This document shows, piece after piece, positions 1 to 64,000 of a stretch of DNA of 64,000 nt. A model generated the notes under the pieces. That model had not been told where the DNA came from. It searched no databases and saw only the letters and a program-made list of their open reading frames with translations. The translations under genes were made by a program, and so were the position numbers. How positions within the stretch are numbered: position 1 is the stretch's first letter; the number at the start of each line of letters is the position of its first letter. The stretch is from an uncultured archaeon. Lineage in GTDB: Archaea > Aenigmatarchaeota > Aenigmatarchaeia > QMZP01 > JAFGSV01. The stretch covers positions 3,985 to 67,984 of the forward strand of contig CAZLFZ010000001.1 in NCBI GenBank assembly GCA_964559215.1, in the 5' to 3' direction.

Positions 1-53
1 GTGCCTTAGTTATAGAATTCAAGCACAGAAGCAAACTTGGAACTACGAGGCAA

Positions 54-3032
54 ATGGAAAATGCATCACATCAACTGAAAGATTATCTGGTTTCTCTCTC
101 ATCAAAAGATGAAGCATACTTTTTAGGTGCTGTAACAGACGGTATCAAAATAAGATTTTTCACTTGCCAAAACAGCCAGGTGTTTGAAGAGCAACCTCAT
201 GAATTGAGGGGAGAAGATATAATCAGGCTGATGAGGAGTGCCATAGCATTGAATACAAAGACCCTGAGTGCCAAGAATTTGGTCTCGGAGTTCTGCGAAC
301 CGAAAACGGATAACTTGGCTAAAAATCTTATCAAAATTCTTTATAGAACCATAAAGAAATCTCCGACCCAAAAAACATACATGCTGAATGAGGAGTGGGA
401 GAGATTATTCAAATTGGGTCACGAAGACAAATCTCATCAGAAGAAGATAGAGGAGAGGGGGGTTGCATTGAGTAGGATTGTCGGTGAGAAAACCATGCCA
501 ATGTCGGAACAATACAAAGTCCTTTTCTGTGCTCAGACCGCATATGCCACAATAGTCAAGTTAATTGCATACAGGGTTATCTCGGACATTGTGTTCCATA
601 GTCCACTACAGAGTTTCAAATCCTTGTCGACAGCCGAAAGCAACAGCCTAAGAATATTTTTTTCCGAATTTGAAGAGGGTTCCACTTTCAGGGAGATAGG
701 AATAGACAACCTGCTGGAAGGAGACTTCTTTTCGTGGTATTGCACAAAAGAACAGTGGAATGAGGAAATTTACATGGTTTTGAAAGAAGTCATATCCCGA
801 CTCTCAGATTATGAAGACAAGCAAGACATATTCCACAAATCAACGGTAAACGACCTTTTCAGGGAACTTTATCAGCACATCATGCCTTCCGTAGTCCGCT
901 ACAGTCTGGGAGAATACTATACTCCGAAATGGCTCGCACAACATCTACTCGAAAACGCATCGAAAAACAAGGTCGGATGGAGAGGGTTAGACCCCTGTGC
1001 GGGCTCTGGAACCTTTCTGATAGCAATGATAGAGAAGGTGATTAATGAGAACAAGAACGCCCCAAGAGATAAGATTTTCAACGAAGTAATCCACAGAGTC
1101 AAGGGCATAGACTTGAATCCATTGGCTGTTTTGACATCCAGAGTTAACTATTTCATAGCAATCTCACCATATCTCCCGAAAGACATAAAATATATCGAAA
1201 TACCCGTGCATCTTGGTGATTCTGCGAACATACCAAGATTGGTAAATATCGCAGGTGTCGAGTGCATACAATACAAGATTGACACAAAAATAGACTCAAT
1301 GGAAATCACACTACCCCGAAGTTCTCTATCAGACCCGAAGAAATTTTCCGAAACAATGTTCAGGCTGGAGGCTTGTGTCTCACAGAAAAACAAAGACAAA
1401 GCCAAGGAACTAATCTGCGATTTGATAGCCAGTGAAGAAAGATCAACTGAAATAATACGGAGAATTGATATTTGGCTGGACTCTTTAATCAAGCTGGAGA
1501 TAAACAAATGGAACAGAATCTGGACGAGGATAGTAAAGAACTTCTTGACTACAGCAAATCTGGGTAAATTCGATGTCATAATTGGCAACCCACCGTGGAT
1601 AGATTGGAAAAACCTTCCAACGGGATACAGGGAGAAGATAAAATCTCTGTGCATAAAGAAAGAAATGTTTTCTGGAGACCACCTCACGGGTGGCATAAAC
1701 CTCAACATATGTGCCTTAATCACGAATGTCGTTGCAGAAAATTACTTGGATGATGACGGCACATTCGCATTCCTCATGCCAAAATCCATAATTTTCCAGC
1801 AGACTTATGAAGGCTTCAGGAACTTGAAAATTGAATATAGAGGTAACATGTATTTTCAGGAGTTCCACGATTGGACAAAATCTGGTCATCCATTTCACCC
1901 AGTTCAGCAACAATTTCTGACTTATTATATGTCGTTCAAGAAACCGAGAAGGGATTATGTTCCCGTCAGACGATACAGCAAGAACAGAGGGGAATCAATC
2001 AGAGGAAAGGAGAATAATGACTTGGAATCTGTAATCGGATTGTTTGACATCGAAGATTTTGTGTGCGGTCAGGTATCAGCATCAAACACGGCGTTCACCT
2101 ATGCCAAAACAAGGGAAGAACTTACAAAGTTCAGGGAAATATCAGGCATATGCACATACATCGGAAGGGAGGGTATTGAGTTTTACCCGCAAGAAATTAT
2201 GATATTATCACCTGATGCCGAGAAGGTAAGGTCTGGAGAAGGAATAATCTGGGTGAAGAATTTCCAGAATGAAAAATCCAAGTATAGAGTTCCCCAAAAA
2301 AGCGTGAGGATGGAGAAAAAGTATCTATACCCCCTTCTGAAAGGTGTTGATATAAAACGCTTCAGAATCGTTGACACAAACTATCTCGTCCCCTTTCCAT
2401 ATGAATCCAAGAACCCAAGAAAAGCATTGACTATCGAGGAGCTTGTAAGTAAATCCCCACTTTTATTGAAATATCTTGAATCATTCAAAGAGATTATTGA
2501 GAAACAGACCGAATATAATGAAAAGATAAAGGGGAAATATGGTGGCATCTACTATAGTCTCGCAAGGGTCGGAAAATACACCTTCGCTCCACACCATGTT
2601 GTTTTTAGGGACAACACGAAATGGTGTGCGGCTGTAGTGTCTTCAACCAATAACAAATGGGTAGGAAAAAAGCTATATCTGACACAGAATCACGCCGTTT
2701 CAATGTGTGAAGATGAAAAAGGAAATTTCATTGCGGAAGATGAGGCTCATTTCATATGTGCAATATTGAACTGTCCTATAGTAGAAAGATTTATACTTCA
2801 ATCATCCGACAGCAGGACTTTCAAGATACAACCGCCGATTTTTATCCCGAAATACAACATAAAAAATGTAAACCATGTTAAACTAAGGGACATTTCAATC
2901 AAGGCACACGAGAATCCAGATAATGTAGAAGAACTCAGAGAGGAAGCAGAAAAGATATACATGTCAATTTGTTCTTCGGGGAACCCAAACATAGAGGATA
3001 GCAACAAACAGGCAAATTTAAAACACTTCTGA
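54..3032 (+). CDS. Large N6-adenine DNA methyltransferase fusion protein; Type IIG/IIL (MmeI/Eco57I-like) restriction-modification candidate
   Basis: 992-aa ORF with gamma-class amino-MTase motif order: motif X 'GEYYTPKW', motif I 'LDPCAGSGTFL' (nt 990-1016) and motif IV 'IIGNPPWIDW' (NPPW at nt 1587-1598, in frame). A roughly 290-aa N-terminal domain and a roughly 470-aa C-terminal region consistent with a target-recognition domain, as in single-chain RM enzymes. The gene sits in a segment that is AT-rich relative to the rest of the window. Confidence 0.6.
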   Translation: MENASHQLKDYLVSLSSKDEAYFLGAVTDGIKIRFFTCQNSQVFEEQPHELRGEDIIRLMRSAIALNTKTLSAKNLVSEFCEPKTDNLAKNLIKILYRTIKKSPTQKTYMLNEEWERLFKLGHEDKSHQKKIEERGVALSRIVGEKTMPMSEQYKVLFCAQTAYATIVKLIAYRVISDIVFHSPLQSFKSLSTAESNSLRIFFSEFEEGSTFREIGIDNLLEGDFFSWYCTKEQWNEEIYMVLKEVISRLSDYEDKQDIFHKSTVNDLFRELYQHIMPSVVRYSLGEYYTPKWLAQHLLENASKNKVGWRGLDPCAGSGTFLIAMIEKVINENKNAPRDKIFNEVIHRVKGIDLNPLAVLTSRVNYFIAISPYLPKDIKYIEIPVHLGDSANIPRLVNIAGVECIQYKIDTKIDSMEITLPRSSLSDPKKFSETMFRLEACVSQKNKDKAKELICDLIASEERSTEIIRRIDIWLDSLIKLEINKWNRIWTRIVKNFLTTANLGKFDVIIGNPPWIDWKNLPTGYREKIKSLCIKKEMFSGDHLTGGINLNICALITNVVAENYLDDDGTFAFLMPKSIIFQQTYEGFRNLKIEYRGNMYFQEFHDWTKSGHPFHPVQQQFLTYYMSFKKPRRDYVPVRRYSKNRGESIRGKENNDLESVIGLFDIEDFVCGQVSASNTAFTYAKTREELTKFREISGICTYIGREGIEFYPQEIMILSPDAEKVRSGEGIIWVKNFQNEKSKYRVPQKSVRMEKKYLYPLLKGVDIKRFRIVDTNYLVPFPYESKNPRKALTIEELVSKSPLLLKYLESFKEIIEKQTEYNEKIKGKYGGIYYSLARVGKYTFAPHHVVFRDNTKWCAAVVSSTNNKWVGKKLYLTQNHAVSMCEDEKGNFIAEDEAHFICAILNCPIVERFILQSSDSRTFKIQPPIFIPKYNIKNVNHVKLRDISIKAHENPDNVEELREEAEKIYMSICSSGNPNIEDSNKQANLKHF

Positions 3033-3045
3033 CAGATTACTATCT

Positions 3046-3360
3046 ATGGTCGGGGATGGTCATGTCAGCGAAGTTGAAATAAACTGTCCTTTTTGCGGAA
3101 AGGCGAAAATAAACATCATACGCAAAGAGAGTATGAACCAGCCAAAAGTATCAAGAATTTCATCTGGCAAATCTTCAACTACATACAGGAGAACTGGAGT
3201 AATGTGCATCGTTGCCACAGACTGTCCCATTTGCGGAAGGAAGAAGAACGACATAAGGAGAGCACTTGATGGAGAGATAGGCACGAAAACACACGAGGAA
3301 CGCCTAAAACGCCTGCAAGCATCAGGATTACCCACGAAGATTGTGAATAAGAGGGGATGA
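3046..3360 (+). CDS. Zinc-ribbon protein (two CPxCG pairs), function unknown; co-oriented with upstream MTase
   Basis: 104-aa ORF with 'CPFCG' and 'CPICG' spaced about 45 aa apart, which gives a 4-Cys zinc ribbon. Its start lies 14 nt after the MTase stop and its stop 2 nt before the next ORF, so the layout is operon-like. Confidence 0.4.
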   Translation: MVGDGHVSEVEINCPFCGKAKINIIRKESMNQPKVSRISSGKSSTTYRRTGVMCIVATDCPICGRKKNDIRRALDGEIGTKTHEERLKRLQASGLPTKIVNKRG

Positions 3361-3361
3361 A

Positions 3362-3979
3362 ATGGTAAAGGAGTTCGGGGATCAGTTTGAGGAATTCGTG
3401 ATGTCATACTTCAAGAGAGTGAAAAAATGTAAAGTCGCTGTTAGGGATTATTCTTTTCATAAATCTCATAAAACAAAAGGGGGTGGAACAAGAAACAGTC
3501 CAACAGATTTGGATGTCGTGGCATTCGGAAAGAGCAAAATTTATGCAATTTCATGCCAAGAATTTATTCCATTCACGCCAAAAAAAGCACCTGAAAATTG
3601 TAAGAACATTGTTGATAATCTTAAGCAAGGAATTGAAAACCTTAAACAAAATCTTGGAAAGGGAAAAATTGAACCCGTTATAGCCTGTATTTCTATAAGC
3701 AAATATGGCTACCAAGAACTAATGAAACATACAAGAAGAATGTTTGGAAAAGAACTTGAAATCAAATTTCTTTTTGATATGGTTTCTGAATATGTCAATT
3801 TTTTAACTCATAAGGACTTCAAAAAGATGTCTGCTATCAGTTTTGGAACGCTCGATTGGTTTCTATGTAGAATTGTTGGGTGGTATGGTTTAAACTTCAC
3901 AAAAGAACTGGAAGATTTGAAACCAGAGGAAAGAAAAAGGGTATATACTATATTCAGGGAAAGACAACTCAAGGAATGA
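3362..3979 (+). CDS. Restriction-endonuclease-fold protein with Hjc (archaeal Holliday-junction resolvase)-like N-terminal domain and unknown C-terminal domain
   Basis: The N-terminal ~75 aa ('QFEEFV...KVAVRD...GGGTRNSPTDLDVVAFGKSKIYAISCQEF') align by eye to Hjc 'AERELI...GFAVVRSAGS..VDLVAGNGKKYLCIEVK'. The first catalytic Glu and Asp are conserved, but the terminal E-x-K reads S-C-Q. An extra domain of about 130 aa follows. Confidence 0.35.
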   Translation: MVKEFGDQFEEFVMSYFKRVKKCKVAVRDYSFHKSHKTKGGGTRNSPTDLDVVAFGKSKIYAISCQEFIPFTPKKAPENCKNIVDNLKQGIENLKQNLGKGKIEPVIACISISKYGYQELMKHTRRMFGKELEIKFLFDMVSEYVNFLTHKDFKKMSAISFGTLDWFLCRIVGWYGLNFTKELEDLKPEERKRVYTIFRERQLKE

Positions 3980-4022
3980 TTTGTAAACATCGGTTTTATT
4001 AGTCAGTGTTGAAACTATAACT

Positions 4023-4334
4023 ATGAAGCTCCAAAAATTGACGTATCTGTTATTCATAGTAAATTCAGCTTTAGATAGCGGAAAAGATATAGACATAAAA
4101 TTTGAAGAAGTTAGGAATCATGCCGAAAAGCAAAATTTCGTGGGTTATCTAAAAGTAAAGCTGGATAGAGACCTCAATCTCACAGCAGAAGAAACAGCAG
4201 AATTGAATGAAAAAATTGAGAGATTGTCTAATGCTGTCTATGATAGGGAGAGAAGAAAGTTTGGAGTAGAAAATAATGGCTTATGCTTGATTATTGCTTA
4301 CCTAACTGAGATAATACAGAATTATTTGGATTGA
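4023..4334 (+). CDS. Hypothetical small protein (103 aa) in AT-rich islet
   Basis: ORF only; no motif recognised. AT-rich codon usage matches the neighbouring islet genes. Confidence 0.2.
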   Translation: MKLQKLTYLLFIVNSALDSGKDIDIKFEEVRNHAEKQNFVGYLKVKLDRDLNLTAEETAELNEKIERLSNAVYDRERRKFGVENNGLCLIIAYLTEIIQNYLD

Positions 4335-4400
4335 CTTTAAGAGCAAAAATCATACTTTAGGAGCAGAATTCACTTTAAGAGCAAAGCCGTCCTGAGGTTA
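4330..4400. repeat. Three imperfect ~19-bp direct repeats (core 'ACTTTAAGAGCAAA') at the boundary of the AT-rich islet
   Basis: 'actttaagagcaaaaatcat' / 'actttaggagcagaattc' / 'actttaagagcaaagcc' read directly at nt 4334-4386. They lie just before composition switches to the higher-GC core genes. Confidence 0.5.
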
Positions 4401-4443
4401 AGCTTTTTAAAGTAGGGCTTTAATTTTAAGTTGATACGTAAAA

Positions 4444-5043
4444 GTGGGCGAAGTGGGAATAAGCTCGGTAAAGCGCGAAATAAGGATAGTAGGATGGGAC
4501 GATGCGCCCTTCAGCTTCAGGGACAAGAAAACCGCCCTCGTAGGAACCATATACAGGGGAGGTTCCTGGCTTGACGGGGTAATAACGAGCGATGTAAAAA
4601 TAGACGGTCTCGACTCGAGCGAGAAAATAATAGCGGCCGTTAACAGTTCACCCCACAAAAAACAGCTCAGGATAATAATGCTTGACGGCACAACGTTCGG
4701 GGGGTTCAACATAGTCGACATGGATAAGATAAACAATGAGACATCCTTGCCCGTGATAGCGGTTGTCAGGGAAAAACCGAACTTCGATTCGATTAAACTC
4801 GCACTGCAACGGTTCAAGGACTCAGCCAAAAGGTGGGAGCTGATCTTAAAGGCGGGGCCTGTTAATGGACTTGAGGTGAGGAACCCCAAGACAGGAAAGA
4901 TTAAAAAGATATGGTTCCAAAATAGGGGTATTGAATCTGACGCCGCGAGAGAAGTCATCAAGATTTCATCCACCCGATCATTCATTCCGGAACCCCTGAG
5001 GGTGGCGCATCTGATCGCACATGGTTTAGGAGGTTGTAAATGA
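4444..5043 (+). CDS. DUF99/UPF0215 family protein (conserved archaeal, RNase H-like fold, function unclear)
   Basis: 199-aa ORF with a GTG start. I recognise the sequence pattern ('IVGWDDAPF...IMLDGTTFGGFNIVD') as the UPF0215/DUF99 archaeal family. Confidence 0.5.
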   Translation: MGEVGISSVKREIRIVGWDDAPFSFRDKKTALVGTIYRGGSWLDGVITSDVKIDGLDSSEKIIAAVNSSPHKKQLRIIMLDGTTFGGFNIVDMDKINNETSLPVIAVVREKPNFDSIKLALQRFKDSAKRWELILKAGPVNGLEVRNPKTGKIKKIWFQNRGIESDAAREVIKISSTRSFIPEPLRVAHLIAHGLGGCK

Positions 5044-5528
5044 AAGGCGATGTGAAGGAAACGGTGCTGTACATTGTCATCGGGGTGTTGCTTGCCTGGG
5101 GGATAAACCAAGGCATGGCGTTCGCCCTGACCACGGATATGCCGGTTGTTGCCGTGGAATCAAACAGCATGGTGCCGATGTTTTACAAGGGTGATATCCT
5201 TGTGCTGCATGGGATGGAACCCGATGCGTTGCGTGTCGGGGACGTCATAGTCTATTCCGTGGCCGGCCGGGATGTTCCCATTGTTCACAGAATAAAAAGA
5301 ATCAACGCCGACGGCTCCTTCCAGACCAAGGGGGATGCCAACAGCGGGCAGCTGGATTTCGAGTATTATGTAGACCCGGAAAATGTTCACGGAAAGGTGT
5401 TCGTGATAATCCCTTACCTGGGGTGGGTGAAGATAGGCATAATGCAATACGTGTTGCCCAACATTTTATTCGTACTGACAGCGATCGTGGTTATCGCTGT
5501 CATATACTACGGCAGGAGGTTGATCTAA
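5040..5528 (+). CDS. Signal peptidase I, archaeal/eukaryotic Sec11 type (S26B)
   Basis: 162 aa with an N-terminal TM segment, the catalytic Ser box 'VESNSMVP', the 'GDIL' and 'HRI' boxes, and 'GDAN'. Its start overlaps the upstream stop. Confidence 0.7.
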   Translation: MKGDVKETVLYIVIGVLLAWGINQGMAFALTTDMPVVAVESNSMVPMFYKGDILVLHGMEPDALRVGDVIVYSVAGRDVPIVHRIKRINADGSFQTKGDANSGQLDFEYYVDPENVHGKVFVIIPYLGWVKIGIMQYVLPNILFVLTAIVVIAVIYYGRRLI

Positions 5529-5851
5529 TGGAATTTTGTCCAAGGTGTGAATTGGCTTTGGTAGTTAAGGAGGATGAAGGTAAAAGGGTTCTTGTGTGCA
5601 GGAAATGCGGTTACAAGACGGACAAATACAAACCCCTGCAGATATCGGAAAGGGTGGAAAAGAATCCCATGGACTCCGTTGTTGTGATAGAAAAAAACGA
5701 AGAGGCGCTGCCAAAGACCAGGGCTCCCTGCCCAAAGTGCGGCCACAAGGAAGCCGTGTGGTGGGTCCAGCAGACACGCTCCGCTGACGAGGCTCCCACG
5801 CTTTTCTTCAGGTGCGTCAAGTGCAAGCACAGCTGGAGGGAATACGGCTGA
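5528..5851 (+). CDS. tfs: Transcription factor S / RNA polymerase subunit M (TFIIS-type zinc ribbon)
   Basis: 107 aa from the ATG at 5528 (ATGA overlap with the upstream stop). N-terminal 'CPRC...CRKC' zinc ribbon and C-terminal 'CPKCGH...FFRCVKCKHSW' TFIIS-type ribbon with the acidic 'SADE' tip. Confidence 0.7.
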   Translation: MEFCPRCELALVVKEDEGKRVLVCRKCGYKTDKYKPLQISERVEKNPMDSVVVIEKNEEALPKTRAPCPKCGHKEAVWWVQQTRSADEAPTLFFRCVKCKHSWREYG

Positions 5852-5861
5852 GAACCGCTAA

Positions 5862-5881
5862 TTCTTTTTTTATTCCTTTTG
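5862..5881 (+). terminator. T-rich tract downstream of tfs (archaeal intrinsic terminator candidate)
   Basis: 'ttcttttttta' run 12 nt after the TGA stop. Confidence 0.25.
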
Positions 5882-5894
5882 CAATCTCTTTATT

Positions 5895-7049
5895 ATGATA
5901 AGGGTTTTGGTCCTGGGGTCAAAGGAGTATCCCTTCGGCACTAACATGGGTGATGACCCCATACCGAGCGGGGGGATGGAAACTTATCTGAATGACTTAG
6001 CACCCGAATTGTCGAAATTGTGCAAGTTGCTGATAATCACGAGACGTTTCACTGGAACGGAAAAATGTCAAAAAATCGGCAAGAATATCTCCGTAAGAAG
6101 GGTCCCGTGGGTAAGGGGAAAGTGGCTCAGGAACCCGAGCTTTAACTTCTTTTCATGCTTATCTTCCATGAAAGTCATGAAAAATATTGACGTTATCTAT
6201 TCAAACGGCATCATATCTGGCCTTTTTGCTCTTTTGTTGGGCAGGATGTTCCGAAAGAATGTTGTCTACAGGCCTGCAGGCATAGGGTTCGTCCAGTACG
6301 GGTTCCCTCTTAAACAGTTACTCTTTGCCCTTGAAAGGCTGGTGTTCGCCAAATCCGATGCGGTCATTTTCCATTCACATGGCGAGAAAAGAAACGCGGA
6401 ATCGGTGTTCAAAATAAGATTCAGGGACGCAAGCGTGATCTTGACAGGGTTCCCGGTCGGGAAATTCAAGACGGGAAATAAAGGGCTCGGAAAAGAGTTC
6501 GGAATCGGAAACGAAACCGTGATAAGTGCCGTGTCGAGGTTCGTCCCTGTAAAAGGTCTCGAATATCTGCTTGAGGCGTGTTCGCAACTGGATTCCGATT
6601 TCAGGCTGCTGCTGGTTGGCTCAGGTCTTGAGGAAGGGAGGCTGAAAAAGCTGAGCAGCGATCTGGGCATCGCCAACAAGGTCATTTTTGCCGGTTTCAG
6701 GCATGATGTGCCTGACATTCTGGCCATAACCGACATTTTCGTTGTCACTTCTTTGTTCGAGGGCCTGCCGACATCCCTGCTGGAGGCTATGGCCGCTGGC
6801 TTGGCCTGCGTTGTCACCGATATAGGGCTGCCTGTCCAGCATATGAAAACGGGGCTCGTTATCAGGCCGAAAGACCCGTCCGCGTTGAAAAATGCGATGG
6901 AATCGCTGATAAAGGACAAGGGTATGAGAGAAAAACTGGGAGAGAATGCCAGGGAATTTGTGACCGAGAACTGCACCCAGAAAAAGGCCGCGCTCGGGCA
7001 TGTAAAGCTGTTCAGGAAAATTTTAAAGTGTGATTTGAAGGAGGATTGA
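5895..7049 (+). CDS. Glycosyltransferase family 4 (GT-B, retaining)
   Basis: 384 aa. C-terminal GT4 signature region 'FVVTSLFEGLPTSLLEAMAAGLACVVTDIG' (EX7E-like). Confidence 0.7.
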   Translation: MIRVLVLGSKEYPFGTNMGDDPIPSGGMETYLNDLAPELSKLCKLLIITRRFTGTEKCQKIGKNISVRRVPWVRGKWLRNPSFNFFSCLSSMKVMKNIDVIYSNGIISGLFALLLGRMFRKNVVYRPAGIGFVQYGFPLKQLLFALERLVFAKSDAVIFHSHGEKRNAESVFKIRFRDASVILTGFPVGKFKTGNKGLGKEFGIGNETVISAVSRFVPVKGLEYLLEACSQLDSDFRLLLVGSGLEEGRLKKLSSDLGIANKVIFAGFRHDVPDILAITDIFVVTSLFEGLPTSLLEAMAAGLACVVTDIGLPVQHMKTGLVIRPKDPSALKNAMESLIKDKGMREKLGENAREFVTENCTQKKAALGHVKLFRKILKCDLKED

Positions 7050-7061
7050 AATCGGATTATT

Positions 7062-8177
7062 ATGAACGCCGGGATCGTTTTCGCATTCCACAGCTCCATC
7101 GAAGGCACGCTCGGGAGGGCGGGGGGCAATGCGAAGCCTGTATCGGAATTTTTGCTGTTCAAGCGTTATTCGGAGACGTTCGATCAGGTTTTCATTTTCA
7201 GCGCCGACTCCAAGTCTTACGATAAGATGTTGCCGGAAAACTGCCGCCACATAAAGCTGGTCAACAGGCCCCTTTTCATTCTGTTCGGGTGGCTTGTCCT
7301 GTTGCTTTACGCCTGGAGATACAAGTTCAATGTCATCAGGCTCATAAGTTCTCCCGCGATGCCCACGGTTTTTTTGACAGGGAAGCTCGCTCGAGCGAAG
7401 GTCATCCTAAAATACTACTATCTTTGGTACAATACCACCATAGACCCTGTGAAGAGGGATCTGACGCTGAAGGCGTTTTTGATTAAAAAAATTGAGAAAT
7501 TCCTGTTGTATTTCGTCGACTATGTGATAGCGGGCAACAAGGAGGTGGAAGAATTCGTTGGGGATGAAAGGAAAATACTTGACATAAACGAGGGCATAAT
7601 AACGGATGAATTTGACCCGGCAAAGGTCAAGGAAGACGGGCTGATGAAAAGGCTCAAAGGTGTCAAGCTCATTTTCGTCGGCAGGCTGAATAACTTCAAA
7701 GACCCTCTGACCATGCTGAGAGGCTACGGTATAGCGAAAAAGCGAATCCCGGACCTGAAATTGGTCATCTGCGGCGACGGTGATATGAGACCGGATTGTG
7801 AAAAACTGGCCGACAAGGATGTCCATTTTCTGGGATTTGTGGGCAACGTGCCTCCCCTTTTGAGGGGGGCCGATATCTACGTCATCACCTCCGTTTATGA
7901 CGCTTCCCCGAGAAGCCTCATGGAGGCCATGTGCATGGGTCTGCCGTGCATCGCAACAAGGGTTGGGGGGATTCCGGAATATCTTCCCGAAGACTGCGGT
8001 GTTCTGATCGAGCCGGGAAACCCCGGGCTGCTCGCAGAAAAGATAGTGCAGCTAGCCAAAAACCGGGAGATGAGAGAAGGCGCAGGGAAGAAATCCAGGG
8101 AAAGGATTTTAAAATATCATGACCTGGAGAAAAACCTGGACAAGGAAATAAAATTCCTGACCAAGGGCCGTTGCTAA
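7062..8177 (+). CDS. Glycosyltransferase family 4
   Basis: 371 aa. 'YVITSVYDASPRSLMEAMCMGLPCIATRVGGIPE' matches the GT4 C-terminal domain. A GGAGG-like purine tract lies upstream of the ATG. Confidence 0.65.
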   Translation: MNAGIVFAFHSSIEGTLGRAGGNAKPVSEFLLFKRYSETFDQVFIFSADSKSYDKMLPENCRHIKLVNRPLFILFGWLVLLLYAWRYKFNVIRLISSPAMPTVFLTGKLARAKVILKYYYLWYNTTIDPVKRDLTLKAFLIKKIEKFLLYFVDYVIAGNKEVEEFVGDERKILDINEGIITDEFDPAKVKEDGLMKRLKGVKLIFVGRLNNFKDPLTMLRGYGIAKKRIPDLKLVICGDGDMRPDCEKLADKDVHFLGFVGNVPPLLRGADIYVITSVYDASPRSLMEAMCMGLPCIATRVGGIPEYLPEDCGVLIEPGNPGLLAEKIVQLAKNREMREGAGKKSRERILKYHDLEKNLDKEIKFLTKGRC

Positions 8178-8193
8178 AATCAGAACAGGCCCC

Positions 8194-9297
8194 TCAGATT
8201 TTCAAAATGCCTAGCTTCAGCAGATAACGAACGGTGCCGAACTTTAGCAACAACTTGAAGTTTTTCTGGACCGCGCTTGCCAGGTCGCACGAAAAAAAGC
8301 AGTGCTTGCAGATATCCCCTTTTTTTATGATGTTTCGGATTTCAGCCGCCTTCTTCGAATACCAGATTTCCCTGATCGCTTTTTCCCTCAAGTTACCGAC
8401 TTTAGGCAGATTGTTGCAGAAATAAACATCGGCATAGGGGTTTATCGAGAACGTCCCTGATCCGGCATCGCATGGCAAAAACCTTTTTTTCTTCTCTATT
8501 TGCTTATGAGTGTAGTAATCAATGAAATGGTTCCTGGTGAAAAGTCCCTTTACCTGCTCATCGGTCAGCCCGAGATGCCTCTTGTCTATGTTCTTGTAAA
8601 AGGGATCCTGGAAAGAAGCCACGGTCAAGGAGCTGGGGAGGCCATTCGCATTGCAGAAGCGCTGAAGTTCTTGCATGTGATTGATGTTCATCTGCGAAAC
8701 CACGCACTGCGTGGTTAGCAGCAGGTTATCATGCTGCTTTTCCAGTTTTTTCAGGGCAAAAATCGTTTTGCTCGTTTTTTTGAAGGCGCCTCTCACACCC
8801 CTGATCCTGTCGTGGGTCTCACCCACTCCGTCCAGGCTCACGGAGATGCCCACATTCAATCTTAGACTTGGAACGACCTCCTTGACAAAGCCTGTTATTT
8901 TCTTTGTCAGGAAACCGTTTGTGGATATGTCTATTTCTTGGAGGTTTTTGCATTTGTCCTGCCACAGGAGAATTAAATCAATCAGGTCTTTCCTCAAGAA
9001 AGGCTCCCCGCCCGTGACATTCATGGTGCTCAAGGAAGACCAGAACGGCTTGTCGCTCAGCATATCCTCGTACTCGTCCAGCGTGATTGTCTTTGTCGAA
9101 TCCTGCAGCCTGCTGATATTGCACATCACGCAGTTGCCATTGCATCGCCAGGTGACTATGTTGACCAGATGCCTGGGCTTGGTAGCCTTGGATTTATCGA
9201 ACAGGCTTTGAGCGCTGTACCTCAGGCTGCCTAAGACGAAATTTATTTTTCTGGTATAAGATAATTTATCAATGCCCGTTGTCTCTTTTTCGCTCAT
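8194..9297 (-). CDS. Radical SAM protein with C-terminal SPASM/twitch-like Cys cluster
   Basis: 367 aa. 'CNGNCVMCN' CxxxCxxC near the N-terminus. C-terminal 'CDAGS...C...CKHCFFSC' auxiliary cluster cysteines. Confidence 0.65.
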   Translation of the reverse strand: MSEKETTGIDKLSYTRKINFVLGSLRYSAQSLFDKSKATKPRHLVNIVTWRCNGNCVMCNISRLQDSTKTITLDEYEDMLSDKPFWSSLSTMNVTGGEPFLRKDLIDLILLWQDKCKNLQEIDISTNGFLTKKITGFVKEVVPSLRLNVGISVSLDGVGETHDRIRGVRGAFKKTSKTIFALKKLEKQHDNLLLTTQCVVSQMNINHMQELQRFCNANGLPSSLTVASFQDPFYKNIDKRHLGLTDEQVKGLFTRNHFIDYYTHKQIEKKKRFLPCDAGSGTFSINPYADVYFCNNLPKVGNLREKAIREIWYSKKAAEIRNIIKKGDICKHCFFSCDLASAVQKNFKLLLKFGTVRYLLKLGILKI

Positions 9298-9350
9298 TTT
9301 ACCATTCGCTTAAAATCCTATTTATTAAAATCGCTAAATTAATTCATATT

Positions 9351-10271
9351 ATGCCAGTTTCATTTATAATCCTAACCTACAACTCAGCGAAAACCGTAAA
9401 GAAATGCTTGGAATCTGTTCTGAAACAAAAATGTAAAAAGGAGATAATGGTGGTTGATGGTTGTTCTACTGACAAAAGCGTAGAAATAGTGAAAAAAATC
9501 AAGGGTGTGCACATTCTTCTCGCCAAAAAGGATGGGATTGCCCCGGCAAGAAACATGGGCCTGAAAGCAGCCAGAGGCGATTATATTGCATTTGTCGATT
9601 CTGATGTCGTCCTGCCGCCAGGATGGTGTAAAAAGGCGATAAGCCTGCTCGAAAGGGACGAAAAAATCGCCGGGGTTGGAGGGCCTGGGATAAGTCCCGA
9701 AAAAGGGGCCGTCACAGAATCGCTGAACATGCTCCTTTTTGGAAAAACCCCGGCTGAGGAAAGGGAGGTCAGATCAATAGCAACGATGGATGCCATGTAC
9801 AAGAGAGAAGCCGTGGCCGGGCATGTTTTCGATGAAACGCTCGAGACCGGGGAAGACCCGGAATTCAATCTGAGGCTGATCAAAAGAGGTTACAAGCTAT
9901 TGTTCTCGGAAAAATTGCGGGTCTGGCACCATCACCCCGTGAGTTTAGGCGGGCTTGTAAAGAAATGGTACAACTATGGGAAGAATTACCCTATCATGTG
10001 CTCCAGGCACAGGGAATTCAAAAGCAAGGAATATTACGTCAGGATCTCTTACATGCCGTTGCTTATAGCCTTTCTCCTTCTTTCACTTTACGAAATAAAT
10101 TTCGCATTTTTGGCGTTTTTGCAGGTCTTTTCACTTTATCTTATTTATTTTGTAAAGGGTCTCAAGATTGGCGCGGGGCTCAAAACACCGGTTTTTTCAG
10201 GCATACACACACTGAAGCAACTCGCGCAGCTCGCTGGGAATCTGGTCGGTTTGAAGAAAGTGATGAGGTAG
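9351..10271 (+). CDS. Glycosyltransferase family 2
   Basis: 'VSFIILTYNSAKTVKKCLESV...DGCSTD...AFVDSDV' carries the GT2 DXD and a canonical N-terminus. The start is moved from the longer ORF to the ATG at 9351. Its C-terminus has TM helices. Confidence 0.65.
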   Translation: MPVSFIILTYNSAKTVKKCLESVLKQKCKKEIMVVDGCSTDKSVEIVKKIKGVHILLAKKDGIAPARNMGLKAARGDYIAFVDSDVVLPPGWCKKAISLLERDEKIAGVGGPGISPEKGAVTESLNMLLFGKTPAEEREVRSIATMDAMYKREAVAGHVFDETLETGEDPEFNLRLIKRGYKLLFSEKLRVWHHHPVSLGGLVKKWYNYGKNYPIMCSRHREFKSKEYYVRISYMPLLIAFLLLSLYEINFAFLAFLQVFSLYLIYFVKGLKIGAGLKTPVFSGIHTLKQLAQLAGNLVGLKKVMR

Positions 10272-11345
10272 CTATCTCCTTCCAAAAAGCCTCCAGCTCT
10301 TTCCCTCTATGTCGCTTATCCTGACATCATGCAGTTTGGCGTCCATTGCCCACTGCTCGACTTCGTGCCTCGTGTAATAGTTGTTGATGGGGGTCGCAAG
10401 CAAGTCGAAAGCGTCCGCGTGCTTTACCCGGAAAGGGAACCTTGCGTAGCCTTTGAACGGCACATAATTCGATAAACTTCTTGTCGCGTCATTGCCGTTG
10501 AGGAAATTGTAAATGAGATTGCATGAATGATAAATCCCTGCCGGCAGATAGCATAAGTAATACAACATCCTGTGCGGCATCCTGGATGTGATTTTCCTTA
10601 TAATTCCCTCCACCACATGTATTTTGAACCACCGGCCCTCCCGGCCGTAAAGCCAGACGAATATCGTGGTGCCTTTTTTCATCAAATTCACAAGGCTCAT
10701 GAAGCCCTTTTTGGGCCCCGGCAAGTGATGTAAAACGCCAATGGACATGATGAAGTCAAATTCGTGCCTGAACGGAGGATTGTAGATGTCCCCCTGCACT
10801 ATGTGCACATGCTCGAATTTCCTGCAGTTTTTGTAGGCGGCCTCAACCGCATCGCTCAGGTCAAAACCCACGACCTCGGCCCCGTATTTCGCCGCATAAT
10901 ATGTGTGCCGCCCGCTACCGCAGCCTGCATCAAGCACCACCTTGTTTTTGAAAAACGATGGCTTGAGGGGCTTGATATAATTCAGAAAGTTCTTTTCATA
11001 CTCCACGAACATTTCAGAGAAGACGTTCCACTGGAATCCGAAGGATTTTGATGTTAGCTCCTTGATTTTTTCGGTTTCGGCTCTTGTTTCCGTGCCGGTT
11101 TTGGGTATTTTTTCCCTATATTTTTCCAGGAAGGTGTTCAGCAGAAATTTGTTTATCATCGAAAGCGGCATCATCCTCGGTATCCCGTTAATCACGGGAT
11201 ACCATTTGCCGCATTTCTTGCAGGTAAGCACGCCTTCTAGCATTTCCCTTTTACCGGAGTAAGAAAACGCCTTCGACTGTAATGCGCCTTGGCATGCCGG
11301 GCATATCAGAATCTTGAGAAGGTTTCTTTTCATCTTGGGCACCAA
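10272..11345 (-). CDS. Class I SAM-dependent methyltransferase with N-terminal Trm112-like zinc ribbon
   Basis: 357 aa. N-terminal 'CPACQGAL...CKKCGKWYPVINGIPRMM' followed by 'VLDAGCGSGRH' (motif I) and 'GVLHHLPGP'. Confidence 0.6.
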   Translation of the reverse strand: MVPKMKRNLLKILICPACQGALQSKAFSYSGKREMLEGVLTCKKCGKWYPVINGIPRMMPLSMINKFLLNTFLEKYREKIPKTGTETRAETEKIKELTSKSFGFQWNVFSEMFVEYEKNFLNYIKPLKPSFFKNKVVLDAGCGSGRHTYYAAKYGAEVVGFDLSDAVEAAYKNCRKFEHVHIVQGDIYNPPFRHEFDFIMSIGVLHHLPGPKKGFMSLVNLMKKGTTIFVWLYGREGRWFKIHVVEGIIRKITSRMPHRMLYYLCYLPAGIYHSCNLIYNFLNGNDATRSLSNYVPFKGYARFPFRVKHADAFDLLATPINNYYTRHEVEQWAMDAKLHDVRISDIEGKSWRLFGRR

Positions 11346-11395
11346 ACCAGCTTAATAACGAATATGGTTAAATGATATAAATTGGTTCAACGAGT

Positions 11396-13192
11396 TTAAT
11401 GAACCGAGTTGCATGGTGTTCTGTAGATTTTTACCACAGGCGCGCCGTCAGCGAGCACGGAATGGACGGGGGAGCTCAAGTCCATGCATTCTCTTGTAAG
11501 TTCGTTTATATGGGCCTCGCTCTCGAAAAGGCCGCTCCTTGACATGAGCACGATGTAGTCCGCATCTTGCATCGTTTCCGGTCTCTCGATGACATCGTAA
11601 TAACTGACTATTTCAATATCGTCCCTCAGCAACGCATCCTGCTCAAAACTGAACTGGCCGAGCCCAACTGATGTGACATTGAATCTCGTTTTTATCTGCC
11701 CGATATCTCCGTATTTGTACGTGTTGAATATGTTGTGGGCCATAGGGATGTAAATCTTGGCATTCTCGACAGCGTTCTCGTTCAGCCAGCCAACTACCTC
11801 CAGATAAGGCTCTCCGGACCACACAGTCTCGTACAAGCCCGAATTGTAAACACCACCCGTACCTCCAACCATGAGATTGAAGTACGTATCAGTGTGCCCC
11901 TTCCAGATTGCAGCGAATCCAGGTGCTATCAGCAGCCCCGCAACCATGATTGTGAGGATGTTCTGCTTCTTCCTTAAAAGGACGGGGATTTTTGCAGAAT
12001 TAAGCAGGGAGTCCGCACCTATGCCGGACAGAATGCCAATGAACAGGAACGACTGCATGAACTGCTGGACGCCGTTGTATGCCACCTGAGAAACGCTCAA
12101 AATCAACAAGGGGGTCAGGGCGCTCAAAAGGAACAGCATGGATGTCCTGTTTTTGTTCGTCTTTGTATCTTTTATGGCAATGTAGCTGCCTAGGCAGGCG
12201 AATAGCAGTATCGGCACCGGCAAGGTAGCGGCTGCTAGGGAAAATATGTACAAAAACGATGGATGGGTAACCACGGTGCCAAGGAAATAAACGGGAACGG
12301 CACCCGTACTTATTGTACTCAGGTAATATGACTTCCACCAAACGAACCTGCTTATCGTATTGTGCCACAGCCAAGGCCATGACATAACCCATACGATGGG
12401 CGTGACAATTATCAGCGAAAGAACTGTGACCATTATCTTCGGGGGTTTCAGGCTTGCCATCCGATGTACGTTATCCAACACCTTGTCCCGGTAGCTGACC
12501 AGCAACCACACGATTATAATCACTGGGATGAAGACCGCCTGAGCCTTGGTCGCCAGGGCTAAACCCAGCATGACCCCTGAAAGCAGGCCATATTTCCAGT
12601 TTTTCATCCCAAGCCAAAAGAACCACAACGTCAGCACCCAAAATATTGCTACAGGCTCGTCCATCAGGACGTATTTGGAATGTGCGAAAAACCTTGGAAT
12701 GAAGATTATAGAGAGAACCGAGAACAGGGCTGCCCTTCTGCTATGCGTCCCCCTTACAAAAAGATACACTGCAGCAAGGCCTATCGCAGTTAAAAGTATT
12801 ATCGCAATGCGATGGGCCATTATGGAAGAAATAACATTGAGGCTGCCGCCGTTGAGGAACCAGATCCCAGCCCAGGTGATGCCGGACATCGTTATAGACA
12901 GCTTCGGTCTTCCCTCCCAGCACCTGCTTGCCCATTCGGCATTGATTTCATTGACATCCCTGGCGAGTTCGAAGTCAAGCGTCAGGTCGCAGAAGAACAA
13001 GTCTGGTTTGCCCGTGGCCATCGAGTAAAGGGAATACGCCCTGGCCTTTGCCTGCGCTATGTATCTGTTCTCATCGATTGTAATCCCCGTTGCCGGCAGG
13101 CTCCATAATGCGCCAACCAGATACACGGATAACAGGAACGATATCGCCAGCAAATCCGCTTTCGGATCCTTTAGGTGATTCTCCAAAATCAT
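11396..13192 (-). CDS. Polytopic membrane protein, GT-C-fold glycosyltransferase candidate (ArnT/PMT-like)
   Basis: 598 aa with about 11 predicted hydrophobic helices in the first 430 aa, then a roughly 170-aa soluble C-terminal domain. Acidic 'DE' in an early loop. No WWDYG motif, so it is not a canonical AglB. Confidence 0.4.
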   Translation of the reverse strand: MILENHLKDPKADLLAISFLLSVYLVGALWSLPATGITIDENRYIAQAKARAYSLYSMATGKPDLFFCDLTLDFELARDVNEINAEWASRCWEGRPKLSITMSGITWAGIWFLNGGSLNVISSIMAHRIAIILLTAIGLAAVYLFVRGTHSRRAALFSVLSIIFIPRFFAHSKYVLMDEPVAIFWVLTLWFFWLGMKNWKYGLLSGVMLGLALATKAQAVFIPVIIIVWLLVSYRDKVLDNVHRMASLKPPKIMVTVLSLIIVTPIVWVMSWPWLWHNTISRFVWWKSYYLSTISTGAVPVYFLGTVVTHPSFLYIFSLAAATLPVPILLFACLGSYIAIKDTKTNKNRTSMLFLLSALTPLLILSVSQVAYNGVQQFMQSFLFIGILSGIGADSLLNSAKIPVLLRKKQNILTIMVAGLLIAPGFAAIWKGHTDTYFNLMVGGTGGVYNSGLYETVWSGEPYLEVVGWLNENAVENAKIYIPMAHNIFNTYKYGDIGQIKTRFNVTSVGLGQFSFEQDALLRDDIEIVSYYDVIERPETMQDADYIVLMSRSGLFESEAHINELTRECMDLSSPVHSVLADGAPVVKIYRTPCNSVH

Positions 13193-13294
13193 CCGGCATC
13201 ACTTTATAATGACATTTGATATTGTTAATAATTAAATATTCTATCTATCTATGTTAAAACAAAATAAAACAAGAGGTCGGTCGTCTTGAAAGTA

Positions 13295-14752
13295 ATGATA
13301 ACATACCCTCCCATCGAATCTGAAAAGGGATTCCCCCTGCTGTCCCAGAACAGGCAGTTCCAGTGGTTCAACAATCCCACCTTGCTGTTCCCGGTAATTC
13401 CGGCGTCTGCAGCGACATTGCTTGACAGCAAGGGCTACGATGTCGTGTGGCTCGATGCCATCGCCGAGGGTTTGCCTTATGATGAGTATGTGGAATTTTT
13501 CAGGAGGGAGAGTCCTGACCTGGTCGCAATCGAAACCAAAACCCCCGTGATCAGGCGTCATTGGATAATAATCAACGAACTGAAAAAAATCTCACCGAAG
13601 ACGCGTTTTGTGCTGATGGGCGACCATGCAACCGCTTTGCCAAAAGAGTCGTTGGAGGAATGCGCTGGGCTCGATTTTGTGATTACGGGAGGGGACTACG
13701 ATTTTTTCCTGCTGGACCTGTGCGACTATCTGTCAAAAAAATCCAAAAAACCGCCTCATGGCCTGTGGTATCGCAAAGGCGATGCTATAAAGAACACGGG
13801 CCGGTTCCAGCTCAGCCACAACCTGGACGATCTGCCTTTCATAGACAGGGAGCTGACAAAAGGCAGCTTGTATAACGTGGAATACAACATCAAGGCGAGG
13901 CCCTTCGCCTACACGATGGCGGGCAGGGACTGCCCCTATCACAAATGCAAATTCTGCGCGTGGCCCATACTATTTCCGACGTTCAGGACGAGGAGCCCGG
14001 ACAATGTCTTGGACGAGATAGGCATGCTCATCGAGCGCTACGGGGTCAAAGAGGTCTTTGACGATACAGGGACCTTCCCACCGGGGGCATGGCTGAACAA
14101 GTTCTGCAAGGGTATGATAGATCGTGGTTACAACAAGCGGATAAGATTCTCGTGTAACATGAGGGTGGATTACATAAACGGGGAAAACGCGAGGATGATG
14201 AGGGAGGCGGGATTCAGGCTGCTTAAGGTGGGCCTTGAATCGGCCAACCAGACGACTCTTGACAGAATCAACAAGGGTATAAAGGTTGAGCAGATAACGC
14301 AAGCCTGCAAGATAGCGAAAAGGGTGGGCCTTGAGATTCACCTCACGATGATTGTGGGATATCCTTGGGAAACGAAAGGGGAAACAATGGAAACAATGGA
14401 GCTTGCAAAGGAGTTGATGACTAGCGGAAAGGCTGACGTCCTGCAGTCGACTGTCTTGGTTCCATATCCCGGGACGCCCTTGTGGAAAGAGGGGCTCAAA
14501 GAGGGATGGTTCAGATTCGACCCAGCGTCCTACGAGCGCTACGACATGTCGGAGCCTGTCTTCAAAACCCCCGACATGTCCTCGGGGGATGTTATGGAAA
14601 TGTGCAATTCAATCTACAGGAGTTTCGTTACCCCAGGATACATCATGAGGCGTTTGGTTGAAATAAGGTCCTGGAATGACATAAAGTATCTCCTGAGAGG
14701 TTTCAAGGCCGTGTTGGGTCACATGAAGGATTTTTCAAGAAAAGCTGGGTGA
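13295..14752 (+). CDS. B12-binding radical SAM enzyme (class B radical SAM)
   Basis: An N-terminal Rossmann-like cobalamin-binding domain followed by 'AGRDCPYHKCKFCAW' CxxxCxxC. ATG at 13295 chosen inside the TTG-initiated ORF. Confidence 0.7.
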   Translation: MITYPPIESEKGFPLLSQNRQFQWFNNPTLLFPVIPASAATLLDSKGYDVVWLDAIAEGLPYDEYVEFFRRESPDLVAIETKTPVIRRHWIIINELKKISPKTRFVLMGDHATALPKESLEECAGLDFVITGGDYDFFLLDLCDYLSKKSKKPPHGLWYRKGDAIKNTGRFQLSHNLDDLPFIDRELTKGSLYNVEYNIKARPFAYTMAGRDCPYHKCKFCAWPILFPTFRTRSPDNVLDEIGMLIERYGVKEVFDDTGTFPPGAWLNKFCKGMIDRGYNKRIRFSCNMRVDYINGENARMMREAGFRLLKVGLESANQTTLDRINKGIKVEQITQACKIAKRVGLEIHLTMIVGYPWETKGETMETMELAKELMTSGKADVLQSTVLVPYPGTPLWKEGLKEGWFRFDPASYERYDMSEPVFKTPDMSSGDVMEMCNSIYRSFVTPGYIMRRLVEIRSWNDIKYLLRGFKAVLGHMKDFSRKAG

Positions 14753-14756
14753 AGAT

Positions 14757-16049
14757 ATGGGGAAATACACAGCATACCCAGAAAAATTTGACAGGCAGCT
14801 TGATAAAGTGTTCGAAAAGGTAATCAAAGCCATCAGACAAGAAACAGATCCCGTTTCCATAATCTTGTTCGGTGGTTTTGGAAAGGGCGAGGGGAGCGCA
14901 GAAATAAAAAACGGGAAAATAATAGCGATGAACGACTTTGATTTATACGTCATCACCAAAGAAAAGGTCCCTGCATCTTTCTCGGATTATCTCACGGAAA
15001 AGTCATCAAAGGCCATAGGTGTTGGCGGCCTCGATTTCGTAGAGCACCCTGGCGAAAAGTACGACCCGCTCAAATTCTTCCATGTCGATGTTAGATGCAT
15101 AAGTTTTGACGAGTTGTCACGTCTCAGGAAAACGCAGAGAACCTTCGAGCTCAAGTACAGCAGCCAGGTGATCTGGGGTGACGAGAACGTTTTGGATAGG
15201 ATAAAGGATATAGGTGCCAACGAACTGCCGGTTCCCGAAGGAATCAGGCCTATGTTCAACAAGTTTGATACCCTTCTTCTTTGCATGGATGAAAAGAAAC
15301 TAAAAGGCGAGCTGGATGAAAATGAAAAGCGGATTATCGTTTTCTATTCCATGAAGGCGTTCATCACATGCGCCGAGGCCCTCCTCGTATTTAGCGGGAA
15401 TTTCAAGCCGACTTACTCGGAGAGATCAAGGGAACTGAAAAGGATATTTCACAAGGAGTTTCCAAGACTTAGGAAAAAAATCCCGGACCTGCCAAAAAAG
15501 GTTGAGTTGGCTACCAATTTCAAGCTGAAGCCAAACTTCAACATACCGGATTCTGTAAGGCTGTGGTTTGAAGCGAGGGATTGCCTGGGAACGGTGTTCA
15601 GGTATGTGATATCCGAATATCTTTCTCTCGAGTCTGACGATTGGCAAACCGTTGCGGACTCCTTTTATTCCGGAATGCCATTCAAATATTTCGAGCCTTA
15701 CATAGGCGAAATGCTTGAAAGAGTACACTTGCCGAAAATCCTGTCAAAGGTCTTGCTTCCTAGTCAGTACTTCCTGAACATACTGTATGCAAAGAAGCTG
15801 AAGGGGGCTGGAGAGTTCACGGTGAAGCCCCTACTGAGCTGGAAGGATGTGGGCCTCAAACTACCGGTTCCTCTTTTCCTGTTTCTGTTCTCGATAAAAA
15901 GGAATGGCAAATGCGATGCTAAATTGCTTGAGCTGAGCAAAAAATACCTGAATAAAATAAAAACAGTGAGAGCCGATATCGGATGGGAGGATTTGAGGAA
16001 AGAGATACTCTGTCTGTATGGGTTATATTATTTGCAAAAACTAATATGA
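14757..16049 (+). CDS. Pol-beta-superfamily nucleotidyltransferase-domain protein (430 aa), function unknown
   Basis: 'ILFGGFGKGEGS...NDFDLYVIT' matches the hG[GS]x9-13DhD NTase signature. A long helical C-terminal region follows. Confidence 0.35.
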   Translation: MGKYTAYPEKFDRQLDKVFEKVIKAIRQETDPVSIILFGGFGKGEGSAEIKNGKIIAMNDFDLYVITKEKVPASFSDYLTEKSSKAIGVGGLDFVEHPGEKYDPLKFFHVDVRCISFDELSRLRKTQRTFELKYSSQVIWGDENVLDRIKDIGANELPVPEGIRPMFNKFDTLLLCMDEKKLKGELDENEKRIIVFYSMKAFITCAEALLVFSGNFKPTYSERSRELKRIFHKEFPRLRKKIPDLPKKVELATNFKLKPNFNIPDSVRLWFEARDCLGTVFRYVISEYLSLESDDWQTVADSFYSGMPFKYFEPYIGEMLERVHLPKILSKVLLPSQYFLNILYAKKLKGAGEFTVKPLLSWKDVGLKLPVPLFLFLFSIKRNGKCDAKLLELSKKYLNKIKTVRADIGWEDLRKEILCLYGLYYLQKLI

Positions 16050-16133
16050 TAATACAAGCCGGCGAATACGTACATGGCAACGAGCAGACTGGCCGTTGCA
16101 TTGTAAGCTCTGGACGCCGGCAGGTGTGTATAT

Positions 16134-17282
16134 ATGTTATGCATATGCATAGACGCTTTCAAGCCCGATTATCTCAGATGCACCAAATATCTCAAATCCA
16201 TTGCCAAAGAATCCATGCATGGCGAACTGGAAAGCATCCTGGGATTCAGCGGCATAACAGCGACATTTCTGACCGGGACGTTCCCCAAAAAGCACGGGAT
16301 TGTGTCGATGTTCGATTATTCGCCAAGGTCATCAGTGGGGTGGGTCGGCAAGTACTCATTCCTTGGACGGACCATGCTCAATATAGCGATAAACCTGAAC
16401 AGGTACCTGAGGGATCAGAGATTCTTTTTCAAAATCCCTAAAATGCCGATCAAGTGGATGAAGTATTTCGACACGTGCTTGAACAAGGCGTTCCCCCAAG
16501 CTGGCTCTCTCAGGGTGAAGAGCCTTTACGATATCCTGAGGGAGAACGATAAGACATTCTGCGCCGTGGACTGGCCCAACGTAATACATTCCAAAGGCAG
16601 GTCTGTATTCATGTCCCATTCCAAGGAAAAAATCCTAAGCATAACCGAAAAGATGCTCAGAAAGGATCCAGACTTCTGTTTCACACATTTCTTCGAGCTG
16701 GATTATGTAGCGCATGAGTTCGGGACAACGTCAAAAGAACTCAAGGATGAGGTCAGGATGCTGGACGAGACCATAGAGAAGCTCGACACGGATGACTTGT
16801 TCGTCTTTTCCGACCATGGCATGATTGACGTCAAGGGGGGAGTCGATATCGCCCCTCTCATAGAAGACACAGGACTGGAGTTCGGCAAGGACTTCGCATA
16901 CTTCCTTGATTCGACGATGGCCCGCTTCTGGTTTAGGAAAGGGGATGCAGGCAAGGAGATCGAAGAAAAGCTGCTCGACATCAAGGGCGGTCACGTGCTA
17001 ACCCAGCAACAAATCGGCATGGTGTATAAACTCCCGCTTGATTGCTGCGATATGATATTCCTTGCAGACCCTGGCATCGTGATTAAAAGCAACTTCTTCC
17101 AAGGAGATGAACCGGTCAAGGCTATGCATGGATATGACCCCCGCCAGCCAGACCAGTTCGCGTTCTATCTGCTGAAAACGGGCGGTGAGAAAAAAAGCGC
17201 GAGAATGGTCGATATGCTGCCCACCCTGCTGGATTTCATGAACCTTCCTGGCATCAAGTGCGATGGAAAATCACTTCTTTGA
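16134..17282 (+). CDS. Alkaline-phosphatase-superfamily enzyme (type I phosphodiesterase / nucleotide pyrophosphatase-like)
   Basis: Starts 'MLCICIDAFKPDYL' (metal-ligand Asp box typical of the NPP/AP family). 'FVFSDHGM' His box later. Confidence 0.5.
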   Translation: MLCICIDAFKPDYLRCTKYLKSIAKESMHGELESILGFSGITATFLTGTFPKKHGIVSMFDYSPRSSVGWVGKYSFLGRTMLNIAINLNRYLRDQRFFFKIPKMPIKWMKYFDTCLNKAFPQAGSLRVKSLYDILRENDKTFCAVDWPNVIHSKGRSVFMSHSKEKILSITEKMLRKDPDFCFTHFFELDYVAHEFGTTSKELKDEVRMLDETIEKLDTDDLFVFSDHGMIDVKGGVDIAPLIEDTGLEFGKDFAYFLDSTMARFWFRKGDAGKEIEEKLLDIKGGHVLTQQQIGMVYKLPLDCCDMIFLADPGIVIKSNFFQGDEPVKAMHGYDPRQPDQFAFYLLKTGGEKKSARMVDMLPTLLDFMNLPGIKCDGKSLL

Positions 17283-18251
17283 TCCTTTATTCCTGGCAAT
17301 CAGCCCGCAAAGGAAACCAACGCCGTATGATATATGCGTAAGTATTATGCCAGGGAAGACCAGCCAGAACCTTTTCGGGCTCTTCAGCAAGCTCGCAGCA
17401 GCGACAACCACGACATAAAGAAGCACGGCGCCTGTGTAAAGGTTTCTGATTAAGGGGATTTGCAGCCACGGATTGAAAGACAACATGAAGCCCGATACCA
17501 GCGCCAGCACGAATATGGATGGGAGGAAGTAAAAAATCTTGTCTTTTGAGAAGAAGCTTTTGACAATGTGGGCCTTGTCCCTTCCGTACACCCATATCTG
17601 TTGCAGGTGCGGCCTGAAGAGGGGCCTTCTGTGATGGTACACTATGACGCCGGGGTCGTATACTATCTTCTTGCCGAGCTTTCTGGCTTCAAAGCATAGC
17701 TTGGCGTCTTCTGCCGTGAGCAATGAAGCGTCGAAACCGCCTATCCTGTTGAAGAGTTTCCTTTTCACGAGCAGATTGCATGAAGGCAGTTCGTTCACTT
17801 CCCTGTAACTCGTCATGGAATACCTGGCAGCGAAATGCCCGGCGGCTATCCTTGAGGAAAGAACGTCGTCACTCGCTTTCTGCAACATGCCATCATCCGG
17901 GGGCAAGAGGTTTGGCCCGCCTGTCACTTCGGCTCCCCGCTTCTCCATAACTTCCAATGCATTCCTTAGCCAGCTCTTCTCAGGATACGCATCTGAGTCT
18001 ATGAACGCAAGCACATCGGCACTGGTTTTCTTGGCAGCGGCATTCCTCTTGATGGAAGGCAAGACAGGACCCGTAGGCATTATCTTTGTCTTGGGAAACC
18101 TGTCATTTGAACCGGAATCCGGCAACAGTATTATGTCGAAATTGTCATAATCTAGTTTAAGGCATTCTCTCATGCACTGCTTTGTGTATGCGTCTATCTC
18201 CCTGCAAGGGATTATTATCGACACTTTTGGGGGAGTTTTCATATTTTTCAT
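17271..18251 (-). CDS. Glycosyltransferase family 2 with C-terminal TM helices
   Basis: 'VSIIIPCREID...LAFIDSDAYP' DXD. C-terminal hydrophobic segments. Confidence 0.65.
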   Translation of the reverse strand: MKNMKTPPKVSIIIPCREIDAYTKQCMRECLKLDYDNFDIILLPDSGSNDRFPKTKIMPTGPVLPSIKRNAAAKKTSADVLAFIDSDAYPEKSWLRNALEVMEKRGAEVTGGPNLLPPDDGMLQKASDDVLSSRIAAGHFAARYSMTSYREVNELPSCNLLVKRKLFNRIGGFDASLLTAEDAKLCFEARKLGKKIVYDPGVIVYHHRRPLFRPHLQQIWVYGRDKAHIVKSFFSKDKIFYFLPSIFVLALVSGFMLSFNPWLQIPLIRNLYTGAVLLYVVVVAAASLLKSPKRFWLVFPGIILTHISYGVGFLCGLIARNKGSKK

Positions 18252-18255
18252 ATGA

Positions 18256-18945
18256 TCAACTATTTTTCCTCATCTCAAAGATCAGGCTGACGCCGAAGGG
18301 GGCCCTTATGTTTTTTTCTATCTTGTATGCCAATCCTATCAGTGGGGTGAGTCTATTGATTTTCTTGGATCTCCCCCTATACGTCTTTGTCTGGTTAAGG
18401 AAAATATTGGAGAAGAGGAAGGGTGGGAACATCAGGCTGTTCGCATATCTGCATCTCTTCACAACAAATCCGTGGCGTTTTGCAAACTTTATGAACTTGT
18501 TCCTGTCATATCTCCTATAATGGCCCATATGCCTGTCGTGGGTGCCGTAAATGGAGCTATGTGCAGGGACCGTTATTATCGCCTTGCCATCTTTCTTCAA
18601 GAGGCTGCGAATCTCGTCCAGCACTAACCCGTCCTCGCGTACATGCTCCAGCATGTCCCCGCACACGACATAATCAAAAGAACCTTTCCTGAATGGCAGG
18701 TGCCGCGCATCGACAAGGAGTCGTTTTCCCCAAAGCTTCGCTATGTTACCCTTTTCCATGTCAGAAAAAATGACCTCATTATCACCGCTCAGCGAAGATC
18801 CTATGTATCCCGGGCCGCAGCCAAGGTCGAGTATCCTGTTTCCTTTGCCTTTCACCATTTCCATTATTATTCTCAGCCTCACGTTTACCCATATGTCGCT
18901 GCCCAACCTCCCATGCACAATTTTGATGTCGGTCATTGTCACCAA
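18256..18945 (-). CDS. Class I SAM-dependent methyltransferase
   Basis: 'ILDLGCGPGYIG' motif I. 'VVCGDMLEHVRED' post-II region. 229 aa. Confidence 0.6.
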   Translation of the reverse strand: MVTMTDIKIVHGRLGSDIWVNVRLRIIMEMVKGKGNRILDLGCGPGYIGSSLSGDNEVIFSDMEKGNIAKLWGKRLLVDARHLPFRKGSFDYVVCGDMLEHVREDGLVLDEIRSLLKKDGKAIITVPAHSSIYGTHDRHMGHYRRYDRNKFIKFAKRHGFVVKRCRYANSLMFPPFLFSNIFLNQTKTYRGRSKKINRLTPLIGLAYKIEKNIRAPFGVSLIFEMRKNS

Positions 18946-19065
18946 CCGAAAACGACACGAGTACCGAATCTATTCTTTCATTATTTTTCAAATGTTTTAA
19001 ATGCCTTTACGTATCTATAGAGCTTGGAAGGATTCAGAAGTTTTAAATTAAGATTGTTTATTATT

Positions 19066-20004
19066 TTATCTTTCAGCTGAAAATGCAAAAGCGGCGCCAA
19101 AAACCGCGATTACTACATAGCTTATTGTCACTGCTACCAGACTCATTACTACTACCATCTCCGATCCTACTCCGAAAATTGAAAAGAGAAAGACCAAAGT
19201 CGCCTCCCTTGTTCCCCATCCACCTACTGTTATGGGAATCAGTCCTATCAAAGTTGCAATCGGCAACATCGTGACAAATGCTGTGCAGGGTACGTCTATG
19301 CCCACAGAGATTGCTATCATATACGTTGAAGAATACAAAAACAGCCAACCTACAAGTGTCAAGACAAATGGGGCTATTATTTGCCTGAAATCGATTATGT
19401 TATCGTAGAATGAATTGAACGCATCCTTGGCTCTCGTCTTCATTTTTTTGGGTACAAACAACCTCCAGAATATTCTCGTTATTCCCCTGCTCGTCTTTTT
19501 GCGAACAAATATGAAAAGTACCGAAAAAAGTGCGAGGGAAATAACCGAGACGGCTGCAAACAATTCAAAAGAAAGATAATTTGCCAGTGATATCATCCCT
19601 ATTATTGCAAGTACAAAAAGTGCGGTGAAATCCAGCACTTTGTCTATTATCACGCTTACGCTGCATTCTCCCGTACTTTTTCCTGTTTTGTTTTTCATGT
19701 ACCTAATCCTTATAAAATTTCCAACCCTTCCCGGAGTGACAAGACCATAGAACGCACCTATGATATATATCCTAAAGAGTGTCCAAAAGCCCAGACTAAT
19801 GCCTTGCTTCCTGACGAGGTAACCCCATTTGAAATTCTGAATACAGAGATATGAAAAGAAGAGAAATGCCGCGGGAAGCAGATACCTGATGTCCACTTTC
19901 ATGAATGTTTCCAGTATCACCCCAGGTCCTGTTCTGAGAATCAGGTAAACAAGGATGCAGATGCCTATCAAAGGGAGTATCCTTGTCGCTTTTTTCATGG
20001 ACAT
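19066..20004 (-). CDS. UPF0104 / flippase-like integral membrane protein (LPG-synthase-TM-like)
   Basis: 312 aa with 8+ TM helices. 'TPGRVGNFIR' and 'GGWGTREATLVF' motifs match the 41632-42582 paralog. Confidence 0.5.
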   Translation of the reverse strand: MSMKKATRILPLIGICILVYLILRTGPGVILETFMKVDIRYLLPAAFLFFSYLCIQNFKWGYLVRKQGISLGFWTLFRIYIIGAFYGLVTPGRVGNFIRIRYMKNKTGKSTGECSVSVIIDKVLDFTALFVLAIIGMISLANYLSFELFAAVSVISLALFSVLFIFVRKKTSRGITRIFWRLFVPKKMKTRAKDAFNSFYDNIIDFRQIIAPFVLTLVGWLFLYSSTYMIAISVGIDVPCTAFVTMLPIATLIGLIPITVGGWGTREATLVFLFSIFGVGSEMVVVMSLVAVTISYVVIAVFGAAFAFSAER

Positions 20005-20060
20005 AGAAACACCATGAATTTAATTATCAAGATTTTTTAAATATCGGCCATAGGCTGTTC

Positions 20061-20780
20061 CTAATGCTTTTTTATTCTCATCTTTAGAACGGTGAAAAAC
20101 ATGTTAGGTATAGCCCTGCTGATCTTCAGGCTCGACATGGCCTTGTCTTCCCATCTGATAGGCACTTCCTTTATCCTGTAGCCCATCTTCTTTATGACGT
20201 AAAGCATGCACGCATCTATTGCAAAATTCGTCACACTCAGATTCTTTGCCACGGCCTTCACAACATCCCTTCTGAATACCTTGGCAGGGCACTGCGTATC
20301 CTTGTAATGCAGACCGAACAAAAGCCGTATCAGTATGTTGAATCCCCTGCTGGCAATCCTCCTGACAGGCCTCTGCTTCTTCACAACAATGGATCCCTTG
20401 AGCCACCTGGAGCCTATAACGCCGTCATATCTTCCTATCATATTGAGAAGCCTGAGCATCTCTTCGGGAGGCGTCGAGCCGTCGGCGTCCGTATACGCCA
20501 CATACTCTCCACTGGCATAGGCGAATCCACTGAGAAGAGCACCGCCCTTCCCCCCCTTTTCTGGATATACACGATAACGTATGTTTTTGTTTTTCCTTGA
20601 TTTTTCCCTGACTATCTGGGGCGTCCTGTCCGTGCACCCGTCCATGATGACGAGAATCTCGTAACTGTATTTATTTTTGCTGAAAAAATCAGAAAAACTG
20701 TCAAGCGTTTTGCCTATCCTTTTCTCCTCGTTGTATGCCGGAATTATGATGCTAAGTTTTGGTTTCATTTCATTTTCCAT
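20061..20780 (-). CDS. Glycosyltransferase family 2, dolichyl-phosphate hexose synthase (DPM1/AglD-like)
   Basis: 'LSIIIPAYNEEKRIGKTLDS...ILVIMDGCTD...YTDADGSTPPEE'. Start moved to the ATG at 20780. Confidence 0.65.
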   Translation of the reverse strand: MENEMKPKLSIIIPAYNEEKRIGKTLDSFSDFFSKNKYSYEILVIMDGCTDRTPQIVREKSRKNKNIRYRVYPEKGGKGGALLSGFAYASGEYVAYTDADGSTPPEEMLRLLNMIGRYDGVIGSRWLKGSIVVKKQRPVRRIASRGFNILIRLLFGLHYKDTQCPAKVFRRDVVKAVAKNLSVTNFAIDACMLYVIKKMGYRIKEVPIRWEDKAMSSLKISRAIPNMFFTVLKMRIKKH

Positions 20781-20836
20781 ATCTTCGATATTGGATGTTA
20801 TACTTAAATTTAATAAATGCAGAAGAGGTAGTAGAA

Positions 20837-21033
20837 TCACGCGTTGTGATGGTTGTTTATAGTCGTGTGATCTTTGTGTTTTTTGTACCAGTCCATAGTC
20901 TTTTTCAACCCTTCTTCAAGGCCAACTTTCGGTGAATAGCCGAGCACTTCTTTGGTTTTATTGATATTCGGCACCCTTTCCTCAATATCCACATAGTCAA
21001 TCTTCTTGACGCACTTCCCATATCATTTTACGG
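20837..21033 (-). pseudogene. 3'-terminal remnant (about 55 codons) of an NAD-dependent epimerase/dehydratase gene
   Basis: Minus-strand translation reads 'KKIDYVDIEERVPNINKTKEVLGYSPKVGLEEGLKKTMDWYKKHK...*'. This parallels the C-terminus of the intact epimerase at 23025-23984 ('KKIDYPDVKTRVPNIDKAREMLGFEAKVSLEEGLKKTIEWYRQNMKE*'). It is bounded upstream by an in-frame stop with no N-terminal part. Confidence 0.6.
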
Positions 21034-21247
21034 CCTCGGCACAAGGGACGCTGCCATGATATACCTCCTCGACCTTATAGGCATTGCTGCAGAATCAGCG
21101 GTGCCTTTTCCGTAATGATACCCATAGTCAACTACGTGCTTGTGGGTGTTGCTGGCATGATGCTCTGGGCAAAAAATCCAATAAACCTCAGGGGCCCGGT
21201 TGAACATGTTAATCAGTATGCTAAGGCCGGCGGCGGCGTTCAATATA

Positions 21248-21270
21248 CTTAAATATATACTTAATATATT
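21248..21270 (+). promoter_or_regulatory. Archaeal TATA/BRE-like element upstream of 21291 gene
   Basis: 'cttaaatatatacttaatatatt' sits 20-43 nt upstream of the ATG. Confidence 0.3.
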
Positions 21271-21290
21271 TCCTTTGATAGTGAAGTAAT

Positions 21291-23024
21291 ATGAAAAAAT
21301 ACAATGTAATCTGGATTGTTGGCGATCGTATCAGAAGCTACAAGACCAGCCCTGATGATGACGCCAGCAGGCTTAAAGTGATAGACACATTAGCCGAGGA
21401 TGCCGTAGAGTTCACAAACGCAATTACAAGCGCACCGAGCACTGTAATTTCTGCGTCAACGATGTTCACCGGCCTGCCAGGTTGCCTCATCAGCCGCCAT
21501 TACAATGATTGGAAATTTGATGAAAGGAGGATAAGTTCCATACAGAACACATTAAAGAAACACGGTTATGAGATATACACCATACATGACGCGAGGGAAT
21601 GCAGAAGGATGATGCAAGACCTTATACACCCTCTCTCTGCCAAGTACTTTCCTAAGGGAATAACCCACGACAACATGTGGACAAGCAAAGACGTCACTGA
21701 TATACTTGAGAATCTGCTTAACAATGCTGAAAAGAAGTCTCCGGCTTTCTACATGCTCTGGTATGACTGCAGAGATGATCCAAGCACCACAGACCATATG
21801 CAGAGGGCACTAGATCTCTTCAAGAAGCATGGATTGTATGAGAATTCTATAATCGTTCTGAACTCAGACCACGGCTATCCGGACGCCTCAACCGGCCTTA
21901 CTGGCGAGACCATGAGGAATTTTACACATGACATGATAATAACCGATGACAACATAAAGGTTCCACTCATACTGAAATACCCCGGCTGCCCTAAGGGCAA
22001 GAAAGTGAAGGGTGCGGTGGGAACCTTGGACATCGCTCCCACCATCTACGACATACTCGGCATACCGGAACAGAACACGAAATTCAAGTACAGGGGGAAG
22101 TCCGTCATGGGCATGATACGCGGGAAGGAAAAATCATCCAGGATGATAAGGACGGACACTAGGCTTAGTCTGGCAAACGGCAGGGCGACATCTCTCAGAT
22201 CGAACAGGTACAAATATGTATATTACTGGGATCAGAGAACCGAAGAACTGTACGACCTTCACAAGGACCCGTATGAGACGAAAGACCTCCTGTCCGGAAA
22301 GGTCTCGGCAAACATCAAGAGGGTCTTGCTTAATTTCAGAAAGATGCTAGAGGGAAGGGAAAGGGAAATCAACAATTTCAATATCTTGGTGCTGGATAAA
22401 AACTTCGTAAATAGCATGAACAAATCCTTTTCAAAAAACAGGCAAAAAAAGGTTTCACGGGTGCTAATAACCACGAAGTTTGCACCAAAGATGATGATGG
22501 AATGTTTCCTGAAGTCCTCGAGAAGGGTCTTCCCAAATGCCAAGATAGATGTCCTGTCAAATGATGCTGATCATAAGGAGTACAAGACTTTAGGGTTCGA
22601 TAACGCTTACTCCATCAAGAAACTTGATGCCAATAAGGTTTCCAAATCACCTGCCAAGAAAAACGTATATGACACAGTGTTCTACCTTACCGAGCAATCG
22701 AGGCTGGCTTTCGTGGACGAAAACATTATACAGATGACCAAGGATCTGAAGACTAGAAAATCTATAATGCTGGATTACAACTTTGAAAGCTACAGCAGGT
22801 TTTTTTCAAAGTGGATTGCTCCCATAAGAAGGTGCATGAACCGTAATGTAAAGTTCTACAAGGAGGAACCAACACTATTTTTCAAGGACATCCTCCTCAT
22901 GATAAGAGGCGGTATAAGCCATAACATCAAAAGGGATAGGCTTGATCCGATAGAAGCCGACAATGTTAAAAAAATAAGAGATAGGAAACTGAAACTGAAA
23001 AACAAATCAAGCCACAAAAACTGA
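21291..23024 (+). CDS. Sulfatase-like alkaline-phosphatase-superfamily protein with degenerate formylglycine motif and ~200-aa Lys-rich C-terminal extension
   Basis: 'LNSDHGYPD' sulfatase His box. The position of the C/S-x-P-x-R box reads 'SAPST' with no Arg. 577 aa. Confidence 0.5.
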   Translation: MKKYNVIWIVGDRIRSYKTSPDDDASRLKVIDTLAEDAVEFTNAITSAPSTVISASTMFTGLPGCLISRHYNDWKFDERRISSIQNTLKKHGYEIYTIHDARECRRMMQDLIHPLSAKYFPKGITHDNMWTSKDVTDILENLLNNAEKKSPAFYMLWYDCRDDPSTTDHMQRALDLFKKHGLYENSIIVLNSDHGYPDASTGLTGETMRNFTHDMIITDDNIKVPLILKYPGCPKGKKVKGAVGTLDIAPTIYDILGIPEQNTKFKYRGKSVMGMIRGKEKSSRMIRTDTRLSLANGRATSLRSNRYKYVYYWDQRTEELYDLHKDPYETKDLLSGKVSANIKRVLLNFRKMLEGREREINNFNILVLDKNFVNSMNKSFSKNRQKKVSRVLITTKFAPKMMMECFLKSSRRVFPNAKIDVLSNDADHKEYKTLGFDNAYSIKKLDANKVSKSPAKKNVYDTVFYLTEQSRLAFVDENIIQMTKDLKTRKSIMLDYNFESYSRFFSKWIAPIRRCMNRNVKFYKEEPTLFFKDILLMIRGGISHNIKRDRLDPIEADNVKKIRDRKLKLKNKSSHKN

Positions 23025-23984
23025 TTACTCTTTCATATTCTGCCTATACCATTCTATTGTCTTCTTGAGGCCTTCCTCCAAGGATACCTTTGCCTCGAAA
23101 CCCAGCATCTCCCTTGCCTTGTCTATGTTCGGCACCCTTGTCTTTACATCCGGATAGTCTATTTTTTTGAACGTTATTTTGGATTTTGAGCCGCTCAAAC
23201 GTATCATGGCTTCAGCAAGGCCAAGTATTGTACATGTTGCCTTAGCATTTCCTATGTTAAAAATATTTCCCACCGCCTTTTTGTTCCCCAGGATGAGCAG
23301 TATGCAGTCCACAAAATCGTCAATATAGCACCATGATCTTACCTGGATTCCGTCATTGTGTATCACAAGTTCCCTGTTGTTGATGATGTTATTGGCGAAC
23401 ATCATTACGGCCCCTATTCCCATCTGCCTCGGGCCATAGATATTGAACGGCCTTACTGATGTCACGGGTATACCATACTCCTTGAACCATGAGTGTGACA
23501 GGTACTCAGCAGACAACTTGCTCAGTGCATATACCCACCTTGGCTCGCCAATCGGGCCTATTGATGTATCATCCTTTTCCCCTGACTCATAAGCATCTGC
23601 TCCGTATACCTCGCTTGTGGAAAAATCAATAAAGCTTTCCAGGTCCATTTTCTTTGCAGCTTCAAGCGCATTGTATGTGCCCATCAGGTTCACCCTTAGT
23701 GTGAGATTAGGCATCTTCACAACAGTTGGGGCACCTGTTATTCCTGCGAGGTGCACTACCATGTCACTGCCTAGCATGGACTTTTCAAGCTTTTCCTTGT
23801 CCAGTACATCGCCCTTGATTATCTCCACGTTTGGGTGTTGCGGGATGTTTGTGTAGTTCAGGGAATCCCTGTGAAAAGTGCCATAGATTGTTATCTTATT
23901 GTCATCCATCAGCCTTTCAGCTATATGGCTGCCTATAAACCCCGCTCCGCCTGTCAGAAAAATGGATTTGTTTTTCAAATTCAT
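23025..23984 (-). CDS. NAD-dependent epimerase/dehydratase (extended SDR; UDP-sugar 4-epimerase-like)
   Basis: '[14 protein letters not shown]' Rossmann motif. YxxxK-containing extended-SDR fold. Convergent with the upstream AP-like gene. Confidence 0.7.
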   Translation of the reverse strand: MNLKNKSIFLTGGAGFIGSHIAERLMDDNKITIYGTFHRDSLNYTNIPQHPNVEIIKGDVLDKEKLEKSMLGSDMVVHLAGITGAPTVVKMPNLTLRVNLMGTYNALEAAKKMDLESFIDFSTSEVYGADAYESGEKDDTSIGPIGEPRWVYALSKLSAEYLSHSWFKEYGIPVTSVRPFNIYGPRQMGIGAVMMFANNIINNRELVIHNDGIQVRSWCYIDDFVDCILLILGNKKAVGNIFNIGNAKATCTILGLAEAMIRLSGSKSKITFKKIDYPDVKTRVPNIDKAREMLGFEAKVSLEEGLKKTIEWYRQNMKE

Positions 23985-24127
23985 ACACATATTATTGCAC
24001 ACCTTTTTATATACTTGAGCCAGATTTCATTTGGTTTTGTATGCAGATTCCTTGTTTGAAGCCAAAAGATGTAAGAATAAGGGAAAAAGATAAAAAAACA
24101 CTTTATCTAAACTTTTGTAGTGAAACT

Positions 24128-25351
24128 ATGAAAGTCACACTTATCGGCCCCCCTAGCCCGTATTTGGATAACGATGCCGCGTGCCCGCCGTCCGGTCTCA
24201 TGTACTTAGCAGCAGCTTTAGAAAATATTGGCCATGAAGTGGAAATCCTAGACCTCAGCGGCGGATCAGACTGGAGGAGTAAAGCCCCAAGACTTGAGGC
24301 TGATCTTTTTGGGATAACATGCGTCACACCAAACTTCAACGTAGTCCGAGAGTTGTCCAATCTTCTCCCAGAAGATAGGCCGATAATAATCGGTGGCGTG
24401 CACCCAACACATTTGCCGGAAGATGTCCTTCAGAAGATTCGTTGCGACTCCGTCGTGAGAGGAGAAGGGGAAGTGATAATCAAAAAAGTGATTGAGGACT
24501 TGGAAAGGGGGAAATTGCAGAGGATTTATGAGGGTGGTTTAGTTCCGGTTGAAGATATCCCGAAGCCGGCAAGGCACCTTGTTGACCTCCATAAATACAG
24601 GCCCGGGGGCGAAAAGACAACCCCGGTCTACACTTCAAGAGGATGCCCGTTTAACTGCAATTTTTGCTCAAGGATCACCGGGAGGACCTTCAGGGCCATT
24701 CCCATTCCGCGAGTTTTAGAGGAGATAAAGGAAGTGATGTCACTGGGTTTCAAGCACGTGTATTTCGGTGATGATAACATTGTAATCCAACGCGAAAGGA
24801 TGAAGGAGCTGCTGAAAGCCATCAAGCCCTTGGGTATAGAGTTCAGGCTGAACCATGATGCAAGAACTATAGATGAGGAGATAATCGCTTTGGCCGCTGA
24901 TGCGGGCTGTGATGAGATAAGCTTTGGCATCGAGTCGGGAAGCCAGAGGATGCTCGACCTGATGAACAAATGCACGACTGTTGAGGAAAACAAAAAGGCG
25001 ATGCTGCTAACAAAAAAACACGGAATAAAATCAAAGGCTTACATCGTGGTGAACTTCCCGGGAGAGACCGAGGAGACGGTCAAGGAGACCATAAAGTTCA
25101 TATCTGAGGCAAGACCGGACAAGTGGCTGCTGTCATCCTTTGCCCCTCTGCCAGGCTCCAATACTTTCCACCACCCAGAGAAATACGGAATCACTTGGAT
25201 GAGTAAAAACTGGGAAGACTACTATCTTGCTGGAAAGGATGGGAAATTCAAGCCCTGCTTCAAGACCGACGAACTTTCCTTTGAAAGACAGATATACCTT
25301 CATAATCTTCTTATAGAGAGCCTAAGGGAACAGATAGGAAGACAGCATTAA
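24128..25351 (+). CDS. B12-binding radical SAM enzyme (second intact copy)
   Basis: N-terminal B12-binding domain ('MKVTLIGPP...') then 'SRGCPFNCNFCS' CxxxCxxC. ATG at 24128 chosen within the longer ORF. Confidence 0.7.
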   Translation: MKVTLIGPPSPYLDNDAACPPSGLMYLAAALENIGHEVEILDLSGGSDWRSKAPRLEADLFGITCVTPNFNVVRELSNLLPEDRPIIIGGVHPTHLPEDVLQKIRCDSVVRGEGEVIIKKVIEDLERGKLQRIYEGGLVPVEDIPKPARHLVDLHKYRPGGEKTTPVYTSRGCPFNCNFCSRITGRTFRAIPIPRVLEEIKEVMSLGFKHVYFGDDNIVIQRERMKELLKAIKPLGIEFRLNHDARTIDEEIIALAADAGCDEISFGIESGSQRMLDLMNKCTTVEENKKAMLLTKKHGIKSKAYIVVNFPGETEETVKETIKFISEARPDKWLLSSFAPLPGSNTFHHPEKYGITWMSKNWEDYYLAGKDGKFKPCFKTDELSFERQIYLHNLLIESLREQIGRQH

Positions 25352-26289
25352 GACTCAGGGTTTGCCTTGAGGTGCTGCGCCAGCTTGTTGATGCCTTCTC
25401 CCAGTTTTATAGTCGGCTTAAAGGAAAAGAGCCTTTCCATCTCATGCGGGGAGATTCGGAATGAGATGTATTCAGGAATGGCTTCATTTGTATGCTTTAT
25501 ATCGATATTACTGACCCCGAATATGCGGGCAACCTCCTTGACAAACTCGTTTATACTCAGGGGATTCCCTGTTCCAAAATCAACAGTCACGCTTTTCTCC
25601 AGCCTTGTTTCCAAGACCTTTCTGAGCCCTTCAACCGCATCGTCTATATACATGGAATCTATGTAGCTTTCCCCATCCCCGAACACGGTAAACTCCTTTT
25701 TCCCTTCCAGAACGAACGTCTCCACGAGCTTGGCATGCAACTTTCTGGAAGGCTGGAGAGGACCATACGCATCAAAGAACCTCAGGATTACATAGTTCCC
25801 TATGCTCTTGCGCCTTTCCTGGAAGAACCTGACGTAGCTCTCTGCAGTCAACCTGGATATGGCATAAGGCAGCGTCGGCGAAACCCGGGACCCGGGCGAA
25901 ACAAGGCCCTTCAGGCTGCCATAAACTGCACCCGTTGAAAGGTAGATGAATTTTTCACAGGAAAAGTTCTCCAGGAAATTGACCAGTTCCCTCACATTCG
26001 AGTCCAGGTCAAAGAGAGGATCGCTAATGGACTTCCCCGGGTTCCTATTCCCTGCCAGATAGAGCATTGCGTCAAACTTGCTGCCTATATCCTTTGCTGT
26101 CTTCTGCACGCACTGGAAATCAGAAAGGTCGCAGCTCACAGGGGTGACATTCTTGAGGCCCTTCTCTTTCAGGAAATCTGGGAAACCGTCGGAGCCGAAA
26201 AAGAGTGCAGATATCTCCCAGTCGGGCGGTGCTTTGAGTAAGAAATTCTTGCCCAAAAAATCCGAAGAACCTGTTACAAACAGTTTCAT
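25348..26289 (-). CDS. NAD-dependent epimerase/dehydratase family protein
   Basis: 'MKLFVTGSSDFLGKNF' glycine-rich NAD motif. SDR-like fold. Start moved to the ATG at 26289. Confidence 0.6.
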   Translation of the reverse strand: MKLFVTGSSDFLGKNFLLKAPPDWEISALFFGSDGFPDFLKEKGLKNVTPVSCDLSDFQCVQKTAKDIGSKFDAMLYLAGNRNPGKSISDPLFDLDSNVRELVNFLENFSCEKFIYLSTGAVYGSLKGLVSPGSRVSPTLPYAISRLTAESYVRFFQERRKSIGNYVILRFFDAYGPLQPSRKLHAKLVETFVLEGKKEFTVFGDGESYIDSMYIDDAVEGLRKVLETRLEKSVTVDFGTGNPLSINEFVKEVARIFGVSNIDIKHTNEAIPEYISFRISPHEMERLFSFKPTIKLGEGINKLAQHLKANPES

Positions 26290-26400
26290 AAGACTTCCCA
26301 GTTTTACCCAATTTGTTTTATTTACGCTATTTATATATTTAAGATATGTTGGAAGAATCTGGTTATTGGACACCGTAAACAGCTGACCCACATCTGGAAT

Positions 26401-26415
26401 TAATTATATAAATAC
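26401..26415 (+). promoter_or_regulatory. TATA-box-like element upstream of wbpB-like gene
   Basis: 'taattatataaatac' lies about 20 nt upstream of the ATG at 26434. The same motif occurs in the decayed duplicate at ~35757. Confidence 0.35.
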
Positions 26416-26433
26416 TTCGTTTGATAGTTGCTT

Positions 26434-27378
26434 ATGGTAGTTAAAATCGGTGTTATAGGATGCGGAAAATGGGGAAGGAACCACGCTAGGGTTTATTCTG
26501 AACTGGATTGTGAGCTGGTTGCTCTATCTGATCTGAACTCCGAAGTGAAGGAGCTAGCAAAAAAATTCGGGGCCAGGTTTTTTTTGGACTACAGGGAGAT
26601 GCTTCCCCTTGTGGATGCTGTATCAGTGGTAGTGTCGACAGACATGCATTATGATGTCGTGAAAGCCTGCCTGGAAGCAGGCAAGCACGTGCTGGCGGAG
26701 AAGCCCATAACGCTTAACTCGAAAAGGGCAAAGGAGTTCTTGGACATAGCCAAGGAGAAAGGGCTCATCCTCACCGTGGGTTACCTTTTCAGGTTCAATG
26801 CCTCTGTCCTGGAGCTGAAAAAACGCCTGCAAGATGTCGGAACCATACAGTACATAACAGCAAGGTATATGCACTCTTCCAAGCCTCCCAGGAAGGATTG
26901 CGGCGTGATATTCAACTTAGCCGCCCACCTGATAGACATTCTGACTTTCCTCCTCGACAAGAAGCCGCAGAAGGTGTACTGCAAGAAGGGCAACTTCCTC
27001 TCTGAGGAAAGGGAGGACATGGCAATCATAATCTTGAATTATGGAGGCTTCATAACAGAGCTCGAGGTGAGCTGGTTGCACCCCCTCAAGAAAAGGGACA
27101 TGTGGATAATTGGCTCAAAGCAGAAGGTTTACTCGGATTTCCTGGGGCAGATGATGACCGTCTATCCTTTAGAGGTTTCATATGACGGCATCAAGGCAGA
27201 CAAGCAGTTCAATGTGGAGATAAGGAAGAACGAGCCGCTTAAAGCGGAGTTGAAACAGTTCTGCAAGGACGTGGGAAACGGGAAGGCGATGAATGCCCAT
27301 GACGAACACGTCATAACCAAGATATGTGAACTCTGCCTGCAATCTGCTGAAAAAGAAAAGGAGTTGGACGTGGCATGA
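26434..27378 (+). CDS. Gfo/Idh/MocA-family oxidoreductase, WbpB-like UDP-GlcNAcA 3-dehydrogenase candidate
   Basis: 'VVKIGVIGCGKWGRNHA' N-terminal Rossmann, then 'EKP' box ('LAEKPITL'). Forms an operon with a hexapeptide acetyltransferase and a DegT aminotransferase. Confidence 0.65.
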   Translation: MVVKIGVIGCGKWGRNHARVYSELDCELVALSDLNSEVKELAKKFGARFFLDYREMLPLVDAVSVVVSTDMHYDVVKACLEAGKHVLAEKPITLNSKRAKEFLDIAKEKGLILTVGYLFRFNASVLELKKRLQDVGTIQYITARYMHSSKPPRKDCGVIFNLAAHLIDILTFLLDKKPQKVYCKKGNFLSEEREDMAIIILNYGGFITELEVSWLHPLKKRDMWIIGSKQKVYSDFLGQMMTVYPLEVSYDGIKADKQFNVEIRKNEPLKAELKQFCKDVGNGKAMNAHDEHVITKICELCLQSAEKEKELDVA

Positions 27379-28001
27379 ACCATAAAATCCATGAGAACGT
27401 GGAAATCGGAGAGGGCTCCACTGTCGGTGATTACGTCATAATAGGCGTGTCCCCGAAAGGGAAAAAAGACGGGGAAGCCAAGACTGTCATAGGAAAGGGG
27501 GCAAACATACGCTCACATTCTGTCATATACGCCGGCAACGTCATAGGTGACAACTTCCAGACAGGCCATGGGGTCATGGTAAGGGAATATAATAAGATAG
27601 GGAATGATGTTAGCATAGGCACAAACACCGTTGTCGAAAGGGACTCGAAGATAGACGATGGCGCCAAGTTGCATAGTAATGTGTTTGTGCCGGAGTATAC
27701 TTGGATAGGCAAGGGCGCATGGATAGGCCCGAACGTTGTCTTCACGAACGTCCCGCATCCCCTTTGCCCAAAGGCAAAGGAATGTATGAAGGGTGCTGTC
27801 GTGGGCGAATGCGCCAAGATAGGCGCGAATTCCACCATACTGCCGTTCGTCAAGATAGGCGACAATGCTCTGATAGGCGCCGGCTCTGTCGTCACAAAGG
27901 ATGTGCCTGCTAGCATGACCGCTTTTGGCAACCCGGCAACTGTCAAAAAGGATGTCTCGGAACTCAAGTGCTCCAAAGGCATGGTAGACAAGCCGTATTA
28001 G
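27375..28001 (+). CDS. Left-handed beta-helix (hexapeptide-repeat) acetyltransferase, WbpD-like
   Basis: Repeated [LIV]G-x4 hexapeptides ('IGEGSTVGDYVIIG', 'IGKGANIRSHSVIY', 'IGPNVVF...'). Start overlaps the upstream stop. Confidence 0.65.
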   Translation: MNHKIHENVEIGEGSTVGDYVIIGVSPKGKKDGEAKTVIGKGANIRSHSVIYAGNVIGDNFQTGHGVMVREYNKIGNDVSIGTNTVVERDSKIDDGAKLHSNVFVPEYTWIGKGAWIGPNVVFTNVPHPLCPKAKECMKGAVVGECAKIGANSTILPFVKIGDNALIGAGSVVTKDVPASMTAFGNPATVKKDVSELKCSKGMVDKPY

Positions 28002-28143
28002 GTCTGTTTATATGGGATTGATTTTGGGATGCGTTTAAATAAGAATTCCACCAGTCCTATTTAACCAATTACCTGTAACTGGTGGATGAGCACTAAAAGG
28101 GGAATTAATTTAAAGTGATTGTTGTTAATTATGCAGTGATATA

Positions 28144-29247
28144 ATGATACCCATAGCTTATCCGAAAGGTGCGGTAGACAAAGAGATGATAAAGGCAGTG
28201 GTAGATACGCTCAATTCAGGCAGGTATGTAATGGGCGGCAACTCCAAGGGGTTTGAAAGGGAATTTTCCTCCTTCTGCGGGACCAAGGCCGCAGTTTCCA
28301 CATCTTCAGGGACGACCGCACTCCACCTGACGCTTACTGCCATAGGGATCGGAGCAGGGGACGAGGTCATAACGACCCCCCACACCTTCATAGCCACGTC
28401 CAACTCCATCATACACACTGGTGCAAAGCCTGTCTTTGTTGACATAGACCCGGATACGCATAACATAGACGCCTCAAAGATAGAGGCTGCCATAACACCA
28501 AAGACAAAGGCAATAATCCCTGTCCACATATACGGCACACCCGCTGACATGGATGCCATAATGGAGATAGCCGAGCAACACGGCCTCAAGGTGGTTGAGG
28601 ACGCCTGCCAGGCAGCTGGGGCAGAATACAGGGGAAGGAAAACGGGCTCGATGGGGAACGCAGGCTGCTTCAGCTTCTTCCCGTCAAAGGTCATGACAGT
28701 CGGCGGGGAAGGTGGAATGGTGGTCACCAGCGATGAGGAGCTGGAGAGGAAAATGGTGGCCCTAAGGGACCAGGGAAGGATGCCGGGTGAGAAGTACAGG
28801 CACGATATGATAGGGTTCAACTACAGGATGGGCGAGATATCGGCGGCCATAGGGCTGCAGGAACTGAAGCACCTTCCCGAATGGTTAGAGCGCAGGAGGA
28901 AGGTAGCTAAGGAATATTCAAGGCTCCTCCAGGAGGTGGATAATGTTAAACCTCCCACAGAGAAGGAATGGGCAAAATCCTCCTACTATGTGTATACTAT
29001 TACGGTTCCATCTCAGAACAGGGAGAAGCTAATAGAGTGGCTAAGGGGAGCAGGGATACAGGCCGGCATATACTATCCTATGCCCCTTCATTTGCAGCCA
29101 GCCTACAGCGGCATGGGTTTCAGGAAGGGTATGTTCCCTGTAGCTGAGGATATAGTTACCCGGATTCTTGCTCTTCCCATGCACCAGTATCTTAAGGCTG
29201 AAGAAATAGAATTCGTGGCTAAAAAAGTGGCAGAATTCAAGCCATGA
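28144..29247 (+). CDS. DegT/DnrJ/EryC1/StrS-family PLP-dependent sugar aminotransferase, WbpE-like
   Basis: 367 aa. 'SFFPSKVMTVGGEGGMV' with the PLP-lysine context. Family-typical N-terminus 'GNSKGFEREFSSFCGTK'. Confidence 0.75.
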   Translation: MIPIAYPKGAVDKEMIKAVVDTLNSGRYVMGGNSKGFEREFSSFCGTKAAVSTSSGTTALHLTLTAIGIGAGDEVITTPHTFIATSNSIIHTGAKPVFVDIDPDTHNIDASKIEAAITPKTKAIIPVHIYGTPADMDAIMEIAEQHGLKVVEDACQAAGAEYRGRKTGSMGNAGCFSFFPSKVMTVGGEGGMVVTSDEELERKMVALRDQGRMPGEKYRHDMIGFNYRMGEISAAIGLQELKHLPEWLERRRKVAKEYSRLLQEVDNVKPPTEKEWAKSSYYVYTITVPSQNREKLIEWLRGAGIQAGIYYPMPLHLQPAYSGMGFRKGMFPVAEDIVTRILALPMHQYLKAEEIEFVAKKVAEFKP

Positions 29248-29299
29248 TATGGGCGGTTTTTATTGTCATGACCTGCAACGGCGAGAGATAGAATTACAA

Positions 29300-29350
29300 G
29301 GAATCGGGACGGTTCCAAAGCCGGCAAGGCACCTTGTTGATCTTCATAAA
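29300..29350 (+). pseudogene. Left piece of a fragmented B12-radical-SAM paralog
   Basis: 'ccaaagccggcaaggcaccttgttgatcttcataaatataggcc' is near-identical to nt ~24565-24605 of the intact gene (PKPARHLVDLHKYRP). Confidence 0.6.
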
Positions 29351-29367
29351 TATAGGCCATGAGGAGA

Positions 29368-29438
29368 TAAATCATATGCCGTTTTACGAAGTTCGCTGAA
29401 AGCGAATTTGGGAAAATCAAGCAAAGCGTAGATTTTCC
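29368..29438. other. Long perfect-stem hairpin (11-bp outer stem with nested inner hairpin)
   Basis: 'gccgttttacg ... cgtaaaacggc' encloses 'aagttcgctgaaagcgaattt' (inner stem ttcgc/gcgaa). Located at the left end of the AT-rich insertion. Confidence 0.5.
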
Positions 29439-29568
29439 GTAAAACGGCTGTTATGTCTCCGAGCGTAGCGAGGCGAGGAGCGGAACGAAGTGAGCACCGC
29501 AGAGTTCCATCCGAGATTTTTAATCTGAGGCCGACAAAATTATAAATGTAAAGCTCTAACACGTAGTT

Positions 29569-30495
29569 ATGAAATCGCTAATCATAAAGCCCAAATCTCC
29601 GTATAATATTAAGCTACATTTTGATAATTGTACACACAAAGAGCCCCAGCCATATCAGTACAAAGATGAGAAATGGTGGCAAGCTTTGCGGCTCAAGAAC
29701 GGTAAGCTGGTACCGGTAGAAGTGATATTAAATAAGAATGTTGATAAGCCACAACTGAATGTGAATATTTTTGTAGATACGTCAAAAGAAGAAAATGAGG
29801 AAATTGTTAGTCAAATCAGGCGTATCTTTAATACAGATTATGACTTAAAGTCGTTGTATAAATTCATGAATAAAGATCTGATACTAAAACGTGTAAAAAA
29901 TAATCATTACGGGCTGGTCCCTTCTGCTTCTCCAAGCATTTACGAAGCGATAATCGCAGTGATTATTCAACAGCAAATTTCTTTGAAAGTGGCACGGCAC
30001 ATGACTGCATTATTGATCAAGAAATTTGGCGACTGCGTGAAAATAGATAACCGAGAATTTTGGGCATTTCCCACGTCATCCGAATTAGCTAATAGAAAAA
30101 TTTCAGAATTAAGAAAATGTAAATTAAGCGGTCGAAAGGCCGAGTATATAAAAGATATTTCAAAAGCAGTCGCTTCTGGTAAATTTGATCCAGAATCGCT
30201 GAGGGAATGCTCACACCAAGAAATAATTGACCGCTTGACACAGTTTAGAGGGCTGGGACGATGGACATCAGAAATGGTAATTTTAACTTCAATAACTTTA
30301 GATAATATAAATCCTGCAGGAGATTTGGGTGCACGCAAAGCGATTTCTCATTTCTTCAACAAAGATAAATTAATGTCAGAGAATGAAGTTAGAGCACTAA
30401 CAGATAAATGGGGCAAATACAAAGGGGTAATTACATATTATTGTGGTGCTGAAGTTCTACATCAGTCGCCGTATTTTTATCGAGGACGGAATTAG
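29569..30495 (+). CDS. HhH-GPD superfamily DNA glycosylase, AlkA-like (3-methyladenine DNA glycosylase II-type)
   Basis: 'IYEAIIAVIIQQQISLKVA' matches AlkA 'FEALVRAILGQQVSVAAA'. 'GLGRWTSEMVILTSITLDNINPAGDLGARKA' is the HhH plus Gly/Pro loop plus catalytic Asp, compared with AlkA 'GIGRWTANYFAL...PDDYL'. TATA-like 'aaattataaatg' lies about 20 nt upstream. The segment is AT-rich. Confidence 0.55.
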   Translation: MKSLIIKPKSPYNIKLHFDNCTHKEPQPYQYKDEKWWQALRLKNGKLVPVEVILNKNVDKPQLNVNIFVDTSKEENEEIVSQIRRIFNTDYDLKSLYKFMNKDLILKRVKNNHYGLVPSASPSIYEAIIAVIIQQQISLKVARHMTALLIKKFGDCVKIDNREFWAFPTSSELANRKISELRKCKLSGRKAEYIKDISKAVASGKFDPESLRECSHQEIIDRLTQFRGLGRWTSEMVILTSITLDNINPAGDLGARKAISHFFNKDKLMSENEVRALTDKWGKYKGVITYYCGAEVLHQSPYFYRGRN

Positions 30496-30501
30496 ACATA
30501 A

Positions 30502-30645
30502 CAACCCTATCTACACTTCGGGGGTTGCCCGTTCAATTGCAGCTTCTCCCCAAGGATTACCAGTGGGGCTTTCATGGGGTTTCCGTTCCAAGGGCCCTGG
30601 AGGGTGTGGAAGAGGTCATGTAATTGGGCTTCAAGCGTATATTAT
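30502..30645 (+). pseudogene. Right piece of the fragmented B12-radical-SAM paralog
   Basis: Translates as 'TLSTLRGLPVQLQLLPKDYQW...' in one frame and 'GCPFNCSFSPRITSGAFMGFPFQGPWRVWKRS' in another. This parallels intact 'TPVYTSRGCPFNCNFCSRITGRTFRAIPIPRVLEEIKEV' with stops and a shift. The track ORF 30443-30649 is an out-of-frame reading of this remnant. Confidence 0.6.
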
Positions 30646-30729
30646 CTGAGCCATTGATTAGCATAATGACCATCAATGGATATCGGTGTTGATATAAGCA
30701 ATTTATATCAAGGTTGGTATATTTAAGAC

Positions 30730-32277
30730 ATGCCTGAAGAAGTCGGGAATGGCTATCTGAAAACGATAGTAAAGGGAGCAGGAATTGTTTTCATCGGCTT
30801 GTTTGTATCAAAGATCCTCAGCTATCTTTTTAGGATTTTCATAGCGCGATACTTTGGGCTTGGGGATTATGGGCTGTTCTCGCTCGGTCTGGCAGTTCTG
30901 AGCTTTTTCGCGACCTTTGCGATTTTGGGTCTGCAGACTGGCGTAATCAGATACACGGCACATTACAGGGCGAAAGGTGATAAGAAGAGGGTCAAAGGTG
31001 TAATAACATCCAGCATTAAGCTCGTTTTGCCCGCCTCGGTCATAATGTCATTTTTGATGTTGATTTCTTCTCCTTACCTAGCAATCAATGTTTTCAAGGA
31101 GCCTGAACTGGTAAATGTTTTGCTAATTCTTTCGCTCTCGATCCCGTTTTCAGCACTGTTCGCTGTTCTTGTGTCTGTTTTCACGGGTTTCAAGCAAATC
31201 AAATACAAGGTTTGTTCTGAAAGCTTTTTCATCAATCTCGCAAAATTGGTTTTCATAATCGCTTTCGGGGCTTGGGGATTCGGGGTTGTCGGAATAGCAT
31301 GGGCATGGACCATCGCTACCATATTGGCACTCATGCTGTCTGCTTACTTTCTGAAAAAGGTTTATCCGATCTTCCGAACCAAGGTTGTTTCTATTCCAAT
31401 GAAAAAAGAACTGCTTTCATATTCTTTGCCCTTGTTGTTCACCGCCTCTATGAGCTTTTTCGTCTTGTGGACAGATACGCTCATGCTCGGTTATTTCAAA
31501 AATGTAAGCGATGTGGGCATTTACAATGCCGCCATGCCGACAGCCCAGCTTTTAATCATGTTTCCAAATGCACTAGCAGCTTTATTCCTGCCCATAATAA
31601 CGGAACTCCATGCAAAGAATAAAATTGTTGAACTGAAGAAAGTCTACAAAACAGTAACCCGCTGGACATTTTATATAAATTTTCCGATGTTTTTATTGCT
31701 TGTTTTCTTCTCAAGGCAGGTTTTGAATCTTCTCTTTGGACCAGAGTACATTACTGGGTACATCCCCCTGATAATTCTAAGCATGGGTCTTATGTTTCGT
31801 AAAAGCGTTCAATCGGTTAGGATACTGGAAATGCTCAAAAAAACCAGAAACATACTATACATTGTTATTTTAACAACAGTCTTGAATGTGTCACTCAATT
31901 ACCTTTTGATACCTTTATATGGCATGAGAGGCGCAGCCATTGCGACCATGGTTACTTATGTTGCTGCATTTTTCCTGTATTTTTTCTTTTCCTACCGTTT
32001 CTCGAAAATGACGCCCCTTTCTCTTAACATGATGAAAGCAGTTGTAGCAGGAATAACTTCGATAGCAATTGTCCATTCAGCGGCGCGCCTGTTGTTTGCA
32101 TCATTCTCCATATACATTCTGGCTGGCCTTTTCCTAGCATTTCTTTTCCTGTATGGTTTCATACTTCTTCTGCTCAGAAGCTTTAACAAGGAAGACATAG
32201 AAATAATGAAAACTATAGAAAGGAAAAGCGGACTGAAAATAGAATTTCTAAGAAATGTTTTAAAGAGATTTATGTGA
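30730..32277 (+). CDS. MOP-superfamily polysaccharide/oligosaccharide flippase (Wzx/PST-like)
   Basis: 515 aa with about 14 TM helices. N-terminal 'KGAGIVFIGLFVSKILSYLFRIFIARYFG' is typical of polysaccharide biosynthesis protein family transporters. Confidence 0.65.
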   Translation: MPEEVGNGYLKTIVKGAGIVFIGLFVSKILSYLFRIFIARYFGLGDYGLFSLGLAVLSFFATFAILGLQTGVIRYTAHYRAKGDKKRVKGVITSSIKLVLPASVIMSFLMLISSPYLAINVFKEPELVNVLLILSLSIPFSALFAVLVSVFTGFKQIKYKVCSESFFINLAKLVFIIAFGAWGFGVVGIAWAWTIATILALMLSAYFLKKVYPIFRTKVVSIPMKKELLSYSLPLLFTASMSFFVLWTDTLMLGYFKNVSDVGIYNAAMPTAQLLIMFPNALAALFLPIITELHAKNKIVELKKVYKTVTRWTFYINFPMFLLLVFFSRQVLNLLFGPEYITGYIPLIILSMGLMFRKSVQSVRILEMLKKTRNILYIVILTTVLNVSLNYLLIPLYGMRGAAIATMVTYVAAFFLYFFFSYRFSKMTPLSLNMMKAVVAGITSIAIVHSAARLLFASFSIYILAGLFLAFLFLYGFILLLLRSFNKEDIEIMKTIERKSGLKIEFLRNVLKRFM

Positions 32278-32499
32278 TTGCTTCCTTGAGTATCTGGCGT
32301 TCGGTGTTGACAATATCAGAATCCCGCCGGAATTTAGCATTTTCAACCAGTTCTTCAGAACTAGCCTATAATTTTTAACATGCTCTATAATTTCAAGAGC
32401 TACTATTGCATCATGGACATCATCATGTAGAAAATCATATTCTTCAACAGCCTGAATATCTTGTCGTATAGTTTCATCTGGCAACGTCCCTTTCGTCAA
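32260..32499 (-). pseudogene. C-terminal fragment of a class I SAM methyltransferase (no motif I)
   Basis: 'DAIVALEIIEHVKNY...LKMLNSGGILILSTPN' is the post-motif II/III region only. The upstream ORF (32474-32770) lacks a GxGxG box. Confidence 0.4.
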
Positions 32500-32747
32500 T
32501 CTTCCTGTATTTATATTCCCTCAATTTCTTATCCATCTTCTTCGCCATGATGTAGCTTTTTTTAAGGTTGCGAAACATATCCCGATGCGATTCGCAAATC
32601 GTTCCTGCCGGATTGCGTTTTTTCATTTCGGCTAAAAACCATTCATCTGAATATTCATCGACTAAAATGGTTGAAAACGTTTTGAACCTGTTCAATGCGT
32701 TTTCCACGAAACGGCCTATCCATGTTCGAACCCTTACTTTATTCGTG

Positions 32748-33681
32748 TCATCCTTGGGTACATTCGACATATTTCACCTCTGATTTATAGGCATCGCATT
32801 TGCTGCAAAGCGGCAGACTTCTTTTCAGTATGCCTTTTCTTGCCGCCTTGAATTTTGTACTGTCCATTATCTCTTCCAGACTGTTCTCTAACAAATTACC
32901 AAGCACATACTCATGATAGAAGTCCTTGCAGCAAAGGATGAGGTCGCCATTCCATGCTATGACCACAATCTCGAAAAGCTGCAAGCACTTCGTGATTTTT
33001 TTATGAGGCTTACGCAAGACCTGTAATTTGGCAAGCCTTTCCCTCATGTCCCCATCAAACTGGCTGAATGAGCACCGACTTGAATCTAACACCGTCAATG
33101 CCGAGAGACCTGCCGAGCCTTAGAATCTCGTTTTTCTGGTGCTGGTTGTGCTTCATTACGAGAAATTGTATGATGATTCTTGGACGCTTTGAAATGCCAC
33201 GCTGCCTAACGATTCCCTCTATATTGGCAAGGACCTTATCAAAGTTTCCGCCGACCCTGTACTTTTCATAGGTTTTCGCATCGGCACCGTCGACTGAGAA
33301 CTCTATCTCGTCAAAATAACGGACGACATGCTTATAATCGCTTTCATTGAACAATGTTCCATTGGTCTCCATTTTGACCCTGATTCCCTTGTCTGAGCAT
33401 ATTTTCGCCATTTTGAATATGTCCTTGTTAAGCATGGGTTACCCATGCAAGAAGAGTCCCACTTCTTTTATATCACCGAGATTATCCAGCACTTTCATGA
33501 AATTGGTCAGCGACATGGAACCCTTCTCTTTGACATGCCAGCTTGGACACAACGGACATCTCGAATTGCACATATTGGTCGGCTCTATCTTCGCTATGGT
33601 CGGCTTTATTGACATATATAAAAACGGGAAGAAATTCCTCAATACTGACATCATAAGCTTGTACTTATTTTTTCCAACCAT
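32748..33681 (-). pseudogene. Radical SAM / SPASM-domain gene disrupted by an in-frame TAA (33439-33441) and a frameshift near 33055-33098
   Basis: Three consecutive ORFs: 'CNSRCPLCP' radical SAM box (33439-33681), the mid barrel 'METNGTLF...' (33055-33435, same frame as the first and separated only by TAA-CCC-ATG), and the SPASM-like C-terminus 'CCKDFYHEY...CSKCDAYK' (32748-33098, other frame). Confidence 0.55.
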
Positions 33682-33712
33682 CTACAATCTCCTCTATCGT
33701 TCTGCCTTCCCA

Positions 33713-34407
33713 TCATTCAAGGATGTCTTTTAATGTGCGGTTATTTTGGCTTTGTGTATTTACCCTCCACTTCTGCCACCTGACTATCGTGTTTATGCAA
33801 AAGGTACACTGGTAAGGACACCCTCTCCCAGAATGGTCGTGTATATGTCTCCCGAAGTCCTCGCCCCCAAGAACATAATCCGACACATACTCTTTCATTT
33901 TAAGTAGATGCCAGCTTGGTGGAGACATCTCATTCAATTCCATGTAAGGCTTGATTGGGTTTCTTTTTATCTCACCTTTTTCAGAGTAAACCAGCCCGCT
34001 GATATCAGATATCTTTTTTTACCTTCCATATGTTGCATAAACTCTAATGCACCCTTTTCAGCCTCATCTCTTATGACAAAATCAACAGACCGGTCCATTA
34101 CTGTCTGTTCGGGAAAGAGGGTAGGGTGTGTCCCGCCCCAGACAACTGGTACATCGGAGTCAATTTCCTTGACAGTGTCTGAAAGTTCAAGTGCGTATTT
34201 CAGCTGTGTCGTCATAACGGAAAACCCTATGACATCCGATTTTTTGATCAGGCTCTTCAACTTCTTCTTTTCATTTTCCACCTGATAATCTATCACATTC
34301 ACCTTGCACCCAGCTTTGTCAAGAACCGTGCCAAGATAAAGAACTGCCATGAACAACTGAGGCGGTGACTTGTCTTCTGCCTTCGGATTTACAATGGTAA
34401 AATTCAT
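33713..34407 (-). pseudogene. Truncated, frameshifted N-terminal portion of a third B12-binding radical SAM paralog
   Basis: 33967-34407 encodes a B12-binding domain ('VIGFSVMTTQ...VVWGGTHPTLFPE'). 33713-33943 in another frame encodes 'RGCPYQCTFCIN' CxxxCxxC. There is no C-terminal half, and it abuts the SPASM pseudogene. Confidence 0.5.
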
Positions 34408-34499
34408 GATAAACCTTAAAATAATGGTTTTAAAAAGACATCTAAAATTAATTTGAAGGCATAACCGTGATTAGGACTATTAAAAATAGTCATGGCACC

Positions 34500-34514
34500 G
34501 TATTATATATTTAA
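34500..34514 (+). promoter_or_regulatory. TATA-box-like element upstream of GT4 gene
   Basis: 'gtattatatatttaa' sits 18-32 nt upstream of the ATG at 34532. Confidence 0.3.
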
Positions 34515-34531
34515 TTCATGAAATTCATCTT

Positions 34532-35710
34532 ATGAGACCAATCAATGTCTTTATGGTGATCCACCGTTTCAGGCCACTTATTGGAGGGGTTGAAGTTTAC
34601 GCGGAAAATCTTGGGAAACGTCTAGTAGAAAAAGGGCACAATGTAAATGTGCTCACGCTTGTTGTGCGCTCAACACCGAGAAGAGAGAATATTGACGGTA
34701 TGAATGTACGCCGTTTGTCTGCTCCGGGAATACCAGGCCTGAGATTCATGTTTTTCTTTTTGAGAGTGTTTATCGAGCTTTTCAAAAACCGGTCCAAGAT
34801 AGATGTCATTCATACATATCAGATTTATACTGCCGGAATAGTTCTGGTCCTTTTTGGAAAGATCTTAAGGAAACCCGTTATCATAAGAGAAGGAAGCCAG
34901 ACTATATACTACTTCATGACATTGAAAGGATTTCTAAAAGGGAGAATGATGTCTTGGGCGATAAGAAATGCAAAAGAAATGTATTCTATCACACCAAAGT
35001 TTGTGAAGAGTATGAAGATGGCAGGTGCTAGGCCGGATGTGCTCTGGTCTCCTGTGGACTCACACCTATTCAGTCCTCCAAACAACAAGAATTCGGAAAA
35101 AAGAAAAGTAGGATTTCATGGAAGGTTCGTCGTGCTCTATGTCGGCAGGCTGGCAGGATTCAAGAATGTTTCCTGTCTCATAGACGCCGTGCCCAGCATT
35201 TCCAAGAAAGTGAAGAAGATTGGCGTTCTCATCGTGGGTGACGGTCCGGAAAGAGAGAAACTGGAAAAGCAAGCTGAGATGCTTGGCGTTTCCGATAAGA
35301 TAGAATTCATAGGGAGTGTACCTTCGAGAAATGTGGCTAAATACTTCAAGATTGCTGATGTCTTTGTACATCCTGCAGTGTCCGATATGAAGTATGAAAA
35401 GGACTTGTCTTTCCCGTCGAATACAATCTACCAGGCAATGGCATCGGGACTCCCTTCTGTTTCGACAGTGGAACATCAGCTTTCGGAATCCAGGCTTCCT
35501 GAAGTAAAGGACACGCTTGTCATGGATTCAGCCGTTGCTATAAAACCGAACTCTCCAGAATGCCTCGCTGAGGCGGTTTTAAAATTATACAAATCCGAAA
35601 CTCTCAGGAAGAAGTTAGGAAAAAATGCGAGGAAAACTGCATTAAAAAAACTTGACTGGGATTTGCATGTAAAAAAAATAATCGGAAAGTATGAAAAAAT
35701 GATTTCTTAG
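34532..35710 (+). CDS. Glycosyltransferase family 4
   Basis: 392 aa. 'FVHPAVSDMKYEKDLSFPSNTIYQAMASGLPSVST' region and 'GRLAGFKNV'. Two-Rossmann-domain GT-B architecture. Confidence 0.65.
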   Translation: MRPINVFMVIHRFRPLIGGVEVYAENLGKRLVEKGHNVNVLTLVVRSTPRRENIDGMNVRRLSAPGIPGLRFMFFFLRVFIELFKNRSKIDVIHTYQIYTAGIVLVLFGKILRKPVIIREGSQTIYYFMTLKGFLKGRMMSWAIRNAKEMYSITPKFVKSMKMAGARPDVLWSPVDSHLFSPPNNKNSEKRKVGFHGRFVVLYVGRLAGFKNVSCLIDAVPSISKKVKKIGVLIVGDGPEREKLEKQAEMLGVSDKIEFIGSVPSRNVAKYFKIADVFVHPAVSDMKYEKDLSFPSNTIYQAMASGLPSVSTVEHQLSESRLPEVKDTLVMDSAVAIKPNSPECLAEAVLKLYKSETLRKKLGKNARKTALKKLDWDLHVKKIIGKYEKMIS

Positions 35711-35756
35711 ATGACTTGATTGTTTTTATCAAATACGCAAATAGTTGGCTCAGATT

Positions 35757-35995
35757 TGGAAATAATTTTATAAATACGTTATTTTCTGGTTTCTTATGGT
35801 AGTGAAGATGGTGTGATAGGATGTGGTAAATGAGGAATAAACCACGTAAGAGTTTATTCTGAGATAGAGTGTGATTTTGTTGCTGTTTCTGACCCCAGAC
35901 CGGAAATCAAGAATGTTGCAAAGAAGCTTGGTGTCAGGTTTTTTTCGGATTACAAGGACATGCTGCCTCTTGTGGACGCTGTATCAGGTGTAGTG
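35757..35995 (+). pseudogene. Decayed duplicate of the promoter and first ~65 codons of the wbpB-like oxidoreductase gene
   Basis: 'tttataaatacg...cttatggtagtgaagatggtgtgataggatgtggtaaatgagga...gtttattctga...caggtttttttcggattacaaggacatgctgcctcttgtggacgctgtatcag' aligns at roughly 70% identity to 26404-26650. It contains in-frame TGA/TAG/TAA codons. Confidence 0.6.
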
Positions 35996-36052
35996 CCAAC
36001 TGACATGCATTTCTCCGTTTTCTGCTTCAAGAATTTACACTCTGCACTACCG

Positions 36053-36991
36053 TTATTTTTCTTCGATGCCTTTAAAGTACTTTATCGTATCTTTCAGGCC
36101 CCGATTAAGCGATATCTTTGGTTCCCATCCCAGCACTTTTTTCGCAACGGAAATGTCAGGGCATCGCTGCTTCGGGTCATCCTCTGGGAGCGGCTTGAAG
36201 ATAATCTTGGAGTCGGATTTGATTAACTTAAGAACAATCTTGGCCAGTTCAATAATTGTCTTCTCGTCCGGATTTCCCATATTCACAGGTATATGATATT
36301 CTTTATGCATTAATCTCCAGATGCCTTCAACCATATCAGATACGTAACAGAAGCTTCTGGTTTGTTTCCCGTTACCGAAAACCGTCAAGGGCTTGCCTGC
36401 AAGAGCTTGTGTAATGAAAGTGGGTATCACCCTGCCATCATTTGCTCTCATTTTGGGGCCGAAGGTGTTGAAAATACGAACTATCCCCGTATCCACACCA
36501 TGCTTTCGATGGTATGCCATCGTCAAAGCCTCCCCGCAGCGCTTGGATTCGTCATAGCATGAGCGAATGCCTATGGGGTTAACACGGCCCCAGTATGATT
36601 CCGGCTGTGGGTTTACCTCGGGATCGCCATAGACCTCGGATGTCGATGCGAACAGGAACTTGGCGCCTTTGACATTCGCCAGACCCAGGGCGTTGTGTGT
36701 TCCAAGGGTGCCGACTTTCAGCGTCTTGATTGGGTATTGCTTGTAGTCTATCGGACTTGCAAGGGAGGCAAAATGCAGCACGTAGTCAACTTCTCCCTTC
36801 AACTTTATCCGCTTTGTCACGTCGTGCTTTATGTAAACGAAATTATCGTTGTCTATCAGATGCATTATATTCTCGCTTTTTCCGGTCACGAGATTGTCCA
36901 TGCAGATTACTCCGTACCCTTCACGCAAGAGCCTCTCGCATAGATGGGAACCTATGAATCCTGCGCCACCGGTAACCAGACATCTTTTCAT
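36053..36991 (-). CDS. UDP-glucuronate decarboxylase (UDP-xylose synthase)-like extended SDR
   Basis: 312 aa. '[25 protein letters not shown]' and overall length and pattern typical of UXS/ArnA-decarboxylase-type SDRs. Confidence 0.55.
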
Positions 36992-36993
36992 AT

Positions 36994-37836
36994 CTATCTG
37001 CCGCCATCCTCTTCATGCCTTTTTATCTTGCGCATCATCCTTTCTCTTTCCTTGATGTGCATATCCATGTCGAGGAATTTCAGCAGTTCCCTCTCTGTAT
37101 GCAGTATGGTTTTCCACTTGCCTATGTCCAGATACCTGCCTCGCAGGACAAGCCCGCGGACCTTTTCCCCATTACGCAGCGCCAGTCCTATTGCATCCGT
37201 TACATAAATTTCCCCCTTTAAGCCCGGCCTTGTCTTTTCCAGATATTTGAAAATTTGCGGCTCGAATATGTAGGCTCCGCACATCGCGTAATACCCGTTG
37301 TTTGTCTTGTATTCTGCTGCCTGCCTGGCGGTGGGTTTCTCTTTAACCTTTTCTATCTCTCCTTTCCCGTTCTGGATGTTTTTGAATTTTGCCAGCCCGT
37401 AACCCTTGGGGTTATCGACTTCGAACAAAAGCAGCGTCGCTACAGGCCCGTGCCTTTTATGATCCCTGATCAGCTCCAGGATCTCCTTTTTGGGTTCTAT
37501 GAACGAGTCTCCCAGCAGTGTTATAAAGGTTGTGTTTATCCAGTCTTTTGCCTGGTAGATGGCATGCCCCAGGCCCAGTCTTTTCATCTGGTACACGTAT
37601 GCGACATTCACGCCGAAAAAAGAGCCGTCTCCTATGTAATCCATCAATGCCCCCTTCTGGTATCCTACCACCATGAATATCTTTTTTATCCCCCCTGCAC
37701 GCAGATTATCGACGCAGTGCTCTATAACGGCTTTGCCCAGTATGGGATACATTTCCTTGGGAACCGCCCGGGCGAAGGGATAAAGCCTGGTGCCGCTCCC
37801 TGCCGCAGGTATCAAGCCTACAGTTTCTCTTTCCAT
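36994..37836 (-). CDS. UTP--glucose-1-phosphate uridylyltransferase (GalU-like sugar-1-phosphate nucleotidyltransferase)
   Basis: '[34 protein letters not shown]' matches the GalU signature '[23 protein letters not shown]'. 280 aa. Confidence 0.6.
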
Positions 37837-37922
37837 ATTATCTACTAATATTTCCCTTTTAATATTGGTTTATCTTTCTATAGCACTTTTTTGTAGCAAC
37901 CACTACATATTCAACGCGTCTT

Positions 37923-39815
37923 TCAATTACGGAAGTAGTTTATTCTATAAAAAATCAGAATTGCCACAGCGGTCATCCATGCCACTGAGGATATTAGAAC
38001 TCCCATCCAAAATACCGAAGGGGTTTTGAATTCGATGATGATATCCTCATCCTTGTCTGCATGGAAGCTCATGTGACCGCCATCTGACTCTAAAGGAACA
38101 GCCTTACCATAACTTGTTTTGGCTTCCCATGCAGGAAAATATGTCAACTTTATGGTATGCCGGCCATCAGCGACGGTTCTGACATGTATCCTCCTCGAAG
38201 AATAGGAAACTTCTACCAAATCATCAGGGAACATGGTGCGAGGGGTCTTAAAAAGGTAAATTTTTCCTGAGCTCATAATCTCTTCATATCCCAATTCTCT
38301 GAATGCTTTAGCCGCTTCGACTGAATCCGAAATGATGTATGCTGTCCCCAGGAATCTGCTTTTTTCATCGATATTTGAAAGGGTTATGGGTTCGTTGAAG
38401 AACTCGATTATGTATGTCGGTGTGAACTGCCATGACATGCTGGCGTCGCTTTCCATAAGGCCATACTTGACTATCCCCATCCGAGAGGCAATGGCCCTCG
38501 TATTCTCCGACCCGAATACCAGGAACCTTCTGTTGGTTTCTATGTTGCCCAATACATGCTCAATGTCGGAAACATCGTCAGTGGATTTCAATTGAACAGT
38601 CACGAATTCTTCGGCCTTCTGCAAAAAAGGAACTCCCAACCCATAAAAGAGTACAAAGCTTACCAGCAAGAATATCATCATCTTTCTGGCAACGCCGTGA
38701 CGTTCGAAGAAATGTGGGGAGTTGATCATGAGCATTAGCATGACGTACGTGCCCATGGCGTAAATCATCACTTCATTAGAGGTGCTGTATGAAAGGTTGA
38801 TAAGATTTGCCGCTGCCAGCAGGGAAATAAATACGAGTATGTACACGTAAATGAATGCAGGCCTTTCCCTTTTCCACATCTCCTTACCTGCAACCTTTGA
38901 GAATATCAACAAGGCGAAAAGGATTATTATTGGTGTGACGAGGATGCTCCAGCCGTATGTCATTTTAAATTCCCAGCGCCCCATCCCCCATCCGTAATCA
39001 ATGTAATACAATGCGTACAAGAACCAGAACGCCACCATCGCCATCGAAGCAACCGGAATGAGGAAATAGGAAAATGACATCTTGTATTCGCGTTTAACCA
39101 GGCTGAAAAGCAGATACATTCCTATCATACCTGTGGCCAATATGAAAGGTAAATAGTGCGAGAGGAGCGATAATGAAAGGGCCGCCCCGGAATATACAGC
39201 AAACCTGACATCGCGGGTGTCCCTGTATCTGATGAAGAAATAAAGGAATGCTATCACAAAGGTCCATGAAGTCAATTCTGCAAACCTTCCCAATTTAAGG
39301 AACTGGTGTATGAAGAAAGGGTTGGCTCCCCACAGCAAGGCAACAATTATCGACTTTTTCCGGTCGAAGCCTCGAAGCTTGTACAATATCAGATAAATCA
39401 TTATCATCTGGGCAACGACATGCAGGATGAAAGTTACCCCTATTGAATATGATGCACCCAATAGTGGGTAAAATATCGCTGCCGTAAAGAATCCGAGCGG
39501 GGGGTAGAATGTCAATGCCAGATATCCGTTACAGGTCTGGTCGCTCCACAAGTATTGGCCCGTTGCAGCAAAGTATACCCTTGGCACAAAGTTTTGCAGG
39601 TCATTGTTGACTATATATGTCACGTCCGGTATCAACAGCTGCGAAAGGATGCGTGACAGGATTATGATGAGAACAAATGCCATGATTAAGTCCAAGTTGA
39701 ATTTCATACATAATATACAGTACGAAATTAAAATATAAGTTGTCTCGCCAATACTATTTTTGATGATATGCTTGGCGTTCACCGTTTCTCTGTTAAGGAG
39801 AAACTTCCCTTGCAC
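37923..39815 (-). CDS. Large polytopic membrane protein with ~200-aa extracytoplasmic C-terminal domain; GT-C-like glycosyltransferase/polymerase candidate
   Basis: 630-aa ORF (the true start is probably an internal Met near 39707) with 12 or more hydrophobic helices. No WWDYG motif. Lies between the GalU-like gene and the FAD oxidoreductase. Confidence 0.35.
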   Translation of the reverse strand: MQGKFLLNRETVNAKHIIKNSIGETTYILISYCILCMKFNLDLIMAFVLIIILSRILSQLLIPDVTYIVNNDLQNFVPRVYFAATGQYLWSDQTCNGYLALTFYPPLGFFTAAIFYPLLGASYSIGVTFILHVVAQMIMIYLILYKLRGFDRKKSIIVALLWGANPFFIHQFLKLGRFAELTSWTFVIAFLYFFIRYRDTRDVRFAVYSGAALSLSLLSHYLPFILATGMIGMYLLFSLVKREYKMSFSYFLIPVASMAMVAFWFLYALYYIDYGWGMGRWEFKMTYGWSILVTPIIILFALLIFSKVAGKEMWKRERPAFIYVYILVFISLLAAANLINLSYSTSNEVMIYAMGTYVMLMLMINSPHFFERHGVARKMMIFLLVSFVLFYGLGVPFLQKAEEFVTVQLKSTDDVSDIEHVLGNIETNRRFLVFGSENTRAIASRMGIVKYGLMESDASMSWQFTPTYIIEFFNEPITLSNIDEKSRFLGTAYIISDSVEAAKAFRELGYEEIMSSGKIYLFKTPRTMFPDDLVEVSYSSRRIHVRTVADGRHTIKLTYFPAWEAKTSYGKAVPLESDGGHMSFHADKDEDIIIEFKTPSVFWMGVLISSVAWMTAVAILIFYRINYFRN

Positions 39816-39920
39816 TTTGGCTTGGTTATCCAGTTTGGATTTAAGCTTAATAAAATCGCGGTGTAAAACTCATATTAAAAAACTAAAGCTTCAGTAGTTT
39901 TTAATTATTTCAATTATAGG

Positions 39921-41390
39921 TTGGATAAAATGAAAAAAGATTTGCAGGATGGGATTGTGAAAAAATCGAAGGTCGAAAAACCTGTGGTCATTGTTGGTGC
40001 AGGCCTTGCGGGGCTTTCCGCTGCCTACAAATTGCAACAAGCCCCTAATCATAATTTTATTGTTTACGAGAAGGGGAGTTTCATTGGTGGCCACTCCCGA
40101 ACGGAAAAATTTAAAGACTTCAGATTTGACCTCGGTGGTCATAGGTTCTATACGAAAAAAAAATATATAGAAAATATTGTCCGCAAACTTATTGGAAAAG
40201 ACGTCTTGACTGTGGACAGGCTCAGCCGTATACTTTTTAAAGGCCGCTTCGTGGACTATCCATTGAGCGCTTTCAATACACTGCGTGCCCTTGGAATATA
40301 CGGTGCCTGCAAGGCAATTATTGATTACTTGCTGGTGAAATCGAAAAACGTGTTGTCAAAAAAGGTGGGGGAGGTGACCTTTGAAGAATGGGCACTGAAT
40401 AGGTTCGGGAAATATCTTTACAATGTTTATTTCAAAATATATACGGAAAAAATGTGGGGCGTCCCTTGCGATGAACTGTCCGCAGACTTTGCGGAACAGA
40501 GAATAAAGGGTTTGTCGTTTAGGGAGGCAATCAAAGACGCACTTACTAAAAAGGGGGACAGTGTTGAGTTAATAAGGAGTTTCTTATACCCCAGGTTTGG
40601 TTTCGGTGAAATCCCTAAAGCCTTGGCCAGGACTGTTCTCCCTCCGAACAGGATAATTTTGAACCATGAAGTCGTTGAGGTTAGCCACGACGGTGAAAGG
40701 ATATTATCAGTAAAGGTTCAAGGCAAAGGAAATGCGAAAAAGAAACAGGAGTGTTCCAGCCTGATAAACTGCATGCCGCTTGGAGATTTTTTAAGAACAC
40801 TTAAGCCAGCCGCACCAGAAGGGGCAATCAAAGCCGCTGACGAGCTTATTTATCGTGAAATAGTCATTCTTTTACTTACGCTGAACGTTGAAAGAATCAC
40901 CCCTGACCACTGGATTTACATATCCTCAGGGGATATACCCTTCATAAGGATACATGAACCTAAGAACTGGAGCCCTGAGATGTCCCCCCCAAAAGAGACA
41001 TCACTGGTGATTGAATTCTCCTGTACTGAGGGCGACCGCTATTGGGAAATGAAACCGAATGATCTTGCAGAAGAAGGAATTTCGAATCTCGTTAAAATGG
41101 GTCTGATAAAACGGGAATGGGTGACCGATTTCACAACAGCACGCATGAAGAAGGCATATCCGGTATACAAGGTTGGTTATACCAAACACCTCGATGAGAT
41201 CAACAAATATTTGAGCCGTTTCTCCAATCTCTATAATATTGGGCGCAATCCTTCTTTCGTATACAACAGCGGGGACCATTATATGGACATGGGTATCAAG
41301 GCTGCAGAAAACATTCTCGGCCATAGGCATGATTTGTCAAAAATAGGCCTGGAGCACGGCTATGCCGAAACCTGGAATGATAGAAAATGA
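39921..41390 (+). CDS. FAD-dependent oxidoreductase (amine-oxidase/UDP-galactopyranose-mutase-like fold)
   Basis: 'VVIVGAGLAGLSAAYKL' dinucleotide-binding motif. 'GGHSRT...FRFDLGGHRF' resembles Glf/PPOX-family FAD enzymes. 489 aa. Confidence 0.5.
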   Translation: MDKMKKDLQDGIVKKSKVEKPVVIVGAGLAGLSAAYKLQQAPNHNFIVYEKGSFIGGHSRTEKFKDFRFDLGGHRFYTKKKYIENIVRKLIGKDVLTVDRLSRILFKGRFVDYPLSAFNTLRALGIYGACKAIIDYLLVKSKNVLSKKVGEVTFEEWALNRFGKYLYNVYFKIYTEKMWGVPCDELSADFAEQRIKGLSFREAIKDALTKKGDSVELIRSFLYPRFGFGEIPKALARTVLPPNRIILNHEVVEVSHDGERILSVKVQGKGNAKKKQECSSLINCMPLGDFLRTLKPAAPEGAIKAADELIYREIVILLLTLNVERITPDHWIYISSGDIPFIRIHEPKNWSPEMSPPKETSLVIEFSCTEGDRYWEMKPNDLAEEGISNLVKMGLIKREWVTDFTTARMKKAYPVYKVGYTKHLDEINKYLSRFSNLYNIGRNPSFVYNSGDHYMDMGIKAAENILGHRHDLSKIGLEHGYAETWNDRK

Positions 41391-41631
41391 AGATACCGAA
41401 AACCATCTTCTGAGCATCAAACAATTTTATTGGGAACGTCAATGGAAAATCCAGTTTTTACGGATACAGAGATTGCTGAAAATTGGTTGGTGTTGAATAA
41501 AAGGGCTTCATAAATCATAATCTACATAATCCTTGTAGCGGCCTATTACCTTTCATTTTTTAAGAAGGTTTGCAGGGTAGCATGAAGTTCTTTAAAGATA
41601 TTATAAGATTGAATGTGACCTATTCAGCAGA

Positions 41632-42582
41632 TTATTTGATTTTTATCGGGTCACGAATCCACAGGAGCATACCCACAAAGCCGTTTACCAGATAAATCAT
41701 GATGAAAATAAGAAGTGACAAGGATACCGCCGTCTCAGCGGATGCTCCATTCAGTGAAAAGAAAAATACCAGTGCTGCTTCTCTGGTCCCAATACCAGAA
41801 AAGGAAACGGGCAGGGCATCAAGGAGTGCTACAGCAGGAACTATGGCGAAAAAGAATAGAAACGGCAATTCTATATTAAGGGCAAGTGAAAACAAATAAT
41901 ATTGCAAAATCACTACGATCCATGCAACAAATGCTACAAACACTGTAATTGCTATGTTATATTTGCTGATTAAATCGATCCCGTGATAGAAATCGTGGAA
42001 CACCCTGCTAAGATCGGCTTGGTATTTGGCAGGCGTTACTCTTTTCGACAGTGGTTTCAGAACGAATCTTGTGAAGCTTTTCTTTGAAAAAGCGGATAGC
42101 CCCAACAAGAAGATAATGAACAGGAATATTATGTAGAACAATATCTCCCATGCCTTGGAAAATACGGTTGCTATCATCACTAACCCCACAGATGCGAGAA
42201 AGAACAACATACCGATATCCACAATCCTGTCCGCAATGACCGTTGTAAGGGAACTGCCCATATTGATGTTGCCCTCTCTCCTTAGGTAATATGCTCTTGA
42301 CAGGTCACCGATCCTTCCTGGGGTTATTATTCCCAGAAAGAATCCTATTAGCCACGCCTTTGCGGCGCTCATCAGAGAGAATTTCGTTTCATACGACTTT
42401 ATTATAATCTTCCATTTAACCGCTCTAAGTAAAATTGCCGGTATCAAAAGGCTCAGAGACAGAAAAACGTATTCAAGTCTGATTCTTGCGAATAGGCCGA
42501 TAATCACGTTCAGGTCGATGTTCACAAGTATTGAAACGAACAATAAAATTCCGATCAGGGGGAGAAATTTCCTTTTTTCCAT
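41632..42582 (-). CDS. UPF0104 / flippase-like integral membrane protein (paralog of 19066-20004)
   Basis: 'GIITPGRIGDLSRAYYL' and 'SFSGIGTREAALVFFF' motifs are shared with the other copy. 316 aa with 8 TM helices. Confidence 0.5.
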   Translation of the reverse strand: MEKRKFLPLIGILLFVSILVNIDLNVIIGLFARIRLEYVFLSLSLLIPAILLRAVKWKIIIKSYETKFSLMSAAKAWLIGFFLGIITPGRIGDLSRAYYLRREGNINMGSSLTTVIADRIVDIGMLFFLASVGLVMIATVFSKAWEILFYIIFLFIIFLLGLSAFSKKSFTRFVLKPLSKRVTPAKYQADLSRVFHDFYHGIDLISKYNIAITVFVAFVAWIVVILQYYLFSLALNIELPFLFFFAIVPAVALLDALPVSFSGIGTREAALVFFFSLNGASAETAVSLSLLIFIMIYLVNGFVGMLLWIRDPIKIK

Positions 42583-42837
42583 AATGCTATCCTAACGAAT
42601 ATATAACATAAAGTGTCATCCATTAATTAAATATTGCTGATGACGAAAATTTATAATCTCTTATTTCGGTTTAAGACTTGCGAAAATATGGCCCTGCGTT
42701 TGTCTTCTTATGATTATACATCTTGTGGGGGGATGGAAAAAAACAGCAAGGTATTTTTTCAAAAAAGAGGGCACTGTTTGCTTTTAAATGGTTTTGGCAG
42801 TTTGATTCTTTATAAAGAATTTGTTGTTCCAAAGCTT

Positions 42838-44130
42838 CTACCAGCAGACACCCTCGAACTTCTTGACCTTTCCCGGGTCCAGGACCTTTCTGCCTTCTAT
42901 TATCACTTTTCCGAGCATGACATTAAAATCTTCATCGGTAAGGCTTTTGAACTCGGGCCATTCCGTCAAAATCAGGCACGCATCCGCGCCTTCCAATGCT
43001 TCTTTCGCGTGCATACAATAGGTTATGTTTTTATAAATCCTTTTGAAGTTTTCCGCTGCCTGCGGATCGTAGGCCTTTATTTTGGCCTTTTTGTGTAGCA
43101 AGGCCCCAACTATCTTTAACGAGCACGCCTCTCTTATATCATCCGTTCCGGGCTTGAACGCCAACCCCAGAACGGCGATTGTTTTGCCTTTGAGATTGGG
43201 TATGCGCTTTTTCAGCATCTCTATCACTAGCAGCGGCTGCTCCTTGTTTACCTTCTCGACAGCATCCATCATCTCCATCTTAAGGCCCGACTTTTTCCCT
43301 TTCGCGATTATGGCCTTCACGTCTTTGGGAAAGCACGAACCCCCGTAACCAATGCCAGAATCAAGGAATTTCCTCTCTATCCTGCCGTCGTATCCCATCC
43401 CGGCGGCAACCTCGTATGCGTCTATTCCTAGTTTTTTACACAGGTTTCCCAGCTCATTCGAGAATGATATTTTGGCGGCAAGAAATGCGTTGCTCGCGTA
43501 CTTTATCATCTCGGCTGTCCTGGGGTTCGTTTCCATCACCGGGCATTTGAAATCCTTGTAAAGCCTGCCGACCCTTTCTATCGACTCTTCGTCAATCCCC
43601 CCTATCACTATCCTGTCGGGGTTCATGAAATCAGCAACGGCTTTGCTCTCCTTGAGGAATTCCGGGTTCATGGCCACGCCGAAATCCCTGCCGGCCTCTT
43701 TTCCTGAGAATTTTTCAAGCATGGACAACACGACATCTTCAGTTGTCCCCGGCGTCACAGTGGACTTTACAACCACCGTGTGATACGCGCCTTTTTCTTT
43801 GAGCGCTTTGCCTATGTCCTCGGCGGCCTTTTTTACGTAAACCATGTCTATGCTGCCATCTCTTCTTGACGGGGTCCCCACGGCTATGAACGTCATGTCA
43901 GAATCGATCACCGCCTTCTCGAGGCGCGTGGTGGCGTGCAATCTCCCGTGCCCGATATTCTTCTTGAGCATCCTGTCCAGGTTTTCCTCGTATATAGGCG
44001 CTATCCCCCCGTTGATCTTGTCCACCTTGTCCCGGATGACGTCCACCAGAATTACGCTGTTTCCCATTTCTGCAAAGCAAACGCCGCTTATTAAACCAAC
44101 ATAGCCGCAGCCGATGATTGAGATGCGCAT
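42838..44130 (-). CDS. UDP-glucose 6-dehydrogenase
   Basis: 'MRISIIGCGYVGLISGVCFAEMGNSV' and catalytic Cys box 'GYGGSCFPKDVKAI'. 430 aa. Confidence 0.75.
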   Translation of the reverse strand: MRISIIGCGYVGLISGVCFAEMGNSVILVDVIRDKVDKINGGIAPIYEENLDRMLKKNIGHGRLHATTRLEKAVIDSDMTFIAVGTPSRRDGSIDMVYVKKAAEDIGKALKEKGAYHTVVVKSTVTPGTTEDVVLSMLEKFSGKEAGRDFGVAMNPEFLKESKAVADFMNPDRIVIGGIDEESIERVGRLYKDFKCPVMETNPRTAEMIKYASNAFLAAKISFSNELGNLCKKLGIDAYEVAAGMGYDGRIERKFLDSGIGYGGSCFPKDVKAIIAKGKKSGLKMEMMDAVEKVNKEQPLLVIEMLKKRIPNLKGKTIAVLGLAFKPGTDDIREACSLKIVGALLHKKAKIKAYDPQAAENFKRIYKNITYCMHAKEALEGADACLILTEWPEFKSLTDEDFNVMLGKVIIEGRKVLDPGKVKKFEGVCW

Positions 44131-44245
44131 AGAATTATGTTTCAGGTAGTAATTTATATAATTTCCCTTGATTGCGTATCGTTTGGCAAATTTGGTGTGA
44201 ATCGTGCTGATTGGCTTTTTTTAAGTATTACTTCAATATTACTCC

Positions 44246-45079
44246 ATGCGCAAAAAACGGATTTCCATGACCATATCACCCGAGGTTCTGGGCAGGCTTG
44301 ATTCGATAGTCGACGGCAACGTGATACGGTCCAGGTCCGAGGCCATAGAGACCATAATGTCCCAGTATCTGGAAGCCAACAAGACCGCCGTCTTTCTCGG
44401 TGGAGGCGATCTCGAGAGCCTTTTAATAAACGATCAACTTAAACCGCTGCTCAAAATAAAGGGGAAATGCCTGATTGAGTATAATGTGGAGATGCTGAAA
44501 AAAGCGGGTTTCAGGAAGGTATACGTAATAGGGAAAAGCGAGCTCATAGGGGAATGCTTCAAGCTGCTCGGCAACGGTTCAAAGCAGGGCGTCAGCATAG
44601 AGTATATAGAGGAAACGAAAACGCTGGGCAACGCGAAAACCCTGCAGTTGGCGGAGCCGTACATAAAGTCGAGCTTTCTTGTCCTGCCTGTAGACAATTT
44701 CTTCGGTTTTGATCTCAACTATCTCGCCAAGGCCCACATGCATGGCAACAGCACGGCAACGCTCGCAGTGCAGGCGAACAGGGGCTCCGTGACAGACCTG
44801 GGTGTTGTCGATATGGTTGGAAACCGGATAATAGATTACGAGGAGAGGCCTGTGAAACCGAAAACGTTCCTTACAGCCACATTCATAGGCATGTACGAGC
44901 CGCGCGTGTTCGAGTATATACCGCGCGGCAAGATGAAATGGGTCCTGCAGACCAACGTCTTCGGCAAGCTGGTAGCTGAAAACGCGCTGTATGGCTGCAT
45001 AGTCCCGGGCTTTTACATGAATATAGACACGGAGAAGGATGTGAAGAGCGTTGAGGATTTCCTGCGCAGGAATAAGTAA
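44246..45079 (+). CDS. Fusion of an N-terminal ribbon-helix-helix (CopG/NikR-like) domain with a sugar-phosphate nucleotidyltransferase domain
   Basis: N-terminus 'RISMTISPEVLGRLDSIVDGNVIRSRSEAIETIM' (beta-strand then two helices, RHH pattern). After that, 'AVFLGGGDLESL...KPLLKIKGKCLIEYNVEMLKKAGFRKVYVI' is an NTP-transferase fold. Confidence 0.5.
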   Translation: MRKKRISMTISPEVLGRLDSIVDGNVIRSRSEAIETIMSQYLEANKTAVFLGGGDLESLLINDQLKPLLKIKGKCLIEYNVEMLKKAGFRKVYVIGKSELIGECFKLLGNGSKQGVSIEYIEETKTLGNAKTLQLAEPYIKSSFLVLPVDNFFGFDLNYLAKAHMHGNSTATLAVQANRGSVTDLGVVDMVGNRIIDYEERPVKPKTFLTATFIGMYEPRVFEYIPRGKMKWVLQTNVFGKLVAENALYGCIVPGFYMNIDTEKDVKSVEDFLRRNK

Positions 45080-45148
45080 TACTAAAGTATTACCTGATAA
45101 TAAATAGTTATTTAAAGGTCCGGAATCAATTTCTCCTCAGGTGTTACT

Positions 45149-46483
45149 ATGGGGCTCAAGGAATATCTGCTTAACGGCGACAAAAATGTAGGTATATGGG
45201 GGACCGGATTCATCGGATTCACTACCATGGCCAACATGGCTTTCAACGGTGTTAGATGCATCGGATTTGACGTGGAGAAAGAAAAGGTTGATACGATAAA
45301 CAGGGGCGATATCCCCATAGAGAATCTTGAGTACTGGCTGGGCTTTGATATAAAGAACCTCGTGGGGAATGGTGTCCTCAAAGCGACGACGGATTGGAAA
45401 GAAATGCTGAGCAGTGACATTGCTGTCCATTTCGTCTGCATCCCGACAGAAAGGGGTGGTAAGCCATATGACGACATCCTTGTGGACGTGATAAAGAAGA
45501 TAACGCATCTCAAAGATGTGAAATACGACAAGCCTCCCATAGTTATAGTGGAATCCACGCTTACGCCAGGAAGGAGCGACCAGATAGTTCTTCCAATCTT
45601 CAGGGATGCTGGGATAGAAATAGGCAGGGACATACTTTACGGCGTTGCGCCCAGACGGGACTGGTTCGTCTCGCCTGAGAAAAGCCTGCTAAAGCTTCCG
45701 AGGGTTTTCGGGGGGACAAGCAAAAAAACGACCGACTTGATGCGGGAAGTCCTGTCCATTGTGTGCGAAAACCTTGTCCCGGCACCTGACCACAAGCATG
45801 CGGAGATGGTGAAGAGTATAGAGAACGCGTACAGGCACATGGACATAACGCTTGCCAACCAGCTTAGTCTCGCCTATCCGGGCGTGAACATGACGGAGGT
45901 GCTCAGGCTAGTCGGAACCAAGTGGAACGTGGAAACGTACCACCCGAGTTTCGGTACGGGTGGGTACTGCATTCCGTTATCAAGCCAGTACGTTTTGCTC
46001 GGTGCCAAGAGACCGGAGTATCTTACAATTTTGCGTGACACTATAGAATCGGATAAAAAACAGCCTGCTATAGTTGCGAAAAGCCTAGCCAAAAGAGGAA
46101 TCAGAAAAGTCGGAATTCTGGGGCTTGCCTATAAGGGCGACATAAAGGTCTCTATTCTGTCCCCTACTATCATGATAGCAAAAAAACTGCTTGAGTTGGG
46201 CGTTGATGTCAAGGTGAACGACCCTTACTACAGCAAGGCCGAGATCCTGAAAATAGCCGGGACAGACTCTTTCGAGTTTCCAGACGGCCTCAGGGAGTTC
46301 GACGCCGTATTGATAGTCGCTGACCACCAGCATTACAGATCCATGCCGCACAACGCCATTCTGGCTGCTCTCGGGGGCTGTAAGATTGTCCTGGACAACA
46401 CCGAAATCTGGTGCGACATCGACTTCAAAAGCAAGGGAATCGAGTATCACGTAGCGGGTGATGCAGAATGGATAAAGACGTAA
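45149..46483 (+). CDS. UDP-N-acetyl-D-hexosamine 6-dehydrogenase (WbpA/WecC-like nucleotide-sugar dehydrogenase)
   Basis: 'VGIWGTGFIGFTTMANMA' Rossmann motif and catalytic Cys 'SFGTGGYCIPLS'. 444 aa. Lies in the locus with WbpB/D/E homologs. Confidence 0.6.
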   Translation: MGLKEYLLNGDKNVGIWGTGFIGFTTMANMAFNGVRCIGFDVEKEKVDTINRGDIPIENLEYWLGFDIKNLVGNGVLKATTDWKEMLSSDIAVHFVCIPTERGGKPYDDILVDVIKKITHLKDVKYDKPPIVIVESTLTPGRSDQIVLPIFRDAGIEIGRDILYGVAPRRDWFVSPEKSLLKLPRVFGGTSKKTTDLMREVLSIVCENLVPAPDHKHAEMVKSIENAYRHMDITLANQLSLAYPGVNMTEVLRLVGTKWNVETYHPSFGTGGYCIPLSSQYVLLGAKRPEYLTILRDTIESDKKQPAIVAKSLAKRGIRKVGILGLAYKGDIKVSILSPTIMIAKKLLELGVDVKVNDPYYSKAEILKIAGTDSFEFPDGLREFDAVLIVADHQHYRSMPHNAILAALGGCKIVLDNTEIWCDIDFKSKGIEYHVAGDAEWIKT

Positions 46484-47202
46484 ACGAAATAAAAGATAAG
46501 ATAGTTGAATGGCTTAAGGAAAAGCTGAAAGAATCAGGCGCAGGCGGAGCTGTCATAGGGCTAAGCGGTGGTTTGGATTCGTCCGTTGTCGCTGTGCTCG
46601 CGAAAACCGCGCTTGGCGGCGATGTTCTTGGCGTGATAATGCCTTGTCAGTCCAACGATGAGGACACCGAACATGCGAGGATGCTTGCCAGGAAATTCGA
46701 CATAAAAACGGAATTTGTCGATCTCAAGCCTGTTTTTAACAAATTGAAACGAATTTTGCCACCCGGAGCTAGGCTTGCCGATGCAAACCTGAAGCCCAGG
46801 CTCAGGATGCTGACCCTGTACTATTTCGCCAATTTACATAACTATATCGTTCTGGGAACGGGCAACAAAACAGAAATAATGATAGGCTATGCCACCAAGC
46901 ATGGAGATGCAGGCTGCGACCTGCTTCCCTTGGGGAGCCTGTACAAGTCCCGGGTGAGGGAACTGGCTGGAATTCTTGGCGTCCCGGATGAGATAATCAG
47001 CAAGCCGCCATCTGCCGGTCTGTGGCATGGTCAGACAGATGAAGGTGAGATAGGCATGAGCTACGATGACCTGGACGAGACACTGCGCGCAATCGAAAAA
47101 AATGAAACTGCTGGCATTGATTCCAGCAAACTTATAAAGGTTAAAGCGATGGTTAAAAAATCACTGCATAAAAGACAGATACCGGAGATATTCAAGCCGT
47201 GA
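46468..47202 (+). CDS. nadE: NH3-dependent NAD+ synthetase
   Basis: 'AVIGLSGGLDSSVVAVLA' PP-loop (SGGxDS). 244 aa. Confidence 0.7.
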   Translation: MDKDVNEIKDKIVEWLKEKLKESGAGGAVIGLSGGLDSSVVAVLAKTALGGDVLGVIMPCQSNDEDTEHARMLARKFDIKTEFVDLKPVFNKLKRILPPGARLADANLKPRLRMLTLYYFANLHNYIVLGTGNKTEIMIGYATKHGDAGCDLLPLGSLYKSRVRELAGILGVPDEIISKPPSAGLWHGQTDEGEIGMSYDDLDETLRAIEKNETAGIDSSKLIKVKAMVKKSLHKRQIPEIFKP

Positions 47203-48050
47203 TTCTCATGGATGTTACGACTGAACCGAAAAGGGGGGGAATTCAGCAACTGGTCAAACTTGCCCTGGAAGAGGACATCGGCTCCGGGGACATAACGACG
47301 GACGCGGTCATACCGGCTGATATGAGGGCGCATGCCGTACTGTTCGCAAAGGAGGACTGCGTAATATGCGGCCTTGATGTCGCCAAGCTTGTTTTTCTGC
47401 AACTGGATAAGGAAGCGGAATTCAAAAAAACGGTCGAAGACGGTGACGCGGTAAAATCGGGCCAGGTGCTGGCAGCGGTAACAGGCAACGCAAGGACCCT
47501 GCTGGGCGGCGAAAGGACCGCGCTGAACTTCATGCAGAGGCTGAGCGGGATAGCCACGAAAACGCGGGAGTATGCGGAAAAAATAAAAGACTACGATGTC
47601 AAGCTGCTCGACACACGAAAAACGACGCCGTGCATGAGGGTGCTGGAAAAGTATGCCGTCAGGACTGGCGGGGGCGGCAATCACAGGTTCGGCTTGTACG
47701 ATGCGGTTCTGATAAAGGACAATCACATCAAATTGACAGGACTGGAGAATGCCGTTGCTAAAGCCAAAAAAACCGGCAAGAAAGTTGAAGTGGAGGCCTG
47801 TACCCTGAACGAGGTGAAAAGTGCTGTGAAAGCAGGATCCGACATCATAATGCTTGACAACATGTCTATTGACGACATTGAAAGGGCAATAAAGATTATA
47901 GATAAAAAGGCTGTAATAGAGGTTTCTGGCGGTGTGAATGGCAAAGACATTGTAAAAATAGCCAGGCTGGGTGTTGACTGGATTTCCGTTGGCAGGCTGA
48001 CGCACTCCGTAAGGTCTGTGGAAATCGGTATGGATATCGTGGATGAATAG
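47199..48050 (+). CDS. nadC: Nicotinate-nucleotide pyrophosphorylase [carboxylating] (quinolinate phosphoribosyltransferase)
   Basis: 283 aa. 'LLDTRKTTPCMRVLEKYAVRTGGGGNHRFGLYDAVLIKDNH' is the conserved QPRTase core. Confidence 0.7.
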   Translation: MILMDVTTEPKRGGIQQLVKLALEEDIGSGDITTDAVIPADMRAHAVLFAKEDCVICGLDVAKLVFLQLDKEAEFKKTVEDGDAVKSGQVLAAVTGNARTLLGGERTALNFMQRLSGIATKTREYAEKIKDYDVKLLDTRKTTPCMRVLEKYAVRTGGGGNHRFGLYDAVLIKDNHIKLTGLENAVAKAKKTGKKVEVEACTLNEVKSAVKAGSDIIMLDNMSIDDIERAIKIIDKKAVIEVSGGVNGKDIVKIARLGVDWISVGRLTHSVRSVEIGMDIVDE

Positions 48051-48096
48051 CTCCTGCAACGAGAATGTGAAGAGTATAGAGAGAGATGGCTGGGTT

Positions 48097-49032
48097 TCAG
48101 ATTCTGCCGCTCAGTAACTCTCTTAGCCCTTCTTTCAGGCTGATAGTTGCTTTAAATCCCAACAACTCCTCAGCCAGCCTGGTGTCAGCCAGAGAATCCT
48201 TGATGTCCCCTTTCCTTTGCGGCTTGTAGACAACCTTGAGGCCTTTGCCTGATATCTTTTCCAGTATCCTTATCATTTCGTTGAGCGAAACCGACTTCCC
48301 TGTCCCGACATTTATCGCCTTTCCCACTGCTTTTTTCGATGTCGCCGCAAGCACGTTCGCCCTCACCACGTCCCTGACATCGACAAAGTCCCTTGTCTGC
48401 TTGCCGTCGCCGAACACCGTGACTTTCCTGCTATCTTTCATGTTCTTGGTGAAAATTGAAATCACGCCAGAATATGGGCTGTCAGAATTCTGCCTCGGGC
48501 CGTACACGTTGAAATATCGCAGGGAGACGGTTTCCAGGCCGTAGAGCTGGTTATAGAGCTTGACGTAGGATTCCCCTGCCATTTTCGACACCGCGTAAGG
48601 AGACACCGGATTCAGGCGCCGCTCTTCGGTTATGGAGATTCTTCCCGTGTCCCCGTAAATGGCCGAAGACGATGCGAAAACTATTCGGCTCACGTCATGC
48701 AGTCTGCAAGCCTCGAGAACGTTCAAGGTTCCCCCTATGTTTATATCGGAGTCCATTATCGGGTCTTCTATGGAGGCTTGGATTTGAACATTAGCCGCTT
48801 CGTGAAAGACTACATCCGTGCCTTTTAAGGATGCTGCTACAGTTTCTGCGTTTCTCACATCGCCCCTTATTACCCGTATTTTGTTCCTTATGTGTTGCAG
48901 GTTCTCTATCTTGCCTGCGGAGAGGTTATCAAGAACATTTACCTCATTTCCTTCTGCTAGTGTTTCCGCTAGCCAGGAGCCGATAAAGCCGGCCCCCCCT
49001 GTTACGACTATGTTCCTGTTAGCCAAAGTCAT
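48097..49032 (-). CDS. NAD-dependent epimerase/dehydratase (UDP-GlcNAc/UDP-Glc 4-epimerase-like)
   Basis: '[18 protein letters not shown]' and 'YAVSKMAGE' (YxxxK). Start moved to the ATG at 49032. Confidence 0.65.
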   Translation of the reverse strand: MTLANRNIVVTGGAGFIGSWLAETLAEGNEVNVLDNLSAGKIENLQHIRNKIRVIRGDVRNAETVAASLKGTDVVFHEAANVQIQASIEDPIMDSDINIGGTLNVLEACRLHDVSRIVFASSSAIYGDTGRISITEERRLNPVSPYAVSKMAGESYVKLYNQLYGLETVSLRYFNVYGPRQNSDSPYSGVISIFTKNMKDSRKVTVFGDGKQTRDFVDVRDVVRANVLAATSKKAVGKAINVGTGKSVSLNEMIRILEKISGKGLKVVYKPQRKGDIKDSLADTRLAEELLGFKATISLKEGLRELLSGRI

Positions 49033-49063
49033 AAATTTAATAACCATCCGGTAAAATAAATAA

Positions 49064-49411
49064 GTGAGGGTTATGCATTTCTCTATTGACGAATTCGAGC
49101 GTGTCGGCAGGGTTGTCAAAAAGACCGACGTTTACACCATTCTTGACGTCTCGCTCCTTGAAAACCTCGTTGTATCAATGACCATTCTGCATCATGGACA
49201 TGAAACCTCAGGCCATTCCCACAGCGAGGCAGACGAGGTGTATTTTTTCGTTGATGGCAACGGTAGAATGCAGCTTGATGAAGAAAAAATTGACGTCAAG
49301 GCCAAAGATATAGTTTTGATTCCAAGAGGCAAATTCCACAAGGTTTTCAACGAATCGAAGAATGATCTGGTCTTCGTGTGCGTTTTCGAAAAATACGGGG
49401 ACAGGGCCTAA
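49064..49411 (+). CDS. Cupin-domain protein (sugar isomerase/epimerase-like cupin_2)
   Basis: 'HHGHETSGHSHSEADEVYFFVDGNG' metal-binding His cluster in a two-motif cupin arrangement. 115 aa. Confidence 0.5.
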   Translation: MRVMHFSIDEFERVGRVVKKTDVYTILDVSLLENLVVSMTILHHGHETSGHSHSEADEVYFFVDGNGRMQLDEEKIDVKAKDIVLIPRGKFHKVFNESKNDLVFVCVFEKYGDRA

Positions 49412-50163
49412 TTTTTTTCCTTGTAGACCTCGTTGGCCTCTTTGTAGCTTTCCATGCTCCCTATGTCAAACCATTTGCTGTTCCCGTTGAAAACAAATCC
49501 CTGCACAGCCATCTGCTTGGCCAGCCATGAAATGAAAAATCCAGGAGCGTCTGCGTTGTTTTTCCCGTTCAGGTACTCGTAAATCATCTCGACTGCTTTT
49601 TTTGGAAAAAAGTAGCAGCCCGTGCTGATCAGGGTGGATGGCGGATGTTCCGGCTTTTCATGGAATTCTTTTATGATGTCTTTCTCGTCAAGAACGACAA
49701 CCCCGTATTTTTTCTTTATCTTTTCCTTGTCTTCAATGTCATACAGCGCAACCACCGGAAAACCGTTATCCTTCCCATCAATGAATTTTTTCATGTCAAA
49801 ATCAAACAGGTTGTCGCCGGCGACAACGATTATATCCTCGCTGATGCCTTTTTTTCTGAGCAAAAAGCCTAGAGCCCCTACGGCGCCCAGTTTGTCCTCT
49901 TCGCACGTTGTTGGCTCCGCCACGATCTCCAGTTCTTTTCCGAATTTTGCCCCAGCCAACCATTGCCTGAACTGGGGCTCAAATCGCTGATTTACCGATA
50001 TGTAAACCTTGTCGATTTCTTCTATATCGCCCAGCTTTTCCAGTATGTGCTCTATTATAGGCCTTCCAGCCACGGAAAGCAGTGGCTTGGGCCTGTCGTG
50101 TGTAAGAGGCCACAGCCTCCTTGCAAATCCACCTGCCAGTACTACTGCCTGCATTTTCACCAC
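49408..50163 (-). CDS. Sugar-1-phosphate nucleotidyltransferase (short-form NTP-transferase)
   Basis: 'MQAVVLAGGFARRLWPLTHDRPKPLL' G-x-G-x-R-L signature. 251 aa. Confidence 0.6.
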   Translation of the reverse strand: MVKMQAVVLAGGFARRLWPLTHDRPKPLLSVAGRPIIEHILEKLGDIEEIDKVYISVNQRFEPQFRQWLAGAKFGKELEIVAEPTTCEEDKLGAVGALGFLLRKKGISEDIIVVAGDNLFDFDMKKFIDGKDNGFPVVALYDIEDKEKIKKKYGVVVLDEKDIIKEFHEKPEHPPSTLISTGCYFFPKKAVEMIYEYLNGKNNADAPGFFISWLAKQMAVQGFVFNGNSKWFDIGSMESYKEANEVYKEKN

Positions 50164-50230
50164 TTTTCCTATTTATTAGTGACAAATTTAAATACCTTAA
50201 ATTGAATACAGATTTAAGTATTTAAAAGCT

Positions 50231-50246
50231 TGCTTTAAAATATTTA
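50231..50246 (+). promoter_or_regulatory. TATA-box-like element upstream of rpl10e
   Basis: 'tgctttaaaatattta' about 25 nt upstream of the ATG at 50271. Confidence 0.35.
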
Positions 50247-50270
50247 CTCTTATACCCAATGGTGATCGTT

Positions 50271-50786
50271 ATGGCGCTCAGACCGGCAAAATGCTACAGC
50301 AAACTGGAAAGGCCCAATACCAGGGTCTCGCGACACAAGCCAAGGAAGTCCTACGTAAAGGGTGTTCCTTCCCCCAAAATCAGGTCGTTTGAAATAGGCA
50401 CGCCTAAGCCCGAATTCAAGTCCAGGATTTGCCTTGTTGCCAAAAATGGCGCCCAAATCCGGCACAACGCCCTTGAAGCGGCCAGGGTCTCCACCAACAA
50501 GACGCTTGAAAGGGAGCTTGGGAAAGGGATGTACTTCTTCAAGGTTTTGGTTTACCCGCATCACATCCTCAGGGAAAATCCCATTGCAACAGGAGCGGGG
50601 GCCGACAGGTACCAGACCGGCATGAGGCTATCCTTCGGCAGACCCGTATCGACAGCCGCAAGGGTCAAACAGGGGCAACGCATCATTTTGGTCAGGGTGC
50701 CAGTCGGGAAGGAAGATGTGGCAAAACGGGCCCTCAAAATAGCCTCGTCAAAGCTGCCTGTCCCCTGCTCGATTCGGTTTAAATGA
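50271..50786 (+). CDS. rpl10e: 50S ribosomal protein L10e (uL16)
   Basis: 'MALRPAKCYSKLERPNTRVSRHKPRKSYVKGVP...ATGAGADRYQTGMRLSFGRP' is archaeal L10e. Confidence 0.8.
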   Translation: MALRPAKCYSKLERPNTRVSRHKPRKSYVKGVPSPKIRSFEIGTPKPEFKSRICLVAKNGAQIRHNALEAARVSTNKTLERELGKGMYFFKVLVYPHHILRENPIATGAGADRYQTGMRLSFGRPVSTAARVKQGQRIILVRVPVGKEDVAKRALKIASSKLPVPCSIRFK

Positions 50787-50851
50787 TCTTTGTTCGCTTG
50801 CATTTCTTAAAATTATAAATTTTAGCGGACAATAATCAACTGGGTGTTTTT

Positions 50852-53029
50852 TTGTACGTTGTAAAGCAGGAAGAGGCCAGCAGCCGGGAAGAGTTCGGCT
50901 ACAAGGCAGCGACCCTAGCGGATATGCAAAAGTCGGCCTTGCCCGTGCCCAAGGGGTTCGTAATATCCCCCAAAGCGCTGGAACTCTTTATTTCCAGGAA
51001 CGGTTTGGAGGACAAAATCCGGTCGGTAGCTGAGACTCCCGACAGGGGACTGTCCGGCTTGCAGGCAATCGAGCGTAACACCAGGGAGCTTTTTCTTAAC
51101 GCTTTCATACCGGATGAGATAAAAAAGGAGGTTCTGGCCGCCTACGAAAAACTTTCACTGTCGGATGAAGTCCGGCGCGCTGATACAGCCGCACTTGACC
51201 TTATAAAGGCCGGCCGGGACCACGAACGGGTGGCCGTGCGCTCTTCTGTGATAAGGGAGCCGGAAAACAGCTTTGCCGGTGTTACGAACACCTTTCTTAA
51301 CGTCAGCGGCGAGGACGAGTTGTGGAGATGCATAAAGCTCTGCTGGGCATCGCTGTTCTATCCCTATGCTCTGCTCTACAGCGAGAGAAGGGGCATATCC
51401 AGCTTGCCGCGGATGTCCGTACTAGTGCAAAGGATGGTAGAGGCTGAAAAAAGCGGTTCCATATTAACGAACTTCGGGAACGACAAAGTACTCGTGGAGG
51501 GGGCATGGGGCCTGGGAAATGCCGTGAGTTCTGGCATTGTCACGCCAGACGAGTACCTGCTGGACAAGAACGGTTCCCTGCTAGAGAAAAACATCAGCAA
51601 GAAATTGTGGATGTATGCCAGGGATCCCATGTCAGGGAAAACCGAAAAAGAGCATGTGCCGGGCTCCGAAATGGATGCACAGGTGCTCACGGACATTGAG
51701 CTGAAAAAGTTGTGCGAGCTGGCCGATAAAGTGCAAGGGTCTAAACCAGGACAGCATGTTGTGGACTGGTGTATATGGAGGAACAGGGCCTTTATACTTG
51801 ATGCCAAGCCGGGCAACTACGAAATCTCCATGGGGGAAGAGCAAGCCGGCGATGTACTGGTCACGGGCCGATGTGCATCTCAGGGGGCCGTAGCCGGCAA
51901 AATCGCCATTTTCCCCAGTGAAATAGAGGGTCGATTTGATGCTACTAACATAGTCGTGTCCGAAAGCCCTTCCATTTCAGTCCTTCTCTCTTTCCCTGAT
52001 ATCGCTGGTTATGTTACCAGTGATGGTGGAAGGCTGTGCAACTTTAGCATACTGGCCAGGGAACTGAAAATCCCGGCTTTGACCGCAACCCAGAATGCCA
52101 CATCAATCCTGCGTGAAGGGGATGGCGCTAAGGTGCTTGCGGAACAGGGAAAGGTCATCGCTGTTCCAGAAGAAGTCCCCGAAATCCAGGAAGGGGGCAT
52201 AAGCCCCGATTTCCCTCTTCCCATCGAGCCTATCGAAAAGGATGCCGCCATCCGTGAAAAACCGCTCAGCGGGACCAGGATATTCGCCAAGCTTTCTCCG
52301 GGGCGGATTGAAAAAATCGCTGGTGTGGATGGGTTCATCCTGTTAAATTCTGCCGGGGAGTCGGATCTTGTCCCACCTCCAGGCACTGATATTGAAAACA
52401 TGCAAGCCCTTTCGGATTCGCCAGTCTGGCTGCAATCCAAGGGCGAAAATGATTTTTCCATTTCCGTGGACATGGCTAAAAGACTGCATGATTCCGGATT
52501 TGCTGGCATTGGCGTGCTGATTCCGGTCACGAGGGGCGTTAATGACATTGAGAGGTGGAGATACCAGATACCGGCGAACGCGCGGCTCGGTGTTGAAATC
52601 AAAACACCGGCCATGGCCCTGGCAACCGGTTCCCTTCTAAAAGAGGGGATGAGCATGGTCAATCTCGAGCTCAAAAGCCTCGTCCAGCTTAGCATGGGCC
52701 TTGCCAGGCCTGACCAGGAGATACACCCTGCCGTTCTTGATTTGATAGCAAGCGTGACGGACAAGTGCAGGGAGATAGGAGCCAAGGTCTGCATAAGCGC
52801 GGAATCTGAGCATCTAACGCCTGAGAACATAGAGGCGATGATAAAGCGTGGCGTTGATGTTGTGTGCGTTGAGCCCGGCATGATCGATGATTTGAAGGAT
52901 GTCTTGTCAAGGGTGGAGAAAAAAATGCTGCTCGGCCACGGTGTCGTGAAAAAGGAACCTGAACCCCAGGACGACACCCAGCCAGCGCCAGAATCAGACG
53001 ATTTCAGTCACGCTTTTTCTTTGCCTTGA
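50852..53029 (+). CDS. PEP synthase (pyruvate, water dikinase)-like three-domain protein with Asn in place of the phospho-carrier His
   Basis: TTG-initiated 725-aa ORF. N-terminal PPDK-type nucleotide-binding domain ('ALPVPKGFVISP'). The mobile-domain box reads 'VTSDGGRLCNFSILARELKIPAL' against the canonical '[23 protein letters not shown]'. C-terminal PEP-utilizing barrel with 'GAKVCISAES'. Confidence 0.6.
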   Translation: MYVVKQEEASSREEFGYKAATLADMQKSALPVPKGFVISPKALELFISRNGLEDKIRSVAETPDRGLSGLQAIERNTRELFLNAFIPDEIKKEVLAAYEKLSLSDEVRRADTAALDLIKAGRDHERVAVRSSVIREPENSFAGVTNTFLNVSGEDELWRCIKLCWASLFYPYALLYSERRGISSLPRMSVLVQRMVEAEKSGSILTNFGNDKVLVEGAWGLGNAVSSGIVTPDEYLLDKNGSLLEKNISKKLWMYARDPMSGKTEKEHVPGSEMDAQVLTDIELKKLCELADKVQGSKPGQHVVDWCIWRNRAFILDAKPGNYEISMGEEQAGDVLVTGRCASQGAVAGKIAIFPSEIEGRFDATNIVVSESPSISVLLSFPDIAGYVTSDGGRLCNFSILARELKIPALTATQNATSILREGDGAKVLAEQGKVIAVPEEVPEIQEGGISPDFPLPIEPIEKDAAIREKPLSGTRIFAKLSPGRIEKIAGVDGFILLNSAGESDLVPPPGTDIENMQALSDSPVWLQSKGENDFSISVDMAKRLHDSGFAGIGVLIPVTRGVNDIERWRYQIPANARLGVEIKTPAMALATGSLLKEGMSMVNLELKSLVQLSMGLARPDQEIHPAVLDLIASVTDKCREIGAKVCISAESEHLTPENIEAMIKRGVDVVCVEPGMIDDLKDVLSRVEKKMLLGHGVVKKEPEPQDDTQPAPESDDFSHAFSLP

Positions 53030-54173
53030 GCCTTCGCTCGTGTTTTTCTACCGACTTCACGATATTGTCAGCTTCGGCCTTTGTGTTGCCTACTCCGGAT
53101 GTGTTGCCAACGCCCACTATTATGATCTTGTCGGACCTCTTGGTCCTGGATATGCTCCTTGAGATGGACTCCTTAACCTTGGGCAGGGAATCTATCATTT
53201 TCTTTCTCATGTGCTGTATGGCCTCCTCGGCCGACATCTTTACAACTATGCTGTCGATGGGTATGTTCTGACGAACCGCGGCGTCTTCTATGTAGCTTCT
53301 CTCCACGCCAGGGCCTCCCAAGGCCACGCCCACGCCCTCCGCTATGGAGCCGGTCTCTTCGCCTTCAAGCTTTGCAGCGGCGTCTATGCTTATTATCTTT
53401 GCTATCTTGTGCTTCTTCATCACATTTTCCACCGCCTTCCCAGGATATCCTACCCTGCCTCCGGGACCTCTCGCCCTCAGCAAAAACGCCTTTCTGCCGT
53501 CAATTGTCTTCTCTGCGAGTATTATGTCCTCCTCTATCTCGCGTGTTGGCTGGTCGCCTGCGAGTTTGGCTATTATCCATGGTCCTATGCCGTCCCCCAC
53601 GGGCTCCCCCCTTGCCAGGGACTTTGTCCCCTTGAAAAGGGCCTTGGCAATCCTCTCTATTAAAGGCAGCTGCATCTGGATAATCATGGCTATCTGGTAT
53701 GACTTTGTCTTCTTTATCATCTCCACATAGTGCCGGACTATCTTGGATATCATGTGCAACTCTATGCCGCCAGCCATGCCCATCTCTATGTTCGCCCTTC
53801 TCTCTTCGCCAAGATGCGGAGCAGCCTGGTCGACGAAATATTTGAACCGGGCCTTCTCGTTCTTTATCAGGTGGTCCATCTTACGCACGATTCCGTACGG
53901 GTCAAGGCTTACTGGCTCTATGATGAAAAACTCGAAAAACCTGTCCACACTGTCTTTTACTGTCTTTGTCGGCTTTTTGCTTATTTCACTGACAAGGAAT
54001 TTTCTGGACTGCGCAGACAACTGCTCCAGCCTCTTGGCGCTGCCCTCCAGACGCCACATTATCTGCGACAACATAATCCTGGGATAGAACATGAAAAAAA
54101 CCATGAAAAATATCAGCCACACTAGCCACGATACCAAGTCCCCTCCTTGACCTATGAACTGGTTCAGATACAT
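53004..54173 (-). CDS. Conserved archaeal hypothetical protein with N-terminal TM helix (DUF1512-like, tentative)
   Basis: 389 aa. N-terminal hydrophobic segment 'LVSWLVWLIFFMVFFMF'. Gly-rich 'GVGVALGGPGVERSYIEDAAV' and a basic C-terminus. Family name recalled from memory, not verified. Confidence 0.3.
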   Translation of the reverse strand: MYLNQFIGQGGDLVSWLVWLIFFMVFFMFYPRIMLSQIMWRLEGSAKRLEQLSAQSRKFLVSEISKKPTKTVKDSVDRFFEFFIIEPVSLDPYGIVRKMDHLIKNEKARFKYFVDQAAPHLGEERRANIEMGMAGGIELHMISKIVRHYVEMIKKTKSYQIAMIIQMQLPLIERIAKALFKGTKSLARGEPVGDGIGPWIIAKLAGDQPTREIEEDIILAEKTIDGRKAFLLRARGPGGRVGYPGKAVENVMKKHKIAKIISIDAAAKLEGEETGSIAEGVGVALGGPGVERSYIEDAAVRQNIPIDSIVVKMSAEEAIQHMRKKMIDSLPKVKESISRSISRTKRSDKIIIVGVGNTSGVGNTKAEADNIVKSVEKHERRLKAKKKRD

Positions 54174-54284
54174 AAATCCCCTTTCATTGCATTGCCCTTC
54201 TAATGCCTATATTATAGGTTATATAAATATATCCTATAAGTTTAAATTTTAACTTGTTAAAGTTAAATTGGATAGTGGTGTGAG

Positions 54285-54860
54285 ATGCAAAGAAAGGGTA
54301 TGCTTGAATGGAAAATTCTTGCAGCCATATTCGCGGTGCTGATAGTTTTATCGTCCGCGTTGGTCGGCTCTAGCGGAATCAAGGACTTTTTCCTTAATGC
54401 AACGGGAAATCTTGGCGACTGGATGCATGGGTCCCCGTTCGGGTCCCTCTTCTCTACACCACAGAAGGGCATGAATCATGTCGTGATAAAGCTGATGGCC
54501 GATAATGTGACACTGAATATAGAAACGCCCGTCAATGTTACCGCGGGCACAGCAAGCATTCTGAATTTCAAGGGGGCTGTGAGTTTAGATTTTCGCAAAA
54601 ATTCATCCACGTTCTTGCCAGCCGACTCGGATATCCGCCTCGATACGGAATTGGGCGGAACCACGATGCATGATGTGCGAATTTCCAAGCTCATACTCAA
54701 AAACATCGATTTCGTTGTAACCAGTGAAAAAACCAACATGACCGCGTCCGATGATAGCATAGAGATATACGATTTTAGTGGCGAGATCGCCGTTACAGAC
54801 CACGTGCTGCTGAGCGGCAACGTCAGCAAGGTCAAGGACGAGCAATGGTCAATCGGTTAG
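54285..54860 (+). CDS. Secreted/membrane-anchored hypothetical protein
   Basis: 191 aa with an N-terminal signal/anchor 'LEWKILAAIFAVLIVLSSALVGS'. No motif recognised. Confidence 0.3.
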   Translation: MQRKGMLEWKILAAIFAVLIVLSSALVGSSGIKDFFLNATGNLGDWMHGSPFGSLFSTPQKGMNHVVIKLMADNVTLNIETPVNVTAGTASILNFKGAVSLDFRKNSSTFLPADSDIRLDTELGGTTMHDVRISKLILKNIDFVVTSEKTNMTASDDSIEIYDFSGEIAVTDHVLLSGNVSKVKDEQWSIG

Positions 54861-55232
54861 TTTTAGTTTATATTCTTGTGTATGCATGCATTGGATTGGA
54901 ACGTGCCTGGATTGAAGATTTTTAAAGCTTTGGCATTAATTCATGCTCATGTATCGAGCTGAACCGGGGAAGAAAAGTGTAACTGTTCCGATCGGGTCGC
55001 CTCCCGCATCTGCCAACGGTTCGTATGCTGGAGAACCACACAGTCCTTTAGATCCGGGTTATGACACGTACTGGGATAACCCCGAGCTGCTTTCTCCTAT
55101 GCACATGGTTGGCACCAGGAGGCATAAAGACATTCCTGATTTCAGCAACAGATCATGGTTTTAGACATATGAGAGCGCACAGGGCGCGAATTCGAGAAAT
55201 TGTTCTTATGAATCTTTACTTTATGTTATTGG

Positions 55233-57032
55233 TCACTCATCTCTTCTCCTTTCCAAGGTCATTTCGATTATCCTCGCATAAGCGGGCCTAGTGATAAGAA
55301 TTCCTACCAGTATCCCTACGATCGTGGTGATCACGAAACCCCTGATGAACACACCAGCTGCGACAAAAAGCAAAGGCAACAGCGCCATTATCGTGGTAGT
55401 TGCGGCTGTGAATATTATGAAGAACGCCCTGCCTATCCTTTCCTTCAGGGAGTAGATTTTTTTCATGACCATTCTCCCTCCAAGGGTCTCGTCGGCTATC
55501 ACTATCATCTGGTCCACGCCAATCCCTATCGCGGCTATGATGCCGCCTATGGCAGGCAGGTCGATGTTCCAGCTCATCAGCCCAAGCAACGGTATCAAAA
55601 TGGCTCCTGCCCATGCGGAAACATCGGATTCATGCAACTTCCACCATACCATTGTTATTATCACCAGGTTCACAACAAGAACTCCCATCCACACAGGGCT
55701 GTCATTCATTGCGGATATTCCCAGTATAATGACCGCCTCGGACAAGCCTGTCAGGACCAGGGGTATCCCTATACGCAAACTTCTGTACCTGATGAAGACT
55801 ATGACAACTACCATTATCCCGGCAGCCATGGCTGCTAAAAGAGCGGATTGGATGAAGTTTGAGCCGAGCGTCGGCGATATGATGGAGATGGATGTTGTCT
55901 CCATACTGACCGGCAGGGCCCCTGACCTGAGAATGGTCTGCAGCCTCATCTTTTCCTCTGCGGCGTCCAGCCTTTTTTCCCTGCCTCCCTCTATCTGCGG
56001 CGTCTGATAAGCCTTTCCCCCAAGGCTTGATGATATTCGCAGGCTTGATTGCAGCTCCTTGTCCAGGTACAGGTATATGCTGCTGTCCTTCAGATAGTAT
56101 TCCCCGCTGTTCAGGTCCATCTGGCTGGGGATGCCTGACGTTACCTTGGCGAAGCGCTGCGCGCCATCGTTTGAAACCAGGATGGTGAAGTAAAACCTGA
56201 AGTAATCCCCGACGGGGACCATCCCTGAATGCTGTGGGTCCGTATAAATCAGCTCTATGTCCTCACCCCTGTACACCGTGGCCATGAGCAGAATCTTGTT
56301 GTTCGTGATATTCCCAAGCTCAAAATCTATGCCTTCAAGGATGAAAGAGCCGTTAGCAGGGACCCTTTTTCCGTCAACGGTCACTGTATCGTTCAGTACT
56401 TGCACGTCGTAATAATTAGAACCAAGCTGTATCCTGCCTTTTCCATCCCGCAGCTCAACCGGCTTTGATATCTTGGCTTCAAAAGAGCCCTTGGATGTCA
56501 GCAGCTCGTCCACGACCTTGGAGCCTATCCCTGTAGCCTCGATCTGCACGTACCAGCCTTGTGGCGACTCCACTGGGAAGAACTTTATCTCCTTGAGGCC
56601 GTATATGTTGATTCTGGTCTGCAGCGTTCCTATCACCTGTTCTATCGTGGAGCGTGTGGCGTTCTCCCTCGGCTTTAAGATTATTCTCGTGCCTCCCCGC
56701 AGGTCCAGGCCGAAGTCCAGGTTTAATCTCTCCAGTGCCTGGGCCTCTATTCCCAGCGACCGATTAACGAAAAAATTGTATTCGCGGCCGTCCACAACCA
56801 GCGTGACGGACCCGGTGATGTTGGCTGTGTATTTGGTCCACTCTTCCATGTTTTCGACGGAAAAGTCGTTCACCCTGGAAATCGCCATGCCCTGCTTAAG
56901 CTGGCCTGATGCAGGGGAGTCCCTGGTGACATAGACTATTTCGACGCCATGGCTCCTTGGCTTGAGACCTATCGCGAGGATGGAACCAAAGACTACCACC
57001 AACAGCAGCCACAATCTCCAGTATTTCAGCAT
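55233..57032 (-). CDS. secD: Protein-export membrane protein SecD
   Basis: 'GLDLRGGTRIILKP' SecD periplasmic-domain box. C-terminal 6-TM bundle. Start moved to the ATG at 57032, overlapping the secF stop. Confidence 0.7.
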   Translation of the reverse strand: MLKYWRLWLLLVVVFGSILAIGLKPRSHGVEIVYVTRDSPASGQLKQGMAISRVNDFSVENMEEWTKYTANITGSVTLVVDGREYNFFVNRSLGIEAQALERLNLDFGLDLRGGTRIILKPRENATRSTIEQVIGTLQTRINIYGLKEIKFFPVESPQGWYVQIEATGIGSKVVDELLTSKGSFEAKISKPVELRDGKGRIQLGSNYYDVQVLNDTVTVDGKRVPANGSFILEGIDFELGNITNNKILLMATVYRGEDIELIYTDPQHSGMVPVGDYFRFYFTILVSNDGAQRFAKVTSGIPSQMDLNSGEYYLKDSSIYLYLDKELQSSLRISSSLGGKAYQTPQIEGGREKRLDAAEEKMRLQTILRSGALPVSMETTSISIISPTLGSNFIQSALLAAMAAGIMVVVIVFIRYRSLRIGIPLVLTGLSEAVIILGISAMNDSPVWMGVLVVNLVIITMVWWKLHESDVSAWAGAILIPLLGLMSWNIDLPAIGGIIAAIGIGVDQMIVIADETLGGRMVMKKIYSLKERIGRAFFIIFTAATTTIMALLPLLFVAAGVFIRGFVITTIVGILVGILITRPAYARIIEMTLERRRDE

Positions 57033-57928
57033 TATCCAGCACCCCTTGACTCGCAATACCACCTGAGCAACACAGAGTTAAGCAGCCATGTGTTCACGAT
57101 ATCGACGGAAAGGCCGATGAATATCACGCTCGCTATCTGAACCAGCACCGGAGGCAACGGTATGACTAGCAGGGCCGCAACCGCCCCTATGCTCGTGAAC
57201 GTCATGGTCAGGCCGGTTTTCAGCGCCCTGAGTATCTTTTCGTTCATGCTGAGCCCCTCTTCCGATTCCCTCAGCAGCCTGCTGGTGAGCATGATGTCTG
57301 TGTCTACCGAGTATCCTATCAACATGAGCAATGCCCCGAGAGACGCCAGACTGAATTCTATGCCGAAGACCTGCATCATGGCGAGGGTGACTATGATATC
57401 AGAAGCGGCCGATATCACGATTGCTATCGACGGCACGAATGTCCTGAAAACCACAAAGGCTACTATTCCCATCAGGATGAATGCTATGATTATGCCTGTT
57501 TGTGCCTGGGACCAGAACATCGATCCCAGGCTCGGCCCTATGTTTTCGAGCGAAAAGTCGATTATATTGATGCCGCTGCCCTCAAGCCTGGCCATAACCA
57601 TGGTATAGTTGACGCTGGCATCCATCTCTATCGAAGCCCCCTGCTCACCAAAGCTTCTCAGTCCCCTAACGTTCACAGAGCCGAAATCGGGGGAAAGCAG
57701 TTCCTCCACTCCGCTGACGGAAACCGGGGACCCCGTCTTTATGGTAAGCAGCGTGCCGCCCCTCAGGTCTATGCTCCTCTTGAACCATTCTCCGGTGGTA
57801 GCGTACTGGTTGGCCAGAAAACCAGCGGAAATAAGCAGCAGGGCAATTGGTATCAGGGCTAACAGCCTGTAATCGAAACGCAAACCGAATACCTGAATAC
57901 TGTGTGCCTCTCCCATCTTAACCATCAT
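57032..57928 (-). CDS. secF: Protein-export membrane protein SecF
   Basis: 'IDLRGGTLLTI' box and a 6-TM C-terminal region. 298 aa. Directly upstream of secD. Confidence 0.7.
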   Translation of the reverse strand: MMVKMGEAHSIQVFGLRFDYRLLALIPIALLLISAGFLANQYATTGEWFKRSIDLRGGTLLTIKTGSPVSVSGVEELLSPDFGSVNVRGLRSFGEQGASIEMDASVNYTMVMARLEGSGINIIDFSLENIGPSLGSMFWSQAQTGIIIAFILMGIVAFVVFRTFVPSIAIVISAASDIIVTLAMMQVFGIEFSLASLGALLMLIGYSVDTDIMLTSRLLRESEEGLSMNEKILRALKTGLTMTFTSIGAVAALLVIPLPPVLVQIASVIFIGLSVDIVNTWLLNSVLLRWYCESRGAG

Positions 57929-58009
57929 CCATTCCCTTGATATTCCCTCAAGTGAAGGTTTTTATTTGGCGTAATGGTATTTTAATGCAGTTGTTTTTAT
58001 TAAAATATT

Positions 58010-59107
58010 ATGTACGACATGATCGTCATTGGCGCGGGACCAGCAGGTTCATATCTTGCGTCACTTTGCTCTTCACAGATGCAAGTACTGGTTCTCGAAG
58101 AAAAAAACGTCCCTGGGAACAAGGCATGCACAGGCCTGGTGAGCGGCAGGATAAAGGAGATTCTGCCGGGATATGTGATCGACACCCCGGGGATTATCCA
58201 GCATGCCGTCAAGGGGGCAAAAATACACATTTTTGGGCATGAGTTAGAAGTGAGGAAGAAAGGTACTGCTGCGTATGTGATAGACAGGGATCTGCTGGAT
58301 AAAAGGCTTGCAGAGCATGCCTCATCAATGGGTTGCGAAATAAAATTCAAAACAAGGGTTAGAGAGATTTCGGTAATGCCTGATCGTGTCTCCGTTAAAA
58401 CCGGCAAGGGGGTTTTTGAATCGAAATTGGTGGCAGGATGTGGCGGAGCGCGTTCAGTCGCGGCAAAATACATCGGCGCGAAACCAGCAGAATTGCTCAA
58501 TGGCCTTGTTTTATACGTGAATGAGGAAGACCGGTCTGATTGCGTTGAGATGTGGTTTGGCGGGCAAAAAGCAAGAGACGGCTTTTGCTGGAGGATACCC
58601 AGAGGCTCGCAGACGGAATTCGGCGCGATGGGAAAGAATCTTAGCTTTTCCTGGGTAGAAAAGTTTTTTGGATTGGAAAAGGAAAAAATAGTGCAAAGAG
58701 GGGCTGCTCCGATACCCATCGGGCTCGTCAGGTCCTTTTCAAACCGGCTTCTGCTCGTGGGGGATTCGGCATGCCAGACCAAGCCATGGTCAGGGGGTGG
58801 GGTAATCTATGGTCTGCTTGCTGCCCAAGTTGCATCAAAAATTATCAAGCATGCCGTTGGAAATAACGAGTTTAGCGAAAATTTCTTGTCAGAATACGAG
58901 GCCGGATGGAAAAAAATCTTGCTCAAAGACATACAGGCCGGGCTTATGTTCAGGCAATTGTACAAGGATCTGCCTGGGGACGAAGTCTCGAAACTCATCA
59001 AAAAATTGTCTGCGCTGAAAACTTCAGAGAATAAGACGGATTTCGATTTTCCCTTTTCCAGTCTGTTAAATGAAATTGGTGGTGTTGGTGATGTCATTGG
59101 AACCTGA
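58010..59107 (+). CDS. Geranylgeranyl reductase family protein (digeranylgeranylglycerophospholipid reductase-like)
   Basis: 'MYDMIVIGAGPAGSYLA' FAD motif. 'GDSACQTKPWSGGGVIYGL' is the GGR family C-terminal box. 365 aa. Confidence 0.7.
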   Translation: MYDMIVIGAGPAGSYLASLCSSQMQVLVLEEKNVPGNKACTGLVSGRIKEILPGYVIDTPGIIQHAVKGAKIHIFGHELEVRKKGTAAYVIDRDLLDKRLAEHASSMGCEIKFKTRVREISVMPDRVSVKTGKGVFESKLVAGCGGARSVAAKYIGAKPAELLNGLVLYVNEEDRSDCVEMWFGGQKARDGFCWRIPRGSQTEFGAMGKNLSFSWVEKFFGLEKEKIVQRGAAPIPIGLVRSFSNRLLLVGDSACQTKPWSGGGVIYGLLAAQVASKIIKHAVGNNEFSENFLSEYEAGWKKILLKDIQAGLMFRQLYKDLPGDEVSKLIKKLSALKTSENKTDFDFPFSSLLNEIGGVGDVIGT

Positions 59108-59681
59108 AAAACTACGCGAACTCGAAATAGACAAAAGGTCCGGATATGGTATCCCAGACGTTGTGCGCCTGTTTTTGATAATTTCAACCAGGCCGAGCGG
59201 CAGACCTGCCCTGGTCCGGAAATTAAAACTGGGTGAGGCCACCGTGAAGACTATGATAAAGTTCCTGAAAGAGATGGACCTGGTGGAGCAGGGAACAAGG
59301 GGAGTTTATCCGACCGGCAAGGGCCTTTCATTGTTTTCGTTTTGCAGCCATTTTTCTGCTTTGACAGAGGTCGGCGTCCCAAACTTTTCAAAAAACACCG
59401 TTGCCCTGCTTGTAAAAAATTCTGCCGCCAAGGTGAAAGCCGGCATAGAGCAGAGGGACGAGGGCGTGAGGTTTGGCGCGAAGATAATCACCCTGATAAA
59501 AAAGAGCGGCGAACTCATGCTGGCGGGAGTCCCCAAGCATGAACCCCCGTATACGGAAGAGATTGAAAATTCCTTGAAAACGGAAGAAAACGACGTTGTC
59601 ATATTGTCAGGGGCAGACTCCCTGCTGGATGCGGAAAGGGGCGCTGTAGCTGCTGGGCTGGCGACAGTCTCAGAAATGTGA
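59091..59681 (+). CDS. Hypothetical winged-helix-like protein
   Basis: ORF only. 'RPSGRPALVRKLKLGEATVKTMIKFLKEMDLVEQG' looks like a wHTH. Start at the internal ATG 59091 is assumed. Confidence 0.25.
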   Translation: MSLEPEKLRELEIDKRSGYGIPDVVRLFLIISTRPSGRPALVRKLKLGEATVKTMIKFLKEMDLVEQGTRGVYPTGKGLSLFSFCSHFSALTEVGVPNFSKNTVALLVKNSAAKVKAGIEQRDEGVRFGAKIITLIKKSGELMLAGVPKHEPPYTEEIENSLKTEENDVVILSGADSLLDAERGAVAAGLATVSEM

Positions 59682-59690
59682 TGCCTCGCC

Positions 59691-60098
59691 TCATTTAATA
59701 TAAGCATGAATTGGTTGGATAACTCCAATTTCAATCAATATGATTAGGATAATCGAATAAACCAAGGAAACGACCAAATCGTTTAACAATTCCTTTATTG
59801 TATACTTGCGCTGAATTTCGGAACTTGAGATTATGTGTTTTGCCCCTTTGTGTAACATAACCAAACCTACGATATTTGTAATCCAGTATGTTGTAATAAA
59901 CGCTCCTGCAAACAATTGTTGGTTTATCCATGCAAACATTGTTGCCGCTGCCCATGCAATTGGGATGTTTACGAACAGGTCGTTCCACCAGGAAACCGGA
60001 GAGAGTATGAATCCTATAAAGCCGATAAGCGAACCATTGGCTATTCTTTTTGCTGTTTGTTTATTCATATTGTTTATAATTGGTGATAATGAATTCAA
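59691..60098 (-). CDS. Small integral membrane protein (135 aa), unknown function
   Basis: Four hydrophobic segments. No motif recognised. Confidence 0.25.
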   Translation of the reverse strand: MNSLSPIINNMNKQTAKRIANGSLIGFIGFILSPVSWWNDLFVNIPIAWAAATMFAWINQQLFAGAFITTYWITNIVGLVMLHKGAKHIISSSEIQRKYTIKELLNDLVVSLVYSIILIILIEIGVIQPIHAYIK

Positions 60099-61033
60099 AA
60101 ATTTATTATGCCGCCGTATGTCCCAAGCAAGTGCGTATTGGATAAAGGGTTTATCATGCCCGCTCCCTGATGACCATCATAGGCATTTCCAATGCCGTTG
60201 TATTGCTGCAGCAGGTTCTTGACCCTGTGGAAATCAGGAACGCCCCCGCATGAACCGTCGCTTTCCTCCGCGTATCTCCATTCGATCACATCGCCTTTTT
60301 TCAGCTTTTGCTTGTCCACGGCGCTCTCCCCTATCTCACCGTTCAGGTAGAATTCGTTGAAGTTTCCCGCAGTGCCTTCTTTTTTCTGGTTTATCGACGT
60401 GAATATCATGGTGTCGAAATCGAAATCGTATGACGCCGAAACCTCGATTCCCACTTCCACGAGTTTTCTCATGGTCATCTCGTAAACGGTTTCCCCTTCC
60501 GCATCCGCCTCGAGAACCATTCTCTGGTACGTCCTCTGGCCGTTTATCAGCTCCGGTGCCTCGTATTCTATGTTCAGCAGGCCGGGCTGCTGGTACGTCT
60601 CTCCTTCCAGCCCTTTCATCATGCCGTCAGAATATGCCTGGATTATCGTATCCCTGTATTCCGCCGTGTCTGCCTCACCGGTCAACAGGAAATCGGAGCG
60701 CAAGCTTTCTTCTTTTTCCGGGTCTTCTGCCTTGGTGATGGGCCGCTCTCCGAATTCGTTGAAAGCCGTGTCTTTGCCGTGGCCGTTATATTCCTTTTCA
60801 AGTCTCTTTTGCTCGTGCCCCATGTACACTTCCGGCATTGACAGGCTGAATTCAGAATTGTAGTCATGTGTTGCCCCTTCTTCATCTTCGTCCTCGTCAT
60901 CTTCATCGTGATTATAAAGGCTGGCTTCGTCGTTTCCGCTGTCGAGCAAGTCCTCAAGGATGCAGGACAGTTGCGGAATTTCGACGTCGTGCAGATCGTC
61001 AAGTCCCGGCCAAAATCTGGATAATTTATCCAT
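60095..61033 (-). CDS. Hypothetical protein with highly acidic N-terminal region
   Basis: 312 aa. 'HDEDDEDEDEEG' acidic tract. No motif recognised. Overlaps the downstream ORF start by 4 nt. Confidence 0.25.
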   Translation of the reverse strand: MDKLSRFWPGLDDLHDVEIPQLSCILEDLLDSGNDEASLYNHDEDDEDEDEEGATHDYNSEFSLSMPEVYMGHEQKRLEKEYNGHGKDTAFNEFGERPITKAEDPEKEESLRSDFLLTGEADTAEYRDTIIQAYSDGMMKGLEGETYQQPGLLNIEYEAPELINGQRTYQRMVLEADAEGETVYEMTMRKLVEVGIEVSASYDFDFDTMIFTSINQKKEGTAGNFNEFYLNGEIGESAVDKQKLKKGDVIEWRYAEESDGSCGGVPDFHRVKNLLQQYNGIGNAYDGHQGAGMINPLSNTHLLGTYGGIINF

Positions 61034-61112
61034 CTCTACAAAAGGAGCCTGTTATTAATAAAGGTTAAGGGTGGATTATGGGTGGACAGAAATGGCAAGG
61101 CAGGGATTTGGC

Positions 61113-61523
61113 TTACTTGACGGGCCTGAACTTGAAGCCGTACAACACGAGCCCTGATTTGTTTTGCTCTCTTATTTTTCTGAAGCATGCCTCAACGGAC
61201 ATTCCTATCTGAACCTCTTCCGGCTTGCAGTCAACCAGCTGGGAAACAACCCTTGCGCCCTCTTCCAGCTCGACTATTGCCATTAGGTAAGGAATGAAGA
61301 TCTCGAATCCCGTTGGCGGCGTCCTTACCACGGTGAAAGAATAAACGCTTCCCTTGCCTGAAAATCTGTGCTCCGACATCTTTCCCTTTCGTCTGCATGC
61401 AGGGCATATCACCCTGCCAGGAAAGAAATACCTGCCACAAAGCTCGCACTTGGAGCCTACAAGCCCGTAGCGTTCCCTGAAAGCCCTCCAGTGAAATGCG
61501 ACTGCCTTTTCTTCCATTAGCAC
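61113..61523 (-). CDS. DUF35 zinc-ribbon/OB-fold protein (scaffold partner of archaeal thiolase and HMG-CoA synthase)
   Basis: 'CELCGRYFFPGRVICPACRRKG' rubredoxin-like ribbon followed by an OB-fold region. It is the last gene of the HMGCS-thiolase-DUF35 operon, with 4-nt and 7-nt overlaps. Confidence 0.6.
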   Translation of the reverse strand: MLMEEKAVAFHWRAFRERYGLVGSKCELCGRYFFPGRVICPACRRKGKMSEHRFSGKGSVYSFTVVRTPPTGFEIFIPYLMAIVELEEGARVVSQLVDCKPEEVQIGMSVEACFRKIREQNKSGLVLYGFKFRPVK

Positions 61524-62704
61524 ACCTTGCCCCTATTCCTTGAGAGTATGTGTATCGCCACGGTTGAGCCCGAGCCGCCGACATTGTGAGCAAGGGCCGT
61601 CTCTGCACCGTCGACCTGCCTCTTCCCGGCATCGCCTCTCAACTGCTTGACGAGTTCAACTATCTGGCCTGCGCCTGTCGCGCCTACCGGGTGGCCCTTT
61701 GCCTTCAGGCCACCGCTCGTGTTTACGGGTATGCGGCTACCGATCTGCGTCTCTCCTTCTTGCACCATCTTTCCCCCGGCACCCTTTTTGCAAAAGCCTA
61801 GGTCCTCGCAGCTAATTATCTCGTTTATGGTAAAGCAGTCATGGACTTCTGCCACGTCTATACCAGCGGGCTTGACGCCTGCCATCTGATATGCCAGTTT
61901 CGCCGCTTGTATGTTCGCGTTGATTGTGGTTATATCATGTCTCATGTACATTCCCAGCGTGTCTGATGCCTGGACCGATGCCCGGATGTATATGGGAGTA
62001 TCCGTGTATTTCCTGGCCGATTCCGCAGGGACTATTATGATACATGCAGCGCCATCGGCTATGGGAGAACAGTCCAGCAATCTCAGGGGGTCCGCCACCA
62101 GCGGCGAACGCATAACGTCGTCCACGCTGATTTTCCTGTGATACTGGGCATAGGGATTGTGCATGGCGTTGCTGTGATTTTTCACCGCGACAAGGGAGAG
62201 CTGTTCCCTCGTGGTCCCGTACTGATGCATGTGCCTCTTTGCCATCATGGCGTAAACACCCGGGAATGTCAGGCCGAAGTAAGCCTCGTTGTCCCTGTCC
62301 ATTGCGCCCGCCAGCGCCGTTGTCGCCTGGGAACCGTACACGTCTGTCATTTTCTCGGCTCCGCCGATAGCCACGCAGTCGTGCATGCCCGATGCGATGG
62401 CCATGCACCCGACCCTCAAGGCCACGCTGGAACTGGCGCATGCGGCCTCTGTCCGGATGGCTGGCTTGGGGTTAAGCCCCATGTAGTCTGCAAACAGCGC
62501 CCCTGTGTGCTCCTGACCGACGAACATGCCGCTCGACATGGAGCCTCCTACTATGAGCTCTATGTCATTTCCGGATATCTTGGCATCTTCAAGGGCCCGG
62601 ATACCCGCTTCCGTAATCAGGTCCTTCAGGCTGTAATTCCAGTGTTCACCGTATTTTGTTGTGCCAACACCGATTATGGCAATGTCCCTTTTGGGCGCCT
62701 TCAT
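61517..62704 (-). CDS. Acetyl-CoA C-acetyltransferase (archaeal thiolase)
   Basis: 395 aa. 'AACASSSVAL' active-site Cys region. C-terminal 'NVGGSG' thiolase box. Confidence 0.75.
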   Translation of the reverse strand: MKAPKRDIAIIGVGTTKYGEHWNYSLKDLITEAGIRALEDAKISGNDIELIVGGSMSSGMFVGQEHTGALFADYMGLNPKPAIRTEAACASSSVALRVGCMAIASGMHDCVAIGGAEKMTDVYGSQATTALAGAMDRDNEAYFGLTFPGVYAMMAKRHMHQYGTTREQLSLVAVKNHSNAMHNPYAQYHRKISVDDVMRSPLVADPLRLLDCSPIADGAACIIIVPAESARKYTDTPIYIRASVQASDTLGMYMRHDITTINANIQAAKLAYQMAGVKPAGIDVAEVHDCFTINEIISCEDLGFCKKGAGGKMVQEGETQIGSRIPVNTSGGLKAKGHPVGATGAGQIVELVKQLRGDAGKRQVDGAETALAHNVGGSGSTVAIHILSRNRGKVC

Positions 62705-63768
62705 CTTACAACCCCCTTCAGCTTATTTCTGAATTTCACGTACTGGGCATAACCTATGTACTCCTTGGCTGTTATCATGTCCTTAACCAACGGCGCTAGT
62801 TTTCTCTTTTCCGGAATCAAATCCGTCACCGTCATTGAAAATGAGTCGGAGCCTGCCCCTGAACCGAACGATGTGATCAGGATATTTTCCCCTGGCTTGG
62901 CTATATCCAGCACAGCCGACAGGGCAAGCAAACTGGACGCCGAATACGTGTTGCCTATCAACGGAACGAGCAAACCCGGCATAACCTTTTCCGGCGGTAT
63001 CGAAAGCGTTTTCGCTGCTTTCATTGGAAACTTGGCGTTCGGCTGGTGAAAAACAAAGTGATCATAGTCCTCAACCGTGGTTCCTGTCTTTTCCAACAAG
63101 CCCCTGGTTGCAGACAGCACGTGTGTGAAGTAGGCCGGTTCGCCCGTGAATCTCCCTCCGTGCCTGGGGAATTCCTCCCCCTCCCTGCGCCAGAAATCGG
63201 GCGTGTCCGTTGTGTAGGAGTACGTGTCCTGAATTTTTGCCAGGATGTCGTGATTTCCGAGTATAAAAGCCGCTGCCCCCGATGCCGCGGTGTACTCCAG
63301 CTCGTCTCCAGGCCGGCCCTGGGCGGTGTCAGAACCTATCGCCAGCCCGTATTTTATCCGGCCCGACTCTATGAGACCCATGACAATCTGTATGGCGGCC
63401 GTGCCCGCCTTGCAGGCGAATTCCAGGTCAGCCGCTGTAAGCTCGGGGGTCGCATCCAGGGCCTCCGCAACTATGCTCGATGTGGACTTCACCACGTAAG
63501 GATGGGATTCTGAACCGACATAGACCGCTCCAATTTTCTTTGGGTTTATGCCTGCTCTGGCAAGCGCGCTTTTACCGGCTTCCACGGCCATGGTTGCAGC
63601 GTCCTCGTCCAGGCTGCATACAGATTTTTCCCCAACGAGATTATTAGTTCTCTCATTGTCAGATCCCCAGATCTCTGCTATCGATGAGGACTTTATCCTC
63701 CATCTGGGGACGTATGCGCCGTATCCGACTATTCCAACCGTCATGATCATACCTTTATTTTTATTCAT
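62701..63768 (-). CDS. Hydroxymethylglutaryl-CoA synthase (archaeal type)
   Basis: 'VGIVGYGAYVPRWRI' archaeal HMGCS N-terminus. 'SDTAQGRPGDELEYTAASGAAAFILG'. Its stop overlaps the thiolase start. Confidence 0.75.
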   Translation of the reverse strand: MNKNKGMIMTVGIVGYGAYVPRWRIKSSSIAEIWGSDNERTNNLVGEKSVCSLDEDAATMAVEAGKSALARAGINPKKIGAVYVGSESHPYVVKSTSSIVAEALDATPELTAADLEFACKAGTAAIQIVMGLIESGRIKYGLAIGSDTAQGRPGDELEYTAASGAAAFILGNHDILAKIQDTYSYTTDTPDFWRREGEEFPRHGGRFTGEPAYFTHVLSATRGLLEKTGTTVEDYDHFVFHQPNAKFPMKAAKTLSIPPEKVMPGLLVPLIGNTYSASSLLALSAVLDIAKPGENILITSFGSGAGSDSFSMTVTDLIPEKRKLAPLVKDMITAKEYIGYAQYVKFRNKLKGVVR

Positions 63769-64000
63769 TGCTCAAGCCTCTTTTGAAAAGAAGCTTACTA
63801 CATGTTTCTATTAAAGGGCACCGTAATCTATTTAAATGTTAACCTGGGGTTCGACGATTGACTTTAATTTCTTTGCACAAAAACATTTTAGTGGAAAATT
63901 ATGCAACAAATTGGTTTTGCGCAGAGGGGGATTTCTGGATGGTCCGGAGGGTATGCAATCGAAAGGTTCGGTTATTTAATAGATGGTTCAAGATTCGGTG

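Follow-up and report, generated by a model that had tools for sequence, protein, structure and literature searches.

Why does a gene for a DNA-repair glycosylase lie between two pieces of a broken radical SAM (rSAM) gene, in a large glycan locus between a DegT aminotransferase gene and a flippase gene? We address this question in the 64-kb window, by which we mean the whole stretch of archaeal DNA that was analysed; the features on which the argument rests are collected in Table 1.

Table 1. Features of the alkA insertion and of its rSAM context, in window coordinates.
Feature	Position	Strand	Details
Intact B12-binding radical SAM gene	24041..25351	+	Pfam B12-binding and Radical_SAM; reference paralog for the remnant
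rSAM remnant piece 1	29270..29358	+	Solid part 29315-29358, equivalent to paralog nt 520-563
98-nt hairpin	29363..29460	.	Inverted-repeat search and folding
Long inverted-repeat arm	29447..29527	+	GCTGTTATGTCT, GC-rich 45-nt insert (29459-29504), TTCCATCCGAGAT, spacer
Putative archaeal-type promoter	29528..29568	+	BRE-like AGGCCGACAAAA, TATA TTATAAAT at 29540-29547
AlkA-type 3-methyladenine DNA glycosylase gene (alkA)	29569..30495	+	308-aa HhH-GPD ORF
Short inverted-repeat arm	30466..30502	-	TCGCCGTATTTTT ATCGAGGACGGAATT AGACATAAC; outer side cut
rSAM remnant piece 2	30501..30645	+	Paralog nt 577-721; frameshifts and stop
Junction-supporting contigs			Logan SRR9705735, both junctions; JGI 3300031337, both junctions; Logan SRR8557270, left junction

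A foreign segment interrupts one dead rSAM gene

The sole region of the 64-kb window that resembles the rSAM remnant is the intact rSAM gene, hereafter the paralog. The solid part of piece 1 is identical to it at 40 of 44 positions (91%; blastn, E 1e-12), and all four differences in the blastn alignment are synonymous third-position transitions; the preceding 29270-29314 is weakly similar, with a 6-codon gap. At the protein level piece 1 matches paralog residues 153-199 (tblastn, E 1.6e-8), and an in-frame TGA at 29359-29361 follows it directly. Piece 2 matches paralog nt 577-639 over 30501-30563 (48/63, 76%; blastn, E 3e-4) and, at the protein level, residues 194-240 (tblastn, E 7e-5). Extended by global alignment to about 30645 (paralog nt 721), it has 98 of 148 alignment columns identical and three indels. 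Both pieces keep the strand and order of the paralog, as the first-pass annotation had proposed in calling them collinear, and its estimate of some 15 missing nucleotides comes close to the 13 nt (paralog nt 564-576) that are absent between them.

About 190-270 nt of the 1,311-nt gene remain. The Cys-motif region of the remnant reads RGLPVQLQLL with frameshifts, and no intact ORF with a B12-binding domain and a CxxxCxxC motif is found there. The flanking pieces are a pseudogene fragment of one dead gene and not a member gene. Their divergence from the paralog is unequal (91% identity for piece 1 vs 66% for piece 2; Fisher p 0.001), and no single simple history accounts for this without gene conversion. 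Searches via flippase relatives (at most 64% identical, with different neighbours) and by exact look-up of DegT returned neither an empty site nor an uninterrupted remnant, and gene death may have come before or after the insertion. We note that the locus holds many other gene wrecks and that the gene content beside the flippase differs among relatives.

The insert between the pieces spans 29359-30502, or 1,144 nt. Earlier described as AT-rich, it merits the term in the promoter and gene (~36% GC), whereas the region 29300-29499 has ~48% GC. The GC3 of alkA is 0.33, vs 0.53-0.64 in seven neighbouring genes and 0.46 in the flippase gene, and all close alkA relatives have a GC3 of about 0.25-0.36. 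By composition the insert is foreign DNA. We thus agree that a discrete segment with a complete, promoter-bearing AlkA-type gene interrupts the rSAM pieces, and also that it has no transposase or integrase: alkA is the only ORF of the insert with a family match, and no transposase lies between its ends.

The source is a metagenome-assembled genome and its composition changes sharply at the gene, which could suggest a chimera in which reads of a low-GC organism were misjoined into the contig. This is hardly credible, however, since three further contigs (L001, L002 and L097), from other samples or runs and assembled separately, are 100% identical over one or both junctions, and DegT and alkA are carried by equal numbers of contigs (seven each). 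The insertion is no assembly artefact; four assemblies agree.

The gene encodes an ordinary AlkA-type protein

By sequence and fold, the gene encodes a typical, ordinary archaeal AlkA-type protein, predicted to be monofunctional. It matches the Pfam HhH-GPD family (PF00730) with 51.8 bits against a cut-off of 26.2 (E 1.2e-13; residues 129-281), and the best match is Archaeoglobus fulgidus AlkA (AfAlkA; 2JHN), with E 2e-34 and 30% identity. Residue D252, within PAGDLGARKA, aligns with the catalytic Asp240 of AfAlkA and is invariant in 19 homologs, while in the hairpin motif GLGRWTSEM the residues G228, G230, R231 and W232 are invariant. The motif has no Lys nucleophile of the kind found in OGG1 and Nth; the corresponding nucleophile in hOGG1 is K249. 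The comparison of the hairpin Trp rests on the role of W218 in E. coli AlkA and on the residue roles given with it (PMC4437013). Both the active-site Asp and the Trp of an AlkA-like enzyme are present. The AF2 model (pLDDT 86, pTM 0.86) agrees over its full length with 2JHJ/2JHN (Foldseek TM 0.77-0.83; 0.79/0.83 for 2JHJ) and with E. coli AlkA (TM 0.70-0.80).

The first-pass annotation reported a complete 308-aa HhH-GPD gene. Family and completeness stand, and the length needs revision. Homology to the family reaches as far as 30462 (298 aa); the window has CAG at 30463-30465 where relatives have a TAG stop, and this change of TAG to CAG gives a 10-aa read-through tail, encoded by 30466-30495. 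Of the 18 aligned homologs, all but P0002, which diverges 3 residues earlier, end no more than 2 residues away from the position of residue 298. The native protein has 298 aa, the 308-aa ORF adding the tail to it, and the tail, with a pLDDT below 50, is predicted to be disordered.

With a dN/dS of 0.11-0.13 at a dS of 0.8-1.0, alkA is under purifying selection. The enzyme would start base-excision repair by flipping out alkylated bases (3-methyladenine and related lesions) and removing them, and such an activity seems probable. This predicted function is unrelated to glycan synthesis. A single-protein scan of species-representative genomes found no close relative, nor did it find the source genome itself; viral contigs searched with the hairpin and arm patterns and with the alkA alignment gave no match; and plasmid and phage collections contained only relatives at no more than 32% identity. 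In other lineages the positions of alkA are vertically stable, and alkA is therefore ordinary chromosomal cargo in those lineages.

Conserved inverted arms enclose promoter and gene

The promoter and alkA are enclosed by two arms (29447-29527 and 30466-30502), the short one pairing with 29446-29458 as an inverted repeat in the inverted-repeat search. The first-pass annotation saw no terminal inverted repeats; this does not hold, for conserved arms flank the promoter and alkA and are shared with other copies, on L089/L090, L092 and L093. In fact, 29461-29519 of the long arm aligns in inverted orientation with L089 1191-1133 (52/59, 88%; E 1.4e-15), and the long arm lies downstream of alkA in both L089 and L093, on the opposite side from the window. 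The short arm is 89% identical to the L092 arm downstream of alkA and 82% identical to the L089 arm upstream of alkA (inverted). In two contigs (L089 and L093), alkA is thus flipped relative to the arms. Arm identity is 82-89% vs 62% at 4-fold degenerate sites (p 0.0008-0.03), and the arms are under constraint.

The contexts of these copies differ: a HepT toxin gene in L089, a tRNA-like 3' end recognised by eye in L092 (this truncated end receives no ARAGORN call), and the glycan locus in the window. The unit recurs elsewhere, as the first-pass annotation had proposed to check, and does so without rSAM fragments (L089, L092 and L093). The independent arm-bearing contigs number only four, mostly of 1-2 kb, and because they are so few and short the ends of the element are undefinable. 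Across the window and 832 kb of loci, the arms turned up beside alkA only. The GC-rich part of the long arm gave 9 weak pairs across 3 sequences, which is not convincing as a conserved RNA structure. We also considered whether the arms are old rSAM fragments that enabled homologous integration, and rejected this (p 0.03-0.64, no blast match).

Just outside the long arm lies the hairpin noted earlier, with an outer stem GGAGATA/TGTCTCC, a perfect 11-bp inner stem, GCCGTTTTACG (29378-88) / CGTAAAACGGC (29438-48), and a 49-nt loop containing two small hairpins. Its fold has a z of -4.2 as RNA and of -5.75/-5.55 as single-stranded DNA of the two strands. The hairpin is present as claimed; it is no general companion of the gene, and we read it as the back-to-back junction of two arms, namely the truncated outer half of one against the outer end of the long arm. 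In L089 a comparable hairpin, with a different stem sequence, occupies the equivalent place. No Rfam match was found in the hairpin region at a permissive threshold or in the whole window, and the 64-kb window has no tRNA. A 72-aa minus-strand ORF over the hairpin, tried as a marker of other copies, is without a homolog, and no homologous sequence exists elsewhere for the leftmost 88 nt of the insert (29359-29446).

The TATA-like promoter reported earlier is found as well, and its region is conserved with L089 183-222 and L092 226-266. The ATG follows the TATA by 21 nt, with a leader that is very short or absent, and the BRE/TATA region probably serves as the promoter of alkA.

Repeats also bracket other alkA loci, as 71-nt direct repeats in L003, as 30-nt repeats in L011, and further in L013, L089 and L006. 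The last of these, a distant locus, has REP-like palindromes beside alkA and an IS200-type Y1 transposase gene (Y1_Tnp). The flanking repeats of L003, L006, L011, L013 and L089 are unrelated in sequence and absent from syntenic "native" alkA loci. We keep them as an observation and do not regard direct repeats on the flanks as a trait of alkA in general; those of L003, L006 and L011 may be host-specific intergenic repeats.

The right junction cuts the arm

In L089, L092 and L093 the arm runs on past CATAAC, whereas in the window rSAM sequence begins there. The point at which the right arm breaks off is the very point at which similarity to the rSAM gene sets in again, and as the cut falls within the arm, the window shows no clean element terminus. 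At this junction there is a short match between the arm, AGACATAAC, and the target, AGACAAC. Each end of the insert lies in sequence that resembles an arm, and the two positions are about equivalent, which exceeds the expectation for random breakage and hints at a site-directed step.

Two similarities were weighed as traces of a target-site duplication: 29359-29392, immediately to the right of piece 1, resembles paralog nt 564-597 (tblastx/tblastn extension), and the 11-mer GAGGAGATAAA matches paralog nt 679-689. With shuffling p values of 0.015-0.4, no claim is made for either. The remnant is too decayed for a target duplication to be demonstrated or dismissed. Recombinase families were searched for in the ~45 large ORFs of the 64-kb window, and none was found.

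A possible history of the insertion

We lean, with some reserve, towards a horizontally acquired, repeat-flanked alkA module that was captured in a decaying rSAM gene by microhomology-mediated or illegitimate recombination. The 1,144-bp segment (29359-30502) may have come from a low-GC relative, probably within Thermoplasmata, and would have landed in a second, already dispensable copy of the B12-radical-SAM gene between the DegT and flippase genes. The presence of alkA in a glycan locus would then have a simple ground: insertion into a dead gene, within an island prone to recombination, does no harm. The travelling module would consist of promoter and ORF between two imperfect inverted-repeat arms, one with the GC-rich insert and abutting the hairpin, and recombination between the arms may have flipped the central segment in some lineages. 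Joining would have cost the target ~13 nt, and the joined DNA was possibly a circularised fragment. Direction of transfer, donor and joining mechanism are what we infer. A module free of a recombinase, a cut arm, a short match and a 13-nt loss point to microhomology-mediated or illegitimate joining over self-catalysed transposition.

The same arms could be read as the terminal inverted repeats of a non-autonomous, MITE-like transposon with cargo, its transposase acting in trans and its window copy damaged. One cargo gene does lie between conserved inverted arms in three or more contexts, the insert carries no transposase, and several further alkA loci have repeats on their flanks (71-nt in L003, 30-nt in L011, REP-like palindromes beside Y1 in L006). 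Those three sets of repeats have no relation to the arms, however; the arms occur only beside alkA and are never multi-copy (window and 832 kb of loci), the right junction cuts an arm rather than coinciding with a terminus, and a target-site duplication is not demonstrable. Such a transposon is accordingly unlikely. The arms may instead contain an attC-like folded site, a circular alkA cassette having entered the rSAM gene at a secondary site through an integron-like tyrosine recombinase acting in trans, which we find doubtful. The hairpin and its boxes (ACATAAC ... GTTATGT) would, with equal reserve, be that site, split into the halves 29363-29388 and 30494-30502. The attC R''/R' box consensus is RYYYAAC / GTTRRRY, accompanied by L''/L' stems and extrahelical bases; ACATAAC and GTTATGT depart from the box consensus by one mismatch each and GTTAAAC of L089 fits. 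When the two ends of the insert, the right (…GGAATTAGACATAAC) and the left (GGAGATAAATCATAT GCCGTTTTACG…), are brought together, one complete arm is restored, in which the loop is framed on each side by an 11-bp stem, then a spacer, then a box, the spacers being unequal. L089 is laid out alike, with conserved boxes and a different stem (AGATAAC-AGC-GTATATCTGAT-70 nt-ATCAGATATAC-ACAAAC-GTTAAAC, then the TATA of the next gene). The constraint on the arms and the position of the junction inside a box, with AGACAAC in the target, favour such a site, and archaeal integrons and integrase-less attC clusters exist (PMC9668308). Against it, the 64-kb window has no integrase, each locus has one site and there is no array, and pattern and stem searches of 832 kb of loci recover the full site in L089/L090 only. 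The boxes fit RYYYAAC/GTTRRRY with mismatches only, the spacers, at 1-6 nt, are unusual, alkA lies between inverted arms whereas cassette arrays have direct ones, and the left-junction similarity to the target is not significant. The archaeal integron survey (PMC9668308) also makes no mention of "Thermoplasmat" in its main text. If the cassette reading nevertheless held, it would describe a new class of small archaeal gene cassettes, to which we give low credence: a promoter-bearing gene between conserved inverted arms, the outer arm parts forming an attC-like site, the circle excised and inserted at short matches by a recombinase in trans, and the inner arm parts letting the cargo flip.

A different objection concerns the flanks, which might have arrived with the glycosylase or might stem from different genes that became adjacent by chance. 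The unequal divergence of the pieces from the paralog (91% vs 66%, Fisher p 0.001) speaks for this, as does a TTGCC motif that a multiple alignment suggested to be common to piece 2 and the arm flanks of other contigs. The reading is largely refuted, however, and highly improbable: piece 1 has only four synonymous differences from the resident paralog, the pieces lie 13 nt apart on it, the flanks of L089, L092 and L093 have no significant rSAM similarity in DNA or protein, and the GC content of the remnant is like that of the neighbours and not low as in alkA.

In sum, the glycosylase and the pseudogene are ordinary, and the value of the locus lies in the packaging of alkA. What is new relative to the earlier reading is the conserved inverted arms around alkA, elsewhere with the gene flipped. 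On the capture history that we favour, this is a concrete, datable case of uncultivated sediment archaea gaining a single housekeeping-type repair gene, and alkA would move with short non-coding arms that are conserved beyond synonymous sites. If the arms are recombination sites, they would hint that Thermoplasmata possess a cassette-like exchange system with no known enzyme; otherwise, the locus is a clean example of how a dead gene within a variable glycan island can trap foreign DNA.

Comparison with known systems

The predicted protein resembles AfAlkA (2JHN/2JHJ) and E. coli AlkA in the HhH-GPD family, in a length of ~295 aa and in the three-domain fold including the N-terminal beta-sheet domain. 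The putative catalytic Asp, D252, corresponds to AfAlkA D240 and E. coli AlkA D238, and all share the G-L/I-G-R-W-T hairpin with the pocket Trp and without a catalytic Lys. Unlike AfAlkA, to which it is 30% identical, the window protein carries a probably unstructured 10-aa C-terminal tail from a lost stop.

Integron cassettes and attC sites, including archaeal integrase-less sites (PMC9668308), likewise place one ~1-kb gene beside an imperfect palindromic site, in which short boxes on the outside are conserved while the inner stems, though self-complementary, vary, as does the loop; they also have a junction within the box and a unit without a recombinase. In contrast to them, the window gene has its own promoter and its repeats are inverted rather than direct, there is no array and no IntI in the 64-kb window, and the boxes agree with the consensus only in part. 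As in invertible segments, TATA and alkA are oriented oppositely to distinguishable arms in different genomes; however, no invertase gene is nearby, the inversion is seen between genomes and not within a population, and since the promoter flips together with alkA there is no expression switch.

MITE-like and cargo-carrying elements with terminal inverted repeats are similarly small, with inverted arms, no internal transposase and several contexts. The window insert differs from them in having no multi-copy family (the 64-kb window holds no other arm copy), no demonstrable target-site duplication and undefined termini, and in carrying a full gene with its promoter. IS200/IS605-type elements and their passenger derivatives have sub-terminal hairpins of like orientation at both ends and a Y1 TnpA acting in trans; in the window a single end bears a hairpin, and a Y1 gene is absent. 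The remnant itself resembles the pseudogene remnants of variable archaeal and bacterial glycan (surface polysaccharide) loci, being the decayed fragment of a gene paralogous to a neighbour, within a mosaic locus where other genes are wrecked and the content varies between relatives, and is set apart from them by one 44-nt stretch that is far less decayed than the rest.

Two collinear rSAM pieces flank a discrete insertion

Between a DegT aminotransferase gene and a flippase gene lies a remnant of a B12-binding radical SAM (rSAM) gene, in two pieces; elsewhere in the 64-kb window, nothing similar occurs apart from the intact paralog. Piece 1 (29315-29358) matches paralog nt 520-563 at 40 of 44 positions (E 1e-12). 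Piece 2 (30501-30563) matches nt 577-639 at 48 of 63, with weaker similarity on to about 30645 (nt 721), and when 30501-30645 is aligned globally, 98 of 148 columns are identical and there are three indels. At the protein level, the pieces match paralog residues 153-199 (E 1.6e-8) and 194-240 (E 7e-5), respectively. They share one strand and are correctly ordered, with 13 nt of the paralog between their ends; the first-pass annotation, which had described collinear pieces with about 15 nt missing, was thus right in placement and size. Both are dead, since piece 1 reads into a TGA and piece 2 has frameshifts in its Cys-motif region.

The two pieces have decayed unequally (Fisher p 0.001): the four differences in piece 1 (91% identity) are all synonymous third-position transitions, and piece 2 (66% identity) contains indels. 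Gene conversion over a short patch, with the paralog 4.7 kb upstream as donor and the heterology made by the insert as its limit, could possibly account for this pattern. The gap between the pieces (29359-30502) measures 1,144 nt. Its earlier description as AT-rich holds for the promoter and ORF only, as 29300-29499 is about 48% GC.

Coordinates of features in the window and, where named, in compared metagenomic contigs
Feature	Position	Remarks
Intact reference rSAM gene	24041-25351	ORF with B12-binding and Radical_SAM domains
Hairpin	29363-29460	98 nt; z -4.2 as RNA, -5.75 as ssDNA
GC-rich stretch		between hairpin and promoter
Long arm	29447-29527
GC-rich insert of long arm	29459-29504	L089 1148-1215; L093 about 1035-1075
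Predicted BRE/TATA promoter	29540-29547 (TATA)	21 nt before ATG
AlkA-type glycosylase ORF	29569-30495
Short arm	30466-30502
C-terminal methyltransferase fragment	32260-32499	minus strand
SPASM-type radical SAM gene	32748-33681	minus strand; split by frameshifts
CxxxCxxC (Cys-motif) fragment	33713-33943	minus strand
B12-binding N-terminal fragment	33967-34407	minus strand

The inserted gene is an apparently foreign alkA

The product of the inserted gene carries a Pfam HhH-GPD domain, and among solved structures A. fulgidus AlkA (AfAlkA; E 2e-34) is its best match, the catalytic Asp240 of which aligns with D252. Roles for this Asp and for aromatic residues are described in PMC4437013; D252 and the GLGRWT hairpin are invariant across 19 homologs. 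The AlphaFold model (pLDDT 86) superposes full-length on AfAlkA (TM 0.79/0.83) and on E. coli AlkA. With dN/dS of 0.11-0.13 against contigs L089 and L093 (dS 0.8-1.0), the gene has been kept under selection. It is an ordinary AlkA and most likely active, with its own promoter predicted to drive expression. AfAlkA can excise 1-methyladenine and 3-methylcytosine (PMC4437013). The window's AlkA has no connection to the glycan pathway.

The gene had been called complete at 308 residues, which stands for the AlkA-type glycosylase but not for its C-terminus. The stop position is CAG in the window and TAG in four relatives (L089, L092, L006 and L011), and 18 aligned homologs end at, or within two residues of, the residue-298 position, the exception (P0002) diverging three residues earlier. 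The last 10 residues, disordered in the predicted model, are thus a read-through tail.

Judging from sequence, the window's alkA is a foreign gene. GC3 is 0.33 in alkA, 0.53-0.64 in seven neighbouring genes and 0.46 in the flippase, and it is 0.25-0.36 in all alkA genes 68-82% nucleotide-identical to the window's, except those of L004 and L010 (about 70%). The named relatives come from Thermoplasmata/Thermoplasmatales MAGs; in one Thermoplasmatales lineage alkA has a stable place between Pcc1 and CitF genes and shows host-like GC3 (0.54-0.59), and in ANME-1 it occupies another conserved position. The subfamily is patchily distributed (Altiarchaeales, ANME-1 and others), and the window's exact gene is absent from the species-representative genome collection. 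A Thermoplasmatota MAG contig (L019, 715-1161) carries only the C-terminal half (residues 150-298, 81% identical); the copy is truncated or else the gene has a frameshift.

alkA and its promoter lie between inverted arms

The alkA product of L089 is 80% identical to the window's, and similarity extends beyond the coding sequence. Window 29528-30466, promoter included, corresponds to L089 183-1120, and both flanks are inverted: window 29461-29519 matches L089 1191-1133 (52/59, E 1.4e-15) and window 30475-30502 matches L089 178-151. The GC-rich long arm lies upstream of alkA in the window and downstream in L089 and L093; the short arm lies downstream in the window and L092 and upstream in L089 and L093. 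Long and short arms are imperfect inverted copies (GTTATGT.., AATTCCGTCC.CGAT, a spacer, AGGCCGAC), where the promoter-side copy of the inner AGGCCGAC is the BRE and the one beside the stop codon is decayed. Their pairing includes an inverted repeat (29446-29458/30494-30506) that an inverted-repeat search listed and that would not be significant alone. The earlier statement that terminal inverted repeats are lacking is therefore contradicted, as promoter and alkA sit between imperfect inverted arms common to L089, L092 and L093. The simplest account would be that the TATA-plus-alkA segment was flipped by recombination between the arms.

When the window is compared with L089 or L092, the arms show 82-89% identity, against 62% for the adjacent gene's 4-fold degenerate sites (p 0.0008-0.03); the arms are thus constrained and not merely hitch-hiking spacer. 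Arm-flanked alkA recurs without rSAM fragments in L089 and L092, and contexts differ, with a HepT toxin gene in L089 and the glycan locus in the window. By eye, L092 1-30, at a distance of 240 nt upstream of that contig's alkA promoter, resembles the 3' end of a tRNA gene, with its T-arm and the 3' strand of the acceptor; ARAGORN did not call this truncated end. The L092 alkA has an extra T (frameshift) at about 330-345 and is called from an internal GTG. The long arm alone, amid otherwise AT-rich DNA, contains a GC-rich insert whose length varies (45-85 nt). It matches nothing in Rfam, evidence for a conserved structure is not convincing, and the L093 version includes two TTCG-loop hairpins.

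The remnant lies in a recombination-prone island

The glycan locus spans about 45 kb of glycosyltransferases, sugar-nucleotide enzymes and several B12-rSAM and SPASM-rSAM genes, with housekeeping genes at one end and a restriction-modification gene at the opposite end. At this latter edge, a 992-aa ORF (54-3032) with Eco57I-type and N6-methylase domains is a type IIG-like restriction-modification enzyme; the ORFs after it (3362-5528) have no family match. Gene wrecks lie on the minus strand just downstream of the flippase (32260-34407; see table). In a relative, L008 (533-1549, compared with window 25348-30729), the flippase directly follows the epimerase, and the remnant, alkA and the three-gene oxidoreductase/acetyltransferase/DegT block (window 26428-29247) are missing; this block is therefore itself an insertion or a loss. 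Another relative, L095, carries a 5-kb block (4816-9804) upstream of a 59%-identical flippase. The block comprises some 15 small ORFs, ParA-like and MazE/AbrB-like genes among them, and may be an integrated element occupying the site that the remnant and alkA take up in the window. Given these wrecks and differing arrangements, the remnant is one of several casualties in the island, and a harmless landing site.

Junctions and mode of insertion

In L089, L092 and L093 the short arm runs past ...ACATAAC, whereas the window switches at 30502/30503 to rSAM nt ~579 onward, so the right end of the window copy was cut within the arm. At this join, the arm (AGACATAAC) matches the target (AGACAAC) over a short stretch. 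On the left, 29359-29446 has no sequence homolog elsewhere, but the junction structurally mirrors L089. There, the long arm's outer end faces a third, partial arm copy, with a loop of 70 nt between them; the resulting hairpin has a perfect stem of 11 bp, and the next gene's TATA comes after it. The window's 11-bp stem differs in sequence, and the adjoining GCTGTTAT box is identical. The left end of the insert resembles the outer half of an arm and its right end corresponds to the inner half, the two overlapping in AGA.A.AAC; such ends would fit a circular molecule that was opened within one arm and joined its target at microhomology. Left junction-target similarity and candidate target duplications give p 0.015-0.4, too weak to put this account on firm statistical ground. 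Derivation of the arms from rSAM fragments failed in sequence comparison, and no empty site was found.

The first-pass description holds, and its proposal of a discrete insertion is borne out. Three further contigs, from separate samples or runs, are 100% identical across the junctions, and an assembly chimera is very unlikely, the least probable of the readings. That the rSAM-like flanks arrived with alkA, or that the two pieces stem from different genes, is hardly credible. With four short arm-bearing contigs as the basis, we lean towards a module captured by microhomology or illegitimate joining. The layout of the insertion site would also fit an attC-like one, but a cassette mechanism is rather unlikely: across 832 kb of fetched loci, a pattern search recovered a complete site from L089/L090 only, and the roughly 45 large ORFs of the window include no recombinase family, consistent with the transposase and integrase having been reported missing. 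A TIR element mobilised in trans is distinctly unlikely. The unusual feature is that alkA, in one orientation or the other, moves together with a hairpin and conserved inverted arms but without a recombinase.

Repeats at other alkA loci

Different repeats accompany alkA elsewhere. The L003 alkA (81% aa identity) has a 71-nt direct repeat on either side; the two copies (279-348, 1284-1354) are 93% identical and unrelated to the window arms. The right-hand copy runs into the end of the ORF, replacing the final residues (AEV|KIKGTRTF). The L011 gene, with AbiEi-like antitoxin and C39-like peptidase neighbours, is bracketed by 30-nt direct repeats (93%; 2584-2613, 3695-3724), and that of L013 by 14-17-nt ones (about 4891-4907, 5940-5956). 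In L006 (3660-3760, 4720-4815 and 5190-5295), at least six copies in 1.6 kb of a REP-like 24-nt palindrome (TGTTCTAGCGCA..TGCGCG) surround alkA and extend into an IS200-type Y1 transposase ORF. This arrangement, around an alkA of the same archaeal clade as the window's, resembles REP/RAYT systems.

What the first reader, a model, noticed from the sequence alone, without database searches (positions are those of the whole stretch)
50852..53029. PEP-synthase-like enzyme with the phospho-carrier histidine replaced by asparagine
The central mobile-domain box, which in PEP synthase, PPDK and enzyme I reads '[17 protein letters not shown]' with the phosphorylated His, here reads 'GGRLCNFSILARELKIP' (Asn codon at nt 52040-52042). 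The rest of the three-domain architecture is retained. Without the His the ping-pong phosphotransfer cannot occur. So this is either a pseudo-enzyme or regulatory paralog, or it uses the neighbouring Cys, or it has a different activity. It sits directly downstream of rpl10e.
Basis: seen in the sequence. Interest (0 to 1): 0.6.

Follow-up and report, generated by a model that had tools for sequence, protein, structure and literature searches.

The report
Histidine-less PEP synthase relic in Aenigmatarchaeota
This gene is the archaeal PEP synthase gene, kept at its usual place behind ribosomal protein L10e, but it has lost the phosphate-carrying histidine and every PEP/pyruvate-site residue. It has nevertheless been conserved across a group of tiny symbiotic archaea, so it cannot make PEP and probably survives as an ATP-binding "dead enzyme".

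Summary
ORF 50852-53029 (+, 725 aa) is a PpsA homolog, and its phospho-carrier box reads GGRLCN with AAC (Asn) at 52040-52042. This Asn aligns with His442 of P. furiosus PpsA and His189 of enzyme I. It is not a sequencing error. Asn is invariant in every ortholog found (about 22 proteins, 39-96% identity, in 10 species-level Aenigmatarchaeota genomes), and dN/dS is 0.17-0.26.

- The Thr of the T-x-H triad is Leu.
- The swivel-to-barrel linker is disordered.
- The C-terminal barrel is about 80 residues shorter and has lost all PEP/pyruvate/Mg ligands and the catalytic Cys.
- The ATP-grasp Mg/gamma-phosphate ligands are remodelled (E to D, Q to D, R to K).

The nucleotide-anchoring Lys, Arg, Gln and Glu stay invariant.

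The gene is the positional ortholog of ppsA. Canonical ppsA also follows rpl10e in Methanobacteriales and in many metagenomic archaea.

Related Aenigmatarchaeota-type lineages carry N, S, Q, K, Y, I, P, D, L or R at the His site.

Best reading: a conserved, nucleotide-binding pseudo-dikinase with a conserved C-terminal docking peptide, (P)FDFSPSSFS. It should not be counted as "pps" in metabolic reconstructions. Its actual function is inferred, not shown.

The parts
50259..50786 (+). rpl10e (ribosomal protein uL16/L10e), the conserved upstream partner of ppsA in archaea
   Evidence: Pfam Ribosomal_L16 1e-29. The same gene lies upstream of the orthologs in L001-L010 and of canonical ppsA in L012-14 and L017. 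It is directly upstream in 13 of 80 metagenome loci.
50808..50821 (+). A/T-rich TATA-like box (TTAAAATTATAAAT) in the 65-bp spacer, followed by GGGTG at 50842-50846 just before the TTG start. This is a putative own promoter and ribosome-binding site.
   Evidence: Read directly from the sequence. Inferred, not tested.
50852..53029 (+). Coding sequence of the His-less PpsA homolog (725 aa, TTG start, stop at 53027-53029)
   Evidence: ORF list. Pfam PPDK_N 4e-57, PEP-utilizers 4e-11 and PEP-utilizers_C 3e-05. NCBIfam PpsA equivalogs score 267 and 254 bits, far below their cut-offs of 598 and 740. dN/dS is 0.26 against L020 and 0.17 for L007 against L009.
50852..51820 (+). N-terminal ATP-grasp (nucleotide-binding) domain, aa 1-323. 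Lys18 (50903-05), Arg130 (51239-41), Gln193 and Glu216 are kept. Asp305 (51764-66), Asp317 (51800-02) and Lys319 (51806-08) replace the canonical Glu, Gln and Arg.
   Evidence: Pfam. Site tables. All of these positions are invariant in the clade. pLDDT is mostly above 90. This is the domain under the strongest constraint (dN/dS 0.16).
51155..51208 (+). Insertion of about 18 residues (SLSDEVRRADTAALDLIK), typical of the Aenigmatarchaeota-type PpsA radiation and shared with His-bearing relatives
   Evidence: Alignment. Present in L011, P0016 and P0017 (which have His) and in most His-less lineages. Absent from Methanobacterium PpsA. Low pLDDT of 55-59.
51854..52171 (+). Central 'swivel' (PEP-utilizers mobile) domain, aa 335-440, with no His anywhere in it
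   Evidence: Pfam PF00391 4e-11. Folded with pLDDT 85-92. dN/dS 0.17.
52040..52042 (+). AAC codon for Asn397, in place of the phospho-carrier His. The Thr two residues before it (P. furiosus T440, the regulatory Thr of PPDK) is Leu395.
52172..52273 (+). Pro/Glu-rich disordered linker, aa 441-474, variable in length among orthologs
   Evidence: pLDDT 24-32. Length variation and insertions of up to about 60 aa in P0006, P0014 and P0015.
52274..52939 (+). Trimmed C-terminal barrel, aa 475-696. Eight predicted strands plus the terminal helix (RVEKKMLL). All PEP/pyruvate/Mg ligands and the catalytic Cys are lost.
   Evidence: AF2 secondary structure. Foldseek match to the PpsA C-terminal domain 8a8e_A with TM 0.60. 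Site table: LLRTEH, WYRTLD and NPMLGWRG are deleted or replaced, VETP becomes IKTP, GTND becomes ELKS, and ICGQ becomes ISAE.
52940..53026 (+). Disordered acidic/Pro-rich tail ending in the conserved terminal peptide (DDFSHAFSLP here; clade consensus (P)FDFSPSSFS)
   Evidence: pLDDT 32-36. The motif is conserved at the extreme C-terminus of all full-length orthologs. It was found on no other real ORF in the window or in L001-L010.
53004..54173 (-). Convergent DUF1512 gene that overlaps the 3' end by 26 bp. It is a conserved neighbour within Aenigmatarchaeota only.
   Evidence: Pfam DUF1512 and DUF1512_C. Synteny in L001-L010 but not in L012-L017.

Best explanation
The gene is the positional ortholog of archaeal ppsA. 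In one clade of Aenigmatarchaeota (DPANN) it has been converted into a pseudo-dikinase. The chemistry that defines PpsA cannot run, because the acceptor His, the adjacent Thr, and every residue that binds PEP, pyruvate or Mg in the barrel are gone. That chemistry is pyrophosphoryl transfer from ATP to the swivel His, followed by transfer of the phosphate from the His to pyruvate in the C-terminal barrel.

What is kept under purifying selection is the following:
- the three-domain fold;
- a remodelled but invariant acidic/basic trio at the Mg/gamma-phosphate position (Asp305, Asp317, Lys319);
- an invariant Asn at the tip of the swivel domain;
- the C-terminal oligomerisation-type helix;
- a terminal peptide, FDFSPSSFS, on a flexible acidic tether.

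The most likely mode of action (inferred) is a nucleotide-binding, non-phosphotransferring protein. ATP or ADP binding closes the grasp domain and offers a docking surface to the inert swivel domain, with Asn serving as a His-shaped, non-reactive contact. The resulting conformational or oligomeric state is passed to a partner through the tethered C-terminal peptide. In short, it would be an energy-state sensor or scaffold rather than an enzyme of PEP metabolism.

Shown: the loss of catalytic residues, the conservation, the orthology by synteny, the predicted fold, and the retained nucleotide-anchoring residues. Inferred: ATP binding itself, the switch behaviour, and the existence of a partner.
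For: The His-to-Asn change is aligned without gaps to PpsA and EI structures. Asn is invariant in all orthologs.

Selection is purifying. dN/dS is 0.26 overall (ATP-grasp 0.16, swivel 0.17, barrel 0.33) against L020, and 0.17 for L007 against L009 with 100 synonymous and 66 nonsynonymous changes.

The catalytic-site table shows the clade as KRQE kept, GLGE Glu lost, DxEW changed to V/I-x-D-W, LQxRP changed to L-D-x-K-P, His changed to Asn, and all 11 barrel sites lost. By contrast, 75 of 80 metagenomic PpsAs carry the complete canonical site set (KRQEEDEQR / T-x-H / RERDN[RH]ENDRC, allowing conservative single-residue variants such as E to D or Q and N to D); two more keep His but have altered sites.

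Across 107 homologs, the nucleotide anchors are kept equally well in His-less and His-bearing proteins (51/52 against 54/55, 51/52 against 54/55, 52/52 against 55/55). The transfer residues that face the His are lost together with the His (7/52 against 49/55, 20/52 against 52/55, 15/52 against 51/55, 12/52 against 49/55).

The AF2 model has pLDDT 80 and all three domains are folded, including an eight-stranded barrel and a terminal helix. The linker and the tail are disordered. Foldseek's top hits are PpsA 2ols (1.6e-36), PPDK, RPH and the PpsA C-domain 8a8e.

Synteny with rpl10e is shared with canonical ppsA.

In RPH, nucleotide binding creates the docking surface for the swivel domain, and Lys22 and Arg117 position the phosphates (PMC4844700).

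The C-terminal peptide is conserved and specific to this protein.
Against: - No biochemical data exist. ATP binding is inferred from conserved residues only.
- The invariant Asp305/Asp317/Lys319 trio could equally indicate a still-active ATP-grasp site with a new acceptor.
- No partner for the C-terminal peptide was identified. The gene neighbourhood is collinear over 30 kb in all relatives, so it gives no specific functional clue.
- The protein evolves faster than its neighbours. It shows 39-66% identity across L001-L010, against 56-84% for the NTP-transferase, rpl10e, DUF1512 and SecD. Part of the molecule may simply be relaxing.
- The counts are not phylogenetically independent.
Confidence: 0.55

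Rival explanations
1. The ATP-grasp domain is still catalytic and has acquired a His-independent activity. This could be direct phosphorylation, pyrophosphorylation or adenylylation of a small molecule or protein, or an ATP-grasp ligase reaction. The dead swivel and barrel domains would then serve as substrate-binding or structural modules.
For: - Asp305, Asp317 and Lys319 are invariant in the clade rather than drifting. Two acidic residues plus a basic one is a normal ATP-grasp Mg/phosphate arrangement (general knowledge of ATP-grasp enzymes).
- The segment aa 228-279 (GIVTPDEYLLDK..KNISKKLWMY.R...G.TEK.HVPGS.MD.QVL) is much more conserved in the clade than in canonical PpsA, which suggests a new functional surface.
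- The ATP-grasp domain has the lowest dN/dS, 0.16.
- Relatives of this superfamily have repeatedly acquired new acceptors: RPH, PigC/RedH, HpeHI, MarK and VadK.
Against: - Every characterised PPDK_N-type enzyme uses the swivel His as the nucleophile. No His-independent chemistry is known for this domain.
- In other His-less lineages the same three positions are variable (Gln site D/G/S/K, Arg site K/S/E/A/Q), as expected for a site that no longer performs catalysis.
- No candidate substrate pathway is encoded next to the gene.
Confidence: 0.22
2. The gene is a decaying remnant: a PpsA on its way to loss in a reduced DPANN genome, with no remaining function.
For: - All dikinase-specific residues are gone.
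- The barrel has few invariant positions, 15 of 222.
- The linker is low-complexity and variable in length.
- The gene is the fastest-evolving one in its neighbourhood.
- DPANN genomes are known for metabolic reduction (PMC8407114).
Against: - Intact full-length ORFs occur in at least 10 species-level genomes spanning 39-96% identity, with no frameshifts or stops.
- dN/dS is 0.17-0.26.
- 109 positions are invariant, among them Asn397 and the nucleotide anchors.
- The C-terminal peptide is conserved.
- A 2.2-kb dead gene would not persist in a streamlined genome over this depth of divergence.
Confidence: 0.05
3. It is still a phosphotransfer enzyme that uses another residue as carrier (the neighbouring Cys396 or a residue elsewhere), or it works with a His domain supplied in trans by another protein.
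For: - Cys396 is adjacent to Asn397 in the window protein.
- Split two-component dikinases exist, such as HpeHI and phenylphosphate synthase (general knowledge).
Against: - Cys396 is Ser in P0009, P0012, P0051, L008 and L010.
- The swivel domain contains no His.
- The Thr of the triad is Leu or Met.
- The acceptor site in the barrel is destroyed, so a carrier would have nowhere to deliver the phosphate.
- No other PEP-utilizers domain is encoded in the window.
Confidence: 0.04
4. The Asn is a sequencing or assembly error in an otherwise normal ppsA.
For: A single base separates AAC from CAC.
Against: - The same Asn occurs in all orthologs from independent samples and assemblies, including a 97%-identical strain.
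- It is accompanied by dozens of other clade-specific changes and an 80-residue shortening of the barrel.
Confidence: 0.005

Closest known systems
Archaeal phosphoenolpyruvate synthase PpsA (pyruvate, water dikinase, EC 2.7.9.2; TIGR01418 / NF005057; structures 8a8e P. furiosus, 9dae S. marinus, 2ols N. meningitidis)
   Same: - Clear homology over the whole length (phmmer 7e-54 to 8a8e; Foldseek 1.6e-36 to 2ols).
- The same order of ATP-grasp, swivel and barrel domains.
- The same position downstream of rpl10e as in Methanobacteriales and many other archaea.
- The C-terminal helix motif RVEKKMLL resembles the oligomerisation helix.
   Different: - His is replaced by Asn and the triad Thr by Leu.
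- All PEP/pyruvate/Mg ligands and the catalytic Cys are lost.
- The barrel is about 80 residues shorter.
- The inter-domain linker is disordered.
- The ATP-grasp Mg/gamma-phosphate residues are changed.
- There is an extra acidic tail with a terminal peptide.
- Scores are less than half of the NCBIfam equivalog cut-offs.
His-bearing Aenigmatarchaeota-type PpsA with the N-domain insertion (L011 ORF 986-3292, P0016, P0017, P0058, P0063)
   Same: - They share the LS(V/L)(S/G)xE..(GG)xALDLIKAGR insertion.
- They are the nearest relatives outside the clade (30-35% identity).
- The named members come from the same phylum.
   Different: - They keep His and a full-length barrel (L011: GGATCH, GSNDLCQ, ICGE).
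- L011 and P0016 are not next to rpl10e.
Other His-less members of the same radiation (e.g. P0054 Tyr, P0055/56/64/73/77 Asn, P0060/87/100 Ser, P0061 Gln, P0062 Ile, P0059/121/175 Lys)
   Same: - They have lost the carrier His while keeping the nucleotide anchors Lys, Arg, Gln and Glu.
- Many also have degenerate barrel sites.
- All those that carry a source name are Candidatus Aenigmatarchaeota.
   Different: - They are separated from the query clade by a large score gap (687 down to 484 bits).
- Most keep a longer barrel, end in the canonical ERKLLLE helix, and lack the FDFSPSSFS tail.
- Different residues sit at the His site.
VadK / Rv1127c of Mycobacterium tuberculosis (a PPDK-derived regulatory kinase)
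   Same: It is a member of the dikinase superfamily that has left central carbon metabolism for a regulatory, protein-interaction role (PMC13400623).
   Different: VadK keeps the catalytic His422, autophosphorylates, and has lost the whole C-terminal domain. The window protein keeps a barrel remnant but has lost the His. The two are opposite routes of degeneration.
Rifampin phosphotransferase, prodigiosin ligases PigC/RedH/HapC, HpeHI, MarK (neo-functionalised ATP-grasp + swivel-His enzymes)
   Same: They share a homologous ATP-grasp domain (NCBIfam partial hits 146-170 bits; Foldseek 5hv1 1.6e-25, 9goj 1e-23) and equivalents of Lys22 and Arg117.
   Different: - All depend on the swivel His.
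- The domain order differs (in RPH and PigC the swivel domain is at the C-terminus).
- They have a different substrate domain.

Membership tests
PEP synthase PpsA (EC 2.7.9.2) | Phospho-carrier His in the swivel-domain box GG(x)T(C/S)H | tested here: not met
   Asn397 aligns with the His of 8a8e and with EI His189. There is no His in aa 335-440. Asn is invariant in the clade.
PEP synthase PpsA (EC 2.7.9.2) | PEP/pyruvate-binding barrel with the conserved Arg, Arg, Glu (Mg), Asn-Asp (Mg) and proton-donor Cys | tested here: not met
   All 11 tracked barrel positions are replaced or deleted. Pfam PEP-utilizers_C covers only the second half, at 23.6 bits against a cut-off of 22.8.
PEP synthase PpsA (EC 2.7.9.2) | Score above the curated equivalog thresholds (NF005057 598 bits; TIGR01418 739.75 bits) | tested here: not met
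   266.7 and 253.7 bits.
PEP synthase PpsA (EC 2.7.9.2) | ATP-grasp domain with the phosphate-positioning Lys and Arg and the adenine-region Gln and Glu | tested here: met
   Lys18, Arg130, Gln193 and Glu216 are invariant. PPDK_N 4e-57.
PEP synthase PpsA (EC 2.7.9.2) | ATP-grasp Mg/gamma-phosphate residues D-x-E-W and L-Q-x-R-P | tested here: not met
   These read V-V-D-W and L-D-A-K-P. The changes are invariant in the clade.
PEP synthase PpsA (EC 2.7.9.2) | Pyruvate + ATP + H2O -> PEP + AMP + Pi activity | not testable with these tools
   This needs an enzyme assay. From the residues, activity is predicted to be absent.
PEP-utilising enzyme / dikinase superfamily (common descent) | Significant sequence and fold similarity across the ATP-grasp, swivel and barrel domains | tested here: met
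   phmmer 7e-54. Foldseek 1.6e-36 to 2ols, with the C-domain matching 8a8e_A at TM 0.60. AF2 predicts three folded domains.
Positional ortholog of archaeal ppsA | Location immediately downstream of rpl10e on the same strand | tested here: met
   The window and L001-L010 show this arrangement. Canonical ppsA in L012-14 and L017 shows the same arrangement, as do 13 directly adjacent cases among 80 metagenome loci.
Pseudoenzyme (conserved, catalytically disabled homolog of an enzyme) | Loss of residues essential for the ancestral reaction | tested here: met
Pseudoenzyme (conserved, catalytically disabled homolog of an enzyme) | Maintenance by purifying selection across species | tested here: met
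   dN/dS is 0.26 and 0.17. ORFs are intact in 10 species-level genomes. There are 109 invariant columns.
Pseudoenzyme (conserved, catalytically disabled homolog of an enzyme) | Absence of any catalytic activity | not testable with these tools
   A new ATP-grasp activity cannot be excluded from sequence alone.
Rifampin phosphotransferase / PigC-type kinases | ATP-grasp, then a substrate domain, then a C-terminal swivel His domain, with an equivalog-level score | tested here: not met
   Only the ATP-grasp part matches (NF041857 145.7 against 999; PigC 169.6 against 1300). The domain order differs and there is no His.

The most novel reading that the evidence does not exclude
The remodelled ATP-grasp site (invariant Asp305/Asp317/Lys319 plus the clade-specific conserved segment aa 228-279) catalyses a His-independent reaction on a new acceptor. 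This would be the first PPDK_N-type domain to work without the swivel histidine. Alternatively or in addition, the protein is a nucleotide-gated adaptor whose tethered C-terminal FDFSPSSFS peptide docks onto a cellular machine, linking energy state to that machine in a host-dependent DPANN archaeon. One possibility is the translation apparatus, given the ancient rpl10e linkage and the acidic-linker-plus-aromatic-tail design.
Probability: 0.2. Interest if true: 0.8.

Novelty: new variant of a known kind. Interest (0 to 1): 0.6.

Why it matters
1. Metabolic reconstructions of Aenigmatarchaeota and other DPANN count 'pps' (K01007) as present, and even invoke it as a substitute for the missing pyruvate kinase (PMC8407114). 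JGI names these very proteins 'pyruvate, water dikinase'. For this clade that inference is wrong. The PEP-pyruvate step is not covered by this gene, which changes the predicted carbon and energy budget and the dependence on a host.

2. It documents a natural, deeply conserved pseudo-dikinase. The literature searches found no description of a His-less PpsA or PPDK.

3. The wider radiation carries ten different residues at the His site. The nucleotide anchors are retained while the transfer residues are lost along with the His. This offers a natural experiment on how a three-domain swivelling enzyme is dismantled and repurposed.

4. The conserved C-terminal peptide gives a direct experimental handle (pull-down) for finding the new function.

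Tried and rejected
- **Sequencing error or a nearby His.** Rejected.
- **Neighbouring Cys as carrier.** Rejected, because the position varies between Cys and Ser.
- **A second, canonical PpsA in the window.** tblastn with Methanobacterium PpsA finds only this gene. The rest of the genome could not be searched.
- **RNA elements.** No Rfam gathering-level hits anywhere in the window.
- **Functional clue from the neighbourhood.** The flanks encode sugar-nucleotide and glycan biosynthesis, NAD synthesis, DUF1512 and SecDF. The whole 30 kb is collinear in all relatives, so adjacency says nothing specific about this gene.
- **The C-terminal peptide as a signal shared by several proteins.** It was not found on any other real ORF in the window or in L001-L010.
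- **Mimicry of the ribosomal-stalk tail.** No stalk protein was available in the held loci for comparison. This is left as an untested lead.
- **Genome scan with the mixed alignment A1.** It failed because no stretch was conserved enough. It was repeated with the clade-only alignment A2.
- **The metagenome scan meant to capture more His-less lineages.** It returned mostly canonical PpsAs. That was useful as a background, but it did not give contexts for the other His-less lineages.
- **The afdb50 fold library.** Unavailable.
- **Contexts for P0050 onwards.** They could not be fetched because look-ups are restricted to other protein sets.
- **The long antisense ORF 52009-52977 (-).** It is 'conserved' in tblastn only because the sense strand is conserved. 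It was not treated as a gene.
Full report
**Observation**

The window encodes a 725-aa protein at 50852-53029 (+), starting with TTG. Bases 52040-52042 are AAC, and the surrounding peptide is GGRLCNFSILARELKIP.

Pfam finds PPDK_N (aa 14-323, 4e-57) and the PEP-utilizers mobile domain (aa 364-432, 4e-11). The match to PEP-utilizers_C is only marginal and partial (aa 569-688, profile 167-291 of 293, 23.6 bits against a cut-off of 22.8). NCBIfam's PpsA equivalogs score 267 and 254 bits against cut-offs of 598 and 740.

phmmer against PDB aligns the box without gaps to GGRtsH of P. furiosus PpsA (8a8e). It also aligns to enzyme I, query 366-428 against EI 158-220, which places Asn397 on His189. 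The swivel domain contains no histidine at all, so no alternative register rescues a His.

**Not an error, not a pseudogene**

A database search found a tight family of 39-96% identity (P0001-P0015). A profile search of 1.84 billion representatives added P0050-53, P0076 and P0149. The score then drops from 687 to 484 bits before the next relatives. Every member carries Asn at this position, in the forms GGRLCN, GGRMSN, GGRLSN or GSRLCN.

In the GTDB species-representative genomes, ten loci (L001-L010) encode the protein with Asn. All are labelled Aenigmatarchaeota or uncultured archaeon.

A 97%-identical strain (L020) has the same AAC. Against that strain dN/dS is 0.26 overall, with 0.16 for the ATP-grasp domain, 0.17 for the swivel domain and 0.33 for the barrel. 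A second pair, L007 against L009 at 92% amino-acid identity, gives 0.17 from 100 synonymous and 66 nonsynonymous changes. The clade alignment has 109 invariant columns, among them Asn397.

**The damage is much wider than the His**

I compared columns that are at least 90% conserved in 21 canonical PpsAs with the clade and tabulated named catalytic positions.

In the swivel box, the Thr of T-(S/C)-H becomes Leu or Met and the His becomes Asn. This Thr is T440 of P. furiosus, which a preprint proposes as a phospho-site. From general knowledge, it is also the regulatory Thr of PPDK.

In the barrel:
- The segments carrying LLRTEH, WYRTLD and NPMLGWRG are deleted or replaced.
- VETPAA becomes I(K/R)TPAM, which removes the Mg-binding Glu.
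- GTNDLTQ becomes ELKSLVQ, which removes the Asn-Asp pair.
- ICGQ becomes IS/T, which removes the Cys.

AlphaFold2 (pLDDT 80.4) still predicts eight strands and a terminal helix for aa 475-696. Foldseek matches this part to the PpsA C-terminal domain 8a8e_A with TM 0.60. The barrel is therefore trimmed by about 80 residues and emptied, not removed. The swivel-to-barrel linker (aa 441-474) is Pro/Glu-rich, variable in length and predicted to be disordered. That is hard to reconcile with a precisely guided swivel.

In the ATP-grasp domain, the residues that anchor the nucleotide are invariant:
- Lys18 and Arg130, which correspond to RPH Lys22 and Arg117. Those residues position the phosphates (PMC4844700).
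- Gln193 and Met195 of the VQxM motif.
- Glu216.

The residues facing the beta/gamma-phosphate and the incoming His are changed in a fixed way. D-x-E-W becomes V/I-x-D-W, L-Q-x-R-P becomes L-D-x-K-P, and GLGE becomes GLG(N/S/K).

As a background, 75 of 80 metagenomic PpsA loci carry the complete canonical site set (KRQEEDEQR / T-x-H / RERDN[RH]ENDRC, allowing conservative single-residue variants such as E to D or Q and N to D). Two more loci (L023, L025) keep His but have altered sites, and only three lack His.

**Orthology**

The arrangement NTP-transferase(-) / rpl10e(+) / this gene(+) / DUF1512(-) / 191-aa ORF(+) / SecD-SecF(-) is collinear in L001-L010.

Canonical, His-bearing ppsA also lies directly downstream of rpl10e in Methanobacteriales (L012, L013, L014, L017). 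rpl10e is within 6 kb in 26 of 80 metagenomic PpsA loci and is directly upstream on the same strand in 13. The window gene is therefore the positional ortholog of ppsA, not an extra paralog.

The 65-bp spacer contains a TATA-like TTAAAATTATAAAT and a GGGTG just before the start codon, which is compatible with independent expression. No other PpsA homolog is present in the 64 kb. The rest of the genome could not be examined.

**A wider radiation**

The clade shares an insertion of about 18 residues in the ATP-grasp domain (LSLSDEVR..A..LIKAGR). The same insertion occurs in His-bearing relatives: the L011 ORF, a fully canonical PpsA in an Aenigmatarchaeota MAG, and P0016 and P0017.

Among the 150 best representatives, many insertion-bearing proteins lack the His and carry N, S, Q, K, Y, I, P, D, L or R instead. 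All of those that have a source name are Candidatus Aenigmatarchaeota.

A rough neighbour-joining tree places the query clade as one all-Asn group. Elsewhere it interleaves His-bearing and His-less sequences, which suggests several losses (low resolution).

Across 107 homologs, the nucleotide anchors are kept equally well in His-less and His-bearing proteins, while the transfer residues are lost together with the His (the counts are not phylogenetically independent):

| Position | His-less, kept | His-bearing, kept |
|---|---|---|
| Lys (GGK) | 51/52 | 54/55 |
| Arg (AVRSS) | 51/52 | 54/55 |
| Gln (VQxM) | 52/52 | 55/55 |
| Asp of DxEW | 7/52 | 49/55 |
| Gln of LQxRP | 20/52 | 52/55 |
| Arg of LQxRP | 15/52 | 51/55 |
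| Glu of GLGE | 12/52 | 49/55 |

This is the pattern expected if nucleotide binding is retained and the phosphoryl-transfer machinery has been abandoned.

**The C-terminal tail**

After the terminal helix (RVEKKMLL, which resembles the oligomerisation helix of the archaeal 24-mer) comes a disordered acidic/Pro-rich stretch of about 25 residues. It ends in a conserved peptide, DDFSHAFSLP here and (P)FDFSPSSFS in the clade consensus. No other real ORF in the window or in L001-L010 ends this way.

Many long His-bearing relatives end in an analogous acidic linker followed by (V/I)LDIF. A tethered aromatic C-terminal peptide is therefore an older trait of this branch of the family. Its partner is unknown.

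**Interpretation**

The protein cannot be a PEP synthase. The most economical reading is a conserved pseudo-dikinase that still binds adenine nucleotide.

I propose (inferred) the following. Nucleotide-dependent closure of the grasp domain and docking of the inert swivel domain switch the protein's conformation or assembly. In RPH, nucleotide binding creates the swivel-docking surface, and Asn is a His-shaped, unreactive contact. The tethered C-terminal peptide then passes that state to a partner.

The main rival is that the invariant Asp/Asp/Lys trio and the unusually conserved segment aa 228-279 mark a new, His-independent ATP-grasp activity. No precedent for that exists among characterised relatives, all of which use the His: RPH, PigC/HapC, HpeHI, MarK and VadK. 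Decay, a Cys carrier and sequencing error are each contradicted by the data above.

**Comparison with the literature**

Literature searches found no description of a His-less PpsA or PPDK, or of a dikinase pseudoenzyme.

The nearest conceptual precedent is M. tuberculosis VadK, a PPDK derivative that left central metabolism. It keeps the His and lost the barrel, which is the opposite route.

NCBI's pipeline already declines to call these proteins PpsA and names them 'PEP/pyruvate-binding domain-containing protein' or 'hypothetical'. JGI labels them 'pyruvate, water dikinase'. A published Aenigmarchaeota reconstruction counts pps as a functional stand-in for pyruvate kinase (PMC8407114).

**Verdict**

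The gene is a new, degenerate variant of a known enzyme family, namely a pseudo-PpsA. It is of moderate to high interest for DPANN metabolism and for pseudoenzyme evolution. Its positive function remains to be determined experimentally.

Noticed in passing
window 50259-53029; L012, L013, L014, L017; 13 of the loci L022-L101 (e.g. L026, L041, L042, L045, L064, L074): The rpl10e (uL16) to ppsA gene pair, same strand and directly adjacent, recurs in Methanobacteriales and in many metagenomic archaeal contigs with canonical PpsA. rpl10e lies within 6 kb in 26 of 80 loci. This looks like an ancient linkage between a ribosomal-protein gene and a gluconeogenic enzyme gene, and I cannot explain it.
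   Followed up: partly
L055, L059, L069, L070, L081, L082, L084, L090, L098, L099 (C-termini of the PpsA ORFs); also P0084, P0096, P0109, P0156, P0161, P0169: Many long (860-980 aa), fully canonical His-bearing PpsA homologs end in an acidic linker followed by a near-identical terminal peptide (V/I)LDIF-COOH. This is probably a short docking motif with an unknown partner. The window clade has FDFSPSSFS in the same place.
   Followed up: partly
proteins P0079, P0086, P0089, P0090, P0092, P0098, P0102, P0103, P0123, P0125, P0127, P0178: These are giant proteins (1000-2650 aa) that combine PPDK_N-type ATP-grasp modules with two or three tandem swivel domains, each with its own GGxTCH box, often ending in ...VEVDADNGVV(R/K)I(I/L)K. 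This is an unusual multi-carrier dikinase architecture. Their source organisms were not determined.
   Followed up: no
proteins P0054-P0175; loci L032, L048, L049: Outside the query clade there is a broad set of PpsA homologs with the same N-domain insertion. In these the carrier His is S, Q, K, Y, I, P, D, L, R, F or N, and the barrel sites are degraded to varying degrees. All members with a source name are Candidatus Aenigmatarchaeota. This suggests repeated degeneration of PpsA in this phylum.
   Followed up: partly
L020 1-1040 versus window 49000-50852: In the 97%-identical strain (Logan SRR9706179), similarity to the window stops at about window position 50783, the very end of rpl10e. A different 291-aa gene on the minus strand lies upstream. 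This is either a strain-level rearrangement at the rpl10e/ppsA-like junction or an assembly chimera.
   Followed up: no
window 53004-53029: The 3' end of the PpsA-like gene overlaps the 3' end of the convergent DUF1512 gene (53004-54173, minus strand) by 26 bp. The same arrangement is called in L020.
   Followed up: no
window 1-45000: Most of the window upstream is a large surface-glycan or polysaccharide biosynthesis island. It encodes several GT1/GT2/GT4 glycosyltransferases, a PMT-type mannosyltransferase, a flippase, a DegT aminotransferase, two UDP-glucose dehydrogenase-like genes, epimerases and a sulfatase. It also encodes three radical-SAM enzymes, two of them with a B12-binding domain and one with a SPASM domain. 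An Eco57I-like N6 DNA methylase lies at 54-3032. This is a notable investment for a small DPANN genome.
   Followed up: partly
window 52009-52977 (-), 51376-51816 (-): Long antisense ORFs (322 and 146 aa) inside the gene give tblastn matches in all related loci. This mirrors the conservation of the sense strand and is not evidence for antisense genes.
   Followed up: partly
bioRxiv 10.1101/2022.08.11.503304 versus window aa 395-397: A preprint on P. furiosus PPSA argues that Thr440, not His442, is the phosphorylated residue. In the window clade both positions are replaced (Leu/Met and Asn). The conclusion that no carrier exists therefore holds under either view.
   Followed up: yes
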